The translations under genes and the position numbers were made by a program. Shown piece by piece: positions 1 through 64,000 of a DNA stretch of 64,000 nt (its first letter is position 1; each line of letters starts with the position of its first letter). Location of the stretch: IMG/VR virus record IMGVR_UViG_3300037851_000360, positions 24,001 to 88,000 of that record. The stretch is one strand, 5' to 3'. The DNA is from a virus (taxonomy: Duplodnaviria; Caudoviricetes). The notes under the pieces were generated by a model. The model did no database searches. It worked only from the letters and a program-made list of their open reading frames with translations, and was not told where the DNA came from.

Positions 1-36
1 TGGCAAACGCCAACAAATGTGAGATATTTTTCGGAG

Positions 37-726
37 TCAAACCTTCTCGATGAAAACTTCGTACATGTCTTTCACCCCATAGCGGAGACCTGACGAACGG
101 GCGTTGTTAAGATAACCATTCCTTTTTTCCTTGTCTTGGTATGCCCGAACGTCTCGCATGTGGTCTTTGGTCGTCTCGTGAAATACTTTACGAAGACACT
201 TTTTATAGGTCTCCATGGAGGTTTTGACCCATGCGCCCTGCCTTGCCAGAACATCGCGCTCGTCAACGATTTCGACAAAGTGGTGCCAGATATCTCCGTC
301 GTACGAAAAGGTTTTGGGCTTGATCTTCTTCATCAGAATCCAACGGGTAGGAACATCCCAGCCATCAACCTCGTCAGACGGCTTCAGGTCAACGCCGATT
401 GACCAATACTTACCCGAATGCTTTTCGCACAATTCTGCATACTCGGGATGATTGCTGTCGATGATATTTCCATCCTTATCCCGAACGTAATTCATTCGGT
501 TGATTTCACCCTCGTTCTTTTTTGGATTGATGAACTCATCACCACCCAATAGAAAGGGTTCCATGAGAGGCCACACAAACGAGTAAATCCCTCGGCGTGC
601 GGGAGGAGCGTGGAAATTGTCTTTGTTCGGATCGTAACCCCGCTGGTTGACCGATGACAATCCACCATACCGCACGAACTTCAGTTTTCGTGCCGAAGAG
701 AAATCAAACTTTCCTTTGTTAGCCAT
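37..726 (-). CDS. hypothetical protein (229 aa), last gene of a leftward late operon
   Basis: Long ORF whose start overlaps the upstream stop; no recognised motif. Confidence 0.7.
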   Translation of the reverse strand: MANKGKFDFSSARKLKFVRYGGLSSVNQRGYDPNKDNFHAPPARRGIYSFVWPLMEPFLLGGDEFINPKKNEGEINRMNYVRDKDGNIIDSNHPEYAELCEKHSGKYWSIGVDLKPSDEVDGWDVPTRWILMKKIKPKTFSYDGDIWHHFVEIVDERDVLARQGAWVKTSMETYKKCLRKVFHETTKDHMRDVRAYQDKEKRNGYLNNARSSGLRYGVKDMYEVFIEKV

Positions 727-1289
727 TAGAAACCAAGGCGCATAACCATCGTGAACCAGATAGGGTCAACAACTTTCTTTCGAAGTTCTGCGGTGTCGGT
801 CATCATTTCAAATTCTGCTTCTGTATCGTAAACGCTGCCGTCTCCTGTCTTCTCTCCCATTTTCAAATCCGTCACATCGACGGCGAAGAGGTGGTAAAGA
901 GTGTCTGTTGACTTCGTTCCTCGGCAAGTTCCAAGAGATTTGAGGTCTTTCGTTTCGCAAATGTATCCCGTCTCTTCCTTCAATTCTTTCACAGCCATCT
1001 CTTCGGGTGATTCTCCCTTATCAACGCCACCGGTCACAGAACTGAATTCTGGCTTGAGACCCCACGAGGGAGTAACCTCCTTGCGCACCCCGTAAGACCA
1101 AGCATCGCGACCTTCACGACGATACGGAAGAACCGCGACGATGTTTCCATCACAGCGATTCTCGTGGGAGTAAACGTATTCTCCGTTCGGGGTATCCATC
1201 TTCATCAATGACAACCACTCCGTTCCTTTGAGAACGGTCGGCTTCTTTTCTTCGTGAAGATGCTTGAGAAGTGAACGGAGTTGAATCAT
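726..1289 (-). CDS. Nudix hydrolase
   Basis: Nudix box GGVDKGESPEEMAVKELKEETGY. Start re-assigned to the ATG at 1289 (TGATG overlap with the upstream stop), giving MIQLRSLLKHLHE. Confidence 0.85.
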   Translation of the reverse strand: MIQLRSLLKHLHEEKKPTVLKGTEWLSLMKMDTPNGEYVYSHENRCDGNIVAVLPYRREGRDAWSYGVRKEVTPSWGLKPEFSSVTGGVDKGESPEEMAVKELKEETGYICETKDLKSLGTCRGTKSTDTLYHLFAVDVTDLKMGEKTGDGSVYDTEAEFEMMTDTAELRKKVVDPIWFTMVMRLGF

Positions 1290-1942
1290 CAGTAAATGAG
1301 AGAGTTGACGAGTTTGTATCGAATGTTGAAGGCTTCCAGCAAAAAGCGAAATTCGGATAGGCACTGATCCTTAGCGCCACCACATAAGTAGCAACCGCTG
1401 AATCGTTTCAGTTCTGAAATGCTAATGTCGGGAACGAACAACGGTTCATCTTCGACTATTCTTAACAAATCGTCAAGCTCAAAATCTTTTGCACCAACAT
1501 CTGTGAAAATCTTCTCCCACTCCTTTGTGGTAATTTCTCGACTATCACGTATGTCGTTCATCACCATATATCTAATGGCTTTTATGATGAATTTTCTCTC
1601 CATACCCGCATCCATCCACCCTCTGAAGAAAGCGTATGTCTTTGGTCTGAAGTCGATTGAGTTCAACCGATCATCCTCAATACCGTTCTCCAAGTAGTAA
1701 TCCACTACCTCGTGTTCAACGTTTCCACCAACCTCGGGATCGTTAAAGAAACAGAGAACCGGTCCGTGGCTCTTGTTAAGAAAATTCGTCAGTGCTGGCA
1801 TAATCTTTCCACACCACTTGTCATAAGCCGGTTGAACGTCGATGACGATGATGGGTGTGTTTCCACCTTCCATGATCAACTGCGCACTTGTTTTCTCAGG
1901 GCGAGTCAATACCTCATTGAAAATCTGACGGTATTCATTCAT
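1289..1942 (-). CDS. isochorismatase/nicotinamidase-like cysteine hydrolase
   Basis: IIVIDVQP (catalytic Asp strand) and LCGGAKDQCL (catalytic Cys region). Confidence 0.65.
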   Translation of the reverse strand: MNEYRQIFNEVLTRPEKTSAQLIMEGGNTPIIVIDVQPAYDKWCGKIMPALTNFLNKSHGPVLCFFNDPEVGGNVEHEVVDYYLENGIEDDRLNSIDFRPKTYAFFRGWMDAGMERKFIIKAIRYMVMNDIRDSREITTKEWEKIFTDVGAKDFELDDLLRIVEDEPLFVPDISISELKRFSGCYLCGGAKDQCLSEFRFLLEAFNIRYKLVNSLIY

Positions 1943-2163
1943 TAGCCACCACCTCGGAAGAACAACGACGTTGCCATTTTTCTATATTCAGATGCAGGAA
2001 GGTCATGACCGGGATCATCTGGATTCACTTTCTTTGCCTCGGGAGAATTTTCATCCGGTGGAAGGGTCGTATCTCGTGAAGATACATTTCCGTCCACCTG
2101 TGGCAAGACCAATGGTCGCGAGGTGGAAAGCAACTCCTTCAACTTGGGACATCTCTTTTTCAT
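1942..2163 (-). CDS. hypothetical protein (73 aa)
   Basis: ORF directly downstream of a TATTTAT motif and coupled to the next gene. Confidence 0.6.
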   Translation of the reverse strand: MKKRCPKLKELLSTSRPLVLPQVDGNVSSRDTTLPPDENSPEAKKVNPDDPGHDLPASEYRKMATSLFFRGGG

Positions 2164-2167
2164 ATCA

Positions 2168-2174
2168 ATAAATA
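2168..2174 (-). promoter_or_regulatory. putative late promoter motif (TATTTAT)
   Basis: Oriented toward the ATG at 2163; back-to-back with the motif at 2196. Confidence 0.55.
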
Positions 2175-2195
2175 ACGGATAACCGGCGGTTTTTG

Positions 2196-2204
2196 ATATT
2201 TATA
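2196..2204 (+). promoter_or_regulatory. putative late promoter motif ATATTTATA
   Basis: 4 nt upstream of the ATG at 2209; the motif recurs before many structural genes. Confidence 0.6.
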
Positions 2205-2208
2205 GTCG

Positions 2209-3405
2209 ATGTCTGACATTATCTACGTACCAGGTCCTAACAATGAGATGATCCCACTCACGCAGTCGTTTGGGCCACAATATCCCATCCTGTCCGATAC
2301 TGCGTCATATGCTCTTACCGCAAGTTACTTTGTGGGGTTCATTGAAAGTGCAAGTTATGCCAAGTATGCGGAGACGGCGAGTTACCTGTTGGGATTTGTA
2401 GAATCTGCATCGTATGCCGAGCACTCGAAAACATCAGATTCGGCTTCATATTCCGACACCGCTGGGTTTGCTGATTTGGCTGATTCTGCCAGTTACTCCC
2501 TTACCGCGGACTATGCAAAGAATGCTTTGAGTGCAAGTTGGGCACCGATGCCTTCTGCATCGCTAACCTCAAGTTATAGTCTATTTTCCGAAACTGCCAG
2601 TTATCTTCTCGGAACCATCGCATCAGCGTCGTATGCCCAAAACGCAGCAACCGCCAGTTACTTCACAGGCAGCGTCAGCAACGCAATTCTCGCAATCAGT
2701 TCGTCATACGCGGTCTCAGCATCACACGCATCGGAATCCGACTACGCAGATTCAGCGTCGATTGCTGACACAGCATCATTTGCATACCAAGCCGCAACGG
2801 CGTCACTCGCCACCACTGCATCATATTCGATTATTGCTGGCTTGGCAATTACATCAAGTTTCTCAACAACCGCTGCGAGCGCAAGTTTCAGTGAAAATTC
2901 AAACACTGCCAGTTACGCTCTCTATGCAGAGGATGCTGGAATTGCAATCCTCGCCGAGACCGCTTCTCTTGCAAACACCGCAAGTTATGCGCTCACATCG
3001 TCGTATGCTGGTTCATCCATTACGAGCAGTTATGTTAGCGGGTCAACCGCAGAAGTTAAAAACCTTTACATCGTCGATAAGAATGGCTCGTTTGTTGGTC
3101 AAATTGCCACCACCTATGTAACCGGCATCAACTTCGCAACACAAGTAGATTCGTTCCCCGACACCGAAGGAAGCACCGCCCGATGGTTGGTGTCAGTCAT
3201 CTCTCAAAGCGTTGCCCGTTCCTTCGACGTTTTTGCCGCTTGGAACGCTGTAAACAACCAAGTCACTTTTTGGGAAACCACCACAAATGCTGTGGGAACG
3301 GTGCCCGTCACCATGAGTGCGTATATATCATCCAACAACCTTGTTCTCCTTTGCACACCAACCTTGGGAACATGGGATGTCAAAACAATGCGATTTTTGT
3401 TATAA
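2209..3405 (+). CDS. ASY-repeat virion fibre/structural protein
   Basis: Dense (T/S)ASY repeats; C-terminal ~95-aa beta domain (ARWLV...GTWDVK) paralogous to the C-terminus of 3461..5407. Confidence 0.7.
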   Translation: MSDIIYVPGPNNEMIPLTQSFGPQYPILSDTASYALTASYFVGFIESASYAKYAETASYLLGFVESASYAEHSKTSDSASYSDTAGFADLADSASYSLTADYAKNALSASWAPMPSASLTSSYSLFSETASYLLGTIASASYAQNAATASYFTGSVSNAILAISSSYAVSASHASESDYADSASIADTASFAYQAATASLATTASYSIIAGLAITSSFSTTAASASFSENSNTASYALYAEDAGIAILAETASLANTASYALTSSYAGSSITSSYVSGSTAEVKNLYIVDKNGSFVGQIATTYVTGINFATQVDSFPDTEGSTARWLVSVISQSVARSFDVFAAWNAVNNQVTFWETTTNAVGTVPVTMSAYISSNNLVLLCTPTLGTWDVKTMRFLL

Positions 3406-3421
3406 TTCACTCATCCCTCCG

Positions 3422-3430
3422 ATATTTATA
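3422..3430 (+). promoter_or_regulatory. putative late promoter motif ATATTTATA
   Basis: Intergenic, upstream of 3461. Confidence 0.6.
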
Positions 3431-3460
3431 GAACAACACCTGTCAACGGAATAACTCACT

Positions 3461-5407
3461 ATGTCTAACGAATTCATTGTAAAGAATGGTCTAATCGTAA
3501 AAGGTAACTTGGATGTTACCAACGGCGGAATCATTACGACCGGACCAGCGGTAAACCAACTCACCGCTTCATACGCAATCACAGCATCGTACGCAGCGAA
3601 CGTTCCAGCAACCGCATCGTATGCAGTATCCGCTTCACATGCCGACGAGAGTGACTTCGCTGACACCGCTTCTTATGTGGAGAACGCTCAGACCGCATCC
3701 TACGTTCTCAATGCCGTTTCGGCTTCACATGCAGCATACGCCGTCACCGCATCGTTTGCTCTCAATTTCAATCCGACCGCGACCGCTTCGTATGCATTGA
3801 TCGCACAGACTGCATCCTACGTCGAAACTTCGCAAACGGCATCATATGTAGAGAATGCACAGACTGCTTCTTACGTTGAGACAGCACAAACCGCTTCATA
3901 TGCACTAAACGCCGTCTCAGCATCTTACGCAACAAGTGCTTCCCATGCAGAATACGCTGATGATGCATTATCATCGTCGTATGCACAAACAGCAACTCTC
4001 GCCGACACCGCTTCTTATGTAGAAACGGCACAGACCGCCTCGTATGTTCTGAGCGCAGTTTCCGCTTCTTACGCAGTGAGTGCATCCCACTCTGAATTTG
4101 CCGATGATGCTCTCTCTTCATCGTATGCTCAAAACGCATCGACTGCCAACACGGCATCATATGTTGAAACGGCACAGACAGCATCATATGTGTTGAATGC
4201 AGTTTCTTCATCCTACTCGGTAAGTTCTTCACACGCAGAATACGCAGACGATGCATTCTCAGCATCCTATGCTCAAGCGGCTACAAATGCCGATACTGCT
4301 TCCTACGTCGCCTTGGCACAAACTGCATCGTATGTAGAAAACGCTCAAACTGCCTCTTACGTTCTCAATGCGGTTTCTTCTTCGTATGCAGTCAGCGCAT
4401 CGCACTCTGAATATGCAGACGATGCTTTCTCCGCTTCGTATGCACAGACAGCAACTTTGGCAAACACCGCAAGTTATGTAGAGAATGCACAGACGGCTTC
4501 GTACGTCGAAAATGCACAGACCGCATCCTACGTTTTGAACGCAGTTTCCGCTTCGTTTGCACAACAAGCATCGACTGCATCTTACGTTGAAAATGCTCAG
4601 ACCGCCTCGTATGTTGAAACTGCTCAAACTGCATCCTACATCGTGTGGGATAATGTCGCCAACAAGCCAGCCGACATTGTGTCTTCTTCGGCACAACTCG
4701 AAAATGGTGGTGGTGTAGCATTTGATTCGACCAGCAACCTAACGGTAGGTCAATTGACTGCTTCCTCAATCACGGTCGAAAACCTACACGTTCAGACAAT
4801 CACCTCATCTGTGATTTACTCTTCCGGCTCAAACGTATTTGGAAATTCTCTTTCCAATACCCACATATTCACCGGATCGGTAATCGTGACCGGATCGTTG
4901 ACAGTTTACGGTCCAATCACCGGAACAATCACAACGGCTTCTTACGCACTATATGCTGTCACCGCTTCACATGCTCTAACGGCAGTTACCGCTTCGTTTG
5001 CATTGACTTCATCTCTCGCGATCCGCTCGATTTCTTCGAGTTATGTTTCCGGAGGAGTTGATGCGTCATCCCTCACACTAAATAATGACGGTGTGTGGGC
5101 ACGTTGGTTCAATGCCGAAGCAAATGGAATCACCACAACAACTCCGGTTGACACCTTCGCATCATCGCTTGGGTATTCCGCACGTTGGTTGGTAGCAATC
5201 AAAGACGGAGCAAACTTCAGAACAAGTGAAGTGGTCGCCGTCTGGTCAGGTTCATCTGCAACATTCTACGAGGTATCTACAACGGCTATCGGAAATACCG
5301 ATCCGGTAACTATGAGTGTAGACATTGCGGGCGGAAACACCGTTCGACTCCTCGCCGATCCAACCTCGGGAACATGGGACGTTCGTACTACAAGAGTGGT
5401 CATCTAA
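3461..5407 (+). CDS. ASY-repeat virion fibre protein (648 aa)
   Basis: N-terminus MSNEFIVKNGL shared with 5461; TASYVENAQ 9-mers; C-terminal domain shared with 2209. Confidence 0.75.
   Translation: MSNEFIVKNGLIVKGNLDVTNGGIITTGPAVNQLTASYAITASYAANVPATASYAVSASHADESDFADTASYVENAQTASYVLNAVSASHAAYAVTASFALNFNPTATASYALIAQTASYVETSQTASYVENAQTASYVETAQTASYALNAVSASYATSASHAEYADDALSSSYAQTATLADTASYVETAQTASYVLSAVSASYAVSASHSEFADDALSSSYAQNASTANTASYVETAQTASYVLNAVSSSYSVSSSHAEYADDAFSASYAQAATNADTASYVALAQTASYVENAQTASYVLNAVSSSYAVSASHSEYADDAFSASYAQTATLANTASYVENAQTASYVENAQTASYVLNAVSASFAQQASTASYVENAQTASYVETAQTASYIVWDNVANKPADIVSSSAQLENGGGVAFDSTSNLTVGQLTASSITVENLHVQTITSSVIYSSGSNVFGNSLSNTHIFTGSVIVTGSLTVYGPITGTITTASYALYAVTASHALTAVTASFALTSSLAIRSISSSYVSGGVDASSLTLNNDGVWARWFNAEANGITTTTPVDTFASSLGYSARWLVAIKDGANFRTSEVVAVWSGSSATFYEVSTTAIGNTDPVTMSVDIAGGNTVRLLADPTSGTWDVRTTRVVI
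3863..4465 (+). repeat. four tandem 48-aa coding repeats (144 nt; the last has an extra 9-mer)
   Basis: Units TASYVETAQ-TASYxLNAV-SxSYAVSAS-HxEYADDAx-SxSYAQxAT-xAx start at 3863, 4007, 4151 and 4295. Confidence 0.8.
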
Positions 5408-5460
5408 TAAAATAGACCGACCGCCCTTGTTGCTCCGAGGAAACGTGAATCGAGTAACAA

Positions 5461-7422
5461 ATGGCTAACGAATTCGTAGTACGTAACGGCATAGTTGCTA
5501 AAGGAACGAGTAGTTTCGACACCGATGTAAAGGTGTCCGGAAGCATCATTGCGCCAAATGGCATACACCCACTCACAGCATCGTGGGCGGTACACGCCAT
5601 AACAGCATCGTATGTCAATCCCGCACTACTGTCAGCGGGATCGTCGGCGTCGATTCCAAATACACTGGCTTTGCGCGATATATACGCAGGAACCGCGTTT
5701 GCTCATATTCTTTTCGATACGACAGGATCAAACATTCCAGTTCACACAACCGGTCTGGTTGATTGGAATCTGTTTGAAGGAACACTTGATATTCACACGG
5801 ATGTAACTGATGTTACGATTCAAGCCGGTCAGGAACTTGTCATCAAGGTCAGAAATAATACCGGAGCACCTATACCAAATGGAGGAGTTGTTTACATTTC
5901 CGGATCGCTGGGAAATAGACCTTTGGCGTGGTTGGCTCAAGCAAACAACTTCGACGCAGCGAATAGTATCATCGGTCTTGCCACGAACACGATGGCCGAC
6001 AATACAGACGGGTACGTAACCGTTGCCGGAAAGGTTCATGACTTAGACACATCGATGTACGCAGGCGGACAAGTTCTTTATCTGTCTACAACTATTCCGG
6101 GCGGATATTCAACTACAGAACCGACCGGCTCCAATGTTCCGGTAATTCTCGGAAAAGTTGTTCGTTCTCACGTGACTCTTGGAAGCGTCCTCGTCAACGT
6201 TCGACAGAACTTCATGGATGGAAATCATTTCGCAGCAGTCGAAGCATTGGTGAACGGAGTCGTTACCGCAAGTTTGTATGGAACTGCATCGTGGGCACTG
6301 AATTCTCTAACGGCATCGTATCTTCTCGGGTCGATTGAATCTGCATCGTATGCTGCAACGGCGTCGTATGTTGCTACCGCCTCTTGGGCGTTGAATGCAG
6401 TTTCATCGTCATACGCAGTTTCTTCATCTTACGCAGTCACCTCTTCTTTCGCCGTTTCCGCTTCGATTGCACAGACGGTAATCAATGGCGTGTCGATGAC
6501 AGGTAAGTATCGTTTCTCCGACAGCACAACGATGGTTGACCCGACAATAGGAAAGTTGAGATACGATTCGGCAACCTTATCGTCGGTTCAAAACGTTGCC
6601 ATTTCATCTACGACTTGGGAAAGTACAAACGCTTACAACTATCTTCGCTCTCTTGATGTAGGCGATCAAATCTACATCCAAACACAACTACAGCCGGGTG
6701 AATGGTTCCGTGGAAGAATCAGAGCGACACCCGTCGATAATACCTCGTGGTTCCTACTACCGGTTGAATATATCACAGGAAGCGTCGCTCTTCCATCCAA
6801 TAACGAGGACCTTGTTGTTACCATCGTTTTGGGATTGAACACCTCCGAATTTCGCACCGGTTCATTTACTGGATCATTTACTGGCGCGTTCACCGGAAAC
6901 CTGACAGGAACAGCATCGTGGGCAACAACTGCACAAACGGCAAGTTATGTTGCACAAACTTCGATTGTTCAATCGGGATATGCACTGGCTGCACACACAT
7001 CAAGTGTGAATCTTGTTTCGACGAATACATGGGAAAACATACCATTCAGCACCAATCTCATTACACCCAATGGATTCACACACCCATCGGCGCTTGGTGG
7101 ATTTACATCGAGTGTTTCTGGTATCTATCGAGTTCGGTTTGATGCAACCGCTTATAAAAATGTCGGCGGCACAAACAACTTTGGATTTCGACTTCTCAAC
7201 GATGAGCAAGAAGTGTCCGGGAGTTACACGTACTTGACCATGATTTCAAGTAATACCTACACTCCTGTCTCAACCGAGGTGTATGTACCACTGGTATCTG
7301 GCTCAAGAATATCAGCACAAATGATATCAGACACAAACCAAGGTGGTATTTATACACAAGGAACCATTGGTTCTCCAACACCTTTCGTATATTCAGGCAA
7401 ACTAACAATCAGTCGCATCTAA
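5461..7422 (+). CDS. fibre/adhesin-like structural protein with C1q/BclA-like C-terminal domain
   Basis: MANEFVVRNG start, ASY and TGSF repeats, C-terminal WENIPF...SGIYRVRF...EVYVPLVSGSRISAQM jelly-roll-like pattern. Confidence 0.6.
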   Translation: MANEFVVRNGIVAKGTSSFDTDVKVSGSIIAPNGIHPLTASWAVHAITASYVNPALLSAGSSASIPNTLALRDIYAGTAFAHILFDTTGSNIPVHTTGLVDWNLFEGTLDIHTDVTDVTIQAGQELVIKVRNNTGAPIPNGGVVYISGSLGNRPLAWLAQANNFDAANSIIGLATNTMADNTDGYVTVAGKVHDLDTSMYAGGQVLYLSTTIPGGYSTTEPTGSNVPVILGKVVRSHVTLGSVLVNVRQNFMDGNHFAAVEALVNGVVTASLYGTASWALNSLTASYLLGSIESASYAATASYVATASWALNAVSSSYAVSSSYAVTSSFAVSASIAQTVINGVSMTGKYRFSDSTTMVDPTIGKLRYDSATLSSVQNVAISSTTWESTNAYNYLRSLDVGDQIYIQTQLQPGEWFRGRIRATPVDNTSWFLLPVEYITGSVALPSNNEDLVVTIVLGLNTSEFRTGSFTGSFTGAFTGNLTGTASWATTAQTASYVAQTSIVQSGYALAAHTSSVNLVSTNTWENIPFSTNLITPNGFTHPSALGGFTSSVSGIYRVRFDATAYKNVGGTNNFGFRLLNDEQEVSGSYTYLTMISSNTYTPVSTEVYVPLVSGSRISAQMISDTNQGGIYTQGTIGSPTPFVYSGKLTISRI

Positions 7423-7423
7423 C

Positions 7424-8848
7424 ATGGCAGTTCCCGTAATCCAAGTTCACCCCGTCAACGGACCAGATATCGTTCTGATGAGTCCTGACCTTTCTCTAAC
7501 GAGAAGTTTGGGATTGTCAAACGATAACATCCTGACGTTGGACGATGTTCCGATTACTACCGCAAGTTATGCTTTGTATGCAGAAACGGCATCATATTCA
7601 ATCAGTGCTTCACATGCAATATTTGCCGACACCTCCTCAAACTCCAACTTCGCGTCTACTTCATCCTTCGTTGAATTTTCCAACGTAGCAAACAAACCAA
7701 CGCTGGTCAGTTCATCGGCGCAAATAAACACAGGGTCATTCACAGGATCGTTTTTTGGAACGTTTGTTGGCACCGCATCGTGGGCAAACAATTCACGCAC
7801 GGCATCATACGTTACGTTCGACAATGTTGCCAACAAACCGGCACTTGTATCTTCGTCGTTCCAAGTTTTATCCGGGTCGGGTGTTTACTCATCGTCAGCG
7901 CAGATCACTTTTCCAGCAACCACATCATACGCAATCTTTGCGGAAACATCTTCGAGAGCGACTCTTGCAAACAGTGCGTCTTATGTTGAATTTGCAAACA
8001 TAGCAAATAAACCAACCCTTGTATCATCATCGGCACAAATAAACACCGGTTCATTCACAGGATCATTTACCGGAGTGCTCGTAGGTACATCCTCGTGGGC
8101 AATTCAGGCAGTAACAGCGTCACATGCGCTGACAGCACTGACTGCTTCTTTTGTTGCTACATCCTCGTGGTCGATACGCTCAATATCATCTTCATATGCG
8201 GATACCGCATCATTCGTTTCAACTGCCTCATGGGCAAGAAATGCAATCACGGCATCGTATTTTTCCGGATCGATCACGAATGCCATTTCATCTTCGTATG
8301 CACTTTCGGCGTCATATGCTGTAACCGCATCGTTCGCCGTTACGGCATCGTACACCGCAACTGCGTCTTATGTAAATCCAAGAACTATAGGCGATCACGG
8401 ATCATCTTTCGTTATTCGAACGGGGTCACTCACGGTAACGACGGCAAACACATGGCAATCTGTTCCGTACGAGCACAACGTTTTCACCGACTCCGTTGAT
8501 TGGACCTATTCATCCGGTGGTACTGTGCTCACATGCTCGACTGCTGGTGCATACAACATTGACGCTGTTATGTATCTTCAAAAAACCGGCGGTACCGCTG
8601 CTGTCGGGGCGATGAGAATACTAAAGAATTCTTCGGAAATTTCCGGAAGTTATGGCGCATACACTTTCGCATCAAACAACACCGCAATTCCGATTCTTGT
8701 GCACGTTCGAGAAACATTCGCGGCAAACGACACACTCACGATCCAACTTACCGGAACATCGACGACAATTCAAGCAGCGCCTCCTCCGACAGCCGGTACT
8801 CCGGTGACCCGACCAACATCAACTCTACGTGTTCACCCATCAGCCTAA
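7424..8848 (+). CDS. ASY-repeat fibre protein with C1q/BclA-like tip
   Basis: Three FxNVANKPxLVSSS repeats, TGSFTG motifs, C-terminal WQSVPY...AGAYNIDA...ANDTLTIQL. Confidence 0.6.
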   Translation: MAVPVIQVHPVNGPDIVLMSPDLSLTRSLGLSNDNILTLDDVPITTASYALYAETASYSISASHAIFADTSSNSNFASTSSFVEFSNVANKPTLVSSSAQINTGSFTGSFFGTFVGTASWANNSRTASYVTFDNVANKPALVSSSFQVLSGSGVYSSSAQITFPATTSYAIFAETSSRATLANSASYVEFANIANKPTLVSSSAQINTGSFTGSFTGVLVGTSSWAIQAVTASHALTALTASFVATSSWSIRSISSSYADTASFVSTASWARNAITASYFSGSITNAISSSYALSASYAVTASFAVTASYTATASYVNPRTIGDHGSSFVIRTGSLTVTTANTWQSVPYEHNVFTDSVDWTYSSGGTVLTCSTAGAYNIDAVMYLQKTGGTAAVGAMRILKNSSEISGSYGAYTFASNNTAIPILVHVRETFAANDTLTIQLTGTSTTIQAAPPPTAGTPVTRPTSTLRVHPSA

Positions 8849-8851
8849 TTT

Positions 8852-9655
8852 ATGACAAATCTTCCAGAGTTTATTTTTGATTCGGTTAATGGTCCGATAA
8901 TCAGCCTCCACGATAGCAATGGAAAGCGCCGAGTATTGACCGTTAACGAAAACGGTCGTCTACACATCAAAGACCCCGAGTTCAATGAAACGAGGGATGT
9001 GATGGAAGTAGATTCACAGTACAATGTTTTCCTGAGAGACCACTGGTTCGGAAGCGACTACAGCGGCATCTTGGGATGGCAGAGAAGTATCGCGGGCAAT
9101 TCAGCAACCGCCGAAAAAATCGAAGGTGAAGTTGGTGCTCCGGGAATTATTCGCCTTTCTGCTGGAAAATCGTCTACTGGTCGCTGTGCTCTATCTCTCG
9201 GAACCAAAGACGTAGTGCTTGACACGGCAGAAATCACATACGAGTTCAAGATTCGCCTACACCAAGCATCGACAAATGGCTTGGATTACCGAGTTTCCGT
9301 TGGATTTGGTGATGTGACAGGAAATGGTGAATTTGCAAATGGCGTGTGGTTCGAACACTCGGCGATCAACCGAGGCTATTGGATCGCCAGAACCGCAAAG
9401 AACAATATCCGAACGACAATAGTCACCACCGATCCGGTTAGCCCCGGAAATTGGCATGTTCTGAAAATGATTATCACCGATGCCGCTGTGCAATACTTCT
9501 GCGGTCATACGCTTCTTTGCACCATCGACAGAAACATTCCGACCGGGCAAGCGTTCTCACCGATCATCAAAATAGAAGGAATCAGCGGCGCGGCGGATAG
9601 ATATTTCGACTTAGATTTCATCTCAATCAACTTGGAGTGGCCGACAAATGAATAA
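8852..9655 (+). CDS. putative tail/fibre protein, lectin-like beta-sandwich
   Basis: Beta-rich and Trp/Gly-rich; operon-coupled to fibre genes. Confidence 0.45.
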   Translation: MTNLPEFIFDSVNGPIISLHDSNGKRRVLTVNENGRLHIKDPEFNETRDVMEVDSQYNVFLRDHWFGSDYSGILGWQRSIAGNSATAEKIEGEVGAPGIIRLSAGKSSTGRCALSLGTKDVVLDTAEITYEFKIRLHQASTNGLDYRVSVGFGDVTGNGEFANGVWFEHSAINRGYWIARTAKNNIRTTIVTTDPVSPGNWHVLKMIITDAAVQYFCGHTLLCTIDRNIPTGQAFSPIIKIEGISGAADRYFDLDFISINLEWPTNE

Positions 9656-10049
9656 ATACAAAATTGACATCATCTCCGGAAGTATTGAGTTCGCCACCGA
9701 GCCCGAAGCAATTGAGTATGCCGTTGCACAAAGCATCGACACCGGCTCCATTTATTCCGTGACGGAATCTGTCGTGGTAGATAAAGAAGCAGAATTTGAA
9801 GCGTTGGTCGCTGCTGGTTTTCCAATCGGAACCTCATCACTCGCACTCACAGACGTTGACCGTGCCACATTTTCATCGATGCTTGCATTGGTCAACGAAG
9901 GATTGATGCTCGGTCAAATGACAACCGAATCGATGGTCACGATCAAGAGTCAGGAAGGCGATATCATTCCACTTACGGCTCTTCAGTTCAAGATCACGAT
10001 GCTCCAATACGGTTTTTATTACAAGACCATCTGGGACGCAAAACAGTAA
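9648..10049 (+). CDS. putative fibre assembly chaperone (DUF4376-like)
   Basis: Small acidic protein after fibre genes; C-terminal D...IPLTALQF...YG...IWDAK pattern. Confidence 0.4.
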   Translation: MNKYKIDIISGSIEFATEPEAIEYAVAQSIDTGSIYSVTESVVVDKEAEFEALVAAGFPIGTSSLALTDVDRATFSSMLALVNEGLMLGQMTTESMVTIKSQEGDIIPLTALQFKITMLQYGFYYKTIWDAKQ

Positions 10050-10091
10050 TTTTGAGTTGACTTATTTTGAGGGATTCACGAGTATGGATTC

Positions 10092-10658
10092 GTGAATATC
10101 TTCTTCCTCAGTTTCAATCCCGAACAGTGTGCCCGATGGCACTTGGATAAGCATGTGGTCAAGATGCCTTTGGAGAGTACACAGATGCTCTTTTCGGCAT
10201 ACTATGCCTGTCTCGGGTTCAAGACTCCCAAGGAACGCAAAGCCAACATGGGCAAGGTGTGGGAACGATTCAAGACACTTCCGCGTGTGGATGACAAAGG
10301 TCGTCCTGCTCCATACGGAATGTCTCATTTCAACCACCCATCTACCAAGTGGGCGAGAGAATGTATCGAGAATTGGGAATGGCTACACAGCCTCGCAATG
10401 TCTCTGTGTGAGGAGTATCACCGTCGATACGGTCCGAAGCCTCTGAAGGTTGAGCCACTTCTTATATGGATGTGGCAGAACAAACCTGAACTTCCGTCGA
10501 ACGGGGGCAAAATAACCCCTCCTCCACTTTGTATGCCCGACGATTCAAAAGTAGTTGACAACCCGATTGAATCGTATCACAACTATTACATCAGACATAA
10601 GAAGGACTTCGCCACATGGAAGTCTCCGTCAAGAAAACCCAAATGGTATAAAAACTAA
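10092..10658 (+). CDS. pyrimidine-dimer DNA glycosylase / endonuclease V family protein
   Basis: MNIFFL...HLDKHVVKMPLESTQML, HFNHPSTKW and YHNYYI..K motifs typical of the phage family. Confidence 0.75.
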   Translation: MNIFFLSFNPEQCARWHLDKHVVKMPLESTQMLFSAYYACLGFKTPKERKANMGKVWERFKTLPRVDDKGRPAPYGMSHFNHPSTKWARECIENWEWLHSLAMSLCEEYHRRYGPKPLKVEPLLIWMWQNKPELPSNGGKITPPPLCMPDDSKVVDNPIESYHNYYIRHKKDFATWKSPSRKPKWYKN

Positions 10659-11650
10659 TGAGCGATAACAACGAAGATTTTTCAATGGCAGATTTCGGAA
10701 CCGAAGGTGCTGAAAAAAACTACGGCACAAAAACCTCGGAGCCTCCACAGGCTGCAAATGAGGAAAAATCCGAAAAGAAAGGCGCAAAGGGATTCTGTCA
10801 GTGGACCGAGACCGAGCCATCTACTTTCATGGCTGTTGGTAAGACCACTGCCACGCTGACCTCCGGTGTTTACGCCATTGATCAAGATCGTGGCACTCCA
10901 ATCTTCATCCAAAAGGATGTGAAGGTTGACGACCTCATTGAATTTCCAAACTCCAAGTCGGATCGAATCCTCACGGAAATCGAAGACTTCTGGAAAAAGG
11001 GTTCAGTATTCAAGCAGTATGGATTTCTCCACCGTCGCGGTTACCTCCTCTATGGTGATCCGGGTGGCGGTAAGACATGCTTGGTGCAACAGGTCATCAA
11101 GCGAATCGTCAAGAACAACGGAATCGTTTTCCTGTGCGGTCATCCGAATGTGTTCGGTGAAGGACTTCGCGTTTACCGCAAGGTTGAACCGGATCGCCAA
11201 ATCGTCTGCATTCTTGAAGACGTTGATGCCATCATCGAACAGTTCGGAGAAGACGAAATCCTCTCCCTGATGGATGGTGAAAATCAGGTTGACAAGGTGA
11301 TTAACATCGCCACGACCAACTACCCGGAACGTCTCGACAAGCGCATCACCGGTCGCCCTCGCCGGTTCGACCGCATCATCAAGATTGCTATGCCTGACGA
11401 AGCAGTTCGTCGCGTCTACTTCAAGATGAAACTTCACATCGATGATAACGAAGTCGAAAAGTGGGTCAAGGCAACCAAGGATTTCAGTTTCGCCGCCATG
11501 GCGGAATTGGTCATCAGTGTGAAGTGTCTCGACCACCCGTTCGAAAAGTCGGTCGATACGTTGAAAAAACTCATGACCAACAAGCCAAAATCGACCGACT
11601 CAGGAGACGAGGAAGACGAGCCAAGAAAAGCAGGATTTGGATTCTCTTGA
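10658..11650 (+). CDS. AAA+ ATPase
   Basis: Walker A GDPGGGKT, Walker B ILEDVD, sensor ATTNYPERLD and RPRRFD. Confidence 0.9.
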   Translation: MSDNNEDFSMADFGTEGAEKNYGTKTSEPPQAANEEKSEKKGAKGFCQWTETEPSTFMAVGKTTATLTSGVYAIDQDRGTPIFIQKDVKVDDLIEFPNSKSDRILTEIEDFWKKGSVFKQYGFLHRRGYLLYGDPGGGKTCLVQQVIKRIVKNNGIVFLCGHPNVFGEGLRVYRKVEPDRQIVCILEDVDAIIEQFGEDEILSLMDGENQVDKVINIATTNYPERLDKRITGRPRRFDRIIKIAMPDEAVRRVYFKMKLHIDDNEVEKWVKATKDFSFAAMAELVISVKCLDHPFEKSVDTLKKLMTNKPKSTDSGDEEDEPRKAGFGFS

Positions 11651-11681
11651 TTGAAAAAATCACTTTTTTCTCTGTGGGGAG

Positions 11682-11690
11682 ATATTTATA
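11682..11690 (+). promoter_or_regulatory. putative late promoter motif ATATTTATA
   Basis: Intergenic, upstream of 11717. Confidence 0.55.
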
Positions 11691-11716
11691 ACTGAACTTC
11701 AAACCACAGAGAAATT

Positions 11717-11863
11717 ATGAGAATTTTCAAAACAGGCGTAGAAATCACACTCCAGCAGGCAATCGATCAGGGTCTCGTTACCGTCGATGGTCAAGGCAAC
11801 GTTTGGTTGGCTAAAGACACCGCCCACCTCGTCAAGATCACGGGCGACTTGATTCTACCTTAA
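11717..11863 (+). CDS. small hypothetical protein (48 aa), absent from the supplied ORF track
   Basis: MRIFKTGVEITLQQAIDQGLVTVDGQGNVWLAKDTAHLVKITGDLILP*; fills the gap behind the promoter motif. Confidence 0.6.
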   Translation: MRIFKTGVEITLQQAIDQGLVTVDGQGNVWLAKDTAHLVKITGDLILP

Positions 11864-11884
11864 TATCAACCCCACCAAACGGTT

Positions 11885-12211
11885 ATGAGCAACACAGACT
11901 TGAAGTTTTACGTCGCTGACTCCACCTTGAAAAAGGGAAGTCAGACACCAGTTTTCATCTACGACTCTACAGCAGAGTTAGTACGCCACCTTGAAGGAAC
12001 GGTCTTCCGTCAATTCAACAAGACGCGTGCACGCTTTATGGAAGACGCTGCCGACATGGGCGTAGCCGAAGACGATAATATCGGAAGAGCATTCACGGAA
12101 CTATTGACCGAGTATTTCAACATCGGATTCATTAAGAACAACGTTCCGATTCGAAAGAACATTTTCGAAGCCGACCACTATCTCCGTCGCACAGACGTTC
12201 ATGGCGATTAA
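11885..12211 (+). CDS. hypothetical protein (108 aa)
   Basis: ORF with phage-like codon usage. Confidence 0.7.
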   Translation: MSNTDLKFYVADSTLKKGSQTPVFIYDSTAELVRHLEGTVFRQFNKTRARFMEDAADMGVAEDDNIGRAFTELLTEYFNIGFIKNNVPIRKNIFEADHYLRRTDVHGD

Positions 12212-12251
12212 CCTTGACAATCCCATAAAAGTTTTCAATCGTTGATGACTT

Positions 12252-13907
12252 ATGGGGTTGGATATCAAATGGTCTTCAGCAAGACGAGTAATGACGAGCA
12301 ATGGCCCGTCATATGTTCGTAGTTGGGTCATACCCGTTCAACTCCTAACGGGCTTCTTTCAGTTCTGGAATGAGAACAAACTTGGTTTGAAACTTGACGG
12401 ATACTCCGTCAGCAAAAACCAAGAGGATAAGTGGCAATTCAATGAATGGAGAAAGCGCCTAACCGACTTCAAGGATTTGGGCTCGTCTCAGCCCGCCAAG
12501 GTAATCACCATTCCAGAAAAAAGTTCGCTCGTTCTTGAGCCATTGCGTTTCCCACAAGGTCTCAGGGAATGGCAACCACCGGTCGTTCAGCAATTGGTGG
12601 CATCGATTAAGAAGTGTGGAGCAGCAATCGACGGCTCGGATACCGGAACCGGAAAGACATACACGGCAGTTGCCGTGGGTCGTGAGATGGATTTGGAAAT
12701 CGCAGTTGTTTGCCCAAAAGCCGTTATCACGGCATGGAAGAGGGTAATTCGCAACCACTTCAAGATGACTCCAATTTTCGTCATCAACTATGAAGCATTG
12801 AAGGGTGGAAAGCAGAAGCACATTGCCACATGGGAAAAGGTAAGTAAGAAGTGTAAACGGGAAACCTTCGTATGGAAGATGCCCAACCCGAAACAAACAC
12901 TCATCATTTTCGACGAGAGCCATCGATTAAAGTCGGGAACAACAATCAACTCCGAAATGGCTCTGGCGGCACACAAGCAGGGATACAACATCCTTTGTTG
13001 TTCAGCAACAAACGCCATCAATCCAATTGAACTAAAAACGGTTGGAAAGATTCTTGGTCTTCACTCTGGCTCTTCCAAGGGCTTTGCTCAGTTTCTTCAA
13101 GAGCATGATTGTGCAAAGGGAAGATTTGGTTGGGAGTTTGGTGGAGACCAAATGGTGTTGAAGAAACTCCACTTCGACATTTTCAAGGAACGTGGTGCTC
13201 GCCTAAAGAAAGAGGAGATTCCCGGATTCCCCGAATGCGATCTTGTCGCAGAAGCCTATGACATGGATGAGCAATCCAAGGCGGATATCAATCAGATTCA
13301 CTTCGACATGAAGCGAGAACTGGATAAGATCAACAAGACCATCAAGAACGAATCTGAGAAGATGGCAAATGCTCTCACCGCACAACTTCGCGCACGACAG
13401 AAGACCGAACTCATTAAGGTTCCGCTCTTTGTTGAAATGGTAGAGGAGGCAATTGAAGATGGAATGTCGGTCGTAATCATCGTAAACTTCACCGAAACGA
13501 TCAAAGCCCTTCAAGAGAGATTAAGTAAATTCGGCGACATTCCTATCATATGGGGTCTCGATCCAAAAAATCGCCAAGCCAACATCGACAAGTTCAATGC
13601 AGACGAGGCTCGGATTATCCTTGTCAACATCAAGGCGGGTGGTGTAGGATTGAGTTTACATGACCTCAACGGAAAATATCCTCGGTTTGCCATCATTTCA
13701 CCCGGACCATCAGCCGTCGAACTTCGACAGGCAACCGGTCGTGTTTGGAGAGCAGGAGCGTTGACCAAGGCTATGCAGAGAATCGTCTTCGTCGCCGGTA
13801 CGGTTGAAGAGGGAATCTGCGAGCAACTAAAAACGAAACTTGATCACCTCGATCAAATTAATGACGGCGACTTATCAACCAACGAATTTTCTATCATACA
13901 GGAATGA
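12252..13907 (+). CDS. SF2 (SNF2-like) DNA helicase
   Basis: DTGTGKT (motif I), IIFDESH (II), SAT (III), GGVGLSL (V), QATGRVWR (VI). Confidence 0.9.
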   Translation: MGLDIKWSSARRVMTSNGPSYVRSWVIPVQLLTGFFQFWNENKLGLKLDGYSVSKNQEDKWQFNEWRKRLTDFKDLGSSQPAKVITIPEKSSLVLEPLRFPQGLREWQPPVVQQLVASIKKCGAAIDGSDTGTGKTYTAVAVGREMDLEIAVVCPKAVITAWKRVIRNHFKMTPIFVINYEALKGGKQKHIATWEKVSKKCKRETFVWKMPNPKQTLIIFDESHRLKSGTTINSEMALAAHKQGYNILCCSATNAINPIELKTVGKILGLHSGSSKGFAQFLQEHDCAKGRFGWEFGGDQMVLKKLHFDIFKERGARLKKEEIPGFPECDLVAEAYDMDEQSKADINQIHFDMKRELDKINKTIKNESEKMANALTAQLRARQKTELIKVPLFVEMVEEAIEDGMSVVIIVNFTETIKALQERLSKFGDIPIIWGLDPKNRQANIDKFNADEARIILVNIKAGGVGLSLHDLNGKYPRFAIISPGPSAVELRQATGRVWRAGALTKAMQRIVFVAGTVEEGICEQLKTKLDHLDQINDGDLSTNEFSIIQE

Positions 13908-14254
13908 AGCCAGATACTTATCCAAAGGAAACAATGAAATACACCGCCGAATCAGTGAATTGGAGGCTGGTAATCGACATTGATGAAAACGTGTTCGATG
14001 CTGACACTGCATTTATGGAAGCCGCTACACGCGGAGCAGAGCAAGCATTTCGAGAATACAAGAACAATTTCCTCTGTGGGCCTTACATCGAAGTGTCTTG
14101 TAAGAATGCCCAAGGCGAACTTATCACCAAATACGTCAACGCATTCTTCGTTCTCCTGAATGCCGCCCTCTATAAAAAGGCTGAGGAACTTCGAACGAAC
14201 TTTCAGACTCGTTCTGAAGAAAAGATAGATTTGGCGAAACAGCCATATTTATAG
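13904..14254 (+). CDS. hypothetical protein (116 aa)
   Basis: ORF overlapping the helicase stop. Confidence 0.65.
   Translation: MKPDTYPKETMKYTAESVNWRLVIDIDENVFDADTAFMEAATRGAEQAFREYKNNFLCGPYIEVSCKNAQGELITKYVNAFFVLLNAALYKKAEELRTNFQTRSEEKIDLAKQPYL
14245..14253 (+). promoter_or_regulatory. putative late promoter motif ATATTTATA
   Basis: In the last codons of the previous ORF, upstream of 14273. Confidence 0.5.
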
Positions 14255-14272
14255 ATAGAACTCAAATAGGTT

Positions 14273-14770
14273 ATGTCAATCGGAGGTGTAAAGCGTATTC
14301 TGCTGGAATCCGAGATTCGTGCGGCTCAACAAGTCGGAATCTCTGCAAGGCAGTGCGCCCGCATCCTTGGGGTGCATGTTGCGACCTACAAGAAATACGC
14401 GAAGGCATACGGGCTCTACACACGCGTTCTTAACCGCAATGGCAAGGGTCTGAAAAAAGAAAAATCCGCATTCGTGGGAAAGTATCCTATTGGTGAAATA
14501 TTGGAAGGAAAGCACAACAGCAACTCCTACCTCACCCCCGTCTACGTTTACCGAAAACTGATTCGATCCGGTGTTAAAGAAAATAAGTGCGACATATGCG
14601 GGTTCTCCGAATGTCGGATCACCGATGACAAGTTCCCACTTATTTTAGTTGGCAAAGACGGAAATCGCCATAATTACCACAAAGACAATATTGAGATTGT
14701 CTGCTACAACTGCTATCACAACTTCTACAACGGGTTCGCTGGAAAGCCTACCGCCAAAATAAATGGATAA
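14273..14770 (+). CDS. HTH plus Zn-ribbon (HNH-like) protein
   Basis: N-terminal ARQCARILGVHVATYKKY HTH; CDIC...C and VCYNCYH Cys pairs with NYHKDNIE. Confidence 0.5.
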   Translation: MSIGGVKRILLESEIRAAQQVGISARQCARILGVHVATYKKYAKAYGLYTRVLNRNGKGLKKEKSAFVGKYPIGEILEGKHNSNSYLTPVYVYRKLIRSGVKENKCDICGFSECRITDDKFPLILVGKDGNRHNYHKDNIEIVCYNCYHNFYNGFAGKPTAKING

Positions 14771-15224
14771 CCAAGACCACTACCAGATTCTATTAGAAAA
14801 CGCCCGAAAAGAGATTGAGATTTACAATCGCGGTCTTCAAGCCGTTTTGGAGAAGAAGCGTGTTCGTGACGAAAAGCACGCCAAGTTCCTTCGCATAATC
14901 AACAAGCAAGTGAAGAAGTGGAACACGGGCAAGGAAAAGGCGGAAACAAGAATTAAAGAAATTGAAGCCTTGATGGCGTCGGAGAGAAAGACCGGAGAAA
15001 AACCGGTCATGTCGCAGGAAAAGAAATTCCCGATATACTCACCCGCAAAGCCTGAAATTCTATCTCTCCCTGTGATGCCAGAGTCAGACGTAAAGGTGCC
15101 GTTCGATGTAGTAGACAATTCGGCACAAGAAGCGGTATCTGTCAAGAACGAGGCGACCGGTGAGGAAGTTTCACTCACCGAAGAAGAACTTCGTCAATTG
15201 GAAGATTTGGCGAAGGAAGATTGA
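14763..15224 (+). CDS. hypothetical coiled-coil protein
   Basis: Charged helical N-half, acidic tail. Confidence 0.65.
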   Translation: MDNQDHYQILLENARKEIEIYNRGLQAVLEKKRVRDEKHAKFLRIINKQVKKWNTGKEKAETRIKEIEALMASERKTGEKPVMSQEKKFPIYSPAKPEILSLPVMPESDVKVPFDVVDNSAQEAVSVKNEATGEEVSLTEEELRQLEDLAKED

Positions 15225-16277
15225 TTACTTGTAGCCAAGTGCCTTCTTGATATCATCAATTGCACGCTTTTCTTTGATATCAAAAGCCTTCGACAATTCG
15301 TCTTTAAGATCGCGAATTGTGCTCGTATCTTCCAACTGCTGAATTTCGTCTACCATCTTCTTGAGGGTACCATCTTTCAAGTCATGGAGTTCTGATTTTA
15401 CGTGCCCTGCCATCTCAAACACACGTGGTAGCATGGTTGCAATAACCCGACCGAAAAGAGCAGCGATTTGCTCAAATACACTGAAGATGGCACCGATGAT
15501 TGGATTCGACGCCGCACCAATTCGTAGAATGAGGAATAGAACACCGAAGCCTGTCAAGAGCCACATTGCGTTACGAACAAAAATCCAGACACCGTGCTTG
15601 ATAGCATACCATCCCCACGCGCTGTCGAATTTCTTCAACTCTGCCTTTAACTCATCGACTTCGATTGTTGATTGGGCGAGATTGTCGGTAATGGTGTCGA
15701 TTGACTTTCCCTGTTCTAGCAACTTCATCTTCAACTCTTCAACCTGCTTGATGAGCAATGCCTGATCCCTCTCCGATTTTTCTTGTAGTTTGATGTATTC
15801 GGAGTCGAGGTTGGCGAGAAGTTTGGCACCCTCTGAATTTCTGGCAGCGAGTTCGGCGTTGGCGACCTTCAATTGTTCTCCGGATACTCGCTCCTTTACC
15901 AAGTCGGATACGAGTTGATCAACCGCCGTATGAACTTGATTCTTTTCTTCAATGTTTGGATCGCCTGCGAGACTCTTGGTTCTGTCGTTCATCTGCGTTG
16001 CCACAGTGACGGCAGCGCCATCAACGGGAGGAAGTGATGCCGTGTTCACCTTATCAAGTGCATGGTCGGTTCCTTCAGCATACACACCAATAGCGTCGAG
16101 TTTCTTTTCGTTGTTTTGTGCAACGACTTGCTCGGCAGCGTTCAATTTATTAACTTGTGTAGTCGCCTGCTTCGTTCCAGAATTGCTGCTCTTGATGAAC
16201 TTAGGAACGAGATTACAGGATGTTGTAGTCAATGCCACAAACATCATGAAGACCATTATTGCTTTCTTGAATTTCAT
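15225..16277 (-). CDS. lipoprotein with coiled coil and C-proximal membrane segments (unimolecular spanin-like)
   Basis: Signal peptide ending TTTS-C, long heptad region, hydrophobic WLLTGFGVLFLILRIG...IIGAIFSVF. Confidence 0.5.
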   Translation of the reverse strand: MKFKKAIMVFMMFVALTTTSCNLVPKFIKSSNSGTKQATTQVNKLNAAEQVVAQNNEKKLDAIGVYAEGTDHALDKVNTASLPPVDGAAVTVATQMNDRTKSLAGDPNIEEKNQVHTAVDQLVSDLVKERVSGEQLKVANAELAARNSEGAKLLANLDSEYIKLQEKSERDQALLIKQVEELKMKLLEQGKSIDTITDNLAQSTIEVDELKAELKKFDSAWGWYAIKHGVWIFVRNAMWLLTGFGVLFLILRIGAASNPIIGAIFSVFEQIAALFGRVIATMLPRVFEMAGHVKSELHDLKDGTLKKMVDEIQQLEDTSTIRDLKDELSKAFDIKEKRAIDDIKKALGYK

Positions 16278-16280
16278 AAC

Positions 16281-17294
16281 TTACTTGGTTGCGTGAAAGA
16301 TGGATTCCCATACTGGCACGGTCTTTTCCAAACCAGCCTTGTTTAGTTCTTCCCAATTTCCACATTCTGCCAGTTTGATCATGTGGTCGATTCTTCTTGC
16401 GATTGACTCACGGATTTGACCGGCGTTGATATTTCCTACCTTGGCAACTTTCACTGCCTGTTCATTTGTGAAGCCTTTTTTCATTCCCGTTGCGTTCTCA
16501 CGAACGTCAATGTTGTGATAGATTGACTCCATAAGGTTGACGAGTTCCGTCAACTTGTGCTTGTAAGGGCAGTCAGGAAGACCACAGTTTTCAAATGCTT
16601 TGCGAAGACGATCCGACTTGTCAGCGACCGAGTGAATCTCAGTCATATCAAGACGATTCTTTTCGCCAAAGTTTTCCTTGTTCTCTTCTCCACTGATGAT
16701 GGTGTGGTCATCCTTCACGGTGTGCTTCGTCGTTCCTGCAAATTCTTCTTCAAGAGGAGGAGTTTCCTTCTTGTTTTCTTTGTCGTGGGTGTAAGCGGAA
16801 ATGGTCCATCTCTTACCCTTCATATCAGAAGTTAGACCTTTTCCGAGCATTTTTGCCCCGCCTTCTTGGATTGGTGATAATGGAGCCGGGCTTGACAATC
16901 CAATTGCTGACACGCATACCACATTGGCTGTGTCTCGGTCGGCATCAGGAAATTCAGGAGTTCCACCGATTTTGCCAGAATATTGTTGGGTATCTTTGAA
17001 ATTTTCATCCGCTTCCTTCCCGTCTTTCAATTCATCTGCCAATCCAGCACGTTTCATTCCGCTGTAGTACTTTGGATTTTCCTTGAGGTGATCGAGGGCA
17101 ATCTTTGCAGCCTGACGGGGGTCGGTCGTGTGTTCCATCTCGACCTTGATTCCCATGATAAGTTCGTTCTTATCAATCTTCAATGCGGCAACTGGCGCGG
17201 CAACAACTGGTGCTGCTGGCGCTTGAACTTGTGCCAAGCCGGGCGATGACAAACCCAACGAGTGTATTTCTGTAAAGAATGATTTGAATTTCAT
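16281..17294 (-). CDS. putative internal head protein with DUF5661-like domain
   Basis: GIKVEMEHT...AKIALDHLKENPKYYS motif; CTS-like start MKFKSFFTE. Confidence 0.55.
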   Translation of the reverse strand: MKFKSFFTEIHSLGLSSPGLAQVQAPAAPVVAAPVAALKIDKNELIMGIKVEMEHTTDPRQAAKIALDHLKENPKYYSGMKRAGLADELKDGKEADENFKDTQQYSGKIGGTPEFPDADRDTANVVCVSAIGLSSPAPLSPIQEGGAKMLGKGLTSDMKGKRWTISAYTHDKENKKETPPLEEEFAGTTKHTVKDDHTIISGEENKENFGEKNRLDMTEIHSVADKSDRLRKAFENCGLPDCPYKHKLTELVNLMESIYHNIDVRENATGMKKGFTNEQAVKVAKVGNINAGQIRESIARRIDHMIKLAECGNWEELNKAGLEKTVPVWESIFHATK

Positions 17295-17296
17295 GA

Positions 17297-18409
17297 TTAC
17301 TTCTTCTTCATCTCCCTCATGATGGAACTGATTGATTCAATTGAGCGACCTTGTGTTCTTTGAGCGACACCGTTTCGCATGATTTCAGCAATGGAGTCTG
17401 GAACTACTTGTTTCTTAGGTGTCATTCCACGAATGATGGAAGCAATCTCATTGACGTTTACTTTGTCGTCTGGCAATTCTTCTGATCTGTTGATTCCGAG
17501 CATTTGTAGTCCTGAGTAATAGTTTGGGTTTTTCTTAATGTTGGCAATGGCGATCCTCTTGGATTCGTCTTTGTCTTGGTCGAATCGACGAGACATTTCG
17601 TATTTGATTCCGATGAACAATTCATCCGGATCAATACCGGGCTCTTTGAGGTCTTCTGGCTTGATCGAGTCATATGGTGCCCAACCCATCACCGTATTTC
17701 CGTTCATCGGTATTTCTCTCGATCCGAGAGTAGATGAACCAGCAAATTTGTTTGGATTCTGTCTTACACCGGGAGAAGCAAATGTTCCGAACGCACCCAA
17801 CGGAGCAACGGCACCACCGGCTGATCCATATCCACCGGAACTTCCACCATATTGACAGAACTCTTTCAAAACAGCCTTCTTCCAATCCTTGTCGCTATAG
17901 AGAATCTTGCTGAATGCAAGTTCCTTTCCTACGAATCTTTGATCCCCGACAAACTCATCTCCCTTACCTTTCTTTAGGTATGCGATGGTTACGTGAGGAT
18001 GATAGTCAGTGTATGAATTCTTCCAATTGACGTTATCCTTGATCAAGCCATTCAATTCATGAAGGTCTTCTGACTTGACTTCGATCTTGAGAACGTCGAA
18101 TTTCTCATTTCTGAATTTGGATACGACGCCGAGAGAAGCGGAGAGTGGAGTTTCAATCTGACCGATCAATTTCTTGACCTGATCCTTTCCGCCATTTTCA
18201 ACTCCATACAATACGGTGATGTGGGGATCATCTTCACGCCCCTTAATATCATCCTCTTCATCGACGTAAATGTAATCCTCGGGGATAGCCTTAATGAATT
18301 CCATCAACTCTGGAAAGTGTGGAACTCTAACCATTACAGTTTCCTCGAACCCTTCAGCACCCTCAGTCAAGAGAGCCTTCATCATTGATCTGTAGGTTAC
18401 GTCTTTCAT
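17297..18409 (-). CDS. 2H phosphoesterase (Acb1/2'-5' ligase-like) fused to a DUF5661-like domain
   Basis: Two HxT motifs, PHITVLY and PHVTIAY; C-terminal GIKYEM...IAIANIKKNPNYYS. Confidence 0.75.
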   Translation of the reverse strand: MKDVTYRSMMKALLTEGAEGFEETVMVRVPHFPELMEFIKAIPEDYIYVDEEDDIKGREDDPHITVLYGVENGGKDQVKKLIGQIETPLSASLGVVSKFRNEKFDVLKIEVKSEDLHELNGLIKDNVNWKNSYTDYHPHVTIAYLKKGKGDEFVGDQRFVGKELAFSKILYSDKDWKKAVLKEFCQYGGSSGGYGSAGGAVAPLGAFGTFASPGVRQNPNKFAGSSTLGSREIPMNGNTVMGWAPYDSIKPEDLKEPGIDPDELFIGIKYEMSRRFDQDKDESKRIAIANIKKNPNYYSGLQMLGINRSEELPDDKVNVNEIASIIRGMTPKKQVVPDSIAEIMRNGVAQRTQGRSIESISSIMREMKKK

Positions 18410-18723
18410 CCTAACAAAATGTCTCTCTTTGGTTGTGGCTGTTCGTAAATTCCCATACGTCCCTTGAGCATTCTCAATGCTGCCTTTGGATTCATTCTTC
18501 CGGCGTTAAACCCGATGATGCCATACTTTGCACAGAACGATTCCAATTCTTTCAAATCCTCTTCCGGCCATTCGTTTACATTGGTTCCCGGAGGAGCGAT
18601 GAACGCGTTGCGTTCCTCCGACCGTTCTTGCTCTTGCCTTTTTTTAGCAAGTAGCATTGCAACCGGATCGAAGGTGGGCTGCTTGAAAAAACTCATATCA
18701 CCTGTGTTGAAGGTAGACGACAT
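18406..18723 (-). CDS. hypothetical protein (105 aa)
   Basis: First gene after the late motif at 18728. Confidence 0.7.
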   Translation of the reverse strand: MSSTFNTGDMSFFKQPTFDPVAMLLAKKRQEQERSEERNAFIAPPGTNVNEWPEEDLKELESFCAKYGIIGFNAGRMNPKAALRMLKGRMGIYEQPQPKRDILLG

Positions 18724-18727
18724 ATCC

Positions 18728-18736
18728 TATAAATAT
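18728..18736 (-). promoter_or_regulatory. putative late promoter motif ATATTTATA
   Basis: 4 nt upstream of the ATG at 18723 on the minus strand. Confidence 0.6.
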
Positions 18737-18759
18737 GCCAAGGCAAGAGATTACACAAC

Positions 18760-18788
18760 AAAAAACCCCGGTATTTCTACCGGGGTTT
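18760..18788 (-). terminator. intrinsic terminator
   Basis: 11-bp stem aaaccccggta/taccggggttt, 4-nt loop, U-tract on the minus strand, downstream of 18814..21027. Confidence 0.85.
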
Positions 18789-18813
18789 GATGTGATATTC
18801 TATCCCTTAGTTG

Positions 18814-21027
18814 TTATGGGAGGAAGGTTGCGATTGCAACTCTCTTCCAAGTCGATCCACGCTTGAAGTAAACGTAGTCGTCTGCGATTCTGATTTCACC
18901 GGTGATACCAGCGTCAGATGCGCTGATAGGTGCGGTTGCTGTCGTTACCAACACTCCGCTTGCCGTTGCTGCCGTGATGGCATACGATGCGGTTGCGAGA
19001 GGGTTGAAGTTCTGCGCGAACGATGCTGTGACCGAGAACCATGCGTATGAGGCAGTGTCAGCGTTCAAGGCGAACGATGCAGTTCCGGCAAACTGACTTG
19101 CGGCAGTGATACCAGATACATTGGCGTAATCAACATCCAATGCAACTTCAGCGGTCAAGGCATACGATGCTGTTCCTGCGAACTGGCTTGCAGCGGTGAT
19201 ACCGGCGACGTTTGTATATGCTACATACGATGCGGTTCTTGCTGTTTCCACGTAGGAAGCGGTGTTTGCGTCGATTGCGGTGGTTGCCCACGATGCAGTT
19301 CCGACAACATTTCCGAGAAGCGATCCCGTTACGCCACCGTTTGCGGTCAACGGACCAGAGACCAAGAGCGATCCAGAAACATAATCCACAGACGAGGTAA
19401 TCGTCAAAACGTGGAGCGTGTCAACCTGAATTGCCGAAGCGGTCAAAGTCGTCAACGTTACATCCTGACCAATCAAGTTTGCTACGGTTTGAGCCGAAGA
19501 CGAAACGATACTTGAACCCTGAAGGTTTACAAGGGTCTGTGCAGAAGACGAGACAATGTTTGAACCCTGAAGGTTTACAAGGGTCTGTGCCGACGATGAC
19601 ACAATTCCAGAACCACTCAATGCGCCGCCGATATCAACGTTTGTTGCGTAGGATGCTGTTCCTGCGCGGAGTGCGTAGGATGCTGTTCCTGCGAACTGGC
19701 TCGTCGATGTGATGCCTGTTACGTTGGAGTAAGCAACGTTCGAAGCGGTCTGTGCGGTCTGAACGTAGGATGCGGTTCCTGCTACGAGAGCATAGGAAGC
19801 GGTTTCACCTACAGGAACTCCGTTGATGTAGAGAGAACCGGTGATGAGAACCGAACCGGTGAACTCGGATACGTCTGTGAGAGAATCACCAAATACGTTC
19901 GAGCCTGCGCCACCCGTTAGAGTGATGGAACCCGAAACGTTAAGAGAACCGGTGAACTCGTGAACGTTTGCGCTGGTCGAACCTGCGATAACGTTGCCAT
20001 TTACATCGGCGTTTCCTGTTACTGCGACATTTCCACCTACAGAAGCGTCACCCGATACGGCGACAGCGGATGCTGTGACCTGACCGAATGTTACGTTGCT
20101 TGTTCCGGAGAATGCTACGCCGCCGCCGTTTTCAAGTTGTGCGGAGGATGTTACGATGTTGGCAGGCTTGCTTGCTACGTTTGCCCACTGAACATACGAT
20201 GCCGTCTGTGCCGTCGTTACATAGGATGCTGTGAAAGCATTTACTACATACGAAGCGGTTGCAGCGGTGATTGCGTATGATGCGGTTGCAAGAGGATTGA
20301 AGTTTTGAGCGAACGATGCGGTCAAAGCATTCAATGCATAAGAAGCGGTTCCGGCAAACTGGCTTGTGGAAGTAATTCCAGTTACGTTGGAGTAAGCAAC
20401 GTTGGAGGCTGTCTGAGCCGTTTCAACGTATGATGCTGTCTGAGCCAACGAAGCATTTGATGCCCAAGATGCGGTTCCAACAACGTTACCGAGGAGTGAA
20501 CCGGTCACACCACCGTTTGCGGTCAATGGTCCTGTGACCAAGAGTGAACCGGAAACATAGTCAACCGATGAAGTAATGGTTAGAACGTGGAGGGTATCTA
20601 CCTGAATGGAAGATGCCGTCAACGACGTTAGTGTTACTGTCGTTCCAACGAGGTTGGCAACCGTCTGTGCCGAAGACGAAACGATGCTTGAACCTTGGAG
20701 GTTAACAAGTGTTTGCGCCGAAGACGAGACGATGCTCGAACCCTGAAGGTTTACGAGAGTTTGTGCAGAAGAAGAAACGACGCTCGTTCCTTCGAGAGCC
20801 GCACCGAGAACGGTTGGGCTGACGTAGGATGCCGATTGTGCCGTTTCAACATACGAAGCGGATTGTGCGACCTCGACATACGAAGCAGATGGTGCCGTTG
20901 CGGAAGCAACAAGACCACCTGTGCCGTCAGTTCTGACGAGGAGGTTTGAACCGCTTAGAACGGTTTCAACGAAATTGGAGTTTGCTCCATTACGTTGCGT
21001 TAGTACGATATCATAGGGATTAGACAT
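18814..21027 (-). CDS. ASY-repeat fibre protein with internal duplication (737 aa)
   Basis: Two ~150-aa duplicated blocks; C-terminal GEIRIADDYVYF...WKRVAIATF motif shared with 23928. Confidence 0.75.
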   Translation of the reverse strand: MSNPYDIVLTQRNGANSNFVETVLSGSNLLVRTDGTGGLVASATAPSASYVEVAQSASYVETAQSASYVSPTVLGAALEGTSVVSSSAQTLVNLQGSSIVSSSAQTLVNLQGSSIVSSSAQTVANLVGTTVTLTSLTASSIQVDTLHVLTITSSVDYVSGSLLVTGPLTANGGVTGSLLGNVVGTASWASNASLAQTASYVETAQTASNVAYSNVTGITSTSQFAGTASYALNALTASFAQNFNPLATASYAITAATASYVVNAFTASYVTTAQTASYVQWANVASKPANIVTSSAQLENGGGVAFSGTSNVTFGQVTASAVAVSGDASVGGNVAVTGNADVNGNVIAGSTSANVHEFTGSLNVSGSITLTGGAGSNVFGDSLTDVSEFTGSVLITGSLYINGVPVGETASYALVAGTASYVQTAQTASNVAYSNVTGITSTSQFAGTASYALRAGTASYATNVDIGGALSGSGIVSSSAQTLVNLQGSNIVSSSAQTLVNLQGSSIVSSSAQTVANLIGQDVTLTTLTASAIQVDTLHVLTITSSVDYVSGSLLVSGPLTANGGVTGSLLGNVVGTASWATTAIDANTASYVETARTASYVAYTNVAGITAASQFAGTASYALTAEVALDVDYANVSGITAASQFAGTASFALNADTASYAWFSVTASFAQNFNPLATASYAITAATASGVLVTTATAPISASDAGITGEIRIADDYVYFKRGSTWKRVAIATFLP

Positions 21028-21054
21028 ATCAGTGACTTATGGTTAAGGTTGTAT

Positions 21055-21062
21055 AATAAATA
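21055..21062 (-). promoter_or_regulatory. putative late promoter motif TATTTATT
   Basis: Upstream of the ATG at 21027. Confidence 0.5.
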
Positions 21063-21081
21063 ACTGGCAAGGTGAGTAAAA

Positions 21082-21474
21082 TTACGACAAAATCAATGTA
21101 AGGTCGTAAATCTTCAAAGGGTCTTCAACCGGTCCGGCACCAGAAGCGGTAATATTGCCTACCAACTTGTCTTCTTTCCCTTGGTTGTTGATGAATGGAA
21201 CTTCAACATACCAAACTTTTGATGTGTTCACACCTTCGCCGTTGCCACGATACTCGGTCTTGATGATGTTGAACGGAAAGCCGAGTTGTGATGCGGTCTC
21301 CAAAATCTTCTTCACACCATTCCAGTATTCATCCTTGAAAAAACCGGTAGTTAGGTTGTGAAGTTTGGAGTAGGCAAATGTCTTTGCCGACTGTTTGGAA
21401 CGGCCGTCGAGTTGGTTTTTCACGGCAGGTTCTTGGTTTTCATTCAAATCTCTAAAAAAATCTCGATATTTCAT
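21082..21474 (-). CDS. putative internal head protein (130 aa)
   Basis: CTS-like start MKYRDFFRDLNE; late motif upstream. Confidence 0.55.
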   Translation of the reverse strand: MKYRDFFRDLNENQEPAVKNQLDGRSKQSAKTFAYSKLHNLTTGFFKDEYWNGVKKILETASQLGFPFNIIKTEYRGNGEGVNTSKVWYVEVPFINNQGKEDKLVGNITASGAGPVEDPLKIYDLTLILS

Positions 21475-21491
21475 GGTTCGGTTGCCTAACC

Positions 21492-21533
21492 ATAAATATA
21501 GATGCTTAGAAAGATAATTGCATCCTATTTATA
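21492..21533. promoter_or_regulatory. divergent pair of late motifs (minus 21492-21500, plus 21525-21533)
   Basis: TATATTTAT toward 21474 and CTATTTATA toward 21548. Confidence 0.55.
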
Positions 21534-21547
21534 CATGACGACAAAAT

Positions 21548-23926
21548 ATGATAGCGGTAAACCTCATCCTCATAACAGGATCGTTGGCGGGCACATCCTC
21601 CCTCGGTCCGGCACATAAAGACCAATTCTACTATGCGACCGATTATCGGGGTGGAACGCTGTACTACAGCAATGGAGTCATTCCTCCTATACAAATCGGC
21701 TCGTCGCTCACAGCATCATACGCCACGTATTCGATTCAGTCGAGCCAATCACTTTCCTCCGTCAGTGCGGTCAGTTCAAGTTATGCAGTTACCGCTGTCA
21801 CCTCAAACTACGCACTGACGGCAGGAACCTCTTTATCCGCATCTTTTGCTGCACAAGCAAGGTCTGCGTCATATGCTCTCACGGCAAGTTACCTAACCGG
21901 AGTCACATCCGGTACAGCAAGTTTTGCCGTGACCGCATCATACGCACTTACGGCAAGTTACCTAAATGGATTCAATGGGGGAACGGCATCTTGGGCGATT
22001 TCGGCATCAAGAGCAATTTCTTCAGAAACGGCAGACTCGACGCCATTTGCATTGACAGCATCGTATGCCCTGAATGCGGGAACTGTTCCAACCGCTTCAT
22101 TCGTTGTGACCGCCTCGGGCGCTCTATCCAATCTCACAGCATCTTACGCACTAACCGCCAGTTACATTTCCGGATTCAGTGTTACTGCATCTTGGGCGGT
22201 TTCGGCATCGCGAGCCGTTTCGGCAGAAACCTCCGTTTCTTCAAGCACATCAATCAGTTCAAGTTATGCTTTAACCGCATCGTTTGCTCTTAATGCCGCT
22301 TCTGTTCCAACGGGGTCATTCGTCGTCACTGCATCTGGTGCACTATCAAATTCAACGGCATCATATGCTCTCACAGCAAGTTATATGAAGAACCAAGGAA
22401 CTTCCAGTGGATACATCATTGGAAATGCCATGGATGGTTTTTATGGTCCGGGATCAACGGGTTCAGTTGCCAACATCCAAGAAGGAGACCGTGTGGAAGA
22501 CGCATTAAACAAAATCGATGACATTCTGTTCAAGTTGGCACCAGCGCGACCACCAAATCTGAGTACAAAGTCTCTCACGTTGGGCGGAATTTACACTGCA
22601 AATCTCGCAGGTACCAATACAGCAATTACGACAGTAACTACCGATACAACTCCTCTATTCACTCTATCCGGAGGAATGACTTCTTCCAATGCGTTTGGAG
22701 ACGGCGATGCAGGAGAACTTTCAGCATCACTCAATGGAACGACAATCGGTTCCCGTCTGCTATCGGCAGCAGATGATTCGGGATCATACGGAGATTTGGG
22801 AATCACACTCGACATTGACTATTACCTTGGTCAAGCCGGTAAAGCCGGATTCTGGAAGGCACTGCTTGCACAGGTCAATGTTTCTTCCCCGATTGCCACG
22901 GTTGGTCCTCACAGCGCATCTCTAAAGCACACGACGACGGGTCAAACTCCGGATTACATCTTCTACATCGACACTCCGGTTACACCAACAGCCGTCACGG
23001 GAAGTGTTGTTGCGTCTGGTGTGACCTATATCTCGGGCGTTCCGGCTTTGGTTGGTGGAGTAAGTGCCTCGGCAATTTTACTATCAGCAACCGCATCCAA
23101 TACGGTTGGTCGTTTCTACAACACCACGAGAATATTTCAAGGTTCTGGAACGGGTGTCACCGCTGCAAACTTTACCCTGCCATCCTCACCGGCATCAGGT
23201 TCGATTCAATCGGGTTCAAGATCATACACCGTCAACGCTTCCAGCACTACGGAAAATGCATCTTACACGGTGACGGCTTACAACTCGTTTGGAACGACCG
23301 CCACGAACACAATCACCAACACACGAATCCGTATGGATTCCACAGTCGATCCTTCGACTCGTGTAAGGTCTGGTCAAGGTCATTACCCAACATCCGGTTC
23401 ACTCGCTTCCCAATACGCTGGAGCATTTGATTCTACAACATCCCTCTCGGGTTCCGGAAGCGAAGAACTTCAAATGCTGAATGGTCAGTTCCAATACCCA
23501 ACCGGAAACTACACAGGTTCCGTTCCGGTGGCAGGACCGAACTATTCATCGGTTCCAACGGGATCGTTCAATAACTTCCGCTGGGTGACATTCAACATGG
23601 GTTCGATTGTCAACAAGGCAAACATTCAAGTCAATTTCTCCAATACTACAGGATTCACAACTGTCGTTCTAACCAACTTCCAACTCGGAGTTCGTGTAGA
23701 AGGATCAACCCCGACCGCTGGTTGGGTTGATGGCAACGTGGCATTTCCGGGTGTTGGCGATCCTACAAACAACGGTGATGCCGCACTTGTTATTGCAAGT
23801 TCGACGGCAACATCAAAATTGGTTACGTTTGGAACGGCTGTAAAAACTGGAACGGTATTTGTTCGTGTTGGAATACCTCTCGGTGACACTAAGAAGTTCG
23901 GCGGAATCACGATAACAGCGACCTAA
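21548..23926 (+). CDS. large ASY-repeat virion structural protein (792 aa)
   Basis: ASY repeats followed by a Thr/Ser/Gly-rich beta region. Confidence 0.65.
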   Translation: MIAVNLILITGSLAGTSSLGPAHKDQFYYATDYRGGTLYYSNGVIPPIQIGSSLTASYATYSIQSSQSLSSVSAVSSSYAVTAVTSNYALTAGTSLSASFAAQARSASYALTASYLTGVTSGTASFAVTASYALTASYLNGFNGGTASWAISASRAISSETADSTPFALTASYALNAGTVPTASFVVTASGALSNLTASYALTASYISGFSVTASWAVSASRAVSAETSVSSSTSISSSYALTASFALNAASVPTGSFVVTASGALSNSTASYALTASYMKNQGTSSGYIIGNAMDGFYGPGSTGSVANIQEGDRVEDALNKIDDILFKLAPARPPNLSTKSLTLGGIYTANLAGTNTAITTVTTDTTPLFTLSGGMTSSNAFGDGDAGELSASLNGTTIGSRLLSAADDSGSYGDLGITLDIDYYLGQAGKAGFWKALLAQVNVSSPIATVGPHSASLKHTTTGQTPDYIFYIDTPVTPTAVTGSVVASGVTYISGVPALVGGVSASAILLSATASNTVGRFYNTTRIFQGSGTGVTAANFTLPSSPASGSIQSGSRSYTVNASSTTENASYTVTAYNSFGTTATNTITNTRIRMDSTVDPSTRVRSGQGHYPTSGSLASQYAGAFDSTTSLSGSGSEELQMLNGQFQYPTGNYTGSVPVAGPNYSSVPTGSFNNFRWVTFNMGSIVNKANIQVNFSNTTGFTTVVLTNFQLGVRVEGSTPTAGWVDGNVAFPGVGDPTNNGDAALVIASSTATSKLVTFGTAVKTGTVFVRVGIPLGDTKKFGGITITAT

Positions 23927-23927
23927 G

Positions 23928-24935
23928 ATGCCTAATACCAACCAACAAGCCGACCTACTCTTCAAGAAGTCCCTCGGAAAAGGTTCTTCGGGAACATCAT
24001 CGTTTTATTTCAACGAACCAATCAACGGAAGAATTGCAGTTTTCCCCACGCAGATTTGGCAAGACCAAGGGCTCATTCCAGTCACAGCATCGTATTTGAA
24101 TGGAATCGTTGAGCAAGTATTGACTCAATCTCTGATTCAAGTTCCCGGTCAACCCGCCGCCTATTACCACCCCAATCTAAGAGATGCCATCCCGTTCAAC
24201 TACGACCCTTCCGGATCGTATGTTCCACAGGTGATGAAGAATGACCTGACACCAATTGCATTCGGTGAAAATGATTGGGTTATCGACATTGATACGGGAA
24301 TGCTCACTTTCTATAGTGGCGTTCCAACCGGTGTGACCGATCTTCTTCCTCCAAAGGTAACCTTCTGGAAGTACATTGGTTCAAAAGGAATCCCAACAGG
24401 ATCGGTTACGGCATCATACGCATTGACTGCCAGTTATGTTGAAGGAGTCAACGCAGCAACCGCAAGTTGGGCGATCACCGCATCGTATGCACTTTATGCA
24501 GAAACGGCGTCGGTTGCAACTTCGGCTTCTTATTCCGTCTCGGCATCCTACGCAACTTTTGCAAGAACTTCGGTTTCCTCAAGTTACTCCGAAACCGCCT
24601 CGTATGCGTTTACGGCGTCTTATGTTCAACAGGCTCAATCGGCACTGTCGGCAACATCGGCTTCATATGCAGCCAGCGCGAGTTATGCCCAATCGTCACT
24701 TTCTTCAAGTTATGCGGTAAGCGCATCCTACGCAGTAAGCGCATCGTATTCGGTCTCGGCATCATACGCCGCCACATCATCCGTTGCTCTTTTTGCATTG
24801 AGCATTGAAGTTGCCACACCTCCTACATCACCATCAGACCCCGGAATTCAGGGTCAATTTTCGATAGACGATGACTATTTCTATATCTTCTGGAATGGGG
24901 TTTGGAGTCGCCAAACAAGAAACACGGTATGGTAA
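23928..24935 (+). CDS. ASY-repeat virion structural protein
   Basis: Globular N-domain, ASY repeats, C-terminal GQFSIDDDYFYIFWNGVWSR motif. Confidence 0.65.
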   Translation: MPNTNQQADLLFKKSLGKGSSGTSSFYFNEPINGRIAVFPTQIWQDQGLIPVTASYLNGIVEQVLTQSLIQVPGQPAAYYHPNLRDAIPFNYDPSGSYVPQVMKNDLTPIAFGENDWVIDIDTGMLTFYSGVPTGVTDLLPPKVTFWKYIGSKGIPTGSVTASYALTASYVEGVNAATASWAITASYALYAETASVATSASYSVSASYATFARTSVSSSYSETASYAFTASYVQQAQSALSATSASYAASASYAQSSLSSSYAVSASYAVSASYSVSASYAATSSVALFALSIEVATPPTSPSDPGIQGQFSIDDDYFYIFWNGVWSRQTRNTVW

Positions 24936-24954
24936 GTTTTTACCCGCCAATCCC

Positions 24955-24963
24955 ATATTTATA
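24955..24963 (+). promoter_or_regulatory. putative late promoter motif ATATTTATA
   Basis: 4 nt upstream of the ATG at 24968. Confidence 0.6.
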
Positions 24964-24967
24964 GAAG

Positions 24968-27900
24968 ATGAACGAGTTGACGAAACATTTGGTTGAGGGA
25001 GTGATTAACGAAATCGCAATGGCACCTATCCCGGTGTTCATATATTCCGGTCATTTTCAACCACCGCATTTGGGAAACAAGTGGGTCTGGGACTGGCTCG
25101 CAAAGACAAGAGGAGCGGACAAATGCTTCATTGCGACTCCAAGTGATGCTTCACCACTGACCTTTGCCGAAAAGAAATCGGTATTCGCAGCGATGGGAAT
25201 GGATTCATCAAAGGTCAACCAATCCATCGGTTTGTTTAGAGCGCCATCCATCACTGAAAAGTTCGACGTGAACAAGTATGCATTCGTTTATGTTGTGAAT
25301 GAAGTTGATGCCGGAAACGTTCCCCCTCGCTTCAAGCCATACAAAGATAAGATGGTGATCACACCACACATCCTTGGCGAATCATACTACATGGTCGTTC
25401 CGAAGGAAGCATTCACCGTTGGAGGAATCACAATTGACGACGAAAAGGTTATCAAGTTCCTCGGCTCACCAAAGATGGATTACAAAACCTCAATGGAGGC
25501 ATTCCACAAGTTCTTCGGATTCTTCGATGAGCACATGTTCAATGTTCTCGTGAAGAAGTTTGAGAAAACCGTTAAGGAAGACATTACCCCAATAGTTCAG
25601 ACAACGGAGCAATCGTCAAGCCTTTCACCTCAATTCAAGGCACCGACACTAAGCGTTTCTGAGAGAGCCTCTCTTGCTGAAAGAATGGGAGTCGAACAAT
25701 CGTGGGTAGATGAACTTTTGACAGAAGACCCCGATGGCGTTGATGATGGAGATGAGGTGCATCCTTGGGATAGCCGTCAGGCATACCCATTCTTTTTGAT
25801 TGACGACTTTTTGTTGGTCGGAAGACCAGCATCCACACACAGAAGTTTGATCAAGGCTCTGAACTTCACTCCAGACGACCTCCACCGATTCACTCGACCG
25901 AATAATACCGACTCAGCGTTTTACGTTGAAAAGTTGAAAAGCATTCTTCAAAACAATTTGGATTATCTTGAGATGGATGATCCCGACGATGAGTTTAACG
26001 GGGCGTATGAACGAGACGAAGCATCAATGAAATTCGTTGCCGGAAGATTGTGGAAAAACGAACAGATAATATCGTTTTGGTCTCCAAAATCCCTCGTGGT
26101 GAAAAATTGGGAAACTCTGAAAAAAGCAGTGTCAAAATTTCATTCGTTTGGCAACCTCGACGACTATAGAATTGACTGGATTGAAAGAGATTCAAGCGAG
26201 CCTATGACCGATGGTTCGTCAATATCATCAACTTCATCCAATACGAAAGACGACTTGTCTCCAGAAGAATACAAGAAGTTGCTATCAAAGCAGCATCTTG
26301 ACCCAAACGCCAAGAAAGTATTGGCAAAGATGGCAGAACATCCAAACAAAGCCGCTGAAATCGCCGATAAACTTGGTATGTCTGTGGCAGAACTCAATCA
26401 CTTGATTGGTGTTGTGGCAGAAGGAGCGACGGCACAAATCTTGAAAGAAGACCCGGATGAAGTTGTCGATGAAGATGGAACGGCAATCGCATATTTGGAG
26501 GAGAATGACACAAGAGCATTCTTCTTCTTTGACGACGTTGCCATTTTCTCCATTCCCGGTGGTCGCCACGAGGAACTATTCAACACCATCAAAAGAGTTG
26601 CCGAAGTCGGGCGGTTCGACCGTGTTGACCTTGAAAGAATGGTCATTGCTGATGGAAAGCCAAACAAAGCAGACTTGGTTCGAGTAGTTCGTGCATTCAC
26701 AAAATACAAGAGTCAGATTTTCAGTGGTTCTGGAAGAAACATTGCCGGTGTTCTGGTTGGTAGAGTGTGGACAGAAAAGAAACTCATGTCGTTCTGGACA
26801 CTGAAGAGGGTTGCCATCAAGAGTTGGGATAACGTCGAGAAGATTTTCCAACAGTTTCCAAACCTTCTAGGAAACCGTCATGAATACAGAATCGACTGGC
26901 TCGAACGTGCATACAAGAAGCCGATTCCTCCATTGACAAGATTTGACAATGCACGTGATGGAGCACCAGAGGAGAAGATCACCCCCGAGAAGTTGAAAGA
27001 CCTTCTATCCAAGCAACACCTTGACCCAAAGGCAAAGGAAATCTTAAAGAAGGTTCAGGGTCTTCCTCCCAACAAGGCAGCACACCTCGCCACATTGCTT
27101 GGATTCAACAGCCCGGCAGAAATGTTCTATCACCACGGGCACGACGGAAGCGGTGGAACTCAAAAGATAAATGAAGACCCCGGAGAGGTTTACGAGAAGA
27201 ACAAAGAGATTCTCAACTACACCGCCGAGGATGCAGTTATTTTCATCACACTTGAAGACGGAACGATCTTTGGCGGAAACGGAATGCTTCACGAAGAACT
27301 TTATCACAGCATTCTCAGTTACATTTTCAAGCGAGAATGGAAGTATGTGGAAAATGATGGATATTTCTCCGATCAAAAGAAAGTGGAACGTTATCTAATC
27401 ATCAAAGGAAAATACCTCGCAGATCATGACAAGATTCAAGATGATGGTCGATCACCATATAAGGGTTTGGCGGGAAGAATTTGGACAGACAAGAGAGTAA
27501 TTTCATTCTGGCAAACTCCGGAAGAAACTCGTCCACACTGGAAGAAGATTGAAGAAGCGTTTGCTCGCGATCCTCAACCCTGCCGCCAAAAGGATGGTTC
27601 GACAAAGAACAGCCAACCACTTCACCTAGGAAAACTTGAAGAATACCGTCTCGACTTCGTTGATAGTGGCGGAAATGCTGACGGATTGATTCCAGTTCAA
27701 AGTTTCCTATCAGGTGAGATGAAAAAGAGCCGCCTATCCCCCGAGGAATACAAAGAACTTCTCGCAAAACAGCACCTTGATCCAGAGGCAAAGAAAAAAC
27801 TTGCCGCCGATCTTGAAGGTGGTCCTTATAACAAGGCTGCTGAATTGGCAAAGAAACTTGGCTACGACTCTGTTGCTCAGATGAACGCTGACATTCACAC

Positions 27901-30900
27901 AAATCTCGACGAGAAGAAACTCACGGAGAGCCCCGATGTTGTACGCGACGTTGCACGTGAAGATGATGCTGAGATGCCAAGAGATTTGGCTACATACGGA
28001 GATGCTGACGCCACCACGTTTGTTGCATTTGAAAACTTCGACATCACCACGGGAATGTATCACTATCACATTTTCAAGGCACTCCAAGAATTTGACAGAA
28101 TGGGAAATTGGAAATACGCCGATGGAAACTACATGGATTTTGATAAAGAGGCTGCTGCGGAATACATTCGCAGCGATCTTCCAGAAGAATTTGACGGGTC
28201 TGATGTGAATGAGGGTCGAGAATTCCCACACGCTCTTGCGGGGCGTCTCTGGACCAATAAGAAAATCATATCATTCTGGCATCATCAATCCGAAGTTCAA
28301 CACTACTGGAATAATGTGGTGGAAATGTTCCAGAGACACACCGAGTTTGGTTCGTTGGATGATTACCAGATCGATTGGTTGGAACGGTCGGAGGATTTGA
28401 CTCTTCCGCTAACCAAGGCAAGTACGTCAGCCAAGCCGAACATAGAAAAGAAAACTAACTCTTCTGTGGATAAATTGGATGCCGTCAAGAAGGCTATGCA
28501 CGTTATGGACCCGGGTGCGAAGGGTCAACTCATGAAAATGCTCCAAGGTGCAAGCCCAAACAAAAAGCAAGAGATTGCCGACAAACTTGGAATTTCCGTG
28601 GCACAACTCAATGCTATGGATCGCATGGATGAAGCAGTCAATTCTCCAGACAAGCCGGTAATCGCAATTTACTCGGGAAGATTCCAACCATTCCACATCA
28701 ACCACTACAAGGCATATCAGGAAATGGTCAAGGAGTTCGGTAAGGATAACGTATTCATCGTCACCAGCGATAAGACGGAACCCGGCACCAGCCCATTCGA
28801 TTTCAAGCAGAAGTCGCAAATCATGACTCGTGTGTTCGGTATTCCACAGAGACAAATTGTGGAAGCACTTCACATGAATGGCGACAAGCCAAACCGTGGT
28901 CCATACTTCACCATCGACAAGACGGCAGGAAAGTTGAGCGATTGGATGAAGGAAATCGCGAAGCGTATGGGAATGAACCCCGACAATCCACCCCCATTCG
29001 GTCTCGTCATCGGATTTGGTGGCAAGGATGAAGCCAGAAGCAGAATCGCCAAATCTGAATACTCTCCCGGAAAGCCCGTTCCAAATTTCATGCCCGAAGG
29101 AAACGTCATGTCGTTTACCATTCCAATGCAGGATGTGAATTTCAAGGGACACGTCATCAATGGAACCATGGTTCGAGAAATCATCACGAAGCATCCCGAG
29201 ATGGCTGATATGCTATTCAAGATTCTCTATCCACAGGGAATCGATCCACAGACAAAGGCTATGATCGTTTCCACGATCCAGTCGTCAATTGCACCAGAGC
29301 CAAAGGTAAAGAAGAAAAAACTTGAAGAAGGAGTTCAGTTCGGATTCATTAAGCACATCGAAGACATGTCTCCAGAAGAACTCTTGAATTTTTTCAAGTT
29401 GTGGAATGCGGATCAAACGAAATTTGAGACGTTCGAGAAGGTAGACGGAAACTTCTATCGATTTGGATTGAGCGTTGGAAAGTTCTACGTCAAAGATTCC
29501 AAGCAGGCTTATAACAAACCCGAAGAATATCCAGAGCCATACTTCTACGATGACTTCCGTCGATTCCATGCGGAATTGCAAAAGATCGATTGGTCTCTCA
29601 TCTTGAAAGAAGTTGGAGCATACGACAATCTGAACTTCGAAGCCGACAGTGAAGCCGTTCCACACGCTCACCACAATCAGGTTGAGTACAATGGAAAGAT
29701 CATCGGTGAAGGAATCGTTGTCATCTTTGGATTGACAATGGATGGATCGAAGACCGACTACAACACTATTGTCAAGTTCTGCAAGAAGGCAAACGAGCAC
29801 AGCCCAAAGATCAAATTCCACGCTGTTCCAAAGGTTGACCTTTCCAAGATCAAGTTCGACACATCCACGGTCGAGACTCTGGAATCTCTCATCACCAAGC
29901 ACGGAAACTTCCTCAAGAAGCCTGCTAGAAAGCCAGAAGACAAAGCCCTCAAGCAAAAGATTCTCGGTTTGATCCATGACATTGCTGTTAAGGCAAAGAA
30001 TCGCGTGTTTTCCACAAACATCAAGTCGGCATTCGGTCAAGACTATGAAGGAATGGTCGTTCACCTTCCCGGTGGAGGTATGGTCAAGTTCGTTGACAAA
30101 GACAAGTTCACAAAGTCGAAGGATGAAAGTTGGAAGGTCATCTCCGACATGGATTCCGTTCTCAAGCCAATTCGCGACGATATGAAGAAAGGTGTCGCTG
30201 ACGGGATGATGCAGAGATTGCAATCCGCCAAGACACAAATCACCACAATCTACAACGCCTTCAAGAAGAATCCCGAATCGGTAAAGAGCGAAAAGAAGCG
30301 TGAGGATACTCACAAGCACTATGACCTTCTCATGAAACAGATTGACAAGGCATTGGCTTCTCTTCAGCAGGGTCAACCTGTAACCCAACTGCGCGAAAGC
30401 GGAAAGGCAGTCGGTGAGGTCAACCCAATCCCAAGAAGTTACCTTGAAAAAACCGTTGAGCACGCTCTCAACATTTGGGGATTCAAGGGAACCCCATACG
30501 AACTTCTTGGAAACATCAACAAGGATATCCTCGGAGATATTGACGTTGGAATCGATTACCCACATGTAGAAAAAGTCGTAGGTGCTGCGCCCGACTCTCC
30601 CGATTTCTGGCAGAAGGTTGAAGAATACTTCAGCAAGCAGTCGAGTAAGGTTCAAGGTCGCGAACCGAAATACAAGATCATGAAGGGTCTCGAAATCGTT
30701 TCCGTTCTTTCCTTTGCCGTTGATGAAACTGGCAAGGTTCATCCCGAACTACCAGTTCAGGTTGACATTGCATTCGGCGACATGAAATTCATGAAAGCCG
30801 GTCGCAGCGGAGCACCAAAGGATAGCAAATACAAGGCTCTCCACAGAAACATTCTCCTTGCTGATATCCTCTCGACTATCTACCACGAGCAGGTAGACGA

Positions 30901-31204
30901 CAAGACCCGTCGCCGTTATCAAATCAATATTTCCAAAGGCGTGCAGACTGCGGATTTGATTAAAGGACCAAGAGGCGGCGAAAAGAAAGCCAATGTCAAG
31001 ACCATCATCAACGACCCCGACAAGATGGCAGAACTTCTTTTCGGCCCGGGAATGAAGTGGGAAGACATGAACAGTTTCGAGAAGTTATACAAACTCCTCG
31101 TCGGTCCAAAATTCCGCTACAAAGACAAAGTTAAAGAAATCGTCGATAAGTTCAAAGACTCCATGAAACGTATGGAGCGTGATGTTCCTTCGGAACTTGC
31201 GTAA
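24968..31204 (+). CDS. 2078-aa multidomain protein: 2 HxGH-like nucleotidyltransferases, 4 tandem unknown+HTH modules, KxDG ligase-like domain, Pol-beta-like NTase
   Basis: YSGHFQPPHLGN (25043), YSGRFQPFHINH (28670), EKVDG (29438) with EGMVV and VKFVDK, GDIDVGID (30533) with VQVDI. Confidence 0.75.
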   Translation: MNELTKHLVEGVINEIAMAPIPVFIYSGHFQPPHLGNKWVWDWLAKTRGADKCFIATPSDASPLTFAEKKSVFAAMGMDSSKVNQSIGLFRAPSITEKFDVNKYAFVYVVNEVDAGNVPPRFKPYKDKMVITPHILGESYYMVVPKEAFTVGGITIDDEKVIKFLGSPKMDYKTSMEAFHKFFGFFDEHMFNVLVKKFEKTVKEDITPIVQTTEQSSSLSPQFKAPTLSVSERASLAERMGVEQSWVDELLTEDPDGVDDGDEVHPWDSRQAYPFFLIDDFLLVGRPASTHRSLIKALNFTPDDLHRFTRPNNTDSAFYVEKLKSILQNNLDYLEMDDPDDEFNGAYERDEASMKFVAGRLWKNEQIISFWSPKSLVVKNWETLKKAVSKFHSFGNLDDYRIDWIERDSSEPMTDGSSISSTSSNTKDDLSPEEYKKLLSKQHLDPNAKKVLAKMAEHPNKAAEIADKLGMSVAELNHLIGVVAEGATAQILKEDPDEVVDEDGTAIAYLEENDTRAFFFFDDVAIFSIPGGRHEELFNTIKRVAEVGRFDRVDLERMVIADGKPNKADLVRVVRAFTKYKSQIFSGSGRNIAGVLVGRVWTEKKLMSFWTLKRVAIKSWDNVEKIFQQFPNLLGNRHEYRIDWLERAYKKPIPPLTRFDNARDGAPEEKITPEKLKDLLSKQHLDPKAKEILKKVQGLPPNKAAHLATLLGFNSPAEMFYHHGHDGSGGTQKINEDPGEVYEKNKEILNYTAEDAVIFITLEDGTIFGGNGMLHEELYHSILSYIFKREWKYVENDGYFSDQKKVERYLIIKGKYLADHDKIQDDGRSPYKGLAGRIWTDKRVISFWQTPEETRPHWKKIEEAFARDPQPCRQKDGSTKNSQPLHLGKLEEYRLDFVDSGGNADGLIPVQSFLSGEMKKSRLSPEEYKELLAKQHLDPEAKKKLAADLEGGPYNKAAELAKKLGYDSVAQMNADIHTNLDEKKLTESPDVVRDVAREDDAEMPRDLATYGDADATTFVAFENFDITTGMYHYHIFKALQEFDRMGNWKYADGNYMDFDKEAAAEYIRSDLPEEFDGSDVNEGREFPHALAGRLWTNKKIISFWHHQSEVQHYWNNVVEMFQRHTEFGSLDDYQIDWLERSEDLTLPLTKASTSAKPNIEKKTNSSVDKLDAVKKAMHVMDPGAKGQLMKMLQGASPNKKQEIADKLGISVAQLNAMDRMDEAVNSPDKPVIAIYSGRFQPFHINHYKAYQEMVKEFGKDNVFIVTSDKTEPGTSPFDFKQKSQIMTRVFGIPQRQIVEALHMNGDKPNRGPYFTIDKTAGKLSDWMKEIAKRMGMNPDNPPPFGLVIGFGGKDEARSRIAKSEYSPGKPVPNFMPEGNVMSFTIPMQDVNFKGHVINGTMVREIITKHPEMADMLFKILYPQGIDPQTKAMIVSTIQSSIAPEPKVKKKKLEEGVQFGFIKHIEDMSPEELLNFFKLWNADQTKFETFEKVDGNFYRFGLSVGKFYVKDSKQAYNKPEEYPEPYFYDDFRRFHAELQKIDWSLILKEVGAYDNLNFEADSEAVPHAHHNQVEYNGKIIGEGIVVIFGLTMDGSKTDYNTIVKFCKKANEHSPKIKFHAVPKVDLSKIKFDTSTVETLESLITKHGNFLKKPARKPEDKALKQKILGLIHDIAVKAKNRVFSTNIKSAFGQDYEGMVVHLPGGGMVKFVDKDKFTKSKDESWKVISDMDSVLKPIRDDMKKGVADGMMQRLQSAKTQITTIYNAFKKNPESVKSEKKREDTHKHYDLLMKQIDKALASLQQGQPVTQLRESGKAVGEVNPIPRSYLEKTVEHALNIWGFKGTPYELLGNINKDILGDIDVGIDYPHVEKVVGAAPDSPDFWQKVEEYFSKQSSKVQGREPKYKIMKGLEIVSVLSFAVDETGKVHPELPVQVDIAFGDMKFMKAGRSGAPKDSKYKALHRNILLADILSTIYHEQVDDKTRRRYQINISKGVQTADLIKGPRGGEKKANVKTIINDPDKMAELLFGPGMKWEDMNSFEKLYKLLVGPKFRYKDKVKEIVDKFKDSMKRMERDVPSELA
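25727..28633 (+). repeat. four tandem ~235-251-aa protein repeats
   Basis: Units start at 25727, 26450, 27176 and 27929; conserved GRxW...SFW, YxIDW, KQHLDPxAK, NKAAExAxxLG. Confidence 0.85.
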
Positions 31205-31276
31205 AATATATACGTTTGGAGAAAAATAAAGGGTCTTGGTCAACGAGACTCATACTTATCCATATATACAAACGTT

Positions 31277-31915
31277 ATGAGTAAAAGAGCCTCTGGAAAA
31301 AAGAATATCGATATCGTCAAGGACTATCTCTCCGGAGAGCGTCCTTTTGTTCAGTTCGGTTATCAAGGTGCCAAAGACACCACAAAACGAGCGGAAGGAG
31401 AGATGTGGACGGATGCAGACGGCAGAAAGTGGGTAATGCGTAATGGCACCCGCGTCAGCCAAAACTTCGACGCAATCCACGCTATCGCCAAGCAAAAGTG
31501 CACGTGCTGTGGAATCGACCTCAAGGTGTTCGGAACGCGCATTGATAAAAAGGTCTACGGAAAGACTGGTCTTTGCTTCGACTGTCTCATTAAACGCGAC
31601 ACTGACAGAAAGATCGACGGAACATTCCGCGAATACGAGGAGATGAAATATCTCAAGAATCAATTGGCATTCTTCGTCGTCAGCAAGCAGAAAATCCGCG
31701 AGAGTTACGACTACATGAAGAAGGAGAAGGAAATCAAGATGGTTCACTCCAACGGGGACGTTGAGGTTTGGCCGATCGCTGAGGGTGATCGTCAAATGGT
31801 TCTTGAGCGTTGTGTCAAGGATCAATGGATCGCCTGCCGACAGATCAAACTTCTCCAGAATCGTATTGCAGAACTTTCACTCAAGATCGAAGAGCAGAAT
31901 CAATCGACAACGTAA
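31277..31915 (+). CDS. hypothetical protein with CxxC pairs, immediately upstream of terL
   Basis: CTCCG...CFDC; the position is compatible with a terminase-associated gene but there is no sequence proof. Confidence 0.6.
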   Translation: MSKRASGKKNIDIVKDYLSGERPFVQFGYQGAKDTTKRAEGEMWTDADGRKWVMRNGTRVSQNFDAIHAIAKQKCTCCGIDLKVFGTRIDKKVYGKTGLCFDCLIKRDTDRKIDGTFREYEEMKYLKNQLAFFVVSKQKIRESYDYMKKEKEIKMVHSNGDVEVWPIAEGDRQMVLERCVKDQWIACRQIKLLQNRIAELSLKIEEQNQSTT

Positions 31916-31918
31916 AAT

Positions 31919-33526
31919 ATGGCAATCGACAAGATCAAAGAGCAAATCAAGAAAGAGTTCGTAAAGTGTGCGGCATCACCATCGTACTTCATGAAGAAGT
32001 ACGTCAAGATTCAGCACCCACTTCGCGGAACAATCCCCTTTGATCTATATCCTTTCCAAGAAGACGTTCTGGAAGATTTCAAAGCATACAACAAGAGCAT
32101 TGTGCTCAAGTCACGTCAGTTGGGAATTTCCACCCTCATCGCGGGATACATCCTGTGGCTGATGACTTTCTACAGTGACAAGAACGTTCTTGTCATTGCT
32201 ACCAAGCAGGAAACCGCAAAGAATCTTGTCACCAAGGTTCGCTTTGCAAACGAGGCTCTTCCGTCTTGGTTGAAGGTGCCAGAAGTTGAAAATAATCGTC
32301 TGTCGCTCAAACTCAAAAACGGTTCACAGGTCAAGGCAGTGTCAAGCGCCAGCGACTCGGCACGTTCCGAAGCACTTTCGCTTCTGGTCGTTGACGAATG
32401 TGCATTCATCGATGGAATCGAAGATATCTGGATTTCGGCGCAATCGACGCTCTCAACCGGTGGTCAGGCAATTCTCCTCTCCACACCAAATGGTATCGGT
32501 AACTTCTTCCACCAGACATGGGTTGCAGCCGAAGCCGGTGAAAACGGATTCCACACAATCAAGTTAAAGTGGGATGTGCACCCGGAACGAGACCAAGCGT
32601 GGCGCGACGACCAGACTCGTCTTCTTGGTAAGCATGGTGCTGCACAGGAATGTGACGCTGACTTTATCTCATCGGGTAACTCCGTCGTTGATGCTGAAAT
32701 TCTCCAGTGGTATAGAGACAATCTGTGTAAAGAACCCATCGAAAAGCGAGGAATCGAACATGCATATTGGCTGTGGGCGTATCCGGAATACTCTCGACAG
32801 TATGCCATTATTGCTGACGTTGGTAGAGGAGATTCAACCGACTATTCGGCATTTCACGTATTCGACCTTCAAAAGTTGGAACAAGTTGCCGAATTTCGAA
32901 GTAAGATGCCAACAAAAGATTACGGCAAACTTCTCGTCGCCGTTGCGACAGAGTGGGCAAATGCACTACTCATCATTGAAAATAACAACATTGGTTGGGC
33001 GACAATTCAGGAAGTCATAGATTCTGGTTATCCTAATATGTTCTACTCATCGACCGACCTACAGTATGTCGATGTGGAACAGCAGGTATCCAACAAAATC
33101 AACCGCGACGAAAAGAAGATGACTCCGGGATTCACAGTATCTCCGAAGAATAGACCTCTCATTATTTCAAAGATCGAACAATACATTCGAATGAAAGAAG
33201 TAGTTATCCGGTCAACCAGATTGATCGATGAACTATTCACTTTTGTTTGGAACAATGGTCGAGCCGAAGCCGCACGTGGATATAATGACGACTTGGTTAT
33301 GGCACTCGGAACGATGCTTTGGGTGCGTGATACGGCAATGCGCCTTCAGCAAGAGAGTATGGATTTGATGAAGGCCGCGCTCGGAGGAATCAGTCGAACA
33401 CAACAAAGTCTAGCATCGGTTCCAGTTTACCAGCAGAAGAATCTTCAGAGCGATCCTTGGAAGATGCCCATGGGACTTTCCGGAACTTCCAGAATGTCAG
33501 AGGATTTACGCTGGCTTATCAAGTAA
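31919..33526 (+). CDS. gp17: terminase large subunit (T4 gp17-like)
   Basis: LKSRQLGIST Walker A, LVVDECAF Walker B, LLSTPNG, nuclease ADVGRGDSTDYSAF and DDLVMA. Confidence 0.97.
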   Translation: MAIDKIKEQIKKEFVKCAASPSYFMKKYVKIQHPLRGTIPFDLYPFQEDVLEDFKAYNKSIVLKSRQLGISTLIAGYILWLMTFYSDKNVLVIATKQETAKNLVTKVRFANEALPSWLKVPEVENNRLSLKLKNGSQVKAVSSASDSARSEALSLLVVDECAFIDGIEDIWISAQSTLSTGGQAILLSTPNGIGNFFHQTWVAAEAGENGFHTIKLKWDVHPERDQAWRDDQTRLLGKHGAAQECDADFISSGNSVVDAEILQWYRDNLCKEPIEKRGIEHAYWLWAYPEYSRQYAIIADVGRGDSTDYSAFHVFDLQKLEQVAEFRSKMPTKDYGKLLVAVATEWANALLIIENNNIGWATIQEVIDSGYPNMFYSSTDLQYVDVEQQVSNKINRDEKKMTPGFTVSPKNRPLIISKIEQYIRMKEVVIRSTRLIDELFTFVWNNGRAEAARGYNDDLVMALGTMLWVRDTAMRLQQESMDLMKAALGGISRTQQSLASVPVYQQKNLQSDPWKMPMGLSGTSRMSEDLRWLIK

Positions 33527-33544
33527 GTTTTTTTAGACCGTCTC

Positions 33545-33553
33545 ATATTTATA
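33545..33553 (+). promoter_or_regulatory. putative late promoter motif ATATTTATA
   Basis: Upstream of the portal gene. Confidence 0.6.
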
Positions 33554-33576
33554 GACATACACCTTAAAGGCTATTT

Positions 33577-35427
33577 ATGGAAGAAATCAACAACCAATCG
33601 CTGTTCAACAGGCTGAAGAGACTCTTTAGCACGAACGTAATTGTGCGCAATGTGGGAGGAAAGAAACTCAAGGTTGTTGACACCGACGAGGTTCAATTTG
33701 CAACCGATAGACACTCACTCCGTGACAGGTTCAACCGCCTTCGTTCCAGTACATACAACTTGCACAACCGAGACATGGCTATGTCATATCAAGCCGCCCG
33801 TCTCGAATTGTTCCGCGACTATGATGTTATGGATATGGACCCAATCATCTCGGCGGCACTTGACATTTATGCCGATGAGTGCGTCACCGAGTCTGAAATG
33901 GGTGATATTCTCACCATCACATCGGAAGATGAGAACATCAAAGAAATCCTTGAGAACCTCTTCAAAGACATTCTCAATGTAGAATTCAACTTGTGGTCAT
34001 GGGTTCGTAACATGGTCAAGTACGGAGACTTCTTCCTGAAACTCGACATTTCTCCTGAATACGGAATCTATACCGTGGTTCCTCTTTCAGCATACGAAGT
34101 CACCCGTGTTGAAGGATCGAATCCTGACAACATGAATTATGTCAAGTTCCAACACGACGGTCCCATGGGCGGTCAGGAATACGAAAACTTCGAGGTTGCA
34201 CACTTCCGTCTATTGGGCGACTCCAACTTCCTTCCTTATGGAAAGTCGATGTTGGAAGGTGCTCGTCGCGTTTGGAAGCAGTTGAGCCTCATGGAAGACG
34301 CTATGTTGATCCACCGCATCATGCGAGCGCCCGAAAAGCGTATCTTTAAGATCGACATTGGTAATATCGCTCCGTCCGACGTTGATCCATACATGGAAAA
34401 GATCATCTCCAAGATGAAGAAGGTTCCATACATTGACGAGAGAACCGGCGACTACAACCTTCGCTTTAACCTCATGAACATGGTCGAAGACTTCTTCCTA
34501 CCTGTTCGTGGTGGTGACTCCGGAACATCCATTGATTCCTTGCCGGGTATGGAGTTTACTGGAACGGATGATATCGAATATCTCCGCAACAAGATGATGG
34601 CAGCACTCAAGATTCCAAAGGCATTCTTGGGTTATGACGAGTCGATTGGTGGTAAGGCAACATTGGCACAGGAAGATATCCGCTTCGCCAAGACCATCGC
34701 TCGCATTCAGAGAATTCTCGTCAGCGAACTTACCAAGATCGCCATCGTTCACTTATATGTACAGGGTCACCAAGACGCATCTCTTGTCAATTTCAAACTT
34801 TCTCTAACCAATCCGTCGAGTATCTTCGAACAGGAGAAAATCTCCCTTTGGAATGACAAGACCGACCTTGCAAAGAACATGCAGGAAGCCAACCTCTTCA
34901 GCGCCGAGTGGATATACAAGAAAATCTTCGGCCTCAGTGAAGGGGATATTGAAGAAATTCAAGAGCAGATGGTGGAAGACAAGAAGATGATTTGGAGATT
35001 TGCACAAATCGAAGAACAGGGTAATGATCCAGCCACAAGCGGTCAGAATGTAAACGCTGATGGAGATTTGGAAAACGCTGGTGGTGAACCAGCAGCAGAA
35101 CCAGCAGCCGGTGGGGAAGCCCCACTAAAGGAAGAGGAAGAAAAGCCCGAGCGTGATCAATCTGGAAGAAAAGATGCTCGTGAATATCCCTTCGGTGAAG
35201 ACCCAATTGGAAAACTAGGTCGTAAAGAAAAGACCCGCTCCGACCCCATCCGTCACAGTTTCCGTGGTGGATTGTTCAAGATCAATGAACTTGAAAGAAT
35301 CAAAGAAGCCGTTAAACAAAAGGCATCAAAGACGACAGTCGCTAAGGAAATCTTGACCGAAAAAAAGTCATTGCTAGATGAAAGCAACATCTTGGATGAC
35401 GTAAGTGAAAAAGGTACATCTGGTTAA
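33577..35427 (+). CDS. gp20: portal protein (T4 gp20-like)
   Basis: MEDAMLIHRIMRAPEKRIFKIDIGN, MVEDFFLPVRGG, DIEYLRNKMMAALKIP. Confidence 0.97.
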   Translation: MEEINNQSLFNRLKRLFSTNVIVRNVGGKKLKVVDTDEVQFATDRHSLRDRFNRLRSSTYNLHNRDMAMSYQAARLELFRDYDVMDMDPIISAALDIYADECVTESEMGDILTITSEDENIKEILENLFKDILNVEFNLWSWVRNMVKYGDFFLKLDISPEYGIYTVVPLSAYEVTRVEGSNPDNMNYVKFQHDGPMGGQEYENFEVAHFRLLGDSNFLPYGKSMLEGARRVWKQLSLMEDAMLIHRIMRAPEKRIFKIDIGNIAPSDVDPYMEKIISKMKKVPYIDERTGDYNLRFNLMNMVEDFFLPVRGGDSGTSIDSLPGMEFTGTDDIEYLRNKMMAALKIPKAFLGYDESIGGKATLAQEDIRFAKTIARIQRILVSELTKIAIVHLYVQGHQDASLVNFKLSLTNPSSIFEQEKISLWNDKTDLAKNMQEANLFSAEWIYKKIFGLSEGDIEEIQEQMVEDKKMIWRFAQIEEQGNDPATSGQNVNADGDLENAGGEPAAEPAAGGEAPLKEEEEKPERDQSGRKDAREYPFGEDPIGKLGRKEKTRSDPIRHSFRGGLFKINELERIKEAVKQKASKTTVAKEILTEKKSLLDESNILDDVSEKGTSG

Positions 35428-35461
35428 GACGAGATAATCTATAATTTTACCCAACCAACAT

Positions 35462-35470
35462 ATATTTATT
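35462..35470 (+). promoter_or_regulatory. putative late promoter motif ATATTTATT
   Basis: 4 nt upstream of the ATG at 35475. Confidence 0.55.
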
Positions 35471-35474
35471 CAAC

Positions 35475-36374
35475 ATGAGTCTACCGACACCAAAGAAGCT
35501 AAAACACAGTAAGTTCAAGAACACGGGCATCCTCTTTGAACTTTTAGTTCGTCAAGTGACTTCTGACATCATTTCGAACAAACCTTCCCTCGCGAATCCC
35601 ATCCTCCAGAAGTTTTTCAACGAGGCAACTGAATTGGGCAAGGAGTGGAAATTGTACCAACTCATCACCGAAGAAAAGGTGAAGTCACAGGAGCAAGCCG
35701 AGAAGTTTTTGGAAGTGATCATCAACACTCGTAAAAAGATCAACGAATCCAAACTATCCGCGCAGAAGTTTGAGTTGGTGAAGGAAATCAAGGCTCATTG
35801 GGATTTGGAAAAGTTCATGGCTTCGCCCGTAAGCAACTACAAACTTTTTGCATCCACGTTCAAACTATTCGAAGAGGCAACTCATCCCGAAATCATCGTT
35901 GAGGCAAAGGAATTGTATCAAGCCAAGTCGTTTATCACGGAGCACATGTCAACCAAGTCCGCTCCTAAGACCGACCTCGGCGACTACAATAAGTCGGAAT
36001 TGATCGAAATGTATAGAAAGCAAACCGAAGAAATGCGTTTGCTCTCTTACAAACTTCTCATCGACAACTTCAACAAAAAGTATTCCAACCTCGACACCGA
36101 GCAGAAGAACCTTCTTCGCGAATACATCAACAACGTAAGCAACACTCAGAGCCTACGTGAATATGTTGATAAGGAAGTTGAGAGAGTTAAGAAGAAACTT
36201 CAGGAATTGGCAAAGACCATCAACGATGACGTTATCGTGATCAAGTTGAATGAAGCACTTGCACAACTATCCAAGTTGAACGAAGGCAGATTGGTAAAGG
36301 ATAATCATATCACCGCCCTCTTGATCGGCTACGAACTGATCAAGGAGATTAAGAAAACCACAGGAAAAGAGTAA
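35475..36374 (+). CDS. helical head-module protein (299 aa), function unknown
   Basis: KLKHSKFKNTGILFELLVRQ start; located between portal and protease. Confidence 0.7.
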   Translation: MSLPTPKKLKHSKFKNTGILFELLVRQVTSDIISNKPSLANPILQKFFNEATELGKEWKLYQLITEEKVKSQEQAEKFLEVIINTRKKINESKLSAQKFELVKEIKAHWDLEKFMASPVSNYKLFASTFKLFEEATHPEIIVEAKELYQAKSFITEHMSTKSAPKTDLGDYNKSELIEMYRKQTEEMRLLSYKLLIDNFNKKYSNLDTEQKNLLREYINNVSNTQSLREYVDKEVERVKKKLQELAKTINDDVIVIKLNEALAQLSKLNEGRLVKDNHITALLIGYELIKEIKKTTGKE

Positions 36375-36832
36375 TGGATAAGAACGGTCTCAACAAGTTA
36401 ATCGCGGAGGTTTTGAAGGATATTCAAACCGAGATGACCACAACTGGAGCCGTCGCTGGTTACCAGACTCCAAACGCATTTTCTGCAAACAAGAAGAGCA
36501 AGGGCAATAAGAAAGCCGCTGCCGCTACTTCGGGTTACACTCCTGTAAAGGAAGAAGAAGACCCTGAAGTATTGAGTGAAGCACGTGGTCGATATTTCAA
36601 CTTTCGCGAAAGCGAAGAATTCAGACACCCAAGTAGCAAGGTATCATTTTGCATTCGTGAGATGAAGAAGATGCTTGGTGAAGTGGAGTTCCTCGTCAAA
36701 ATCGGAAAGCGTCTCAAGACCGAGGCTGGCGTGTCAAATGACATGCTCTGGAAAAGAACCGAACATGACGTTCAGGCGATTAACGAACGCCTCAGAAACC
36801 TCGCCCGTGGAATTAAGGAAATGACCAGATGA
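36374..36832 (+). CDS. putative prohead core protein
   Basis: LIAE/IQTE/LSE sites; head module context. Confidence 0.55.
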   Translation: MDKNGLNKLIAEVLKDIQTEMTTTGAVAGYQTPNAFSANKKSKGNKKAAAATSGYTPVKEEEDPEVLSEARGRYFNFRESEEFRHPSSKVSFCIREMKKMLGEVEFLVKIGKRLKTEAGVSNDMLWKRTEHDVQAINERLRNLARGIKEMTR

Positions 36833-37278
36833 ATACAAAACTAACCTCCTTGCTACAAGAAATTTTTAACGGCTCAAAACTCGCCGAAGTGGGTGGTGTT
36901 GTATCAACCCCACCTGTAGGTCAAGTTGCAAAGAAACCTGCCACCCCAACTACAGCACCAGCAACAGAGCCAGCAACTCCTGCACCAGCCGCGCCCGCCG
37001 CTGCGCAGGTTTACAATCCAGCGGTCGAAATGCAATCGTTCGAATCTGAAATCGCCAAGTCGATTGAAATTCACGAAAAGAACATCAAGGCACGCCTTCT
37101 CAACAAGACCGTCACCGCCCGCGCATCAAAGGGATATGGTCAGGTTGAAAAGGATTACACATTCGTAGTAGTTTCCGCATCAATCGTTCTTTTCAAGGAA
37201 GACTATCACCTAGTACTTCGCGACAAAGAGAAGAAGGAATATTACGTCAACACCAACACAAAGATCAAGGTAAGTTAA
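36829..37278 (+). CDS. putative prohead core protein
   Basis: MNTKLTSLLQE...KLAE start, Pro/Ala linker. Confidence 0.55.
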   Translation: MNTKLTSLLQEIFNGSKLAEVGGVVSTPPVGQVAKKPATPTTAPATEPATPAPAAPAAAQVYNPAVEMQSFESEIAKSIEIHEKNIKARLLNKTVTARASKGYGQVEKDYTFVVVSASIVLFKEDYHLVLRDKEKKEYYVNTNTKIKVS

Positions 37279-37279
37279 C

Positions 37280-37888
37280 ATGAAGATACCTCTAAACAAT
37301 GTTATTCCATTCGAAATCTCGCCTCGCGTTCTTCAAGAAGTTCGCGAGAACGTATCTGGCCCAGTAACCGTCGAAGGTATCCTACAGAAAGCAAACGAAC
37401 AGAATCAAAATGGTCGTCGCTATCCAAAGCCAATTCTCGAAAGAGAAATCATGAACTACCAAAAGAACTTCGTCAATGAACGTCGTGCTCTTGGAGAACT
37501 CGACCACCCAAATTCGGGTGTAATCAACCTCAAGAACGTATCCCACAACATCGTGGAATGCCATTGGGAAGGCGACAACGTAGTTGGAACCATCGAAATT
37601 TTGACCACGCCCGCTGGAAACATTCTTCGCGAACTCATCAAGAACAACATTCGTCTTGGTATCAGTTCTCGTGGTATGGGTTCCGTTAAGGAACTTCGCG
37701 AAGGTGGTGTTGAGGTACAGGACGACTTCGAACTTCTTTGCTTTGACTTCGTATCCAACCCATCCACCCGTGGCGCATTCATGCAGCCACAATCGCTCAA
37801 TGAAGGTCTTGAAAAGACACTTGAAGCAGTTTCCAAGTACGGAAAAGTCGAAGGATTGATCTACGACCTTCTCTCGGAGATGAAATAA
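37280..37888 (+). CDS. gp21: prohead core protease (T4 gp21-like)
   Basis: ALGELDHP, GISSRGMGSV, FDFVSNPST catalytic motifs. Confidence 0.95.
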   Translation: MKIPLNNVIPFEISPRVLQEVRENVSGPVTVEGILQKANEQNQNGRRYPKPILEREIMNYQKNFVNERRALGELDHPNSGVINLKNVSHNIVECHWEGDNVVGTIEILTTPAGNILRELIKNNIRLGISSRGMGSVKELREGGVEVQDDFELLCFDFVSNPSTRGAFMQPQSLNEGLEKTLEAVSKYGKVEGLIYDLLSEMK

Positions 37889-37889
37889 T

Positions 37890-38342
37890 ATGCCTCACGA
37901 CGTAAATGGAAAACTGACTAGACAAGACGTTTTCGGCGCGAAGCAAGCACTTGAATACCTTGAGAAGTATTCCAACGAACTTTACACAAGCGCAGAACAT
38001 GACGAAGAAGACATTGCTGCTTGGAGACAATGCTGCGATAAGATCGCATCGTTTGCATCCAAACTTGACAAGCGTCTAAAAGAACTCACGGCAAAAAAGC
38101 CTGACGCTGCGTTGGCTGAAAATGATCAGTTTGGAATTCGTAACATCGAAAACGAACAGATTGCCGAAAAAATTCTAGCCGTATTGATGGGTAAGGGAAA
38201 GATTCCTGCCATGAAGGGCGGCAACGAAAAAGAATCCATTAAGGCGGAAATCGCCGACGTTCTCGATCAAGTTAAGCCCGGAATGAACGAGAGCATTTAC
38301 AAGAAAGCACTCAAGGCACTTATCCGCGAGGCAAAGAAATAA
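37890..38342 (+). CDS. hypothetical head-module protein
   Basis: ORF in the head operon. Confidence 0.65.
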   Translation: MPHDVNGKLTRQDVFGAKQALEYLEKYSNELYTSAEHDEEDIAAWRQCCDKIASFASKLDKRLKELTAKKPDAALAENDQFGIRNIENEQIAEKILAVLMGKGKIPAMKGGNEKESIKAEIADVLDQVKPGMNESIYKKALKALIREAKK

Positions 38343-38344
38343 TC

Positions 38345-39064
38345 ATGAAACCAACACCATATCTCAAGCAAATTCTAACGGAGATTGCACAACACGCAAA
38401 TGCCGGCCGTCTACAGGCTGACGGAAAGACCATTCTCCAAGAGGGAAAGTTCCGCCCAACCAAGATGTCTCTACGTGAACGCGCTCTCGGCGAAGCAGAC
38501 AAGCCGGAAGACAAACCAGAAGACAAGGGTGATGAGTTGGATTCCGCACTTGCTGATTTGAAGGGCTCAGAGGCAGATAAAGCACCAGCAGATGCTCCTG
38601 CTCCAAAGGATGCTCCAGCGGATGCTGCTCCAAAAGCACCTGCTCCGAAGGCACCAGCCCCAGCAGATACCGCTTCCGATACAGCCGATACGGCTGAAAA
38701 AGAAGCACAGGCGAAGCAGGCACAAGCCGACGCAGCAAAGGCAGACGCCGCAGCCGACAAAGCAAAAGCCGAAAAGGCACAAGCAGAGAAAGAAGTTGCC
38801 GAGCAAGGGCATGTCAAACTCGCATCGGTTCCCGGAATCAGTTTCCTCCTCGCAAAAGTTCTTGCACCAGCATTGAGAGAAAACACAATCGACGGACTTG
38901 CACAAGGATTCGTTGATGGTCTCAAGATCGACGATGCACAGAAGTTTGAAGTCTTCAAACAAGAAACTGCTCTTTTCCGAAAGGTAAAAGGATTCCAGCA
39001 ACTCATTGATTCTATGGCAAACCTCGTTGGCGCTCCAACATCCGCAGATCAGGCGGAAGGCTAA
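38345..39064 (+). CDS. putative internal head protein with Ala/Pro/Lys-rich linker
   Basis: MKPTPYLKQILTE start. Confidence 0.6.
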   Translation: MKPTPYLKQILTEIAQHANAGRLQADGKTILQEGKFRPTKMSLRERALGEADKPEDKPEDKGDELDSALADLKGSEADKAPADAPAPKDAPADAAPKAPAPKAPAPADTASDTADTAEKEAQAKQAQADAAKADAAADKAKAEKAQAEKEVAEQGHVKLASVPGISFLLAKVLAPALRENTIDGLAQGFVDGLKIDDAQKFEVFKQETALFRKVKGFQQLIDSMANLVGAPTSADQAEG

Positions 39065-39067
39065 TCT

Positions 39068-39673
39068 ATGACCGAAAAATGGCTTAAACAATCCTTGTCA
39101 TCCGGGCAAAATTCCCTCAAAAGATTCGAAATGATCGCTGAGGGAAAGGGTGATCCATTTGCCAAGGAATTGTATCACAAGATCGCAACCATCGATCCAA
39201 AGTCATTTACCCAATGGGCAATCGACGGATACGGTCCCACACAAGGTCTCGAAGGTTTGTATCTCAGAATCAATGATAACATGATGTTTCGTGGTGTTGT
39301 GAAAATAACAATCAACGATCACGATCTATACGACATTGAATTCATCGCTGCTCCAAATCAAAAGACCACTGAGAAGTTTTCCGACGTTCATTTGGAAGAC
39401 ATTCCAAGAAAACTGAATCAGGTTTTAATCTCCCCTATGAAGGAAGCCGTTCTCGGGGAAGTTCCACAAACCGATCAGGCAGTTGCAGAGGTTCCACAAA
39501 TCGACCCTCGCGACGCCGCAAAACTTGCAGAGTTGGAAAAGAACACTTCTAAAATAAGTTCCGACGTTCAGAAATTGGATGCCAGAATGGCTCCACTCAT
39601 GAAGAAAAAAGCAGACCTCCAACTTCGATTGGAAAAACTTAACGCAGAAAAAGCGAGAATCAAGTCTCGTTAA
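39068..39673 (+). CDS. hypothetical head-module protein with C-terminal coiled coil
   Basis: ORF in the head operon. Confidence 0.6.
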   Translation: MTEKWLKQSLSSGQNSLKRFEMIAEGKGDPFAKELYHKIATIDPKSFTQWAIDGYGPTQGLEGLYLRINDNMMFRGVVKITINDHDLYDIEFIAAPNQKTTEKFSDVHLEDIPRKLNQVLISPMKEAVLGEVPQTDQAVAEVPQIDPRDAAKLAELEKNTSKISSDVQKLDARMAPLMKKKADLQLRLEKLNAEKARIKSR

Positions 39674-39676
39674 CCC

Positions 39677-39685
39677 ATATTTATA
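39677..39685 (+). promoter_or_regulatory. putative late promoter motif ATATTTATA
   Basis: 6 nt upstream of the ATG at 39692. Confidence 0.6.
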
Positions 39686-39691
39686 GACACC

Positions 39692-40120
39692 ATGAAACTT
39701 CGCGCACTACTCACAGAAATGGAACAACAGCAAAATCAAGACGCTGTTCGCAAAATGTCTCCTGAACAGAAGAAGACAATGATGGAAATGATTGCCAACT
39801 ACAATGAGTTTGGCAAGCAACTTCGTCGTGAAGGAAGCCTCTGTGATATCGCCAAGCGTTTGAGCGAAATTGCTGCCCACGCAGAAACCATGGCAATGAA
39901 CGAGACCGACGATTGGTTCGATAAAAAGACCGTATCCCGCAACATGGAAGGTCTCAAGAAGTCTTGTGCTGAATTCGATAAACTTGCCAAGGAAGCGCAG
40001 AGTTATCAACAGAGAATGGAAGCACTATACGAGGAAATGGGATTCACTTTGAACCGATACTTCGATATCAAAGACCCCGTGGAAACCCCTGCGGCAAAGC
40101 CAGAAGAAAAGAAAGTGTAA
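39692..40120 (+). CDS. putative prohead core protein (helical)
   Basis: MKLRALLTE start. Confidence 0.6.
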   Translation: MKLRALLTEMEQQQNQDAVRKMSPEQKKTMMEMIANYNEFGKQLRREGSLCDIAKRLSEIAAHAETMAMNETDDWFDKKTVSRNMEGLKKSCAEFDKLAKEAQSYQQRMEALYEEMGFTLNRYFDIKDPVETPAAKPEEKKV

Positions 40121-40148
40121 TTTTTTACATCTTTTCGTTTTGGTATGT

Positions 40149-40250
40149 ATATTTATTCTCAAATGCGGCAACCTTATTTGCAGCAATACGCTAATACCCT
40201 GTTATTGCTGATCTGAATATCAGTACGAGTAAATCCAAATAAGGACACAC
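40149..40250 (+). promoter_or_regulatory. late motif (40149-40157) plus structured 5' leader of the scaffold gene
   Basis: ccttatttg 40172-80 pairs with caaataagg 40236-44; cagcaata 40181-88 pairs with tattgctg 40203-10. Confidence 0.55.
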
Positions 40251-41552
40251 ATGTCAAACCTATTGAAAGAAGCAATCATCGACGCTAAGGCTGTACGTGC
40301 AACCGCACTTGCAAACGCACGCCTCGCTCTCGAAGAGGCTTTCACACCAAAACTCCAATCGATGCTTTCCGCAAAGTTGAAGCAAGAAATGGCTGATGAA
40401 ATGCCTGCTGATGAAGCACCAGTCGAAGAAGTTCCAGCAGATTTTTCTGCTGAAGCACCTGTAGCCCAAGAGCCAGCACTCCCTGTCGGCGATGAAGCTC
40501 CAGTTCCAGCAGAAGTTCCAGTATCAGCCGAAGTTCCATCCGTTGAGGATGAAGTTCCTGTTGCTGAAGACACCACTCTCGGTGCCGGAAACCCTGATCC
40601 AGTCGTTCAGACTGACGAGTTGACCGAAACCGAAAAGTCGTGGGAAGATGCAAAGGCTCCCGGCGCAGCCAAGACAGAAGACCCACAAGGTGCTTCCAAG
40701 GAACTCGCCAAGGGTCCAGGTAAGGCTGACAAGAGCCTCACAGAAACCGAGAAGGCATGGCAAGACGCCAAGGCTCCCGGTGCCGCAAAGACAGAAGACC
40801 CACAAGGTGCTTCTAATGAATTTTCCAAGGGTCCGGGCAAGGCTGATAAGACCTTGACCGAAGACGAACTTGATGAAACCAGCCTCGAATCCGTTCTCCG
40901 CGAACTCGAAGCCGAAGTCTCTGATGGAGATAAGGAAGTAGAATTCGAACTCGAAGAGGGTGAAAATCCATTCGCTAAGAAGGATAAGGAAGAGAAGAAG
41001 GAAGAGAAGAAGGAAGACAAAGAGGAGTTGGACGAAATCGTCAACCTCGATGAAGTTCTCAAGGCTCTTACCGAAGAGGCTAAGGAAGATGAGAAGGACG
41101 AAGATAAGGAAAAGGATGAACTCAAGGAACAGGTATCCAAGCTCTCGAAGCAGGTTGCCGAATACGACAGAGCATTCAAGTATCTCCGTACCCAACTCAA
41201 CGAAACCAATTTGCTCAACGCCAAGTTGCTTTACACAAACAAGCTATTTAAGGCACACGGGTTGAACAACGACCAGAAACTCAAGATTGTTGAAAGCATG
41301 GATCGCACGAAGACCGTTCGTGAAGTCAAGATCGTGTATTCGACACTCGCCGAATCGCTTAATTTCAGTGCCAAGAAAGCCGCCAATAAGGCTGCTGTCA
41401 AGACCATCACTGAAGGTTTGGCCTCAAAACCAGTTGCTTCTACGAAGCCATCCGATGCTAAGGTAGCCGAAGCTAAGAAGGTTCTCGAAGAAGGTGCTGA
41501 AATGGCAGCTCGATTCCAAAAACTTGCTGGAATCAAGAAAAAGGTTCTCTAA
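40251..41552 (+). CDS. gp22: prohead scaffold protein (gp22-like)
   Basis: Very acidic coiled coil with many LxE sites; directly upstream of the major capsid gene; ends RFQKLAGI. Confidence 0.8.
   Translation: MSNLLKEAIIDAKAVRATALANARLALEEAFTPKLQSMLSAKLKQEMADEMPADEAPVEEVPADFSAEAPVAQEPALPVGDEAPVPAEVPVSAEVPSVEDEVPVAEDTTLGAGNPDPVVQTDELTETEKSWEDAKAPGAAKTEDPQGASKELAKGPGKADKSLTETEKAWQDAKAPGAAKTEDPQGASNEFSKGPGKADKTLTEDELDETSLESVLRELEAEVSDGDKEVEFELEEGENPFAKKDKEEKKEEKKEDKEELDEIVNLDEVLKALTEEAKEDEKDEDKEKDELKEQVSKLSKQVAEYDRAFKYLRTQLNETNLLNAKLLYTNKLFKAHGLNNDQKLKIVESMDRTKTVREVKIVYSTLAESLNFSAKKAANKAAVKTITEGLASKPVASTKPSDAKVAEAKKVLEEGAEMAARFQKLAGIKKKVL
40620..40853 (+). repeat. two tandem 39-aa repeats in the scaffold
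   Basis: LTETEKSWEDAKAPGAAKTEDPQGASKELAKGPGKADKS / LTETEKAWQDAKAPGAAKTEDPQGASNEFSKGPGKADKT. Confidence 0.9.
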
Positions 41553-41604
41553 GAGAATCGCCTATAACCAAACCAACGCAAGTTGCTAAAATAGAAAAAA
41601 CTAT

Positions 41605-43221
41605 ATGGAAAACGTAAAGTCACTACTCACAGACACGTTCAACCCACAGGCAAAGTTGATGGCTGAAACCCGCAACCTCGTCAACAAGTGGTCAAAGACG
41701 GGTCTCCTCGAAGGTATCGATGCTGATGTTGAGAAATCACACATGGCGATCCTTCTCGAAAACCAAGCAAAGCAGTTGATCGAAGAAGCTACCCGCACCG
41801 GTACCTCCGCTAACTCCGAACAGTGGGCAGGCGTTGCTCTCCCACTCGTCCGTCGTGTGTTCGCAGAAATCGCTGCTAAGGAGTTCGTCTCCGTTCAGCC
41901 AATGAACCTCCCATCCGGTCTCGTATTCTATCTTGACTTCAAGTATGGTACGGATCAGGCAGGTAAGCCAGCATTCAACGGTGCCTCGCTCTTCGGTGGT
42001 AACTCCATCAAGCTCGGCTCGACGGATGCTCCAGTAAACGGTATGTATGGTCAGGGTCGCTTCGGCTACACCATCAATGACCAGACAACCATGAGCGCAA
42101 TCGTATCGCAAGTTTCTTCGTCATTCCGTGACATTAACTTCGTAGACGAACTCTCCGCTTCGATGGCTGCTGGTACCATCCACACCGTCGCTGTCAACAT
42201 GGCAGGCACAAGCTTCGACACACTCGGAGCCCGCGCCTTCACCATCTCCGGTTCCGGAATCACCGACTTCTACCCAGCCTTCACAAAGGTATCGGGTTCA
42301 GCAGTTGTGTTCGTCGTTGAGGCAGCAACCGGCCCTGTGGCATCTCCTGTTCGCGTTGACTTCCACGTTCAGCCAACCCCTGAATCCCGTGGCGACTTCG
42401 AAGACAAGGGACCTCTCGCAGGACCAGCAGGTAACGACAGCGGTCTTAACAAAGACGTTGGAATTCCTGAAGTCAACCTTGAATTGAAGTCTGAAGCAAT
42501 CGTTGCCAAGACCCGCAAGCTCAAGGCAGTCTGGACTCCAGAACTCGCTCAGGACTTGAACGCTTACCACTCGATTGACGCAGAAGCAGAGCTAACCGCT
42601 CTCCTCTCTGAGTACGTATCGATGGAAATCGACCTCGAAATCCTCGACATGTTGATCACTTCTGCTCCTGCAATCACGACCGAATTCTGGTCGGCTCGCA
42701 TCGGTGCCGAATACGACCGTAACCTCTCGCAGTTCGTTGATACGGCTACAAACCGTACGGCTTACGTCAAGAGCACATGGTTCCAGACTCTTGGTAACAA
42801 GATTCAGAAGGTATCGAACAAGATTCACCAGTTGACACTCCGTGGAGGTGCAAACTTCCTCGTCTGCTCACCTGACGTTGCCACAATCATCGAATCCATC
42901 CCCGGTTTCACGACCAACACGGACGGTGATCAGGCTAAGTTCGCAATGGGTGTAGCCAAGGTCGGCGCTCTCGCCAACCGTTGGACCGTCTATAAGAACC
43001 CATACATGACCGACAACGTAATGCTCGTTGGTTTCCGTGGAAACAACTTCCTCGAAACCGGCGCAGTCTACGCTCCGTACATCCCACTCATCCAGACCCC
43101 ATTGGTCTACGATCCAGTTAACTTCACACCACGTCGCGGAGTAATGACCCGTTACGCCAAGAAGTTGGTTCGCCCTGAGTTCTACGGTAAGATCATCATC
43201 GGAAATCTCGATCAGGTTTAA
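41605..43221 (+). CDS. gp23: major capsid protein (T4 gp23-like)
   Basis: VSVQPMNLPSGLVFYLDFKY, KTRKLKAVWTPELAQDLNAYHSIDAEAELT, YAPYIPL, RGVMTRYA. Confidence 0.98.
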   Translation: MENVKSLLTDTFNPQAKLMAETRNLVNKWSKTGLLEGIDADVEKSHMAILLENQAKQLIEEATRTGTSANSEQWAGVALPLVRRVFAEIAAKEFVSVQPMNLPSGLVFYLDFKYGTDQAGKPAFNGASLFGGNSIKLGSTDAPVNGMYGQGRFGYTINDQTTMSAIVSQVSSSFRDINFVDELSASMAAGTIHTVAVNMAGTSFDTLGARAFTISGSGITDFYPAFTKVSGSAVVFVVEAATGPVASPVRVDFHVQPTPESRGDFEDKGPLAGPAGNDSGLNKDVGIPEVNLELKSEAIVAKTRKLKAVWTPELAQDLNAYHSIDAEAELTALLSEYVSMEIDLEILDMLITSAPAITTEFWSARIGAEYDRNLSQFVDTATNRTAYVKSTWFQTLGNKIQKVSNKIHQLTLRGGANFLVCSPDVATIIESIPGFTTNTDGDQAKFAMGVAKVGALANRWTVYKNPYMTDNVMLVGFRGNNFLETGAVYAPYIPLIQTPLVYDPVNFTPRRGVMTRYAKKLVRPEFYGKIIIGNLDQV

Positions 43222-43247
43222 TCCCCTGACTCAGATTTGAATCCTTG

Positions 43248-43281
43248 AAAAAGGGAGTGGAGAAATCCACTCCCTTTTTTT
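43248..43281 (+). terminator. intrinsic terminator after the capsid gene (possibly bidirectional)
   Basis: Stem aaaaagggagtgga/tccactcccttttt with GAAA loop and U-tract. Confidence 0.9.
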
Positions 43282-43325
43282 ATACTTTGATTAAATAAAG
43301 GGGATGTGTGCCATACTTATTTTAC

Positions 43326-43715
43326 ATGGCAAAGAAATCAACACCCCTCGCAGTAAGATTAGCCCGATGGACTGCAATCGGTACCATCTTGACATTGTTG
43401 GGCACAACGTTCCAATCCGTCTGGACCGTGCGCCCTTGGTGGGCACAGCCCACGCCAATAGTTCAAACAGTTGATGCACCTGTCGCTCCAGCCGTCGAAA
43501 CGCCAAAGGAAGAGGAAAAGTCTTCCGTAGAAAAACTCCAAGAGAAACTTCTTGAAGGCATCAAAGAAGCCGCTGCCGAAGCCGCTGCCGATGCATTGTC
43601 GGACGAAAAGGAAACGATCCTCAACGTTCCAAAGAAATGGGTTTACGGCGGAATTATTTTAGCAGTTCTCGGATACTTCGGAATCGAAATTCGCCACCGT
43701 TTCCGCAAAGACTAA
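43326..43715 (+). CDS. two-TM membrane protein
   Basis: Hydrophobic segments at both ends; start re-assigned to MAKKS downstream of ATACTTATT (43313-43321). Confidence 0.6.
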   Translation: MAKKSTPLAVRLARWTAIGTILTLLGTTFQSVWTVRPWWAQPTPIVQTVDAPVAPAVETPKEEEKSSVEKLQEKLLEGIKEAAAEAAADALSDEKETILNVPKKWVYGGIILAVLGYFGIEIRHRFRKD

Positions 43716-43758
43716 TTCGTTCTTTACGGAATTGGTGTCAGAGCCTTCCCCGAGATAG

Positions 43759-44268
43759 TTAAATTGGCCCGTAGGTCTGAATGAACTCCGGTCTGCCAAT
43801 ACGATAGACCTCATCCTTACCCGGCAGCGGCGTGCAAATCAGGTCGCCGTCGAAGAGAACCATCGGCTCACCCCAATTTGCGATGAATTTCAGCGGATCG
43901 CCACTGTAAACTCTGGCGATAACGGAGCCGATTGCCTGATACTCTCGCCACACGTATTCCTTACCATCGATGGAAATCGTCTTTCTGGCAGGAATGTAAT
44001 CAAGTAGCATGTAACGCTTTGCGAACTTTTCGGCGGAAATGAGATAGTGCTCCTTCGGAACAGTATTATTCTCAATGAGATAGTCACCCTTCTTGGCGAC
44101 ATTCTCAGTCTCCTTTCCCGATGTGGTGACGGTTACTACCCGCTCACCCTCAACGGCTTCACGAGCCCAAACCGTCGTCTTCTTCGTGTACGTCTTTCCG
44201 ATTGAAAGAATGTGCGGAAGAAAGGCTTCGATTGCTTCTGCCTGTGTCATGATTTCTGGAGTTTCCAT
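43759..44268 (-). CDS. hypothetical protein (PGDYG-like repeats)
   Basis: AKKGDYLI...EHYLISAEKFAKRY and DGDLIC...EVYRIGRPEFIQTY internal repeat. Confidence 0.55.
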   Translation of the reverse strand: METPEIMTQAEAIEAFLPHILSIGKTYTKKTTVWAREAVEGERVVTVTTSGKETENVAKKGDYLIENNTVPKEHYLISAEKFAKRYMLLDYIPARKTISIDGKEYVWREYQAIGSVIARVYSGDPLKFIANWGEPMVLFDGDLICTPLPGKDEVYRIGRPEFIQTYGPI

Positions 44269-44342
44269 GGCACCAGTTCAAAATAAACCCCCTCCCATGT
44301 CAAGCATAATCGAAGTATTTATGCAAAACGATTGGCTCGCGG

Positions 44343-44351
44343 ATATTTATG
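44343..44351 (+). promoter_or_regulatory. putative late promoter motif ATATTTATG
   Basis: Upstream of the ATG at 44361. Confidence 0.55.
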
Positions 44352-44360
44352 TAATACGCC

Positions 44361-45548
44361 ATGAAAGTACAAGCACTCAAGTCGATTATCAAAGAAATCA
44401 TCCGTGAAGAAGTGGATGGAATTCTCCGCGAAACATCCGCTCCCGGTCTAACATTTGTTCCTCTCGAAGACTCTCCGGACATAGGAAGCATTCAAGAATC
44501 TGACGTTAAGGATATTGGAGCGCGTGCGCGAACCATCCCCGACGAAGAGATGAAGAACTACATGGGTCGTGTGGCAGCGGGTGCAAAGACAAAGAAGGAT
44601 CGCTACGACTATCCATACATTCACCGCTCAAACATCGAAACTGTTGATGTGACAGACGATTCTGGCAATCCACAAAAGACAATCGACATTGAAGCATTTA
44701 AGCGATTGGTAGCAAAGCGCCCACCAACACTCCTCAAGCAAAACGCCAAACTCGCAAAAACTGGTGGCGAAACACTTTCATTCTTCAATACAAGCCTTCC
44801 GGCTTTGAAGGGTCTTATCATCAACGAAAAGACAAACGAATTCATGGTTGTCGATACATGTCCATCAGCAGGTTTGTGCAAGACTTTCTGCTACGCAAAG
44901 AAGGGTGGATACGTTCAATGGAAGGCATCATCTCTGAACCAGACTCGCATTCTGAACTTCCTCTTCAATGATTGGGAAGGTTACCGTGATCAGATGATTC
45001 GTGAATTGAATCAGGCTGCAAGCCGAGAAGGAAAGAAAGACAAGAAGACCGTTCTTCGCTGGAACGATTCCGGTGACATGCTTTCCGACAAGTATTTCGA
45101 AATCGTCATGGATATCGCCCGTGCAACTCCCCAAGTTCACCACTACGTTTACACCAAGGAAGTGGCAAAGGCAAAGGCTTATCCAAACAAGCCAGACAAT
45201 TTCATCTTCAACTTCTCACACGGAGCAATCCCAACACAGGACAAACTCATCGATACCGAGAAGGATAAAATGTCGGTTGTAGTTCCACAAGCCTTGGTCA
45301 AGGATTTCATCCACAAGGATAAGGAAAGTGGAAAGTGGGTCTACAACAGCGAAGAAGACGTAAAGAAGATCAAGCAGCGCCTCGCCGCAAAATACAACGT
45401 TGATGTTAAGACCGTTTTGACGGGTGAAGAACTCGTTGATACACCGAAGGGTCAGAAGGGTCAATACAACGTAATCGTTCTTCCAGACGGCACCGACTAT
45501 TCAGCAAGCCGCGATGACGTTCGTGGAACGTTCCTCATCTTCCACTAA
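44361..45548 (+). CDS. Gp88-like Cys-motif protein with CTS-like N-terminus
   Basis: SLPA...TCPSAGLCKTFCYAKKG and LRWNDSGD; MKVQALKSIIKEIIREE start. Confidence 0.6.
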   Translation: MKVQALKSIIKEIIREEVDGILRETSAPGLTFVPLEDSPDIGSIQESDVKDIGARARTIPDEEMKNYMGRVAAGAKTKKDRYDYPYIHRSNIETVDVTDDSGNPQKTIDIEAFKRLVAKRPPTLLKQNAKLAKTGGETLSFFNTSLPALKGLIINEKTNEFMVVDTCPSAGLCKTFCYAKKGGYVQWKASSLNQTRILNFLFNDWEGYRDQMIRELNQAASREGKKDKKTVLRWNDSGDMLSDKYFEIVMDIARATPQVHHYVYTKEVAKAKAYPNKPDNFIFNFSHGAIPTQDKLIDTEKDKMSVVVPQALVKDFIHKDKESGKWVYNSEEDVKKIKQRLAAKYNVDVKTVLTGEELVDTPKGQKGQYNVIVLPDGTDYSASRDDVRGTFLIFH

Positions 45549-45560
45549 TAGGAATCTATC

Positions 45561-46760
45561 ATGCCAGACTTTGACGATACAAACAGACAGGATAAGGTAA
45601 GATGGCCGGGAAGCGGTTCTGCTATCACCACAGGTAGCACGCCTTGGGGTTATTTTGAATCCGATCCTGACTTCATCACGGATGCTCCAAAGGCTGCTAT
45701 GTGGGCAGCGGAGCGTCTTGGATATCCAATCGTCGATGTTGAAATGATCGATATCAACTTCTACGCCTGCTACGAGGAAGCAATTCTCGAATACGGCGCA
45801 CAAGTCAATCAATTCAACATCCGCAACAACATGTTGCTCCTTCAGGGTCAACCGACCACATCCGACTTTACACAGAGAAATGTTCAAGGTATGGGCATTC
45901 CTCAGTTGGTATTCTTGAGTGCGGGATATGGAACCGAGGTAGGCGTTGGCGGGTTTGTTGATTGGAAGCACGCCAGTTTCGAAGTTTCCGCAAGTAGACA
46001 GGAATATGACCTTCAGGAAATCATCGGGGATTTGAGAGAAAGCGGTTCCAGAATTGAAATTCGTCGCGTATTCCACGATATCTGGCCGGCATTTGCTCGC
46101 ATCTACGATCCATTCTCTATGACCGGAATGAGTTACAGCAACATTCTCAACGAAATGGGATTTGCTGGTTATTCTCCTGCCACACAGTTCTTGATGACTC
46201 CGATCTTCGAAGACTTGCTCCGTGGTCAAGCAATTGAATTCAACGACCTCGTTCGTAAGTCTGCATGGTCGTTCCAAATCATCAATAACAAACTTCGAAT
46301 CTTCCCTGTTCCTACGATCAACTATACGTGCTGGATTGATTACTCTTTGACCAATGATAGCACCGGAAGTTTGATCTACCCACCACCCCAAAGTGGATCG
46401 GTTTCGAACAGCGAAGTGTCAGACCAAAGTAATGCTCCATACAGCATCATTCCTTATCAGAACATCCGAGAAGTTGGTAGACAGTGGATTCGCAAGTATT
46501 TCTTGGCTTTGTGTAAGGAACTCCTCGGAGCAATTCGCCAGAAGTATCAGACCATTCCAGTTCCGGGCGCAGAAGTGACGCTCGACGGTGGAGAACTTCG
46601 TCAGGAAGCACAGACCGAAAAGGATGCATTGATTACTCAATTGCGTGAGAACCTTGAAGCATCTGGTCGCAAGGCTCAGATGGAAAACAAGGCACAGGAA
46701 GCGGAACAACTTCGCGACCAGTTAAGCAAAATCCCCCTTCCCATCTACATTGGAGAATAA
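45561..46760 (+). CDS. gp13: neck protein (T4 gp13-like)
   Basis: RLGYPIVDVEM...EEAILEY, WIRKYFLALCKELLGAIRQKY, VTLDGGEL. Confidence 0.8.
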   Translation: MPDFDDTNRQDKVRWPGSGSAITTGSTPWGYFESDPDFITDAPKAAMWAAERLGYPIVDVEMIDINFYACYEEAILEYGAQVNQFNIRNNMLLLQGQPTTSDFTQRNVQGMGIPQLVFLSAGYGTEVGVGGFVDWKHASFEVSASRQEYDLQEIIGDLRESGSRIEIRRVFHDIWPAFARIYDPFSMTGMSYSNILNEMGFAGYSPATQFLMTPIFEDLLRGQAIEFNDLVRKSAWSFQIINNKLRIFPVPTINYTCWIDYSLTNDSTGSLIYPPPQSGSVSNSEVSDQSNAPYSIIPYQNIREVGRQWIRKYFLALCKELLGAIRQKYQTIPVPGAEVTLDGGELRQEAQTEKDALITQLRENLEASGRKAQMENKAQEAEQLRDQLSKIPLPIYIGE

Positions 46761-46790
46761 TCCCTCTACCCATTTACATAGCAATTTTTC

Positions 46791-46818
46791 TTGACAATCA
46801 CATACTTATGAATATAAA
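46791..46818 (+). promoter_or_regulatory. sigma70-like promoter TTGACA-N16-TATAAA
   Basis: Ends 8 nt before the ATG at 46827. Confidence 0.5.
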
Positions 46819-46826
46819 GTATTGTC

Positions 46827-47702
46827 ATGAAACCTCAACAAGTTATTTGCCCATTCTGTCAAAAGCCATTTGACTCATATCTATCCATTCGCCATCTACG
46901 GAAACATAGCATCTCCTCAATGGAGGAATTCTTCAAGTTGTATCCGGGATACGAAATCTCCACACAAAAATGGGAAGACACAAAGAAGAAGGTATCGGAG
47001 AAACATAAACTCCGTTTGGAGAACCCCGATGAGAGAAAGAAAATTTCCGACGCCACCAAAGTCGGAATGGCAGACCCATCGGTGAAAGAAAAGCATATGG
47101 CGTCTGTAAAACGCCGCTCGGATAATCCCGACGAATGGAAGCGTAAATTGTCGGATGCAACCAAGCGTCAGTTTGCCAACATGACCGATGAAGAGAAGAA
47201 GGTATTCTATTCCGACGAACGCAACGAGAAGATTCGTCAAAAGAAACTTGAGTATTGGGAAGCCCATCCGGAGGAAAAAGCCCGTGTAGCAGAAACGTGG
47301 AAGAAGGTAAGAGATAAAAACCCGGAAAAATGGAAAAAGCACTTGCTATCCATAAGTCAATCCGGGTTTGAAGCAGCGTGGGGAAAGAAAAATACAGAAT
47401 TGGAAGTAAAATATTACGAAATGCTGGAATCCCTGTGTATCAAGTTTGAGAGACAGAAGGAAGTAGGAGGGAAGATTTTTGACGCATACCTTCCGGAACA
47501 CAACCTGTTGTTGGAATTTGACGGAGATTTCTGGCACCCGCCTTCCATCGATGAATGTCAATATGACTGGCAAGTTTCCAATTTCTACAATGACCGCATC
47601 AAAGACAACATCGCCAAGACGAACGAGATGCGTCTAATCCGAGTTCGGGAGAGTGAGCCGTTGACCAAGGAACAACTTTCCGGGCTGGTATCTGGTTGTT
47701 AA
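46827..47702 (+). CDS. putative free-standing homing endonuclease (Zn finger, NUMOD-like repeats, PD-(D/E)xK DUF559/Vsr-like domain)
   Basis: CPFC..HLRKH, repeated KKxSxxxK helices, FDAYLPEHNLLLEFDGDFWH. Confidence 0.7.
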   Translation: MKPQQVICPFCQKPFDSYLSIRHLRKHSISSMEEFFKLYPGYEISTQKWEDTKKKVSEKHKLRLENPDERKKISDATKVGMADPSVKEKHMASVKRRSDNPDEWKRKLSDATKRQFANMTDEEKKVFYSDERNEKIRQKKLEYWEAHPEEKARVAETWKKVRDKNPEKWKKHLLSISQSGFEAAWGKKNTELEVKYYEMLESLCIKFERQKEVGGKIFDAYLPEHNLLLEFDGDFWHPPSIDECQYDWQVSNFYNDRIKDNIAKTNEMRLIRVRESEPLTKEQLSGLVSGC

Positions 47703-47728
47703 TAAAACTCGCCAATACTTATTGAGAT

Positions 47729-48568
47729 ATGACTCCAACAGTCAAACTTCGTAACTTCAAATCTCTAACAAAGTTCACTTACGTTGGATTACCTCTCAAT
47801 ATGCGCGAACAACTTACAGCAAATCGTACCTACTATGTTTCCCCATCTGGAAGCAACTCAAACAACGGATTGTCGGCGGGATCACCGTTTCTCACCATTC
47901 AAAAAGCGGTTGATGTTGTGACGAGAACCCTCGATCTGGCTCAATACAATGTCACAATTCAACTTGCGGATGGAACATATACATCCGGTGCAACACTTAT
48001 TGCATACATAGGAACAGGTGCGGTCACAATTCAAGGAAACACAGGAAACGCAAACGCCGTCGTGATCAATCCAACAAATACAAACGCATTTGTAGCGGCA
48101 CAGACCTTGAACTATTGGAATTTGAGTTACATGAGAATCCAAGTCACCGGAACATCCGGTGGAAATGTCGTAGCCACCAACGGCGGAACATTGGTTCTAA
48201 ACAGCGTAAACCACGGATCATGTCCCGACCACCACATCGCTTGTTATGGATTGTCAAATATCGTAGTCAACAACAACTACACCATTTCTGGTGGAGCAAG
48301 AACTCACATGATTTCTGGAACGGGTTCATCCATCAATAATGCAAATAAGACAATCACTCTCTCAGGAACCCCAGCATTCACAGAACGATTTGTTCAATGT
48401 TGGACAACCGGGTTTATATTCGCTGTTAGTTTGTCTTTCTCCGGAGCGGCTACGGGTCAAAGATACATGATGAACATCGGTGGAGTTGTACAAACAAACA
48501 CCGGGAACACATCATATTTTCCCGGAAACTCTGCGGGCGCGACAACCGATTACAGCGTCTACAACTGA
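47729..48568 (+). CDS. beta-helix-like fibre/appendage protein, paralog 1
   Basis: MTPTVKLRNFKSLTKF...MREQLTANRTYYV...TIQKA...DGTY; late motif ATACTTATT at 47715. Confidence 0.7.
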   Translation: MTPTVKLRNFKSLTKFTYVGLPLNMREQLTANRTYYVSPSGSNSNNGLSAGSPFLTIQKAVDVVTRTLDLAQYNVTIQLADGTYTSGATLIAYIGTGAVTIQGNTGNANAVVINPTNTNAFVAAQTLNYWNLSYMRIQVTGTSGGNVVATNGGTLVLNSVNHGSCPDHHIACYGLSNIVVNNNYTISGGARTHMISGTGSSINNANKTITLSGTPAFTERFVQCWTTGFIFAVSLSFSGAATGQRYMMNIGGVVQTNTGNTSYFPGNSAGATTDYSVYN

Positions 48569-48978
48569 TGAAAAAGCCGTTCTCTCTTTTCGATGGATTG
48601 TTATCCAAGACAGAAAAGAAAGTTTTGAGCCACGTAGGTCTCCACCGATTCCAACATCCTCGAAAAAGTTTTACTTCTCTTGAAGAGAAATACTACGACT
48701 TGCTGGATAAGTGTGGTTTCTTTTACATCAAACAACACACAATCGAAGGAAGAATCTTCGACGCATTTCTACCCGACCATGGAATCATCATGGAGTTTGA
48801 CGGCGTGTTCTGGCATCCACAAAATGCATCTGAGTGCAAATACGAGCATCAGAAGAAGGCACTTGAGGTTGACAAACTAAAGAATGATATAGCGTGGCGG
48901 CACGGATTCAAGATGATCCGCATCAGAGAAGACGAGGATGTATCAAAGGCTCAACTCAAGAAGATGATTCTTGGCTAA
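48568..48978 (+). CDS. stand-alone PD-(D/E)xK (DUF559-like) nuclease domain
   Basis: IFDAFLPDHGIIMEFDGVFWH; paralog of the C-terminus of 46827. Confidence 0.65.
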   Translation: MKKPFSLFDGLLSKTEKKVLSHVGLHRFQHPRKSFTSLEEKYYDLLDKCGFFYIKQHTIEGRIFDAFLPDHGIIMEFDGVFWHPQNASECKYEHQKKALEVDKLKNDIAWRHGFKMIRIREDEDVSKAQLKKMILG

Positions 48979-49258
48979 GGGCTTTTTTGCAAATCGGATT
49001 TGTTGCACAGCGTACGTCATTTGTTTTATGTCCGCACGCCTGACACCGGTCGCAATCCTTGGCTATCATTTCGCGAAGATTTGAAGCACCGCCCCTGTAT
49101 AAGCAGGCGATGCCAAATTTCCATATGTCGTGTGGGCCGTCAAGGTATATCGTTTCCTTACCGAACCAACAAAAGCGCCATGTCAGGCACCATTGCGTCC
49201 ACGCTTGCCAAGTCAGCCCGTCGCGGGTGTATGTTTTAACATCCGTTCTCCACTCCAT
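48956..49258 (-). CDS. hypothetical protein
   Basis: Coupled ORF in the reverse-strand island. Confidence 0.5.
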   Translation of the reverse strand: MEWRTDVKTYTRDGLTWQAWTQWCLTWRFCWFGKETIYLDGPHDIWKFGIACLYRGGASNLREMIAKDCDRCQACGHKTNDVRCATNPICKKALSQESSS

Positions 49259-49749
49259 TATGCCGCCCCTCCGAGAACGTGGATACCACGCTCCTTACAC
49301 CACGCGACGACTTCTGCCTGCGTGTTGAATGGCTCATGCAGCCACTTCTTCGTAGGTACATGCGTTGCTACCCAACGGCAATTTCCAAAGAGACCGCTCG
49401 TGGGGCTCGGTGGGCATATGGAAATACCAGCAGCAACCGGAAGTTTTCCGGTGTGAAGCATCGGGTTCGCCCTTTCCTCAGCCTGCTTGACTTCTTCAAC
49501 CCGCTTTGCGGCGCATGTGTTCATGGAATCAACCATGAACTTTCCATGAGATTCATCCGGCCAATATCCAGACGATCCCTTCGACACCGAAAGGATTTTC
49601 ATCGGGTGATATTCAGTCGGAAGAACTGGATGGCTGGCAGTTGAGAAGTTTCTCTTGTAGAGTTCCCAAGAGATATCTGTCTCTTCCGAATAGTAAAGAG
49701 TTTCGTTAGTCCAATTCTCGCGTCTTGGATATAGCGTTATGTTTTTCAT
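49258..49749 (-). CDS. hypothetical protein
   Basis: Coupled ORF. Confidence 0.6.
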   Translation of the reverse strand: MKNITLYPRRENWTNETLYYSEETDISWELYKRNFSTASHPVLPTEYHPMKILSVSKGSSGYWPDESHGKFMVDSMNTCAAKRVEEVKQAEERANPMLHTGKLPVAAGISICPPSPTSGLFGNCRWVATHVPTKKWLHEPFNTQAEVVAWCKERGIHVLGGAA

Positions 49750-50105
49750 GGTACGTATCGTGGCTTGTAGGGTTCTTCATGATCGCAGCACGTTACCCGA
49801 TCTTTCAAAAAGGCAAATAATGCCCAATGGAGGTGAGTATAGTTCGGATCGTCTGACGTATGCATAAATGCGTGAAATAAATCAAACTCGACAGTCTTCT
49901 CGATCCCGAATGCCGGATCGGTTGTCTTGCCGATGTGAATGTTCTTGTCTGGTTTTATAGAGAACGTGTCGGTCATTCCGAAGTCATAGACGACGAGAAC
50001 ATCCTTGTTATCGTCAACGAAGTATTCGACCCGGAGCGGTGGATTAAAAGAAATCCACCGGTCCGAGCCTTCGTGAATGCGTTCAAGTGTCAGGATACCG
50101 TTCAT
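49746..50105 (-). CDS. hypothetical protein
   Basis: Coupled ORF (ATGA overlap). Confidence 0.6.
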   Translation of the reverse strand: MNGILTLERIHEGSDRWISFNPPLRVEYFVDDNKDVLVVYDFGMTDTFSIKPDKNIHIGKTTDPAFGIEKTVEFDLFHAFMHTSDDPNYTHLHWALFAFLKDRVTCCDHEEPYKPRYVP

Positions 50106-50863
50106 GGTGTGAGATATGGAAGGTAGAACTTGCGCAGAAGTTCGTTCGCAACTTCCGGCTGGAATGTGCGTGTGTCGATTGTACTGGATTCGTAAGTCTT
50201 TGCCATTTCAGCATCCTTCGCCTCGTAGAGTTTGCGAGCGATTTCACCATTGAACTTGTGAGGGTTCAACTTGATATCCATCATAAGGTCTCGCATTTCT
50301 TTTACTTCCGGAGCCCAATCGGCGTTTGTCCAACGCACGACATAAACTCCGTAGCGATAGAAAACAATACCTGTCTGAAGAAGACGGAGGCAGTGAACCA
50401 TGTTTCGCGGAGAATAACCGAATGCCTGAAGCGACTTGTTGCGCTTGTCTCCGATCTTTCCCGGTCGTGCACCGGAAACGAGAGCAAACTCTCCCTGTGC
50501 ATAACCACGAAGAACGCTGAAAAGACGCTTGCTGTCAAACAGGCAATCGCGCTGTTCACGGATGAGCATCCACTCCGAAGAAGTTTTGTTGAATGCTTCG
50601 TAAGGTGCCCACAGAGATTCGAGTGCTTCCGAGTTTGACTTGGCGCAAAGTTCGAAATAGTGACGAACTTCCTTCAGGTTCAGGTCGTGCCCGTCATCTT
50701 CCTTTGTTTTCTTTACAACGGAGATTTGATGGTCGAACCGATCCAGCCCGACAATCCGAGACGGAAGTGTGTTCATAAAGACGCCACGAACATCCACATC
50801 CGAATCGGGCGTGTTTGTTCCGTAGAGGTGGCTTCCGCCAAGGTATTCGCAGAGTAGTTTCAT
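50102..50863 (-). CDS. Pol-beta-superfamily nucleotidyltransferase (RlaP/PF10127-like)
   Basis: GGSHLYGTNTPDSDVDVRGVF, KSNSEALESL, MVHCLRLL. Confidence 0.8.
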   Translation of the reverse strand: MKLLCEYLGGSHLYGTNTPDSDVDVRGVFMNTLPSRIVGLDRFDHQISVVKKTKEDDGHDLNLKEVRHYFELCAKSNSEALESLWAPYEAFNKTSSEWMLIREQRDCLFDSKRLFSVLRGYAQGEFALVSGARPGKIGDKRNKSLQAFGYSPRNMVHCLRLLQTGIVFYRYGVYVVRWTNADWAPEVKEMRDLMMDIKLNPHKFNGEIARKLYEAKDAEMAKTYESSTIDTRTFQPEVANELLRKFYLPYLTP

Positions 50864-50871
50864 ACGACTCC

Positions 50872-50899
50872 ACTATGACAGGTTTTTTTAGCCTGTCAA
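50872..50899 (-). promoter_or_regulatory. sigma70-like promoter TTGACA-N16-CATAGT
   Basis: Ends 8 nt before the ATG at 50863; overlaps the inverted repeat TGACAGG/CCTGTCA. Confidence 0.5.
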
Positions 50900-51159
50900 G
50901 CCTTTTGGCGATTATGAGCGTCTAGTTCCCAAACTTCCAATCCATCAAGGGTTTCCGTGCCAGAAATCATCCGGTCAATTCGTTCCTTAATGGTGTTCGT
51001 CGATGCAATCGGAGAATCCTTGCCATACATGAATGCCCGATTGGTGATCATTCGGCACCAGCGGGTGAAGGTCATCGGTGCAACGTTCGCCATGACCCAT
51101 GCGCGTTGTTCTGGAGAAAGATTTATCAGAACCGAGGCTACGTGCTGGTTTTCGTTCAT
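50896..51159 (-). CDS. hypothetical protein
   Basis: Start re-assigned to MNENQH downstream of the promoter at 51171-51198. Confidence 0.5.
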   Translation of the reverse strand: MNENQHVASVLINLSPEQRAWVMANVAPMTFTRWCRMITNRAFMYGKDSPIASTNTIKERIDRMISGTETLDGLEVWELDAHNRQKA

Positions 51160-51170
51160 AACTAATTGGT

Positions 51171-51198
51171 AGCATACGGGCGGGATAAGATTTGTCAA
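51171..51198 (-). promoter_or_regulatory. sigma70-like promoter TTGACA-N16-TATGCT
   Basis: Intergenic. Confidence 0.5.
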
Positions 51199-51278
51199 CA
51201 AGAATTTGGAATCGAACCCAAAAACATACCAAATGATAAAATAAGGATATCGTGGGTTCGAATGTGATATTTATACAC

Positions 51279-52064
51279 ATGAAACACACAGAAGAGACCC
51301 GAAAATTGTTATCCGAAAAAAGAAAGAAGTGGTTGGCGGAAAATCCGGAAAAGCATGTGTGGAAACGGCACTCCAAGTTCAAGTCGGTTCCATGTGAAAG
51401 GTTGAAAGAAATCTTGATGACGAAAGGAATGGTCTTCGTAGAAGAATATACACCACGGGGTATCAACTACTCAATCGACATAGCATTTCCCGACAAATTG
51501 ATTGGAATAGAAGTGAACGGAAATCAGCATTACGAACGAGATGGAAGATTGAAGGATTACTACGCACAGCGGCAAACCAAACTCGAATCGATGGGATGGA
51601 AGATCGTTCAATTACCATACTCCATGTGTTTTTTTGAATCTACAATTCAGCCTATCATTGATGGAATTAATCAAACAACTCCAACCATTCCGTTTTCATA
51701 CGAAACCTACGTTCCACCGGAAAAAAAAGTTTACGTGTGTGTGGATTGTAAAAAGAAAGTGGGTAAAGGAACCATCCGATGTATGACTTGTAATGGAACA
51801 CATCGAAAAGAATTAAATAACCATCGCATTCCAAACAAGGAGATGCTAACGGAATTGCTGTCTTCCCACTCTTTTGTTTCCGTTGGAAAGATGTACGGTG
51901 TATCGGATAATGCCGTCAGAAAATGGTGTAGGCGATGTGGGTTGAACCCAAAACTGGCGCGGTCGGTGGGAGTCGAACCCACATTTTCAATTCCATTTAC
52001 GGCTAAGAATTTAGAAGATTCCCCCGATTACAACCGCACGATTGGAGCCTCGGGTCGGGATTGA
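51279..52064 (+). CDS. putative homing endonuclease (NUMOD-like, DUF559-like, Zn ribbon, HTH)
   Basis: KHTEETRKLLSEK, YSIDIAFPDKLIGIEVNGNQHY, CVDC/CMTC, VGKMYGVSDNAVRKW; late motif at 51267-51275 supports the MKHT start. Confidence 0.7.
   Translation: MKHTEETRKLLSEKRKKWLAENPEKHVWKRHSKFKSVPCERLKEILMTKGMVFVEEYTPRGINYSIDIAFPDKLIGIEVNGNQHYERDGRLKDYYAQRQTKLESMGWKIVQLPYSMCFFESTIQPIIDGINQTTPTIPFSYETYVPPEKKVYVCVDCKKKVGKGTIRCMTCNGTHRKELNNHRIPNKEMLTELLSSHSFVSVGKMYGVSDNAVRKWCRRCGLNPKLARSVGVEPTFSIPFTAKNLEDSPDYNRTIGASGRD
51955..52037 (-). tRNA. atypical tRNA-Arg(UCU)-like RNA lacking a D-arm
   Basis: Acceptor GCGGTTG/CGACCGC, G73, CCA; T arm GTGGG-TTCGACT-CCCAC; anticodon arm GGAAT-CTTCTAA-ATTCT; only 8 nt between acceptor and anticodon stems; 23-nt variable region. 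Confidence 0.65.
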
Positions 52065-52149
52065 ACCGACAACCACCGGTTTAATCAGGTTCCAAGGTTT
52101 CCCATAGAAACTGAACAAAACCGGTGCTCTGCCATTGAGCTACCGAGGC
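52043..52149 (-). tRNA. trnT: tRNA-Thr(UGU) with a 32-nt insert (52083-52114) in the anticodon loop
   Basis: GCCTCGG/CCGAGGC acceptor, GCTC/GAGC D stem, CCGGT/ACCGG anticodon stem, GTCGG-TTCAATC-CCGAC T arm, encoded CCA; removing the insert restores TT-TGT-AA and 75 nt. Confidence 0.85.
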
Positions 52150-52150
52150 G

Positions 52151-52224
52151 TACCCGTGAGGGGAGTCGAACCCCTGATCTTTTGGATGAAAACCAAATGT
52201 CCTAGGCCACTAGACGACACGGGC
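52151..52224 (-). tRNA. trnE: tRNA-Glu(UUC), CCA not encoded
   Basis: GCCCGTG/CACGGGT acceptor, TTTGG-TTTTCAT-CCAAA anticodon arm, AGGGG-TTCGACT-CCCCT T arm. Confidence 0.92.
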
Positions 52225-52245
52225 AAAATTGAAAGAACACCAATA

Positions 52246-52273
52246 ACTATGGCGATCTTGGAGAAAATGTCAA
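52246..52273 (-). promoter_or_regulatory. sigma70-like promoter of the tRNA operon, TTGACA-N16-CATAGT
   Basis: 21 nt upstream of the tRNA-Glu 5' end. Confidence 0.55.
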
Positions 52274-52482
52274 GCCTCAAACGGATGAATTATCGCCAAA
52301 TCGCCACAAATGCCTTCCCGGTCTCTGATATACTGGCGTGCTTCTTCAAGAGATAGGCATACAGGATCGGCATCAAAGTTTCCTCCGGTGTAGTATTTCC
52401 ATCCGCCGAAAAATCCTTGGTATTGGGGATAATACCGACCTTGGAATTCGACCACACGAAATTTTTCATTTAGATCGTTCAT
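52270..52482 (-). CDS. small hypothetical protein (paralog A)
   Basis: KFRVVEFQGRYYPQ motif shared with the neighbour. Confidence 0.6.
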   Translation of the reverse strand: MNDLNEKFRVVEFQGRYYPQYQGFFGGWKYYTGGNFDADPVCLSLEEARQYIRDREGICGDLAIIHPFEA

Positions 52483-52703
52483 GCTGGTCTGATTACTTTT
52501 AGTTCTCTGCGGATGAATGCCTGCGCTTTGGCGTAGGAATCATAACTAACGCTGGTCGCTCCATAGTTTGTCATACCCATCCAGAAAATCCCAAGGAAGC
52601 GCACTTGAGGATAGTAGAATCCCCGCTCTTCGACGATTCGGAATTTCTTTTGCAAGACCTTCTCTACGTCTTCGGGTTTATAAGATTTGAGTAATGCGAA
52701 CAT
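52479..52703 (-). CDS. small hypothetical protein (paralog B)
   Basis: KFRIVEERGFYYPQ motif. Confidence 0.6.
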   Translation of the reverse strand: MFALLKSYKPEDVEKVLQKKFRIVEERGFYYPQVRFLGIFWMGMTNYGATSVSYDSYAKAQAFIRRELKVIRPA

Positions 52704-52705
52704 GG

Positions 52706-53392
52706 TCAGTCAATGATGTGTTTTTGAATCAATGCCTTGGCATATCGCTCAAAGCCAAAAAAGTTTGGAGACAGATAGATTCTGCCCTCCAGCATCTTGC
52801 CGAAGAACTTCCTCTGACCATCCTTGATTTGTTCTGGAGTGAAGTGATACATGTATTCCCGCTTCACCTTCTCGTTATTGACAACAACGAGACATTCATC
52901 GGCAAGACCCAACAGGTCGAGGTCGTGAATATCAAGTTCGTACACCGACATGGTTTTTGCCATTTCTTCGGTGATGGGATGTTTGGTCGCCATGATGAGT
53001 TGCCTGATAATGTCAAGGCGTGCATCACGCGTCACCGGATCGGTGCCCATCAGAAGGTGATTAATGTCTTCACAGGCGAATGTTGCGCTATCTTCCTCAT
53101 TGGTCTTTGAGCCGATGTTGTAAATAACATCGTGATAGATGATAGCCAGCACCATCGTAGGCCACATGATATTCTCGGAATACGGGTGGGGATTTACGAT
53201 GTTGTAATAGTTCTCCAACATAAACCGAACATGCCCAAGATTGTGATATGCCCGGTTTGAGTTACCCTCGCCGTATGTGTAATGAGAGACGATATCACCC
53301 CAACATCCAACGAGAGAGTCGGCGGAATAATCTGGATTCAAGAGACGAATTGCATCTTGAAACTGCTCGAAGACGTAAGTTGAAGTGTGCAT
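52706..53392 (-). CDS. HD-superfamily phosphohydrolase
   Basis: RAYHNLGHV, AIIYHDVIY, NEEDSA, DLDLLGL. Confidence 0.8.
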   Translation of the reverse strand: MHTSTYVFEQFQDAIRLLNPDYSADSLVGCWGDIVSHYTYGEGNSNRAYHNLGHVRFMLENYYNIVNPHPYSENIMWPTMVLAIIYHDVIYNIGSKTNEEDSATFACEDINHLLMGTDPVTRDARLDIIRQLIMATKHPITEEMAKTMSVYELDIHDLDLLGLADECLVVVNNEKVKREYMYHFTPEQIKDGQRKFFGKMLEGRIYLSPNFFGFERYAKALIQKHIID

Positions 53393-53393
53393 A

Positions 53394-53963
53394 TCAGTAG
53401 GAATAGGTGCGCTTCAAATAATTGAGAGCAAGTTCGTACTTGTCTCGCATGTTGCCCTTGGTCAAGTCCGAAATGTTGTGGGAGATATCCTTCATCTTGA
53501 CTTCTCGGGTGAAAGGATTCTCGACGAGTTTCGACAGGTAGTCGAGATACGAATCATTCTCATGCTTGATGTGATGGATGTTCTTGCTCAAAAGAGCGAC
53601 GGCATCCACAACACTGGCGGCAAGGTTTTCATTGATTCCGCGAGTCATCAAATCCTGCTTGAGAGTATCCAGTGCCTTGAGCCCCAAGTGGCAGAGAATA
53701 TCCTCAACAGAGTCGTGAAGAACTGCTACGGCACGCAAGAACGGATAGACCGAACCATGCCAGTCATCCACATCCACACCGACGTATCGGAAATTGGCGT
53801 GTTTGATTTCACTCCACAGAGACCAGTCATTTTCATCAATGGAATTCATGACCGGCTCAAGGTGACCCTCGAAGTATGGGGTCTTACCATCCTTCCGTTT
53901 CTGGAACTTGTGGTAAAACTTTGCCAACTCGATTGCGATTTCATCTACTCGTCTCTTATTCAT
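53394..53963 (-). CDS. RelA/SpoT-type HD hydrolase (small alarmone hydrolase / Mesh1-like)
   Basis: HKFQKRKDGKTPY, AVLHDSVED, VKMKDISHN; ATG start chosen downstream of the promoter at 53973-54000. Confidence 0.75.
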   Translation of the reverse strand: MNKRRVDEIAIELAKFYHKFQKRKDGKTPYFEGHLEPVMNSIDENDWSLWSEIKHANFRYVGVDVDDWHGSVYPFLRAVAVLHDSVEDILCHLGLKALDTLKQDLMTRGINENLAASVVDAVALLSKNIHHIKHENDSYLDYLSKLVENPFTREVKMKDISHNISDLTKGNMRDKYELALNYLKRTYSY

Positions 53964-53972
53964 ACAAGTCAA

Positions 53973-54000
53973 AGGTTAAGGTTTTTCGTGATAATGTCAA
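53973..54000 (-). promoter_or_regulatory. sigma70-like promoter TTGACA-N16-TAACCT
   Basis: Intergenic, upstream of the HD genes. Confidence 0.4.
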
Positions 54001-54003
54001 GCC

Positions 54004-55254
54004 TCAGCGGTATCTTCCGTAAGTTCCGTATCTGTATCGGTTTGCATTGCGGATGCGGGTGAAGATAGAGAACGCGCCCTCACCTTTTTCAAACTCGTTG
54101 AGGTGGCACCATGCCCAAAATCCACCCTGAATGGCGGTCTGCAATCCGATGAATACCCAAAACGCCCACATGGGGTAGGGAATTGTTATATAGTCGAACT
54201 TGTGCCAATCCTTGATGGTGTAATTCTTCTTTACTTCCGCCTCAATGAGAGGAATCGTAGCGGTTGAAATTCCATTGTCAGAAAGAATGCTCGTGAGGTT
54301 TTGCTTTACGTCTTCACGTTCGGTCCAACCAAAGACGTAAACCCAATCAGGTTTACGTGGGTCTCCTCCAAAGCAGATAACAAGGTCGTTCTTCTTTCCA
54401 CCAATCCACTTGGCACGCTGCCACTCACCAAGCGACTGGTCGCCTTCCTTCCATCCAACGACGATAAGGTTGACTTTCTTCAACGCACCAAGACGAGCAT
54501 TCAACTGATCCCATTCCACCAATCCGACCGACGAAACTGCATGACCAACCACTCGGTCGGAAAGGAACTGGTTTCCGTTGCTTGGGTATTCATATACCGG
54601 AATGTTCTCCGGAACCTGTGCGAATGACAGCGTAGTAGGCGCAGCCTTCACACGATTCTCAAACGACTTGGTGGTTGTGACGGGCTCGATCCAACCGGTA
54701 ACGTTGACGGCATGGTAATCGTACGGGTCTCCCTCAACCATCTTTGAGTCATCCTTCGAAGTCGTGCGGTCGCCCTTTCTCTTATCGATCTTGCTGCCAA
54801 ATCGACGCACGATTCTATCGAAATCGCTCTTTGAAATATTTCCGCTGGAGAAGTCGAAAACGCTGCTCATGACAACATCGGTTGTACTGTTTCCGAGCGT
54901 CGTGTGCATGTGCCACTCATCGTCGTGCCAACGATACTCGGTCGTGGTCCAGTGACGAGTGTGCGTTGTCTTATTTCCATCAGAATCCGTAGTGGTGTAT
55001 GTTTCGGAGTGGTGTTCCGTATAACGCTCTTTCCAACGGGGAACATGGTAAGCCTCTGTGACAAAACCGCTCCACGTTTCGGTATCGGAAGTCATTCCGT
55101 TGATGCCAACGAAGTGCATGATACCAGCCACAGCAAATGACAGAGCGCACGCACCGACCCATTCAAGCCAGTTGACCCGCTTGTTGAAAATCCAAATCAT
55201 TCCACCGATAACCAGTGGGAGAATTGAGAGAATGTAAAGAAAAAGTGGGCTCAC
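54004..55254 (-). CDS. membrane protein (2 N-terminal TMs, large soluble domain, C-terminal TM)
   Basis: Hydrophobic segments at aa ~1-50 and ~360-385. Confidence 0.7.
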   Translation of the reverse strand: MSPLFLYILSILPLVIGGMIWIFNKRVNWLEWVGACALSFAVAGIMHFVGINGMTSDTETWSGFVTEAYHVPRWKERYTEHHSETYTTTDSDGNKTTHTRHWTTTEYRWHDDEWHMHTTLGNSTTDVVMSSVFDFSSGNISKSDFDRIVRRFGSKIDKRKGDRTTSKDDSKMVEGDPYDYHAVNVTGWIEPVTTTKSFENRVKAAPTTLSFAQVPENIPVYEYPSNGNQFLSDRVVGHAVSSVGLVEWDQLNARLGALKKVNLIVVGWKEGDQSLGEWQRAKWIGGKKNDLVICFGGDPRKPDWVYVFGWTEREDVKQNLTSILSDNGISTATIPLIEAEVKKNYTIKDWHKFDYITIPYPMWAFWVFIGLQTAIQGGFWAWCHLNEFEKGEGAFSIFTRIRNANRYRYGTYGRYR

Positions 55255-55532
55255 GACACAGCCTTGGGCTCGGGATGCTTCTCACAAAATTCGGCATAGG
55301 TCATAGCCTGACCAGTGGGACCCACACCGGATACGATGAACGTGCCCCGTGAGCGATATACAGCCTTGACCCCGGAACGCTTCACGCGACCGGTGTAAGG
55401 AGTATAGGTGATTTTTTCAGCACCCGTACCGCCACATTTAAGGCAGACGACAGGTTCGCCGCTCTTTTCACACATGCCTTCGTAAAGACCGGTGCCACTA
55501 CACGCTGAACATTTAGCCAGAATTGTTTTCAT
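55251..55532 (-). CDS. DnaJ-type Zn-finger protein
   Basis: CSACSGTG and CLKCGGTG; start re-assigned to MKTILAK. Confidence 0.65.
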   Translation of the reverse strand: MKTILAKCSACSGTGLYEGMCEKSGEPVVCLKCGGTGAEKITYTPYTGRVKRSGVKAVYRSRGTFIVSGVGPTGQAMTYAEFCEKHPEPKAVS

Positions 55533-55667
55533 TTGATTCCTTTCGACCTTCCTGCCGTGCCGACTTTTTATCGGTGCGGAGGCTGCGTCGCCGGTGTGGA
55601 GTATCACACGACCGGCGACAGCCAGATATGCCTTTTGTATTCTTCCGATCCTTTGGAGCGTATGGCT

Positions 55668-56267
55668 TCACTTCTCGGGAGAGGGTGTGGGCTTTGACTT
55701 GAGATTCAAATCCGTGTCATCATCCTTGCCGGTACGGAAGGCTTCCTCGGTACGGCTGGAGGTGACGATCTTGGCGTCGATCTTGGTATAGCCAAACACT
55801 GACATGACGATGTTCTGCGGGAAAATATCGACCATGAGGTTATACTCTCGGGCAATTTCCACCAACTCGACTTGTCGGGCGGTCCATGAATTTCGGCTGG
55901 AGACGATAGTGTTCATCAAATCCTTGTAAAGCAAGGCATTCGTATCGACGTTGGGCACCGATTCGGTAATCCACTTCATCAGGGAGCCATCCTTCGCCCC
56001 ACCAGTATTTCGGGCGGAAGCGTAGCCGACGAAGATTTCCTTGAGGGCATCCTTGGATGCATCGGAAACCTGTGCCACCTGATTGATCTTCTTGAACATG
56101 TTGTCGAACTCGGTCTCATTGGTGAGCACCTTGGAGTCGTACGTATTGTGCAGGGTCACGGCTTTGTTGCGTACGCCCATGCCCCAAAAGAAAACGGAAC
56201 CGGCAAAAATCAATGCCGCGACCGTGAAAACACCACCCGTGAGAAGAACCTTCGTGCCAGTTGTCAT
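55668..56267 (-). CDS. LemA-like membrane-anchored protein
   Basis: N-terminal TM followed by a helical bundle (ESVPNVD...Y..L...I...R..W...Q...YN...FP). Confidence 0.6.
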   Translation of the reverse strand: MTTGTKVLLTGGVFTVAALIFAGSVFFWGMGVRNKAVTLHNTYDSKVLTNETEFDNMFKKINQVAQVSDASKDALKEIFVGYASARNTGGAKDGSLMKWITESVPNVDTNALLYKDLMNTIVSSRNSWTARQVELVEIAREYNLMVDIFPQNIVMSVFGYTKIDAKIVTSSRTEEAFRTGKDDDTDLNLKSKPTPSPEK

Positions 56268-56348
56268 TTGTGTATTTGGTTATCGTTATTGAACAGCCCC
56301 TATAAAAAGGGTTTCTCTAACCAATGTCAAGCACGAGTTTTTCTTTTA

Positions 56349-56885
56349 TCAACGATACTGCGGCAAAAGCAACTTCCAGCGGGAACTATCCGTTTCAACT
56401 TCCCCACTATCAATGCGTTTCAACATCGTAATAGCATCGTCGATTGAACTATAACAATACTTGTGGGGAATGGTACCCATGATCCACAAAGGCGTTTTCT
56501 GCTTTCCACCGTCAACCGTAAGGAAGATTGGCTTCTTCATCCGATTCGACCAATACAACTCTTCCGCAGTTCCCCAACTTGCAATTGTGGGGTGTATGAC
56601 GGCAAAGACAAAATCAACCAAGTCGCAGATGCGAAGGTCTTCCGCACGAATCTGCCGCATTTGCTCGGCAACGGCGTCATAGTTTCCCGATGCCATCCAT
56701 TCCTTCAGTTGTGCACGCTTGCTTTCGTCTTCAACACGGGCATTGATGAACGGTTTGTTATATGGATCGATGCACGTAATGCCCATTTCTCCAAGTTTCA
56801 CCTTAGCATAGTCGCGCCATCCCTGACCATTGATGTTTTCCATGTGCCCCACAAGGTAGCACTTGGTTTTGTTCAGTTTGTTCAT
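56349..56885 (-). CDS. nucleoside 2-deoxyribosyltransferase / N-glycosidase-like protein
   Basis: CYLVGHME, IDPY, EDLRICDLVD, GTAEELYWS. Confidence 0.65.
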   Translation of the reverse strand: MNKLNKTKCYLVGHMENINGQGWRDYAKVKLGEMGITCIDPYNKPFINARVEDESKRAQLKEWMASGNYDAVAEQMRQIRAEDLRICDLVDFVFAVIHPTIASWGTAEELYWSNRMKKPIFLTVDGGKQKTPLWIMGTIPHKYCYSSIDDAITMLKRIDSGEVETDSSRWKLLLPQYR

Positions 56886-57211
56886 CGCATTAAAATATCA
56901 GCCAAAATGTTTCGGGCGGTTTCCACTCTTGAACGAGCCCATAGATCAGTTGCATACGCATCGGTCAATGCTGACAGGATGGTGATTGCTTTGGTCTTGT
57001 CGAGAATGATAAATCCCGTTTGCTGTTGGTTGGAAGCGGCAAGTTCCTTCTCGGCAGCGTCAAGATTGTTCGTGGATCGCAAGGTAAGTGCCAAACTTAT
57101 GGCGTCATACGCCTTTCGAGACAGAAAGTATCCATCCGACCATGGTTTGTTGGAGATAACTCCAAGTTTGCGTAATCCTGATTGTCCAATTAGTTCATCT
57201 TCGACGCTCAT
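56882..57211 (-). CDS. hypothetical protein
   Basis: Coupled ORF. Confidence 0.55.
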   Translation of the reverse strand: MSVEDELIGQSGLRKLGVISNKPWSDGYFLSRKAYDAISLALTLRSTNNLDAAEKELAASNQQQTGFIILDKTKAITILSALTDAYATDLWARSRVETARNILADILMR

Positions 57212-57278
57212 ATATAGAAAAAGTTCCGGCTATCAGATTGGTAGCCGGAACTTTGAAAGTCAAGTTGATTTGAATCTA

Positions 57279-57629
57279 TTACACTTCTTTCAACTTCGGA
57301 GTCGTGCGCTTGATCTTCTCAACCACGCGTGCTGGAGCGTCATCCTCAGCAGCAGCCACGACCGTCACCCCAGCGGGCTCACGGTTCTTGGCAGGGCGAT
57401 AGTTGTCAATCGCCTCTTGGGTAATGTAGACAGCATGGATGATTTCCTTGATGTCAGCGTTGCTGAACACGTGCTTCTTGGTCTTGGTGCCGGTCACCTT
57501 TCCGGTCGCCGGGTCGGTTGTTTCCACCACGATCGTACTCACGGGGCGGGGATTCATTCGCTTCAGACTGCGAGCGAGCGAAGCCTTCCACATGCGGGAC
57601 GATTTTGGTGAATAAGGGTCATGTGCCAT
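57279..57629 (-). CDS. hypothetical basic protein
   Basis: ORF with phage-like codon usage. Confidence 0.6.
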   Translation of the reverse strand: MAHDPYSPKSSRMWKASLARSLKRMNPRPVSTIVVETTDPATGKVTGTKTKKHVFSNADIKEIIHAVYITQEAIDNYRPAKNREPAGVTVVAAAEDDAPARVVEKIKRTTPKLKEV

Positions 57630-57741
57630 AGTTGTGTGTGTTTTGAGTTATTTTGTCTCTGAACAAGGCTCATCAAAGCACTTATTTTGGGAATGTCAAC
57701 CACTTTCTATTCTTTTATTCGCAACCATCCCTAACGTTTTT

Positions 57742-57750
57742 ATATTTATG
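57742..57750 (+). promoter_or_regulatory. putative late promoter motif ATATTTATG
   Basis: Directly upstream of the gp14-like start. Confidence 0.55.
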
Positions 57751-57753
57751 TTC

Positions 57754-58227
57754 ATGGGATTACGCGGACGCTACTTTTCACCGAGGGATATCAGGTTGGT
57801 TAACAGCCTGAACAACGAGTTGTTGGACGACATTATCGAGAACATCGTTGAGATTTTCAAGGTGGCTCCATACCAGACCGTCACCAATATTTATGGCGAG
57901 ACAAGCCCAACGACAGGAAAGGCTTACTACGCCGCTGTCAAGGTGTCGGCGCTCATCGATCGCCCGGAAATGTCGGCAGAAGACGAGAACTTCGGACCGG
58001 ATCGCAATCAGAATCACGTTTTCAAGTTCTTGGAACCGGAGATGAAACGTCGCAACTTCTATCCCGAAATCGGCGACTTGGTTTTCTGGAACGACCGCTA
58101 TTACGAAATCGACAACGTGGTTCAGGAACAACTCTTGGCAGGCGTTCCGGAGAAGAGCCACTCAATCATTTGCTCATCGCACTATACAGCATTGAGCAAC
58201 CTAAACATCGTTCCGAGACAGCAGTAA
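57754..58227 (+). CDS. gp14: neck/head-closure protein (T4 gp14-like)
   Basis: TNIYGE...YPEIGDLVFWNDRYYEIDNV; start at 57754 (or 57748). Confidence 0.7.
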   Translation: MGLRGRYFSPRDIRLVNSLNNELLDDIIENIVEIFKVAPYQTVTNIYGETSPTTGKAYYAAVKVSALIDRPEMSAEDENFGPDRNQNHVFKFLEPEMKRRNFYPEIGDLVFWNDRYYEIDNVVQEQLLAGVPEKSHSIICSSHYTALSNLNIVPRQQ

Positions 58228-58230
58228 TGT

Positions 58231-59076
58231 ATGACTCCCACCGTACGCCTCAGAAACTTCAAATCCCTAACCAAGTTTTCCTACATCGGATTACCATTAG
58301 ATATGCGCGAACAACTAACAGCAGATAGAACATATTACGTTTCCACTACGGGAAATAACTCCAATAACGGTCTAACATCCGGATCGGCATTTCTCACTAT
58401 TGCAAAGGCGACCGATATTATTCTGAAAACATTGGATGGTGCTGGATACACTGCGAGAATTCAACTCGCCGATGGAACCTATAACGAGAGCGTGACCATA
58501 ACATCAGATGCCGTCAATTTTGGTCAAATACACATTCTTGGTAATTTGGCGACACCCGGAAATGTCATTATCAATGACGCGGCGGCAAACAATGCCGTCC
58601 ACGTGGCATATGCCAAAACTCCGATAGACATTAAGGGAGTCCGACTACAATCAACTGGCAGCAGTGGAATATATGCGCATGGAGGAGCATGGATCACGTT
58701 TGGAAAAATTGAGTTTGGAACATGCGGTGGAGCACATCTATACGCCAACGGAGGAAGCACCATTCAGAGTTATGACAACTATACCATCCTCGGAAACGCT
58801 ACATACCACGCGATAGCTCAATTTCAGTCAATGCTGTTCTTTGCGAGTGGAAAAACTACCACCATGTCGGGAACGAGAGCCTTCACAGAATTCCTCAATC
58901 TGTATCACATGTCTTACGCCAACTTTTATTCACAGGTTATCACCGGAACTGCAACCGGAAAACGATACACTCTTGGAATGTTGTCGGGAGTTCTCACTCG
59001 AAACGGCGATGGGAACGTAAACTATTTTCCCGGTAATGTGGCAGGATCGGCTGGGCAAGGATCGCAATATGTCTAA
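58231..59076 (+). CDS. beta-helix-like fibre/appendage protein, paralog 2
   Basis: Shared MTPT..LRNFKSLTKF..MREQLT..RTYYV N-terminus and YFPGxxAG C-terminus. Confidence 0.75.
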   Translation: MTPTVRLRNFKSLTKFSYIGLPLDMREQLTADRTYYVSTTGNNSNNGLTSGSAFLTIAKATDIILKTLDGAGYTARIQLADGTYNESVTITSDAVNFGQIHILGNLATPGNVIINDAAANNAVHVAYAKTPIDIKGVRLQSTGSSGIYAHGGAWITFGKIEFGTCGGAHLYANGGSTIQSYDNYTILGNATYHAIAQFQSMLFFASGKTTTMSGTRAFTEFLNLYHMSYANFYSQVITGTATGKRYTLGMLSGVLTRNGDGNVNYFPGNVAGSAGQGSQYV

Positions 59077-59081
59077 CTCAT

Positions 59082-59924
59082 ATGACACCCACAACCATAC
59101 TTCGCAATTTCAAATCCCTAACCAAGTTCTCTTATATTGGACTTCCTCTCAACATGCGTGAACAACTAACATCGGATAGAACATACTACGTTTCCACAAG
59201 TGGAAACAACTCAAACAATGGTCTCACCGTTGGTACACCATTTCTCACCATTCAGAAGGCAATCGACGTTATCTGTGGAACGTTAGATTTGGGTAATTAC
59301 AATGTAACCGTTCAACTTGCTGACGGAACCTATACAGGTACAGTTACCCTATATCCAGTATTGACCGGAAAAGGTGTTGCCAAAATACAAGGGAACACCA
59401 CGACACCAGCAAATACGGTGATAAATGCTACTTCAAACAACAGCATAACAGCAAATGGTGCTGGTATTAATTGGACAATCAAACACGTGACCATTGCATC
59501 AAGTTATAGTGCAATCGTCGCTTACAATCACGCATTTTTGCTCCTTGATTCCGTCTCATTTGGTTCGGTAACCGGATACCACGTTTATTGTTTGGGCGCA
59601 TACGTGTATATTTCGGGGTCATACACCATCAGCGGTGGTGGAATAGCACACGTTGAAATTCAAGCGGCGGGTGTCGTCAATTTTCAAACGGGAGCAGTTA
59701 CTATCAATTTCACCGGTGCTCCAAACTTCTCATCAGCATTCGTCGAATCCGTCACAAACTCGTGCTGTCAGGCGGTGGGCATCACTTTCACAGGAACATA
59801 TGCATCTGTCACGGGAAAAAGATACAATGTAAATCTTCTTGCAGTTATTCAAGTGAATGCTGGTGCCAACTATTTCCCCGGAAATGTTGCAGGAAGTACG
59901 GCTAACAACTCCATCTACGCATAA
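59082..59924 (+). CDS. beta-helix-like fibre/appendage protein, paralog 3
   Basis: Same shared termini. Confidence 0.75.
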   Translation: MTPTTILRNFKSLTKFSYIGLPLNMREQLTSDRTYYVSTSGNNSNNGLTVGTPFLTIQKAIDVICGTLDLGNYNVTVQLADGTYTGTVTLYPVLTGKGVAKIQGNTTTPANTVINATSNNSITANGAGINWTIKHVTIASSYSAIVAYNHAFLLLDSVSFGSVTGYHVYCLGAYVYISGSYTISGGGIAHVEIQAAGVVNFQTGAVTINFTGAPNFSSAFVESVTNSCCQAVGITFTGTYASVTGKRYNVNLLAVIQVNAGANYFPGNVAGSTANNSIYA

Positions 59925-59926
59925 TC

Positions 59927-60871
59927 ATGGCATGGCGCGGACCAGCTAAAACTTCAACAAATCCTGTTCCCAATAAGGTTCAGGCAGGACCGAACATTTC
60001 CGATTTGCCAAACGACGTGCGTCGTGAGATGCAAAAACGTCGCGATGATGATGTAGAAAAAACATTCTCCGTGACGTTGATGGATATCGACGAAACGATC
60101 TTCAATCACCTAGACAAGAACATCAACGTCACCCTCACCGACAACGGAGAGACCATCAAGGTTCCCGTCATCTTCTCCAACCCGGAACGTTGGGTTGCCA
60201 TCCGCAAGGAAGGTTTTGTACGCGACAAGAACGGAAAGGTTCAGCGCCCAATCGTTGCTCTCAAAAGAACGACGACCGCCAGAAACGATCAATTGATGAC
60301 GTTCAATCGCTATTTGACATACCCTGTCATCCAGCAGAACAACATTAACAATCCATATGACAAGTTCAGCGTACTCTCCGGAGGTCAAAGACCAACATAC
60401 AATGTGTATGGAGTAACTCTTCCCGACCACGTGACCATCACGTATGAATTCATGGCATGGACCGACAAGATTGAACAGATGAATAAAATCATCGAGCAGA
60501 TTAATTTTGCCACCGAGGATTATTGGGGTGACAAGCAGAGATTCCGTTTCAGAACGAGCATCTCCGACTACAATCACCAGATTGAGGTTGTTGCCGACCA
60601 AGACCGTATCATCAGAACATCGTTCACCCTGACCGTTTACGCTTACCTTCTTCCGGAAGTTTATGAAAATCGTCAGTCAACCATGCAGAAGTTCCTCACT
60701 CCTCGCCGTCTGATTGTGAACTCCGAAGTAGTAGTGACGATGCCGCCAACGAACTTCTCTCCCACACCATTCAATAAGGGAAGATACACCGGAACACCTT
60801 ACGAACAAAGAACTCGTAATACAAACGACGAGCCAAACACAAGTTTGAGCAAGTTCGAACCAAAGAAATGA
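59927..60871 (+). CDS. gp15: tail completion / sheath-stabiliser protein (T4 gp15-like)
   Basis: VPVIFSNPERW, RPIVALKRT, PDHVTITYEFMAWT...QMNKIIEQI. Confidence 0.7.
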   Translation: MAWRGPAKTSTNPVPNKVQAGPNISDLPNDVRREMQKRRDDDVEKTFSVTLMDIDETIFNHLDKNINVTLTDNGETIKVPVIFSNPERWVAIRKEGFVRDKNGKVQRPIVALKRTTTARNDQLMTFNRYLTYPVIQQNNINNPYDKFSVLSGGQRPTYNVYGVTLPDHVTITYEFMAWTDKIEQMNKIIEQINFATEDYWGDKQRFRFRTSISDYNHQIEVVADQDRIIRTSFTLTVYAYLLPEVYENRQSTMQKFLTPRRLIVNSEVVVTMPPTNFSPTPFNKGRYTGTPYEQRTRNTNDEPNTSLSKFEPKK

Positions 60872-61725
60872 CTCCAAACGTACGCCTCAGAAACGTCAAA
60901 TCTCTAACGAAGTTCTCATACATCGGACTTCCAATCTCATCTAACATGCGCGAACAACTAACAGCAAACAGAACATACTACGTTGCCACAACAGGCAACG
61001 ACTCAAACAATGGACTGACCGTAGGCTCTCCATTCCTCACTATTCAAAAAGCGGTTGATGTAATTTGCGGAACACTTGATTGTTCTTCATACACCGTAAC
61101 CATTCAGGTTGCAGATGGTACTTACACACTCTCATCACAGATTACTCTATATCCATATTTGGGTACCAAGCCTGTGATAATTCAAGGAAACGCTTCTACC
61201 CCAGCAAACTGTATCATCAACTCATCAGTCGCCGGTTCTACTCTATTTTACGTCGCATCTCCGTTCCAATGGACTATTCGAGGCTTTGATATGGCAAACT
61301 CCGGATCGGATGCAAATTGTGTAAAGGCATTTGACGGAATGGTTCTTATACAAAATTGCAGATTTGGATCAACGACTGGAACACAAATTATCGGTCTTTA
61401 CTCAAGTTTAATCCTTCTCGGAGGATCAATCACTACCTACGGAACCTCTGGCGGGTTTATCGCATCACTTAATGGAGCAAATATAAGAGCACGAGACTAC
61501 AGTGATTACGCAACCATTACCATGTCGTCACCAACATACAGTATAGTTGTTTACGCATACGGTTCCGGCTCTGTAGTTGAAGCACTCTGGTATCAAGCAG
61601 GATCGGCGACTGGCAAACGATACCAAGCCGACAAACTCGCCCTTGTTGATTCGGGTGGTAATGGTGCAACGTATATTCCCGGAAGTATCGCAGGTACCAC
61701 ATCACTTGGAGGTCAATACGGTTAA
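60868..61725 (+). CDS. beta-helix-like fibre/appendage protein, paralog 4
   Basis: Same shared termini. Confidence 0.75.
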   Translation: MTPNVRLRNVKSLTKFSYIGLPISSNMREQLTANRTYYVATTGNDSNNGLTVGSPFLTIQKAVDVICGTLDCSSYTVTIQVADGTYTLSSQITLYPYLGTKPVIIQGNASTPANCIINSSVAGSTLFYVASPFQWTIRGFDMANSGSDANCVKAFDGMVLIQNCRFGSTTGTQIIGLYSSLILLGGSITTYGTSGGFIASLNGANIRARDYSDYATITMSSPTYSIVVYAYGSGSVVEALWYQAGSATGKRYQADKLALVDSGGNGATYIPGSIAGTTSLGGQYG

Positions 61726-61730
61726 TTGTC

Positions 61731-62576
61731 ATGACCCCCACGACCATACTTCGAAACTTCAAACAACTAACTAAGTTCAACTACGTTGGACTCCCCATTT
61801 CTATGCGTGAACAACTAACAGCAAACAGAACATACTACGTCAGAACCGATGGATCAGACTCGAATAATGGTCTCGCCAACACGAGCGGTGGTGCTTTTCT
61901 TACCATACAGAAGGCAATCAACGTCGTGTGTGGAAATCTCGACCTTGGGCAATGGTCGGTAACGATTCAAGTCGGCGACGGAACATACACACAATCCCTT
62001 GTTCTATACAATTGGATTGGAGCCGGAAACGTTTCCATCATAGGAAATGAAACCACACCATCGAATGTGACCATTAGCACTGCATCCAATGGATTCAACG
62101 TAGACGGTCTTAGCAGCATTTGGTATCTATCCGGTATGAGGATTACCACATCCGCTGGAAGCAGCATTTCCATCTCACGCGGATCGGTATTGAGATTTCA
62201 AAATCTTGATTTCGGATCGACTCCCGGAAATCACTTCAACATAGGTTCAGATGGAACTATTATAGTCGAAGGAAACTACAGAATATCCGGAGGCGCTACA
62301 AACCGACACTTTGCCAACTTTGGTGGCTCTGTATTTTTCGCTGCGGCTGCTACAGTAACGGTAACCGGCACACCAGCCTTCACACAGTTTGCCATTGCTC
62401 ACAGAGGAGCACGCATCATAGCAAACGCAACGGTGACATACTCGGGCGCGGCAACTGGTCAGAGATATGAAATTCGCCACAACTCGGTAGTGTTTACTGC
62501 CGGTGTAGCAACATCGACATTCTTCCCCGGAAGCACGGCAGGTGCCGTTGCTGACGGTGGTGCTATTTATTCATAA
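61731..62576 (+). CDS. beta-helix-like fibre/appendage protein, paralog 5
   Basis: Same shared termini. Confidence 0.75.
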   Translation: MTPTTILRNFKQLTKFNYVGLPISMREQLTANRTYYVRTDGSDSNNGLANTSGGAFLTIQKAINVVCGNLDLGQWSVTIQVGDGTYTQSLVLYNWIGAGNVSIIGNETTPSNVTISTASNGFNVDGLSSIWYLSGMRITTSAGSSISISRGSVLRFQNLDFGSTPGNHFNIGSDGTIIVEGNYRISGGATNRHFANFGGSVFFAAAATVTVTGTPAFTQFAIAHRGARIIANATVTYSGAATGQRYEIRHNSVVFTAGVATSTFFPGSTAGAVADGGAIYS

Positions 62577-63415
62577 TGACTCCGACAACAATACTACGAA
62601 ACTTTCGTAATCTAACCAAGTTTTCCTACATAGGATTACCTCTAAATATGCGTGAACAACTAACAGCAAATCGTACCTACTATGTCAGAACCGATGGATC
62701 AGACAGCAACACCGGATTGGTAAATAATTCGGGCGGGGCATTTCTTACCATTCAGAAAGCAGTCAATGTCGTATCCGGTCAACTCGACTGTGGTCCGTAC
62801 AACGTGACAATTCAAGTGGCAGACGGTACATACAATGCAGGAGTCACACTTTATCCGGTGTTGGGATCGGGCACATATGCTCTTGTCGGAAATGAGACCA
62901 CACCAGCCAATGTGACCAGCACTCTCTCAGGAATAGCAAACATAATTGTCGCAATAGGTGCCAAGTGGTCAATAAGAGGCATGAAGTTGAGCACCACCGG
63001 CGCGGGTGCTTCGTGTATCTTTGGAAGTGCAAATTCACACACCACATTCAGGAACATGAATTTTGGTGCAAGCACACAAATGCATATTTACGCTGCTGAT
63101 GCAGCATTCGTCATTGCTGACGGAAACTACACCATCAGTGGTGGTGCTACTTCGGGGCACATTGCTTCCACTATGGGTTCGGTTGTAATCATTACAGGTC
63201 GCACCATTACACTCACAGGAACTCCCGCTCTTGGAAACTTTGCTCTGTGTGGTAGAGGTGGAATCATTTATATGCCATCTTGCACTTTCTCAGGAACCGC
63301 AACAGGAACACGATACAATTGCTTCTCAGTAGGTCTCATCGAAACCAGTGGAGGTGCCAACTACTTCCCCGGAAACCTCGCCGGTTCAACCGCTGCTGGT
63401 GGAGTTTATGTCTAA
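62576..63415 (+). CDS. beta-helix-like fibre/appendage protein, paralog 6
   Basis: Same shared termini. Confidence 0.75.
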   Translation: MTPTTILRNFRNLTKFSYIGLPLNMREQLTANRTYYVRTDGSDSNTGLVNNSGGAFLTIQKAVNVVSGQLDCGPYNVTIQVADGTYNAGVTLYPVLGSGTYALVGNETTPANVTSTLSGIANIIVAIGAKWSIRGMKLSTTGAGASCIFGSANSHTTFRNMNFGASTQMHIYAADAAFVIADGNYTISGGATSGHIASTMGSVVIITGRTITLTGTPALGNFALCGRGGIIYMPSCTFSGTATGTRYNCFSVGLIETSGGANYFPGNLAGSTAAGGVYV

Positions 63416-64000
63416 ATGACCCCGACCACAATTCTCAGAAACTTCAAATCCCTAACCAAGTTCAACTACGTTGGACTTCCTCTCTCTATGCGTGAACAAC
63501 TAACATCAGATAGAACATACTACGTCGCGACGACGGGTAATGATTCCAATAATGGTCTAACCGTTGGTAGTCCATTTCTCACTATTCAGAAGGCAGTTGA
63601 CGTTATTTGTCATACGCTCGATTTGGTTGGATGGAATGTCATAATACAGGTTGCAAATGGAACATATTCCGGAGCCATCAACCTAAAGAATTACGTTTCA
63701 TCGGGTCAGGGATCAAAAGTGACGATACAGGGCAACCTCACAACACCAGCAAACGTCGTTCTGACAAACGCCTCGAACACAGACATTCTTACGATGAATT
63801 CCGTCGTTACTCCGTGGACAATCGGTGGATTCAAGGTAACCATTCCCGGTACCAACGGTGGTGCAGGATCGTGCATCAACGTGGTTGGAAATTCTCAATT
63901 GAGTATCAGCGGAAAGATGGAATATGGAAATTGCCCCGGATTTCACATTTATGGTTGGTCGTTTGCTAAAATCTTCATCTCTGCCGACTACACCATCAGC
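63416..64000 (+). CDS. beta-helix-like fibre/appendage protein, paralog 7 (truncated by the window end; not in the ORF track)
   Basis: MTPTTILRNFKSLTKFNYVGLPLSMREQLTSDRTYYVA..., open to position 64000. Confidence 0.75.
   Translation, partial: MTPTTILRNFKSLTKFNYVGLPLSMREQLTSDRTYYVATTGNDSNNGLTVGSPFLTIQKAVDVICHTLDLVGWNVIIQVANGTYSGAINLKNYVSSGQGSKVTIQGNLTTPANVVLTNASNTDILTMNSVVTPWTIGGFKVTIPGTNGGAGSCINVVGNSQLSISGKMEYGNCPGFHIYGWSFAKIFISADYTIS

Follow-up and report, generated by a model that had tools for sequence, protein, structure and literature searches.

A 236-kDa multidomain protein of an uncultured T4-like phage is a candidate capsid-cargo precursor for cleavage by the prohead protease

Introduction

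The prohead protease gp21 of phage T4 cleaves after L/I-X-E, and a 10-aa capsid-targeting leader (CTS) is enough for packaging (PMC9026906, PMC8442874), the CTS processing positions being 8 and 10 (PMC9026906). In T4, an Asp at CTS position 10 prevents processing. One CTS-targeted cargo is Alt, an ADP-ribosyltransferase (PMC9026906, PMC8442874). The T4 internal proteins are small, single proteins that receive one cut, and Alt is cut at both termini. In the giant phages phiKZ (protease gp175), SPN3US (gp245) and 201phi2-1, gp21-related proteases cut after the Glu of short motifs in many head proteins, some of them at multiple sites (PMC9026906, PMC10052503). Apart from self-cleavage of the protease, the cuts identified in SPN3US all yield N-terminal propeptides, some of which are further divided, and do not separate a chain of enzymes. 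A third group, the polyvalent proteins, known from phages and conjugative elements, comprises injected proteins for which the analogy with viral polyproteins has been drawn explicitly and whose release is attributed to peptidases within them (Iyer et al., 2017; PMC5512222).

Here we examine a gene for a giant multidomain protein in a 64,000-nucleotide stretch (the window) of an IMG/VR contig at 43% completeness, from an uncultured phage. The locus resembles the T4 internal protein and Alt system in its S77 protease, Gp23-type capsid protein, leader with L8 and E10, L/I-x-E sites and enzyme cargo, and the processing proposed for it shares gp21-related, Glu-specific cutting with the giant phages. 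It differs in that one precursor is predicted to yield eight products through seven internal cuts, whereas T4 cargos are separate proteins; none of its cargo domains is related to IPI-III or Alt.

Results

A first-pass annotation of the sequence had described a 2078-aa open reading frame and listed eight junction strings within it. Translation verified the open frame and its ATG, and all eight strings occur in the frame at the nucleotides given for them, the first residue after each candidate cut being encoded at the start of a domain in Table 1 (nt 25013, 25727, 26450, 27176, 27929, 28634, 29330 and 30398). The gene had also been placed just 5' of a terminase-portal-protease cluster, and indeed 715 nt separate it from the large terminase gene, with the genes for the portal, the S77 protease and the Gp23-type capsid protein coming next. 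The same window holds T4-type maturation machinery, namely a gp21-type Peptidase_S77 and a capsid protein of the Gp23 type whose N-terminal propeptide contains IEE/A after residue 61 (here and below, a slash marks a candidate cut). Among cultured phages, tblastn with the whole protein gave two partial NTase matches only and megablast with 20 kb gave none; a search of IMG/VR loci with the whole protein as query found no relative.

Table 1. Coordinates of the gene, its predicted parts and the associated head genes in the window
Feature	Position	Strand	Remarks
Whole ORF, putative precursor	24968..31204	+	2078 aa, 236 kDa
TATTTATA motif	24956..24963	+	4 nt before ATG; common to portal and other + strand structural genes
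Leader, residues 1-15, CTS-like	24968..25012	+	LVE/G after residue 10, INE/I after residue 15
NTase-1, diverged HIGH-type nucleotidyltransferase-like, 26.8 kDa	25013..25726	+	HLGN replaces HxGH
Repeat module 1, helical HTH-like tail	25727..26449	+	begins DPD after LTE
Repeat module 2	26450..27175	+	begins DPD after LKE; missing from P0002
Repeat module 3	27176..27928	+	begins DPG after INE
Repeat module 4	27929..28633	+	begins SPD after LTE; module-tail site MDE/A at end
NTase-2, HIGH-motif (cytidylyltransferase-like), 26.1 kDa	28634..29329	+	PF01467; phrog_395 4.8e-10
ATP-dependent RNA-ligase-like domain, 40.9 kDa	29330..30397	+	KxDG at K1491; begins GVQ after LEE
Pol-beta-superfamily NTase-like domain, 30.3 kDa	30398..31201	+	GN..GDID, third Asp in VDI; begins SGK after LRE
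Prohead protease, proposed processing enzyme	37280..37888	+	Pfam Peptidase_S77 (PF03420) 3.5e-29; phrog_207 1.3e-54
Gp23-type major capsid protein	41605..43221	+	Pfam Gp23 (PF07068) 1.2e-77; profile begins at residue 72

The sequence upstream of the gene had been called a late motif. Counting both strands, the window has 11 copies of TATAAATA, where 0.59 would be expected; 10 of the 11 are oriented as at the gene studied here, and the majority lie just 5' of + strand genes. The motif is present as claimed, but the coding strand reads TATTTATA, the reverse complement of TATAAATA. Because of this orientation and the distance of only 4 nt from the ATG, we rejected its reading as a T4 late promoter (TATAAATA) and report it as a shared motif only.

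Two HIGH-type nucleotidyltransferases had been proposed. The second is supported by Pfam PF01467 (CTP_transf_like), which scores 27.7 bits against a cut-off of 21, with the motif H-I-N-H. An NMNAT identity for this domain was rejected, the best NCBIfam score being 20.4 bits against equivalog cut-offs of 127-449 (NadM/NadR/NadD); the NMNAT models align weakly and in the N-terminal motif region only, and the best PDB sequence match has an E-value of 0.008. The first holds as a relative of NTase-2 (57 aa spanning the motif align by BLASTP at E 5e-7) but is a diverged copy with HLGN instead of HxGH, and on its own it has no Pfam, NCBIfam or PDB sequence match.

The KxDG ligase-like enzyme of the first-pass annotation is borne out by its motifs and probably by its fold. 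Foldseek, run on an AF2 model, matched residues 1455-1810 to T4 Rnl2 and Rnl1 and to RNA ligases of archaea and Naegleria (E 2.6e-5 to 1.5e-3, probability about 1.0); the best match, T4 Rnl2 (E 2.6e-5, probability 1.0), has a low TM-score of 0.40, which is explained by the two domains of the model searched. Of the ligase motifs, KxDG with its catalytic Lys (motif I) and motifs III, IV and V are present, and residues E66, K67, D69, G70, E138, E270, G271, K283 and K287 (fragment numbering) are invariant in 12 sequences. The window domain itself has no Pfam, NCBIfam or PDB sequence match; its homologue P0012 carries PF09414. For residues 1811-2078, likewise without a PDB sequence match, Foldseek returned DNA polymerase beta (E 3e-4 upward, probability 1.0, the E-values being modest and the TM-scores low with the two-domain query), and the motif residues G1848, N1849, G1856, D1857, D1859 and D1933 are invariant in 12 sequences, which agrees with the Pol-beta-like NTase proposed earlier. 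T4 Rnl1 and Rnl2 are free cytoplasmic proteins. The ligase-like domain has the covalent nucleotidyltransferase motifs, and these two enzymes are its best fold matches; unlike them, it is in every case coupled to a Pol-beta-type NTase by a protease-type linker and carries a leader.

The four central repeats form a single family, as had been suggested, with 34-36% identity to repeat 1 and 29 invariant columns. No Pfam, PHROG or PDB match was found for this family, and scanning 35 members with Pfam and PHROGs gave nothing consistent. Fold searches were similarly negative: the best Foldseek E-value against the PDB was 0.6, the best Z across VIA was 4.4, the best BFVD E-value was 0.055, and the ESM Atlas gave no usable match; we assign no fold to the module and make no claim that it has a new one. 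A single-module protein found no match in cultured phages by tblastn. The family comprises 338 clusters at 50% identity, with 1 to 9 copies per protein. Among 149 proteins examined, h-x-E precedes 98 of 99 module copies, P3 being L in 65, I in 23, V in 6 and M in 3, and P1 being E in 98. At the modules the motif extends to [LI]xE-[SDNT]-P-D and persists even where only 3-7 residues precede it. For that reason it could belong to the fold or act as a functional element of the N-terminus, instead of or besides being a cleavage site.

The protein contains 21 [LI]xE motifs against about 20 expected from composition, and the motif itself is therefore not enriched. Its position at domain boundaries and its conservation there, by contrast, are above chance. 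In P0002, a homologue with 64% identity, all seven junction sites that can be aligned are kept, compared with 7 of 13 other [LI]xE sites; the non-canonical MDE/A junction is a canonical IDE there, the linker at residue 1810 is rewritten and carries an indel, its junction site nonetheless being kept, and the deletion that removes repeat module 2 runs from junction to junction. Across 12 more distant ligase plus Pol-beta homologues (31-37% identity), strict [LI]xE is kept in two columns only, and both are junctions (9 of 11 and 11 of 12 sequences). The residues after h-x-E differ among domain families (xPD, G-I-K-H, GG or an NTase strand). Four unrelated domain families have nothing but h-x-E in common at the N-terminal boundary, and they recombine freely around it. 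Structure models covered the sites after residues 253, 494, 1454 and 1810, and exposure of the sites in linkers, raised as a check on the proposal, was found for three of the four: in the models, sites 494, 1454 and 1810 fall in stretches of pLDDT below 50 that separate well-folded domains, whereas site 253 is in coil with a pLDDT of about 68, outside any clearly disordered stretch.

At the N-terminus, the leader matches that of P0002 at 13 of 15 residues, against 64% across the whole protein, and the 2445-aa protein P0003 opens with the same leader type. Both L8-V9-E10 and I13-N14-E15 are kept in P0002, and both positions are still h-x-E in P0003; two sites are likely in the leader, one following residue 10 and the other residue 15. 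The earlier annotation had listed INE/I after residue 15, which is present, but had missed LVE/G after residue 10. L8 and E10 correspond to T4 CTS processing positions 8 and 10. At positions 4 and 7, where the T4 targeting residues are Tyr and Phe, the leader has L4 and H7; many stand-alone relatives have aromatic residues there. Across the contig, 18 of 91 ORFs have an [LI]xE that ends at residues 7-16, compared with 9.6 +/- 2.8 in internal windows.

It had also been asked whether homologous domains occur as separate CTS-bearing genes. They do: genes of their own exist for the ligase plus Pol-beta pair, for the Pol-beta domain by itself and for the repeat module, and their CTS-like leaders finish with [LI]xE precisely where the junction aligns. 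A Pol-beta-only gene with a leader is found in L021, and single-module proteins likewise bear leaders. Proteins without the module still have h-x-E between ligase and Pol-beta domains and where leaders end. Of five IMG/VR records with ligase plus Pol-beta homologues, three encode S77, and the other two are 11% and 29% complete. Genes next to the homologues in relatives encode a CCA-adding enzyme, Nudix and AAA_33.

Discussion

Since its enzyme-like modules are joined by linkers that resemble prohead-protease sites, the 236-kDa protein is probably packaged in the head and cut. We put a probability of about 0.6 on its being the capsid-cargo precursor of a T4-like phage, cleaved by the prohead protease into separate products. 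In this model, a T4-type capsid-targeting leader would bring the precursor into the scaffolding core of the prohead, where the Peptidase_S77 enzyme, with a specificity taken from T4, would cut after the Glu of [L/I/M]-x-E in flexible linkers. Cutting would remove the leader and free eight proteins in the 26-41 kDa range, namely the two HIGH-type NTases (the first of them diverged), the four copies of the module with its helical HTH-like tail, the RNA ligase and the Pol-beta-type NTase. All would remain in the head and reach the cell along with the DNA and, packaged and ejected together, they would be early effectors delivered in a fixed ratio by one targeting signal. We infer packaging, cleavage, ejection and product roles from the sequence and the models; as to function, one might guess at RNA-end repair or nucleotide-based counter-defence.

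An alternative that we consider unlikely is delivery of an intact polyvalent protein, in the manner of P1 DarB or the N4 virion RNA polymerase, with at most the leader removed and h-x-E serving in linkers or domain capping. Large uncut cargo proteins are known (PMC5512222), and the conservation of the longer E-x-P-D motif at the module hints at a structural function. However, a capping role sits poorly with an h-x-E that recurs at the boundaries of four unrelated families with differing residues after it and terminates the leaders of stand-alone genes at the same positions; moreover, the sites lie in low-confidence linkers and the protease family encoded in the window has a matching specificity. 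The repeat module might instead cut itself at its own N-terminal [LI]xE/xPD with no need of the prohead protease, an idea prompted by the invariance of the motif at module starts whatever the leader length and by the module's weak top Foldseek rows, which cluster on CE-clan (Ulp1/SENP) peptidases (E 0.6-2, probability <=0.33). We regard this as highly improbable: those matches are non-significant, the best Z from VIA was only 4.4, the module has no conserved Cys, and h-x-E persists in proteins that lack it, both between ligase and Pol-beta domains and at the ends of leaders.

More doubtful than intact delivery is a protein that stays unpackaged in the cytoplasm and whose several enzymes serve RNA repair or nucleotide metabolism, the leader and junction motifs being coincidental or otherwise used. 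The location of homologues near genes for a CCA-adding enzyme, Nudix and AAA_33, that is, non-virion genes, fits such a role. Yet the leader is better conserved than the protein average (13/15 versus 64%) and its type recurs on many ORFs of the contig, the gene lies within the structural block and shares its upstream motif, and the P3 and P1 preferences agree with gp21, all of which argue against it.

The cleaved-precursor model also bears on the polyvalent proteins, which resemble the window protein in being giant multidomain enzyme sets that include a Pol-beta NTase, in their late virion-gene location and in their predicted injection (PMC5512222). Polyvalent proteins are built on zincin-like MPTase, ArdC, ART and MuF hubs, a typical though not strictly obligatory trait of the class (PMC5512222), whereas the window protein is without these: no such Pfam family (MPTase, ArdC-N, ART or MuF) was found at E <= 1 in the whole 2078-aa protein. 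Conversely, we did not find HIGH-type NTases, this RNA ligase or the repeat module among the polyvalent-protein domains discussed there (PMC5512222). Release would differ as well, since here it would be effected by a trans-acting head protease at conserved linkers, and not by embedded peptidases. We know of no published case of trans-acting release of this kind by a prohead protease. The first-pass annotation had presented the gene as the best candidate for an undescribed system; this seems to stand for prohead-protease release at conserved linkers but not for injected polyvalent proteins, which were published in 2017 (PMC5512222).

Chances are slightly better than even that the locus represents a widespread cargo system of uncultured T4-like phages, in which [LI]xE-bounded cassettes behind one leader are diced by S77 in the head, and that the module is a major new class of internal protein. 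If the model is correct, T4 capsid targeting and processing would be a natural modular delivery platform, with one leader for many cargos, in which the cleavable linkers double as recombination joints and the enzymes arrive in fixed ratios at infection. Leaders and [LI]xE-bounded cassettes would then allow cargo prediction in uncultured T4-like phages, and the large unannotated module family would be a source of candidate injected anti-defence or DNA-associated proteins. The pre-made RNA ligase and NTases would be candidate first-minute counters to RNA- or nucleotide-targeting host immunity, and such precursors would offer natural templates for multi-protein packaging in engineered T4 vectors.

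Results

The giant protein is encoded by an ORF that is open from its ATG (2078 aa, 236 kDa) on an 88-kb IMG/VR viral contig, the source of the window, with an estimated completeness of 43%. The first-pass annotation had read it as a chain of domains joined at prohead-protease sites, and all eight of its junction strings were found at the nucleotides it gave. T4 gp21 cleaves behind L/I-X-E. For loading into the T4 prohead a protein needs no more than a capsid-targeting sequence (CTS; sequence in PMC8442874) of 10 residues, targeting depending on residues 4 and 7 and processing on residues 8 and 10 (PMC9026906). In the leader of the giant protein, L8 and E10 are present, and residue 15 closes a second I-x-E. 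There are 21 [LI]xE sites in the protein, about the count predicted by composition; the motif is not enriched over the whole, so that junction placement was the point needing a test.

Conservation of [LI]xE was concentrated at the junctions. P0002, a homologous giant protein (1818 aa, 64% identity over aligned columns), has the same architecture minus module 2, which is missing precisely from junction to junction. It retains 7/7 alignable junction sites versus 7/13 other [LI]xE sites; the MDE junction of the giant protein is a canonical IDE in P0002, and I-T-E is retained before 1810 in a linker otherwise rewritten and bearing a 4-residue indel. When the ligase and Pol-beta parts of 12 homologues were aligned (31–37% identity), a majority of sequences kept strict [LI]xE at just two places, the junctions (9/11 and 11/12). 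As the first-pass annotation had proposed checking, separate leader-bearing genes exist for the ligase+Pol-beta pair, for Pol-beta alone and for a single module, their leaders ending in [LI]xE. In the paired genes (650–670 aa), a leader of 4 to ~26 residues ends [LI]xE/G (slash, putative cut), aligned to the LEE/G junction, and the internal hxE/GG site is also kept; the Pol-beta-only gene (IMG/VR locus L021) has a leader ending LTE/GG. Other IMG/VR genes combine NTase, ligase and Pol-beta domains in varied orders, always with hydrophobic-x-Glu (h-x-E) at the joints. Peptidase_S77 is encoded in 3/5 IMG/VR records with ligase+Pol-beta homologues, the other two being 11% and 29% complete.

A second giant protein with the same leader type, P0003 (2445 aa, on a 22-kb Logan contig), has a HIGH NTase followed by a PolyA_pol domain of CCA-adding type and an HD domain, and closes at its C-terminus with a KxDG ligase-like part. 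Its domain set differs from that of the giant protein, and the predicted cassette set thus varies from phage to phage.

An AlphaFold2 model of residues 1425–2078, built from the 12 homologues, had a mean pLDDT of 82 and two folded domains. Its pLDDT fell below 50 only at fragment residues 16–35 and 378–395, the stretches holding the cuts after 1454 and 1810. In a model of residues 230–515, the cut after 494 also lies in a stretch of pLDDT <50, and that after 253 in coil at pLDDT ~68, preceded by a helix and followed by the first module strand; linker exposure was thus borne out at three of the four modelled sites and in part at the fourth.

Each repeat has an alpha/beta part followed by a four-helix tail with weak HTH-like matches. 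The helical tail suggests that the module may bind nucleic acid. No match to the repeat was found in Pfam, PHROGs, PDB sequences, Foldseek, VIA or BFVD. A profile of the four repeats retrieved 338 clusters at 50% identity, whose member proteins each contain between 1 and 9 copies. Single-copy proteins have leaders, most commonly of 20 residues, many resembling the T4 CTS (M, two residues, aromatic, K/Q, acidic, F, later [LI]xE). Among 99 copies whose alignment extends to the profile start, h-x-E precedes the module in 98 (P3: L 65, I 23, V 6, M 3, F 1; P1: E in 98), preferences that agree with those of gp21.

The domain guesses of the first-pass annotation stood for the ligase, Pol-beta and NTase-2, and partly for NTase-1. 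By Foldseek, the first domain of 1425–2078 resembles T4 Rnl2, T4 Rnl1 and archaeal and Naegleria RNA ligases (E 2.6e-5 to 1.5e-3), and the second DNA polymerase beta (E 3e-4 upward). No aligned homologue departs from the ligase motif residues, K1491 of KxDG among them, or from the Pol-beta acidic triad. The sole Pfam match in the giant protein is CTP_transf_like in NTase-2 (1234–1270, 27.7 bits versus a cut-off of 21), a region labelled cytidyltransferase in PHROGs. Assignment as an NMNAT was dropped, as only the motif region aligns to NMNAT models, with scores far under their cut-offs; NTase-2 is for this reason described as a predicted HIGH-motif nucleotidyltransferase with no substrate assigned. 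NTase-1 (16–253) is similar to NTase-2 around the motif (E 5e-7), with HLGN replacing HxGH, also in P0002. Neither a family match of its own nor the second nucleotide-binding motif (NGTxxR in NTase-2) was found, and NTase-1 could lack activity or have a different one.

Judged from sequence, the phage head is T4-type. The Pfam match of the capsid protein starts at residue 72, and the propeptide before it holds IEE/A at residue 61. In the contig, 18/91 ORFs have an [LI]xE ending at residues 7–16, versus 9.6 ± 2.8 in internal windows; among the 18 are ORFs of the head cluster, a GP88-family protein and a 2H phosphoesterase. The GP88-family protein is likely a further prohead-protease substrate, because its leader holds IKE and IRE. 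The 2H phosphoesterase may be a packaged RNA-end-healing or cyclic-nucleotide-degrading cargo, and the 142-aa ORF is a candidate internal anti-restriction protein.

Upstream of the giant gene lies TATTTATA, common to the portal and other + strand structural genes. TATAAATA occurs at 11 sites within 2197–51275 of the window versus 0.59 expected. At 10/11 of them the + strand carries TATTTATA, and the majority of these ten lie 4–30 nt upstream of + strand gene starts. Relative to the T4 late promoter consensus TATTTATA is reverse-complemented, and at some sites the distance to the ATG is too short to hold a normal 5' UTR.

Features of the giant-protein locus and its surroundings (window nucleotides unless stated)
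Feature	Coordinates	Strand	Remarks
DUF5661 protein	16281-17294	-	leader-like N-terminus
370-aa ORF, 2H phosphoesterase domain	17297-18409	-	CTS-like leader ending LTE/G; 2_5_RNA_ligase2 2.1e-7; Acb1 anti-CBASS 8.8e-5, below cut-off
TATAAATA example sites	24956-24963, 33546-33553, 39678-39685
Giant ORF	24968-31204	+
NTase-1	25013-25726	+
Four repeats	residues 254-494, 495-736, 737-987, 988-1222		34-36% identity to first repeat
Large terminase	31919	+	downstream of giant ORF
Portal	33577	+	downstream of giant ORF
Peptidase_S77 prohead protease	37280-37888	+	Pfam 3.5e-29; phrog_207 1.3e-54
142-aa ORF	39692-40120	+	between protease and capsid genes; leader ending LTE/M; weak ArdA antirestriction match, E 0.0077, below cut-off
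Gp23-family capsid protein	41605	+	Pfam 1.2e-77
GP88-family protein	44361-45548	+	1.3e-34
At least 8 paralogous ORFs, ~280 aa each	47729-48568 and 58231-64000	+	N-terminal ~30 residues near-identical (MTPT..LRNF..LTKF...); array continues past window end
DUF5661 in unrelated 87-kb contig	L003:20455-20862		near ligase+Pol-beta homologue, CCA-adding/HD, Nudix, Mom and AAA_33 genes

Discussion

The simplest account of these data, to which we give a probability of about 0.62, is that the giant protein is a predicted CTS-led cargo precursor diced by the S77 protease, with the products ejected with the DNA. A CTS-type leader would head the precursor, the protease would cut the flexible linkers to give eight products of 26–41 kDa, and these would leave the head together with the DNA. 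Most weight falls on two points: four unrelated domain families have only h-x-E in common at their N-terminal boundary, and the leaders of the stand-alone domains end at this same boundary. The main weakness of the dicing reading is that the module-boundary motif may also be structural, since in the module family it is longer (E-x-P-D) and persists even behind 3–7-residue leaders. That the protein is packaged and stays essentially uncut we regard as unlikely, that it is never packaged as somewhat less probable again, and self-processing by the modules as very improbable.

The first-pass annotation had called the system the best candidate in the window for an undescribed one. The concept is in part described already: a 2017 paper reports 'polyvalent proteins' that phages inject with their DNA and explicitly compares them to viral polyproteins (PMC5512222). 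The giant protein differs from them in its domain repertoire, and their release is ascribed to embedded peptidases (PMC5512222). Head proteins of giant phages are cleaved at several sites, and in SPN3US the cleavages other than protease self-cleavage remove and fragment N-terminal propeptides (PMC10052503). We found no paper on prohead-protease dicing of an enzyme chain.

The module family on which the proposed system rests is large and lacks annotation. The giant protein combines HIGH NTases and a Pol-beta NTase with an RNA-ligase-like domain whose motifs are intact, a leader-bearing 2H phosphoesterase is encoded in the same contig, and CCA-adding enzyme and AAA_33 genes lie near the homologues in relatives; from these we infer that the products may act in RNA-end repair or interfere with nucleotide-based immunity, from the first moments of infection.

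Follow-up and report, generated by a model that had tools for sequence, protein, structure and literature searches.

The window analysed here is a 64,000-nucleotide stretch of IMG/VR virus record IMGVR_UViG_3300037851_000360 (Duplodnaviria; Caudoviricetes; positions 24,001 to 88,000 of the record). Within it, an open reading frame of 2078 amino acids (P0001; 24968..31204, + strand) adjoins the terminase gene and encodes a putative capsid-targeted polyprotein with four repeats. A promoter-like motif (ATATTTATAG; 24955..24964, + strand) lies 3 nt upstream of its start codon and is common to the portal and tail-fibre-like genes; TATTTATA is found 10 times on the + strand and once on the - strand. 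The head module of the phage is of the T4 type and is encoded downstream on the same strand: a gp20-type portal protein (33577..35427, +; PF07230, E 8.4e-74), a gp21-type prohead core serine protease, the expected cutter at L/I-x-E (37280..37888, +; Pfam Peptidase_S77 PF03420, E 3.5e-29), and a gp23-type major capsid protein (41605..43221, +; PF07068, E 1.2e-77) whose nearest cultured relatives are 55-56% identical and make Flavobacterium or cyanobacteria the first candidate hosts. CheckV estimates the 88-kb record to be 43% complete, which suggests a large genome.

The initial annotation had placed four tandem, diverged copies of a domain at 25727-28633, and this is fully borne out: the interval corresponds exactly to residues 254-1222 of P0001, the units of ~240 aa align over their full length, and each of the motifs that it listed is present in the repeats. 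Pairwise BLASTP among the four gives 28-42% identity with E-values of 4.5e-21 to 4.5e-31, far beyond chance; Tandem Repeats Finder detected no repetition of the unit at the DNA level, so the duplication is old. Repeat 1 spans aa 254-494 (25727..26449, +; DPDG to AQILKE↓, the arrow marking a predicted cut), repeat 2 aa 495-736 (26450..27175, +; DPDE to TQKINE↓), repeat 3 aa 737-987 (27176..27928, +; DPGE to EKKLTE↓) and repeat 4 aa 988-1222 (27929..28633, +; SPDV to DRMDE↓). An orthologue of P0001 (P0002, 1818 aa) is 43-54% identical, and its repeats 1, 2 and 3 are orthologous to repeats 1, 3 and 4 of P0001, respectively. The predicted mature copies 1-4, each of ~240 aa, have pI values of 4.8, 8.6, 5.6 and 4.9, that is, three of four are acidic. 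The family invariants (F, H, GRxW, SFW, W and, in the tail, H..P..K) are present in every one of the four, and a hypervariable insertion of 40-100 aa separates the His helix from the GRxW hairpin. The AlphaFold model of repeat 2 (m3544dc9658f4) has a pLDDT of 81.6 and a pTM of 0.70.

The array is flanked by two nucleotidyltransferase segments. The first, an HxGH-type nucleotidyltransferase-like segment (25013..25726, +), ends in DELLTE↓ (E253), matches Pfam CTP_transf_like weakly and is 29% identical to a cytidylyltransferase-like protein of Microcystis phage Mel-JY01 (E 3e-18). The second (28634..29329, +) is NMNAT-like and ends in KKKLEE↓ (E1454); it matches Pfam CTP_transf_like (E 3.6e-6, aa 1234-1270), phrog_395 cytidyltransferase (E 4.8e-10) and, weakly, the NCBIfam NMNAT models. 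Phage Mel-JY01 and the Flavobacterium immuto phages encode cytidylyltransferase-like or NMNAT-like proteins at the same position upstream of the terminase, with the HxGH nucleotidyltransferase module of the two flanking P0001 segments. The Mel-JY01 protein matches these segments at E 3e-18 and 1e-15 and the immuto protein matches P0001 marginally (E 0.009), but a profile search of both genomes found no four-repeat domain.

The four repeats fall into a large and so far undescribed domain family that occurs in uncultured T4-like phages. A cut-off of E<=1e-3 gives 310 cluster representatives for the family, and one of E<=1e-30 gives 47; of the 150 best, 76 have one well-matched copy and 71 have two to five. 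Most family members have no enzyme domain. Across 98 near-full instances, conservation reaches 96% for F, 91% for H, 100/100/99% for G-R-x-W and 94/88/100% for S-F-W, and in the tail 99% for H, 91% for P and 93% for K. Neither Pfam, PHROGs nor NCBIfam has a match to the core domain, whether queried with the complete protein, with single repeats or with 36 homologues; in the ESM Atlas only unnamed clusters were matched, at 0.89, and the named clusters gave nothing. The repeat profile yielded a single row against PDB sequences (E 0.26), which was aligned on a low-complexity tag and was dismissed, and a gelsolin/ADF-like alpha/beta sandwich scored well below the meaningful level (under 8) at 11% identity, which we do not read as a relationship. 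Neither blastn of the gene nor tblastn of repeat 2, P0132 and P0090 found a match in 50,697 GenBank phage records. As a positive control, the family profile recovers two IMG/VR contigs and the window itself; it has no hit in T4, RM378, Mel-JY01, immuto or the 484-kb phage LR756508. No relatives turned up in a pattern scan of the species genomes in GTDB, a word-indexed protein search added just two proteins (P0152 and P0153), and literature searches on DUF5661 and on capsid-targeted polyproteins returned nothing relevant. Two catalytic readings of the core were also discarded. If GRxW, SFW and YxD were the R-S-E of an ADP-ribosyltransferase, R and S would be just 9 residues apart in the same hairpin, and such a family or fold is absent from every search; an N-terminal nucleophile at the new N-terminus does not fit P1' residues that are mostly D, S, T or N, with no fixed S, T or C.

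Each repeat ends in a helical tail of ~65 aa, which in repeat 1 (26252..26449, +) runs LSPEEYKKLLSKQHLDPNAKK...NKAAEIADKLGMSVAELN...LKE, as delimited by alignment, and which lies at 26975..27175, 27731..27928 and 28457..28633 (all +) in repeats 2, 3 and 4. The initial annotation took this segment for a DNA-binding helix-turn-helix (HTH) that would tether each copy to the packaged genome for co-ejection, a model that we consider very improbable. The second half of the tail, NKAAEIADKLGMSVAELN, does have the sequence pattern of consensus HTHs, to which its resemblance is weak, and weak matches recur to sigma-70 r3/r4, DprA_WH, ArsR and MarR models and to designed HTH-consensus repeat proteins. 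However, the matches to natural families all fall below threshold: in Pfam, DprA_WH, HTH_5, HTH_24 and Sigma70_r3/r4 stay under the cut-off, and no HTH family of Pfam or NCBIfam reaches it (DprA_WH, 17.7 bits versus 22.9; Sigma70_r3, 23.2 versus 25.3). Among PDB sequences a natural sigma factor appears at E 0.17, and the strong rows are designed HTH-consensus repeat proteins only. The tail-only model consists of four helices at low confidence (pLDDT 69.9; 56-77 for the tail in the whole-repeat model), and a fold search with it gave no HTH or other match. The charge of the segment also argues against DNA binding: of 12 tails, 10 carry a net charge of -1 to -4 in the HTH-like half. The second helix, supposedly the recognition helix, is acidic, with no more than a single K or R in most tails, and differs from the basic or polar helix and positively charged surface expected of an HTH. 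Moreover, the element varies very little across the family, a pattern more in line with one shared protein partner than with diverse DNA sites, and of the 248 copies of the core just 121 continue to its end. An HTH-like end had likewise been proposed for the first nucleotidyltransferase segment; the string SLAERMGVEQSWV exists there, but the tail profile does not detect it. The earlier interpretation is supported in part; the proposed DNA-binding role of the tails is not supported.

The boundaries of the domain point in another direction. At the start of the domain (E↓xPD), position P3 before the Glu is L (180) or I (59) in 79% of 304 cases, against a background of 14.6% for L plus I. The domain starts close to the N-terminus, no more than 45 residues in, in 111 proteins (112 starts), and the preceding leaders, though variable in length (5-45 aa) and sequence, nearly all end in [LI]xE. 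Typical leaders of homologues have 10 aa (MKTFKEFLAE, MKTFKQYIKE, MKTFIEILKE) or 19-20 aa (MNKPRLPFDIEFLMESILSE); in the 10-aa leaders, positions 4, 7 and 8 are hydrophobic and position 10 is E. The capsid-targeting sequence of T4 is MKTYQEFIAE (PMC8442874), identical to MKTFKEFLAE at 7 of 10 positions; its residues 4 and 7 serve targeting and residues 8 and 10 processing, and T4 gp21 cleaves after L/I-x-E (PMC9026906). P0001 itself begins with MNELTKHLVE↓GVINE↓ (24968..25012, +), a candidate capsid-targeting sequence with two L/I-x-E sites, at residues 10 and 15. Further sites are found at the four repeat starts (253, 494, 736 and 987) and in the C-terminal part (1454 and 1810), out of 21 in the whole protein, several of which lie within folded domains. 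At the boundary after repeat 4, P3 is M, neither L nor I; the orthologue P0002 has I-D-E there, and it also retains the leader (MNGLTKHLVE↓GVLNE↓) and the boundary sites. Similar leaders are present on unrelated neighbours, namely a 2H phosphoesterase, a DUF5661 protein and ORF 21082.

A motif as short as L/I-x-E leaves room for another view, in which the conserved L-x-E-x-P-D would be a structural element of the domain. P0001 would then be one uncleaved, giant multidomain enzyme, in which the repeats are non-catalytic modules (for example, for substrate binding or spacing) between nucleotidyltransferase domains and the leaders are simply the first helix. In keeping with this, L/I-x-E also occurs inside domains, xPD (P1'-P3') hardly varies and lies in a predicted strand whereas T4 cleavage sites need neither, and the repeats are fused to enzymes in P0001 and P0002 alike. 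Nevertheless, we regard the uncleaved enzyme as unlikely: leaders as diverse as these nearly always end in [LI]xE, the 10-aa leaders match the T4 targeting sequence position by position, most members of the family lack any enzyme domain, and a matching protease is encoded by the phage.

The reading that we favour, as somewhat more probable than its alternatives together, is that the domain defines a new family of internal head (ejection) proteins, targeted to the capsid and released by the protease, and carried here in a polyprotein with NMNAT-like enzymes. Its members have the features of capsid-targeting sequence (CTS) cargo, namely a leader of ~10-20 aa with hydrophobic positions 4 and 7 and an L/I-x-E end, in a phage that encodes a gp21-type protease and a T4-type head module. 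Since each copy starts right after a predicted head-protease site, the copies are probably packaged inside the head and delivered along with the genome. The gene lies in a late-gene context, and expression of the 2078-aa precursor would be late, like that of the structural genes. The short leader at its N-terminus would direct it to the core of the prohead, in the manner of the T4 capsid-targeting sequence. Cleavage by the gp21-type prohead protease after the L/I-x-E sites, which coincide exactly with the repeat starts, would next yield four proteins of ~27 kDa together with the NMNAT-like and other nucleotidyltransferase-like pieces, all of which would stay packaged and pass into the host together with the DNA. 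We infer cleavage, packaging and ejection of the P0001 pieces from these sites and leaders, the protease gene and the late-gene context; more tentatively, each copy might bind a common ligand or partner inside the host through one shared pocket, possibly formed by the core invariants R, W, W, H and S together with the tail H..P..K, which lies in the first helices of that segment, and the hypervariable 40-100-aa insertion might give each paralogue its own specificity.

The closest known counterparts are the T4 internal proteins, a diverse anti-restriction set in which the targeting sequence is the sole shared element (PMC3012670). Like the present family, T4 IPI, IPII, IPIII and Alt have a short leader with hydrophobic residues at 4 and 7 and an L/I-x-E end, a gp21-type protease in the same phage, and mature parts that are diverse and phage-specific. 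These mature parts show no sequence or fold similarity to the new domain, and T4 gives no hit to the family profile. The T4 proteins are basic, whereas the P0001 copies are mostly acidic; the latter are thus not the small, highly basic mature proteins of the narrow IPI/IPII/IPIII group, a distinction that does not extend to CTS cargo generally. A further difference is that four paralogues and enzymes share one 2078-aa precursor, so that one leader would carry many cargoes.

Giant phages offer a second comparison. In phiKZ, 201phi2-1 and SPN3US, a gp21-related protease cuts paralogous head proteins after Glu, sometimes at several sites per protein (PMC5694885; PMC9026906). These phages resemble the present family in having paralogous head proteins and short Glu-ending cleavage motifs (both predicted in our case) but differ in their S/A-x-E or A-x-E motifs and often long propeptides, whereas this phage has a T4-type gp23/gp20/gp21 head module. 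The searches described above, in which the family profile was run on T4, RM378, LR756508, Mel-JY01 and immuto, gave no homology between the new domain and these giant-phage proteins. By analogy with what has been proposed for the paralogous head proteins of phiKZ-like and SPN3US-like phages, the copies might be packaged without any role in the host, as bulk core or 'inner body' material that organises or ejects the DNA. Tandem paralogue arrays with protease-type sites, the occurrence of paralogous processed head proteins in giant phages (PMC5694885) and the large genome implied by the CheckV estimate would all fit such a role. We nonetheless give it little credence, as invariant polar residues (R, H, S, H and K) combined with a hypervariable insertion suggest a binding site and a specificity element rather than filler, each paralogue is separately retained in the orthologue P0002, and the absence of the family from the closest cultured relatives (by capsid protein) indicates that it is not a core assembly component.

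T4 internal proteins are the textbook example of phage proteins that are injected with the DNA to disarm host defences. To our knowledge, only a few small examples of the T4 type have been studied. A bolder extension of our reading, which we put forward as speculative, is that the domain has an unseen fold and is among the largest families of injected phage proteins, its members being pre-made effectors (for example, binders of nucleotide immune signals or inhibitors of host defence proteins) carried in a protease-cut 'cargo train' in which one leader loads four paralogues and NAD-related enzymes into each head. Should the ejection-protein reading prove wrong, a well-defined, widespread domain with a confident model would remain, itself a reasonable target for structure determination. 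If it is right, hundreds of family members in environmental T4-like phages would use the targeting and processing code of T4 to deliver a domain described in no database, often in paralogue arrays and sometimes fused to enzymes. They would constitute a ready list of candidate first-minute effectors, and the sequence rule of a leader followed by L/I-x-E↓xPD would find packaged proteins in metagenomes. P0001 would also be a natural case of multi-cargo loading from one leader, relevant to T4-based protein delivery.

We read the four tandem repeats of P0001, with moderate confidence, as members of a new family of internal head proteins that uncultured T4-like phages would target to the capsid and release by proteolysis. 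This 2078-aa open reading frame (window 24968-31204, + strand) encloses the whole of 25727-28633, the region (residues 254-1222) in which the initial annotation had described four tandem diverged copies of a domain that it did not recognise. The description is borne out: four units of some 240 aa each, joined head to tail (residues 254-494, 495-736, 737-987 and 988-1222), align over their full length with 28-42% pairwise identity (BLASTP E 4.5e-21 to 4.5e-31), every repeat motif that had been named is found in the sequence, and neither the window copies nor 36 homologues match Pfam, PHROGs or NCBIfam in the core domain. No DNA-level repeat of the unit is detectable in the gene, so the duplication is old. 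In a FastTree tree of 61 strong instances, read for topology only, repeats 1, 3 and 4 pair with repeats 1, 2 and 3 of the 1818-aa orthologue P0002, repeat 2 is the sister of the repeat-1 pair, and repeats 3 and 4 cluster with copies of other proteins, not with repeats 1 and 2. This grouping argues that the four copies are paralogues which separated long ago and have each been kept independently.

A family profile built from the four copies and searched against 1.84 billion cluster representatives retrieved 310 proteins at a cut-off of E<=1e-3; 112 of them reach E<=1e-10 and 47 reach E<=1e-30. A single well-matched copy is present in 76 of the best 150, two copies in 49, three in 16, four in four proteins and five in two; some family proteins have up to eight matched stretches by HMMER. 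Invariants of 98 near-full instances lie both in the core (F 96%, H 91%, G-R-x-W 100/100/99%, S-F-W 94/88/100%) and in the tail (H 99%, P 91%, K 93%), and are retained in 4/4 window copies. A profile search of PDB sequences gave no credible match to the repeat, tblastn of three family members no match in 50,697 GenBank phage records, and GTDB species genomes, scanned by pattern, yielded no relative. The family profile, which does match two IMG/VR contigs and the window itself, has no match in the genomes of T4, RM378 or a 484-kb uncultured phage, and the domain is wholly absent from Microcystis phage Mel-JY01 and the Flavobacterium phage immuto. By these sequence criteria the repeat domain represents a genuine family of considerable size that has not been described before.

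An AlphaFold2 model of repeat 2 (40-sequence alignment; pLDDT 81.6, above 90 in the conserved core blocks; pTM 0.70) begins with four short strands, a helix starting at the conserved His and a variable helical insertion, followed by the GRxW/SFW hairpin, helices, the YxD strand and four lower-confidence tail helices. The insertion between the His helix and the hairpin varies widely in length and sequence across the family; the invariant R, W, H and S, with the tail H and K, might conceivably form a shared binding pocket to which it gives specificity.

Four helices are predicted in the last ~65 residues of each repeat, where the initial annotation saw an HTH-like module that could tether the repeat to the genome for co-ejection. 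The likeness to consensus HTH sequences holds for NKAAEIADKLGMSVAELN in helices 3-4, but the case for a true HTH is weak: every match to natural HTH families falls below threshold, a sigma factor is the best natural PDB row with E 0.17, and the strong PDB rows for the tail are designed repeat proteins made of HTH-like consensus units. The HTH-like half is also acidic, with a net charge of -1 to -4 in 10/12 tails and at most one basic residue in its second helix in most of the 12, and it is reached in only 121/248 core matches, 70 ending right after the helices with H..P..K. On these grounds a DNA tether is not supported, and we regard it as very unlikely; nor does the similarly interpreted SLAERMGVEQSWV string, with which the first nucleotidyltransferase (NTase) segment ends, match the tail profile. 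Conservation in helices 1-2, which hold the invariant H..P..K, equals that of the core motifs. The HTH-like element is uniform, which may point to a shared protein partner or to a function beside the putative cleavage site.

Such a site looks to be present at the repeat starts, to judge from its resemblance to that of a prohead protease. T4 gp21 cleaves after L/I-x-E (PMC9026906), and this motif precedes 4/4 repeats of P0001 (LLTE253/DPD, ILKE494/DPD, KINE736/DPG and KLTE987/SPD, with a slash at the presumed cut), while repeat 4 ends at RMDE1222/A (TIDE/A in P0002). Over 304 domain starts in 153 proteins, with the Glu preceding x-P-D taken as P1, P3 is L in 180 and I in 59 (79%, against an L+I background of 14.6%). 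The N-terminus lies <=45 residues from the domain start in 112 cases (111 proteins), and the family leaders are mostly of 10 aa (MKTFKEFLAE, MKTFKQYIKE, MKTFIEILKE, MIKLKNILKE) or 19-20 aa (MNKPRLPFDIEFLMESILSE). Positions 4, 7 and 8 of the 10-aa leaders are hydrophobic or aromatic and position 10 is Glu; in the T4 capsid-targeting sequence, MKTYQEFIAE (PMC8442874), residues 4 and 7 serve targeting and residues 8 and 10 processing (PMC9026906). The leader of P0001, MNELTKHLVE/GVINE/, has L/I-x-E sites at 10 and 15, and P0002 (43-54% identical) keeps both leader and boundary sites.

The repeats are flanked by HxGH-type NTase segments at residues 16-253 and 1223-1454, the second matching CTP_transf_like (Pfam, 3.6e-6) and phrog_395 (4.8e-10); both match a cytidylyltransferase-like protein at the same genomic position in Mel-JY01 (E 3e-18 and 1e-15). 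Further L/I-x-E sites, at 1454 and 1810, fall in the C-terminal part, past the second NTase match. The C-terminal 620 residues (1455-2078; window 29330-31204) have no Pfam match, and their KVDG and GDIDVG strings hint at possible ligase-like and Pol-beta-like nucleotidyltransferase modules. That P0001 acts as an uncleaved multidomain enzyme is unlikely in our estimation; as internal head proteins, the four paralogues and the NMNAT-like enzymes would be held in one polyprotein, then cleaved, packaged and ejected.

The 88-kb IMG/VR virus record containing the window is rated 43% complete by CheckV. Next after the P0001 gene come a 212-aa ORF, the gene for the large terminase and that for a T4 gp20-type portal (PF07230, 8.4e-74). 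Genes further downstream encode a prohead serine protease of T4 gp21 type (37280-37888; PF03420, 3.5e-29) and a major capsid protein of gp23 type (PF07068, 1.2e-77), whose closest cultured relatives are those of Mel-JY01 (56%) and the immuto phages (55%). The motif ATATTTATAG (24955-24964) ends 3 nt upstream of the P0001 ATG; there are 10 copies of TATTTATA on the + strand of the window and one on the - strand, and similar motifs precede the starts at 2209, 3461, 14273, 21548, 33577, 35475, 44361 and 21474(-), many of them of structural or late genes, including portal and tail-fibre-like ones. This sharing fits expression of P0001 alongside the structural genes. Before the ORF at 2209 the motif ends 4 nt from the ATG, and a spacing of 3-4 nt might indicate leaderless transcripts. 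Several large, probably tail-fibre-like ORFs have recurring (T/S)ASY(A/V) motifs near their N-termini (2209-3405, 3461-5407, 5461-7422, 7424-8848, 18814-21027 on the - strand, 21548-23926 and 23928-24935).

Leaders like that of P0001 also occur on unrelated neighbours: a 370-aa 2H phosphoesterase (17297-18409, - strand; PF13563, E 2.1e-7) with MKDVTYRSMMKALLTE, a DUF5661 protein (16281-17294, - strand; E 1.9e-10) with MKFKSFFTE, and the ORF at 21082-21474 with MKYRDFFRDLNE. The phosphoesterase, whose leader ends in L-x-E, may be another packaged enzyme; it also matches Acb1 (PF23474, E 8.8e-5, below the cut-off). In an unrelated phage contig of 57 kb, the gene for a single-copy member of the repeat family (P0152) has a DUF5661 gene immediately upstream. 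The 389-aa homologue P0076 has, C-terminal to its single copy, an extension lacking a Pfam match, in which an AYHGT...NGF string recalls ADP-ribosyltransferase-type motifs. In the cultured relatives, cytidylyltransferase-like/NMNAT-like genes precede the terminase (Mel-JY01 L007:6248-8167; immuto_3-5A L008:206-2929), and the Mel-JY01 protein begins with MGKLINILLSE, a stretch that ends in L-x-E. NAD-related enzymes may thus be packaged more broadly in this phage group.

In its proposed route the repeat family resembles T4 IPI-III and Alt; the mature domain, though, is unrelated to these proteins and larger, and the repeats are mostly acidic (pI 4.8, 8.6, 5.6 and 4.9). We did not find a multi-cargo polyprotein arrangement in the T4 literature searched. 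That the repeats are inert inner-core material seems improbable to us. For internal head proteins, an anti-defence role would be a reasonable guess, since the T4 internal proteins have been described as diverse anti-restriction proteins with only the targeting sequence in common (PMC3012670).

What the first reader, a model, noticed from the sequence alone, without database searches (positions are those of the whole stretch)
51955..52037. D-armless tRNA-Arg(UCU)-like RNA with a D-loop-like segment displaced to the variable position
Seen: intact acceptor stem with CCA, T arm and anticodon arm, but only TAATCGGG where the D-arm should be. The 23-nt variable region TAGCCGTAAATGGAATTGAAAAT resembles a D region (TAGC...AATGG) and can form CCG-TAAA-TGG. 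It lies in a polycistron 5 nt downstream of tRNA-Thr. Known: D-armless tRNAs are typical of animal mitochondria, and bacterial ArgRS uses A20 in the D-loop. Inference: an arm-swapped tRNA, or a tRNA mimic/decoy for anticodon nucleases or stringent-response sensors rather than decay, since all stems remain paired.
Basis: partly seen in the sequence, partly recalled or inferred. Interest (0 to 1): 0.7.

Follow-up and report, generated by a model that had tools for sequence, protein, structure and literature searches.

The report
Phage arginine tRNA with rewired D-arm
This 83-base phage gene is very probably a working arginine tRNA that does not fold as the textbook cloverleaf: its D-stem is rebuilt from pieces on either side of the anticodon arm, a conserved phage design that gene finders mostly miss and that I found in no paper.

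Summary
On the minus strand at 52037-51955 lies a tRNA-Arg(UCU)-like gene. It has a perfect acceptor stem, encoded CCA, a normal anticodon arm and T arm, no D hairpin, and a 23-nt segment before the T arm.

It is not D-armless. In 94 distinct relatives from viral contigs, the 5 nt after U8-A9 pair with a split partner strand. Three of these nt lie just after the anticodon arm. Two lie just after a bulged D-loop-like stretch (U-A-A-N-U-G-G-A). Four of the five pairs are near-fully paired: three covary and one is an invariant C-G. A blind mutual-information scan recovers the same pairs.

A model built without this gene scores it at 93 bits, against about 21 bits for the neighbouring ordinary tRNA-Glu. 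Family members carry arginine anticodons with invariant C35. They also keep an A after G18-G19 (the A20 position) and show Levitt-type 15-48 covariation.

The best reading is a functional AGA-decoding tRNA with a permuted core. The decoy and pseudogene readings are disfavoured. The 3D threading and the reason for the rewiring are unknown.

Earlier notes of this scan describe the same design on other DNA. I re-derived it here independently. I found no paper describing it in the library searched.

The parts
52246..52273 (-). Sigma-70-like promoter match (TTGACA, 16 nt, CATAGT) about 22 nt upstream of tRNA-Glu. It is the likely start of the three-tRNA transcript.
   Evidence: 10 of 12 hexamer positions. 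This is a consensus match only.
52151..52224 (-). Ordinary tRNA-Glu(UUC), first gene of the cluster.
   Evidence: ARAGORN; RF00005, 63.3 bits.
52043..52149 (-). tRNA-Thr(UGU)-like gene with a 32-nt insert in the anticodon loop and encoded CCA. It is the second gene of the cluster and the subject of a separate finding.
   Evidence: 57.7 bits with a 35-nt insertion in the loop.
52031..52037 (-). Acceptor stem, 5' strand (tRNA nt 1-7).
   Evidence: The family columns are 97% paired with changes on both sides in all 7 pairs.
52029..52030 (-). U8-A9, conserved in at least 90% of the family.
52024..52028 (-). Single 5' strand of the rewired D-stem (nt 10-14, AUCGG).
   Evidence: It pairs with nt 47-48 and nt 36-38.
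52006..52022 (-). Anticodon arm: 5-bp stem and 7-nt loop, with anticodon UCU at 52015-52013.
   Evidence: U33 and C35 are invariant in the family.
52000..52002 (-). First part of the split partner strand (CCG, nt 36-38). It pairs with CGG at nt 12-14.
   Evidence: C-G in 92 of 92; G-C 77, A-U 12, C-G 4, G-U 1; the third pair is formed in half of the members and is G-C here.
51992..51999 (-). Bulged D-loop-like stretch (U, then AAAUGGA). It carries candidates for A14, A15, G18, G19 and A20.
51990..51991 (-). Second part of the split partner strand (AU, nt 47-48). It pairs with AU at nt 10-11.
   Evidence: G-C 46, A-U 41, C-G 2, U-A 2; and C-G 64, U-A 14, A-U 8, U-G 3.
51983..51989 (-). 7-nt connector UGAAAAU. 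Its last U behaves like Y48, the partner of residue 15.
   Evidence: A-U 118, G-C 7, G-G 1.
51966..51982 (-). T arm: 5-bp stem and loop UUCGACU.
51955..51965 (-). Acceptor stem 3' strand, discriminator G and encoded CCA.
51252..52064 (+). Homing-endonuclease-like ORF (weak DUF559/REase-type matches, zinc ribbon, HTH). Its last 36 or so codons run antisense through the tRNA-Arg gene.

Best explanation
The gene encodes a functional elongator tRNA-Arg(UCU) that reads AGA for the phage, with a non-cloverleaf core.

Proposed route (inferred):
- It is transcribed with tRNA-Glu and tRNA-Thr from a promoter-like site upstream.
- It is cut out by host tRNA-processing enzymes.
- It is charged by host ArgRS through C35, U36 and an A20-like residue.

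Structure shown by covariation:
- After U8-A9, one 5-nt strand pairs with two separate partner pieces.
- Three partner nt lie directly 3' of the anticodon arm. Two lie directly 3' of an 8-nt bulge that carries the D-loop signature (A14, R15, G18, G19, A20).
- The anticodon arm therefore occupies the place where the D-loop normally closes the D-stem. The D-loop is a bulge in the opposite strand.
- All pairs are nested, giving a three-way junction with no pseudoknot.

Inferred from the conserved U8, A14, R15-Y48, G18-G19 and T-loop: the usual elbow contacts, and so an L-like shape, are kept. Why the core is rewired is not known.
For: Structure:
- In 94 distinct family members the new helix is paired in 88.5% of cells. 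Column shuffles give 69% and slid partners give 25-44%. There are 112 cells with changes on both sides.
- All five helices together are 95.5% paired.
- A blind MI scan with APC correction ranks the proposed pairs on top. The only other pair above the last of them lies inside the anticodon.

Membership:
- Model R2, built without this gene, gives 93.3 bits and no mismatch. Ordinary tRNAs score about 20-34 bits.

Arginine identity:
- All anticodons in the 94-member set are arginine ones (UCU, ACG, UCG, CCU, GCG) with invariant U33 and C35.
- Among members found independently of the search pattern, the residue after G18-G19 is A in 19 of 19 Arg-type genes and U in 8 of 8 Ile- or CUU-type genes.

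Tertiary core:
- The residue after GUA and the residue before the T stem covary as A-U 118, G-C 7, G-G 1.

Use in decoding:
- AGA makes up 140 of 511 Arg codons in 31 long ORFs of the window; AGG makes up 13.
- The gene lies in a tRNA cluster behind a promoter-like site and has CCA encoded.
- Pseudomonas phage IME180 carries this tRNA as its only tRNA.
- Maribacter phage Panino has an ordinary Arg(ACG) plus the rewired Arg(UCU).
- Caulobacter phage Ccr10 has an ordinary Arg(UCU) plus an unannotated rewired Arg(ACG).

Phage restriction:
All 10 are MAG contigs, and those I scanned hold dense tRNA arrays.
Against: - There is no expression, processing or aminoacylation data.
- Nearest-neighbour energies do not favour the fold. 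The proposed structure is -16.9 kcal/mol against an MFE of -22.9, and the z-score of the MFE is only -0.95.
- Several conserved D-loop and T-loop columns were fixed by my search pattern, so their invariance in the 94-member set is partly ascertainment. The pattern-independent hits relieve this only in part.
- Gap-filling is only a tendency. Of 34 loci that also hold an ordinary tRNA-Arg, 11 have the same anticodon as the rewired one.
- The discriminator is U in 35 of 118 Arg-type members. That is unusual for bacterial tRNA-Arg (my own knowledge).
- A plus-strand ORF overlaps the gene in antisense.
Confidence: 0.75

Rival explanations
1. It is a tRNA mimic or decoy. The RNA is made and folds as described. 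It titrates or distracts a host tRNA-directed defence enzyme (an anticodon nuclease or 3'-end modifier), or a sensor of uncharged tRNA. It does not deliver arginine to the ribosome.
For: - The core is non-canonical.
- Phage tRNAs are known to counter tRNA-cleaving defences (PMC10264068, PMC11555353, PMC11464382).
- An RlaP-family nucleotidyltransferase, a family named for RNA repair, lies about 1 kb downstream on the same strand.
- The neighbouring tRNA-Thr is also abnormal.
Against: - A decoy has no need for several arginine isoacceptor anticodons, an A20-like residue that tracks Arg against Ile identity, 15-48 covariation, an intact 7-bp acceptor stem with CCA, or an anticodon matching a codon the phage uses heavily.
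- IME180 keeps this gene as its only tRNA.
Confidence: 0.1
2. It is a decaying tRNA pseudogene that lost its D arm and gained junk sequence, perhaps damaged when the neighbouring homing-endonuclease gene inserted.
For: - ARAGORN misses it.
- The Rfam tRNA score is low.
- An endonuclease-like ORF overlaps it in antisense.
- The fold z-score is weak.
Against: - The same layout, base for base in register, recurs in more than 100 diverged contigs, with compensatory changes in every helix.
- It occurs in cultured phages whose hosts belong to four bacterial phyla (phylum assignment is my own knowledge).
- In this copy all 22 pairs are standard.
Confidence: 0.03
3. It is an ordinary cloverleaf in another register. 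ARAGORN's low-threshold model shifts the acceptor stem 8 nt upstream, forms a small D hairpin from CGGU/AUCG, and leaves a long variable arm.
For: ARAGORN at 80% threshold reports a 91-nt tRNA-Arg(UCU) in this register.
Against: - That acceptor stem has 3 mismatches in 7 and overlaps the CCA of tRNA-Thr.
- In the family, the nucleotides it uses for the D hairpin covary instead with the 3' acceptor strand (97% paired) and with the split partner strand.
Confidence: 0.02
4. It is a charged tRNA used outside bulk translation, for example as a donor for arginyl transfer, a primer, or a regulator of host ArgRS or the stringent response.
For: Nothing specific. It is allowed only because the unusual core could impair binding to EF-Tu or the ribosome while sparing ArgRS.
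Against: - The anticodon loops look normal for decoding: U33, a purine at 37 and a 7-nt loop.
- The range of isoacceptors argues for codon reading.
- E. coli's translation apparatus accepted even a fully D-arm-less tRNA (PMC11551756).
Confidence: 0.05

Closest known systems
Ordinary bacterial and phage tRNA-Arg(UCU), such as E. coli argU or phage T4 tRNA-Arg; Rfam RF00005 cloverleaf
   Same: - 7-bp acceptor stem, 5-bp anticodon stem with a 7-nt loop, and 5-bp T stem with a GUUCGA-type loop.
- U8, G18-G19, an A20-like residue, C35 and R15-Y48.
- Location in a phage tRNA cluster.
- It passes the Rfam cut-off (32.9 against 29 bits).
   Different: - There is no D hairpin between positions 9 and 26.
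- The D-stem's 5' strand runs straight into the anticodon arm.
- Its partner strand is split, and the D-loop motif lies 3' of the anticodon arm as a bulge.
- The junction is three-way, not four-way.
D-arm-less mitochondrial tRNAs of animals, such as mt-tRNA-Ser(UCU/GCU) (reviewed in PMC7609411)
   Same: [quoted passage not shown]
   Different: The mitochondrial tRNAs truly lack the D-stem and the D-loop/T-loop contacts, and they are short and flexible. Here a 4-5 bp D-stem-like helix, G18-G19 and a canonical T-loop are all present, and the RNA is longer than normal (80 nt plus CCA).
Synthetic D-arm-less 'mini HisT' accepted by E. coli translation (PMC11551756)
   Same: It shows that bacterial synthetase, EF-Tu and ribosome can use a tRNA without a normal D arm.
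   Different: It is artificial, and its D arm is deleted rather than rewired. That paper states that all known bacterial tRNAs are cloverleaf-shaped.
allo-tRNAs with 8/4 or 9/3 acceptor/T-stem layouts (PMC5389517)
   Same: They are natural non-standard tRNA architectures, found by mining metagenomes and partly phage-associated.
   Different: Their change is in the lengths of the acceptor and T stems. The D arm stays a hairpin in its usual place. Here the acceptor/T layout is the standard 7/5.
Circularly permuted tRNA genes of the red alga Cyanidioschyzon merolae (my own knowledge, not checked here)
   Same: The order of tRNA segments along the gene differs from the textbook order.
   Different: Those genes are processed through a circular intermediate into an ordinary cloverleaf tRNA. 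Here both termini are the normal acceptor ends, and the permutation is internal and would remain in the mature RNA.

Membership tests
   93.3 bits, E 2e-23, against R2, which does not contain this gene. Members score 79-100 bits and ordinary tRNAs 20-34 bits.
   A-U and U-A here. In the family both pairs covary and 95.7% of cells are paired.
   CGG with CCG here. In the family: C-G invariant; G-C, A-U and C-G alternating with no unpaired case; third pair optional.
   UAAAUGGA and a U before the T stem here. In the family: A-U 118, G-C 7, G-G 1.
   Loop CUUCUAA here. U33 and C35 are invariant in 94 members.
Canonical cloverleaf tRNA (Rfam RF00005) | Score above the gathering threshold | tested here: met
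   32.9 against 29 bits.
Canonical cloverleaf tRNA (Rfam RF00005) | D hairpin (3-4 bp stem closing a 7-11 nt loop) between positions 9 and 26 | tested here: not met
   Only 6 nt lie between U8-A9 and the anticodon stem. cmscan deletes 15 model positions there.
Canonical cloverleaf tRNA (Rfam RF00005) | Acceptor stem, anticodon arm and T arm of standard size | tested here: met
   Stems of 7, 5 and 5 bp, all standard pairs.
D-arm-less (mitochondrial-type) tRNA | No D-stem, and loss of the D-loop/T-loop elbow motifs | tested here: not met
   A covarying 4-5 bp helix replaces the D-stem. The G-G and GUUCGA motifs are present.
Class II tRNA (long variable arm: Leu, Ser, Tyr) | The extra segment before the T arm forms its own stem-loop | tested here: not met
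   The only local hairpin (CCG/UGG) has no change on both sides in 94 members, and its 5' strand covaries with a distant partner.
Functional arginine acceptor (substrate of bacterial ArgRS) | Identity elements A20, C35 and U36 or G36 (established for E. coli; my own knowledge) | tested here: inconclusive
   C35 and U36 are present. An A follows G18-G19 and tracks Arg against Ile identity in the family. Whether it occupies the spatial position of A20 cannot be told from sequence, and charging was not tested.

The most novel reading that the evidence does not exclude
The rewired core is an adaptation, not a frozen accident. It keeps recognition by ArgRS, EF-Tu and the ribosome. It removes the D-arm or core geometry that some host tRNA-directed defence enzyme (nuclease or modifier) needs. 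Phages would then carry defence-proof arginine tRNAs, and isoleucine ones built on the same plan. If so, this is a natural, widespread, non-cloverleaf tRNA fold working in bacterial cells.
Probability: 0.25. Interest if true: 0.9.

Novelty: new variant of a known kind. Interest (0 to 1): 0.8.

Why it matters
- A 2020 review and a 2024 research paper hold that cytosolic and bacterial tRNAs are all cloverleaf-shaped (PMC7609411, PMC11551756). A conserved, covarying, phage-wide tRNA in which the D-loop and the anticodon arm have changed places would be a natural exception.
- It would show how much rewiring of the core the L-shape and the translation machinery tolerate.
- Standard finders miss most of these genes. 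ARAGORN called 15 of 126. Deposited phage records leave them unannotated or cover them with protein-coding calls. Phage tRNA repertoires and codon-compensation or counter-defence analyses therefore undercount arginine tRNAs.
- Cultured carriers exist (the Pseudomonas PA11/IME180 group, Caulobacter Ccr10, Maribacter Panino), so the question can be tested directly.

Tried and rejected
- Neighbour-protein searches for syntenic relatives found nothing: the RlaP-like and the 228-aa protein against viral contigs.
- Two first DNA patterns were too narrow, giving 0 and 2 hits.
- BLAST hits in Streptomyces phages cover the D-loop-like and T-arm part only. Neither model scores that unannotated stretch of phage CeilingFan as a member. 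I left it unresolved and did not count it.
- Single-sequence folding neither predicts nor favours the rewired helix. Support rests on comparison alone.
- The test of whether rewired and ordinary Arg tRNAs have complementary anticodons within a locus gave only a weak tendency: 23 of 34 loci without overlap. I do not lean on it.
- Seven literature searches found no description of this layout. The library lacks most subscription-journal papers, so this is not proof of absence.
- I could not build a 3D model. Two threadings of the D-like helix relative to the anticodon stem remain open.

Full report
**What is there**

The window is part of an 88-kb IMG/VR record of a tailed phage. CheckV estimates the record as 43% complete.

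On the minus strand a promoter-like site lies at 52273-52246. Three tRNA-type genes follow with almost no spacers:
- tRNA-Glu(UUC) at 52224-52151.
- A tRNA-Thr(UGU)-like gene with a 32-nt insert in its anticodon loop, at 52149-52043.
- The gene in question, at 52037-51955.

Read 5' to 3', the gene in question has:
- a 7-bp acceptor stem;
- U8-A9;
- six more nucleotides;
- a 5-bp anticodon stem with loop CUUCUAA;
- a 23-nt segment;
- a standard T arm;
- the acceptor 3' strand, discriminator G and CCA.

Rfam's tRNA model accepts the gene at 32.9 bits only by deleting the D arm. ARAGORN does not call it at default settings.

**Relatives**

Protein-based searches for syntenic relatives failed. BLAST of the RNA itself found the same layout, in register, in two cultured phages:
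- Maribacter phage Panino, where the stretch is annotated as a hypothetical protein.
- Pseudomonas phage IME180, where it is unannotated.

A pattern taken from the conserved 3' half left all candidate pairing positions free. The same pattern returned only 10 contigs among 185,579 prokaryotic species genomes. All 10 are MAG contigs, and those I scanned hold dense tRNA arrays typical of phages.

I aligned 94 distinct sequences as A1.

**The structure**

In A1 the two nucleotides after U8-A9 covary with the two nucleotides that follow the G-G-A of the D-loop-like stretch:
- first pair: G-C 46, A-U 41, C-G 2, U-A 2;
- second pair: C-G 64, U-A 14, A-U 8, U-G 3.

The next three nucleotides pair with the three that follow 'UAN' after the anticodon arm:
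- C-G invariant;
- G-C 77, A-U 12, C-G 4, G-U 1, with none unpaired;
- a third pair formed in about half of the members.

Controls for the new helix alone:
- observed: 88.5% of cells paired;
- column shuffles: 69%;
- partners slid by 1-3 columns: 25-44%;
- cells with changes on both sides: 112, against 32 expected.

A mutual-information scan made without any structure input puts the proposed pairs at the top. The only other pair above the last of them lies inside the anticodon.

The RNA therefore has a D-stem-like helix of 4-5 bp. Its 5' strand is continuous. Its partner strand is split by an 8-nt bulge of the form U-A-R-N-U-G-G-A. The anticodon arm sits at the end of this helix, where a D-loop normally would. 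All pairs are nested.

In the window's copy all five pairs are Watson-Crick.

Model R2 was built from 126 hits in other loci and does not contain this gene. It scores the gene at 93.3 bits, E 2e-23, with no non-standard pair. The neighbouring ordinary tRNA-Glu gets 20.8 bits.

**Signs that it is a working arginine tRNA**

- All 94 sequences carry arginine anticodons (UCU most often, then ACG, UCG, CCU, GCG), and U33 and C35 are invariant.
- Model searches of the fetched loci found 28 further copies that do not fit my search pattern. This removes part of the ascertainment bias.
- In those copies the residue after G18-G19 is A in all 19 Arg-type genes where it can be read. It is U in all 8 genes of the same layout that carry Ile (UAU, GAU) or CUU anticodons. 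A20 is the main D-loop identity element of bacterial ArgRS (established knowledge, not tested here).
- The residue after G-U-A and the residue just before the T stem covary as A-U (118) or G-C (7), with one G-G exception. This is the signature of the 15-48 Levitt pair.
- Together with U8, G18-G19 and the T-loop, this suggests that the normal elbow and core contacts are kept. That step is inference.
- In the window, AGA is the second commonest Arg codon (140 of 511) and AGG is rare.
- Among cultured phages, IME180 has this gene as its only tRNA.
- Panino pairs an ordinary Arg(ACG) with the rewired Arg(UCU).
- Caulobacter phage Ccr10 pairs an ordinary Arg(UCU) with an unannotated rewired Arg(ACG).
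- PA11 and a Microbacterium phage also score as members. The Microbacterium copy is a shorter variant without the 2-bp segment.

**What is not shown**

- There are no expression or charging data.
- Nearest-neighbour energy does not favour the fold: -16.9 against an MFE of -22.9 kcal/mol, and z = -0.95 for the MFE.
- Complementarity with ordinary Arg tRNAs is only a tendency: 11 of 34 loci duplicate the anticodon.
- I cannot decide the 3D threading. The simplest reading stacks the new helix on the anticodon stem, as the D-stem does in ordinary tRNA, with strand roles exchanged. Only one nucleotide lies between G19 and the helix, which argues that the 2-bp segment lies at the elbow end. This needs modelling or a solved structure.
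- A motif of the form U-A-N-N-C-G occurs twice, after the acceptor stem and again after the anticodon arm. This hints at an origin by internal duplication followed by loss. That is speculation.

**Rivals**

- A pseudogene is all but excluded by the covariation.
- ARAGORN's shifted 91-nt cloverleaf has a poor acceptor stem and contradicts the family's covariation.
- A pure decoy cannot be excluded without experiments. It explains the identity-element and isoacceptor patterns poorly.

**Context in the literature and in this scan**

A 2020 review of non-canonical tRNAs does not mention phage or virus tRNAs. A 2024 paper states that all known bacterial tRNAs are cloverleaf-shaped (PMC7609411, PMC11551756). 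Seven full-text searches found no description of this layout. Work on phage tRNAs as counter-defence supplies a plausible but untested reason for an altered core (PMC10264068, PMC11555353, PMC11464382).

Earlier notes of this scan report the same design on other genomes. One note says part of such a claim later fell, without saying which part. I re-derived the structure here from my own data and limit the claim to what the calls above show.

**Verdict**

'Arm-swapped tRNA' is essentially right. 'D-armless' and 'decoy' are not supported. The gene is a member of a widespread class of phage tRNA-Arg with a rewired D-arm. It is very probably functional, and its architecture is apparently undescribed.

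Noticed in passing
window 52043-52149 (-): The upstream tRNA-Thr(UGU)-like gene has a 32-nt insert in its anticodon loop that folds into a stable extended hairpin (-48.7 kcal/mol, z -5.45). It is too short for a group I intron. Depending on the excision point, the anticodon would read UGU, UUU or AUU.
   Followed up: partly
genome coordinates 1405-1480 (-), upstream of the window; ORFs across window 2209-63415: The phage carries a tRNA with anticodon CUA (amber-reading). None of 31 long ORFs ends in TAG (TAA 25, TGA 6). This suggests that TAG is avoided or reassigned.
   Followed up: partly
window 51252-52064 (+): An endonuclease-like ORF (weak DUF559, REase and RAP matches, a Cys4 zinc ribbon, an HTH-like tail) runs on the opposite strand. 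Its last 36 or so codons are antisense to the tRNA-Arg gene, and its stop lies inside the tRNA-Thr gene. In Pseudomonas phage PA11 an HNH endonuclease CDS likewise abuts and overlaps the rewired tRNA gene (L143, CDS 756-1208, tRNA 1182-1264).
   Followed up: partly
window 50102-50863 (-): A protein with an RlaP-family (RNA-repair-associated Pol-beta type) nucleotidyltransferase domain lies downstream of the tRNA cluster on the same strand. It is preceded by promoter-like sites with the same hexamers as the one upstream of the tRNAs.
   Followed up: no
L039:923-1009, L120:3141-3225, L074:741-826, L040:11975-12060, L029:7509-7594, L048:690-775, L105:1123-1209, L049:11000-11082: The same rewired layout occurs with isoleucine anticodons (UAU, GAU) and once with CUU. 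These copies have U instead of A after G18-G19. They score 52-68 bits against the Arg-based model, so the design is not confined to arginine.
   Followed up: partly
L140:2975-3055 (Streptomyces phage CeilingFan, between tRNA-Val and tRNA-Leu): An unannotated tRNA-like stretch has good acceptor and T arms and a D-loop-like motif before the T arm. Its middle part fits neither the ordinary nor the rewired model. It is conserved in about 20 related Streptomyces phages by BLAST.
   Followed up: partly
L132:1648-1929: Three rewired tRNA-Arg genes (UCG, CCU, UCU) stand in tandem on a MAG contig, separated by 4 and 24 nt. The contig otherwise looks like a phage tRNA array.
   Followed up: no
L005:1435-1542 (Maribacter phage Panino, PANI_CDS0068): The deposited record annotates a 35-aa hypothetical protein over the 5' half of the rewired tRNA-Arg gene. 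This is probably a spurious call.
   Followed up: no
A1 columns 10-15 and 35-42 (window 52030-52025 and 52005-52000): A motif of the form U-A-N-N-C-G appears twice in most members, once after the acceptor stem and once after the anticodon arm. The self-complementary C-G core forms two of the new pairs. This hints at an origin by internal duplication.
   Followed up: no
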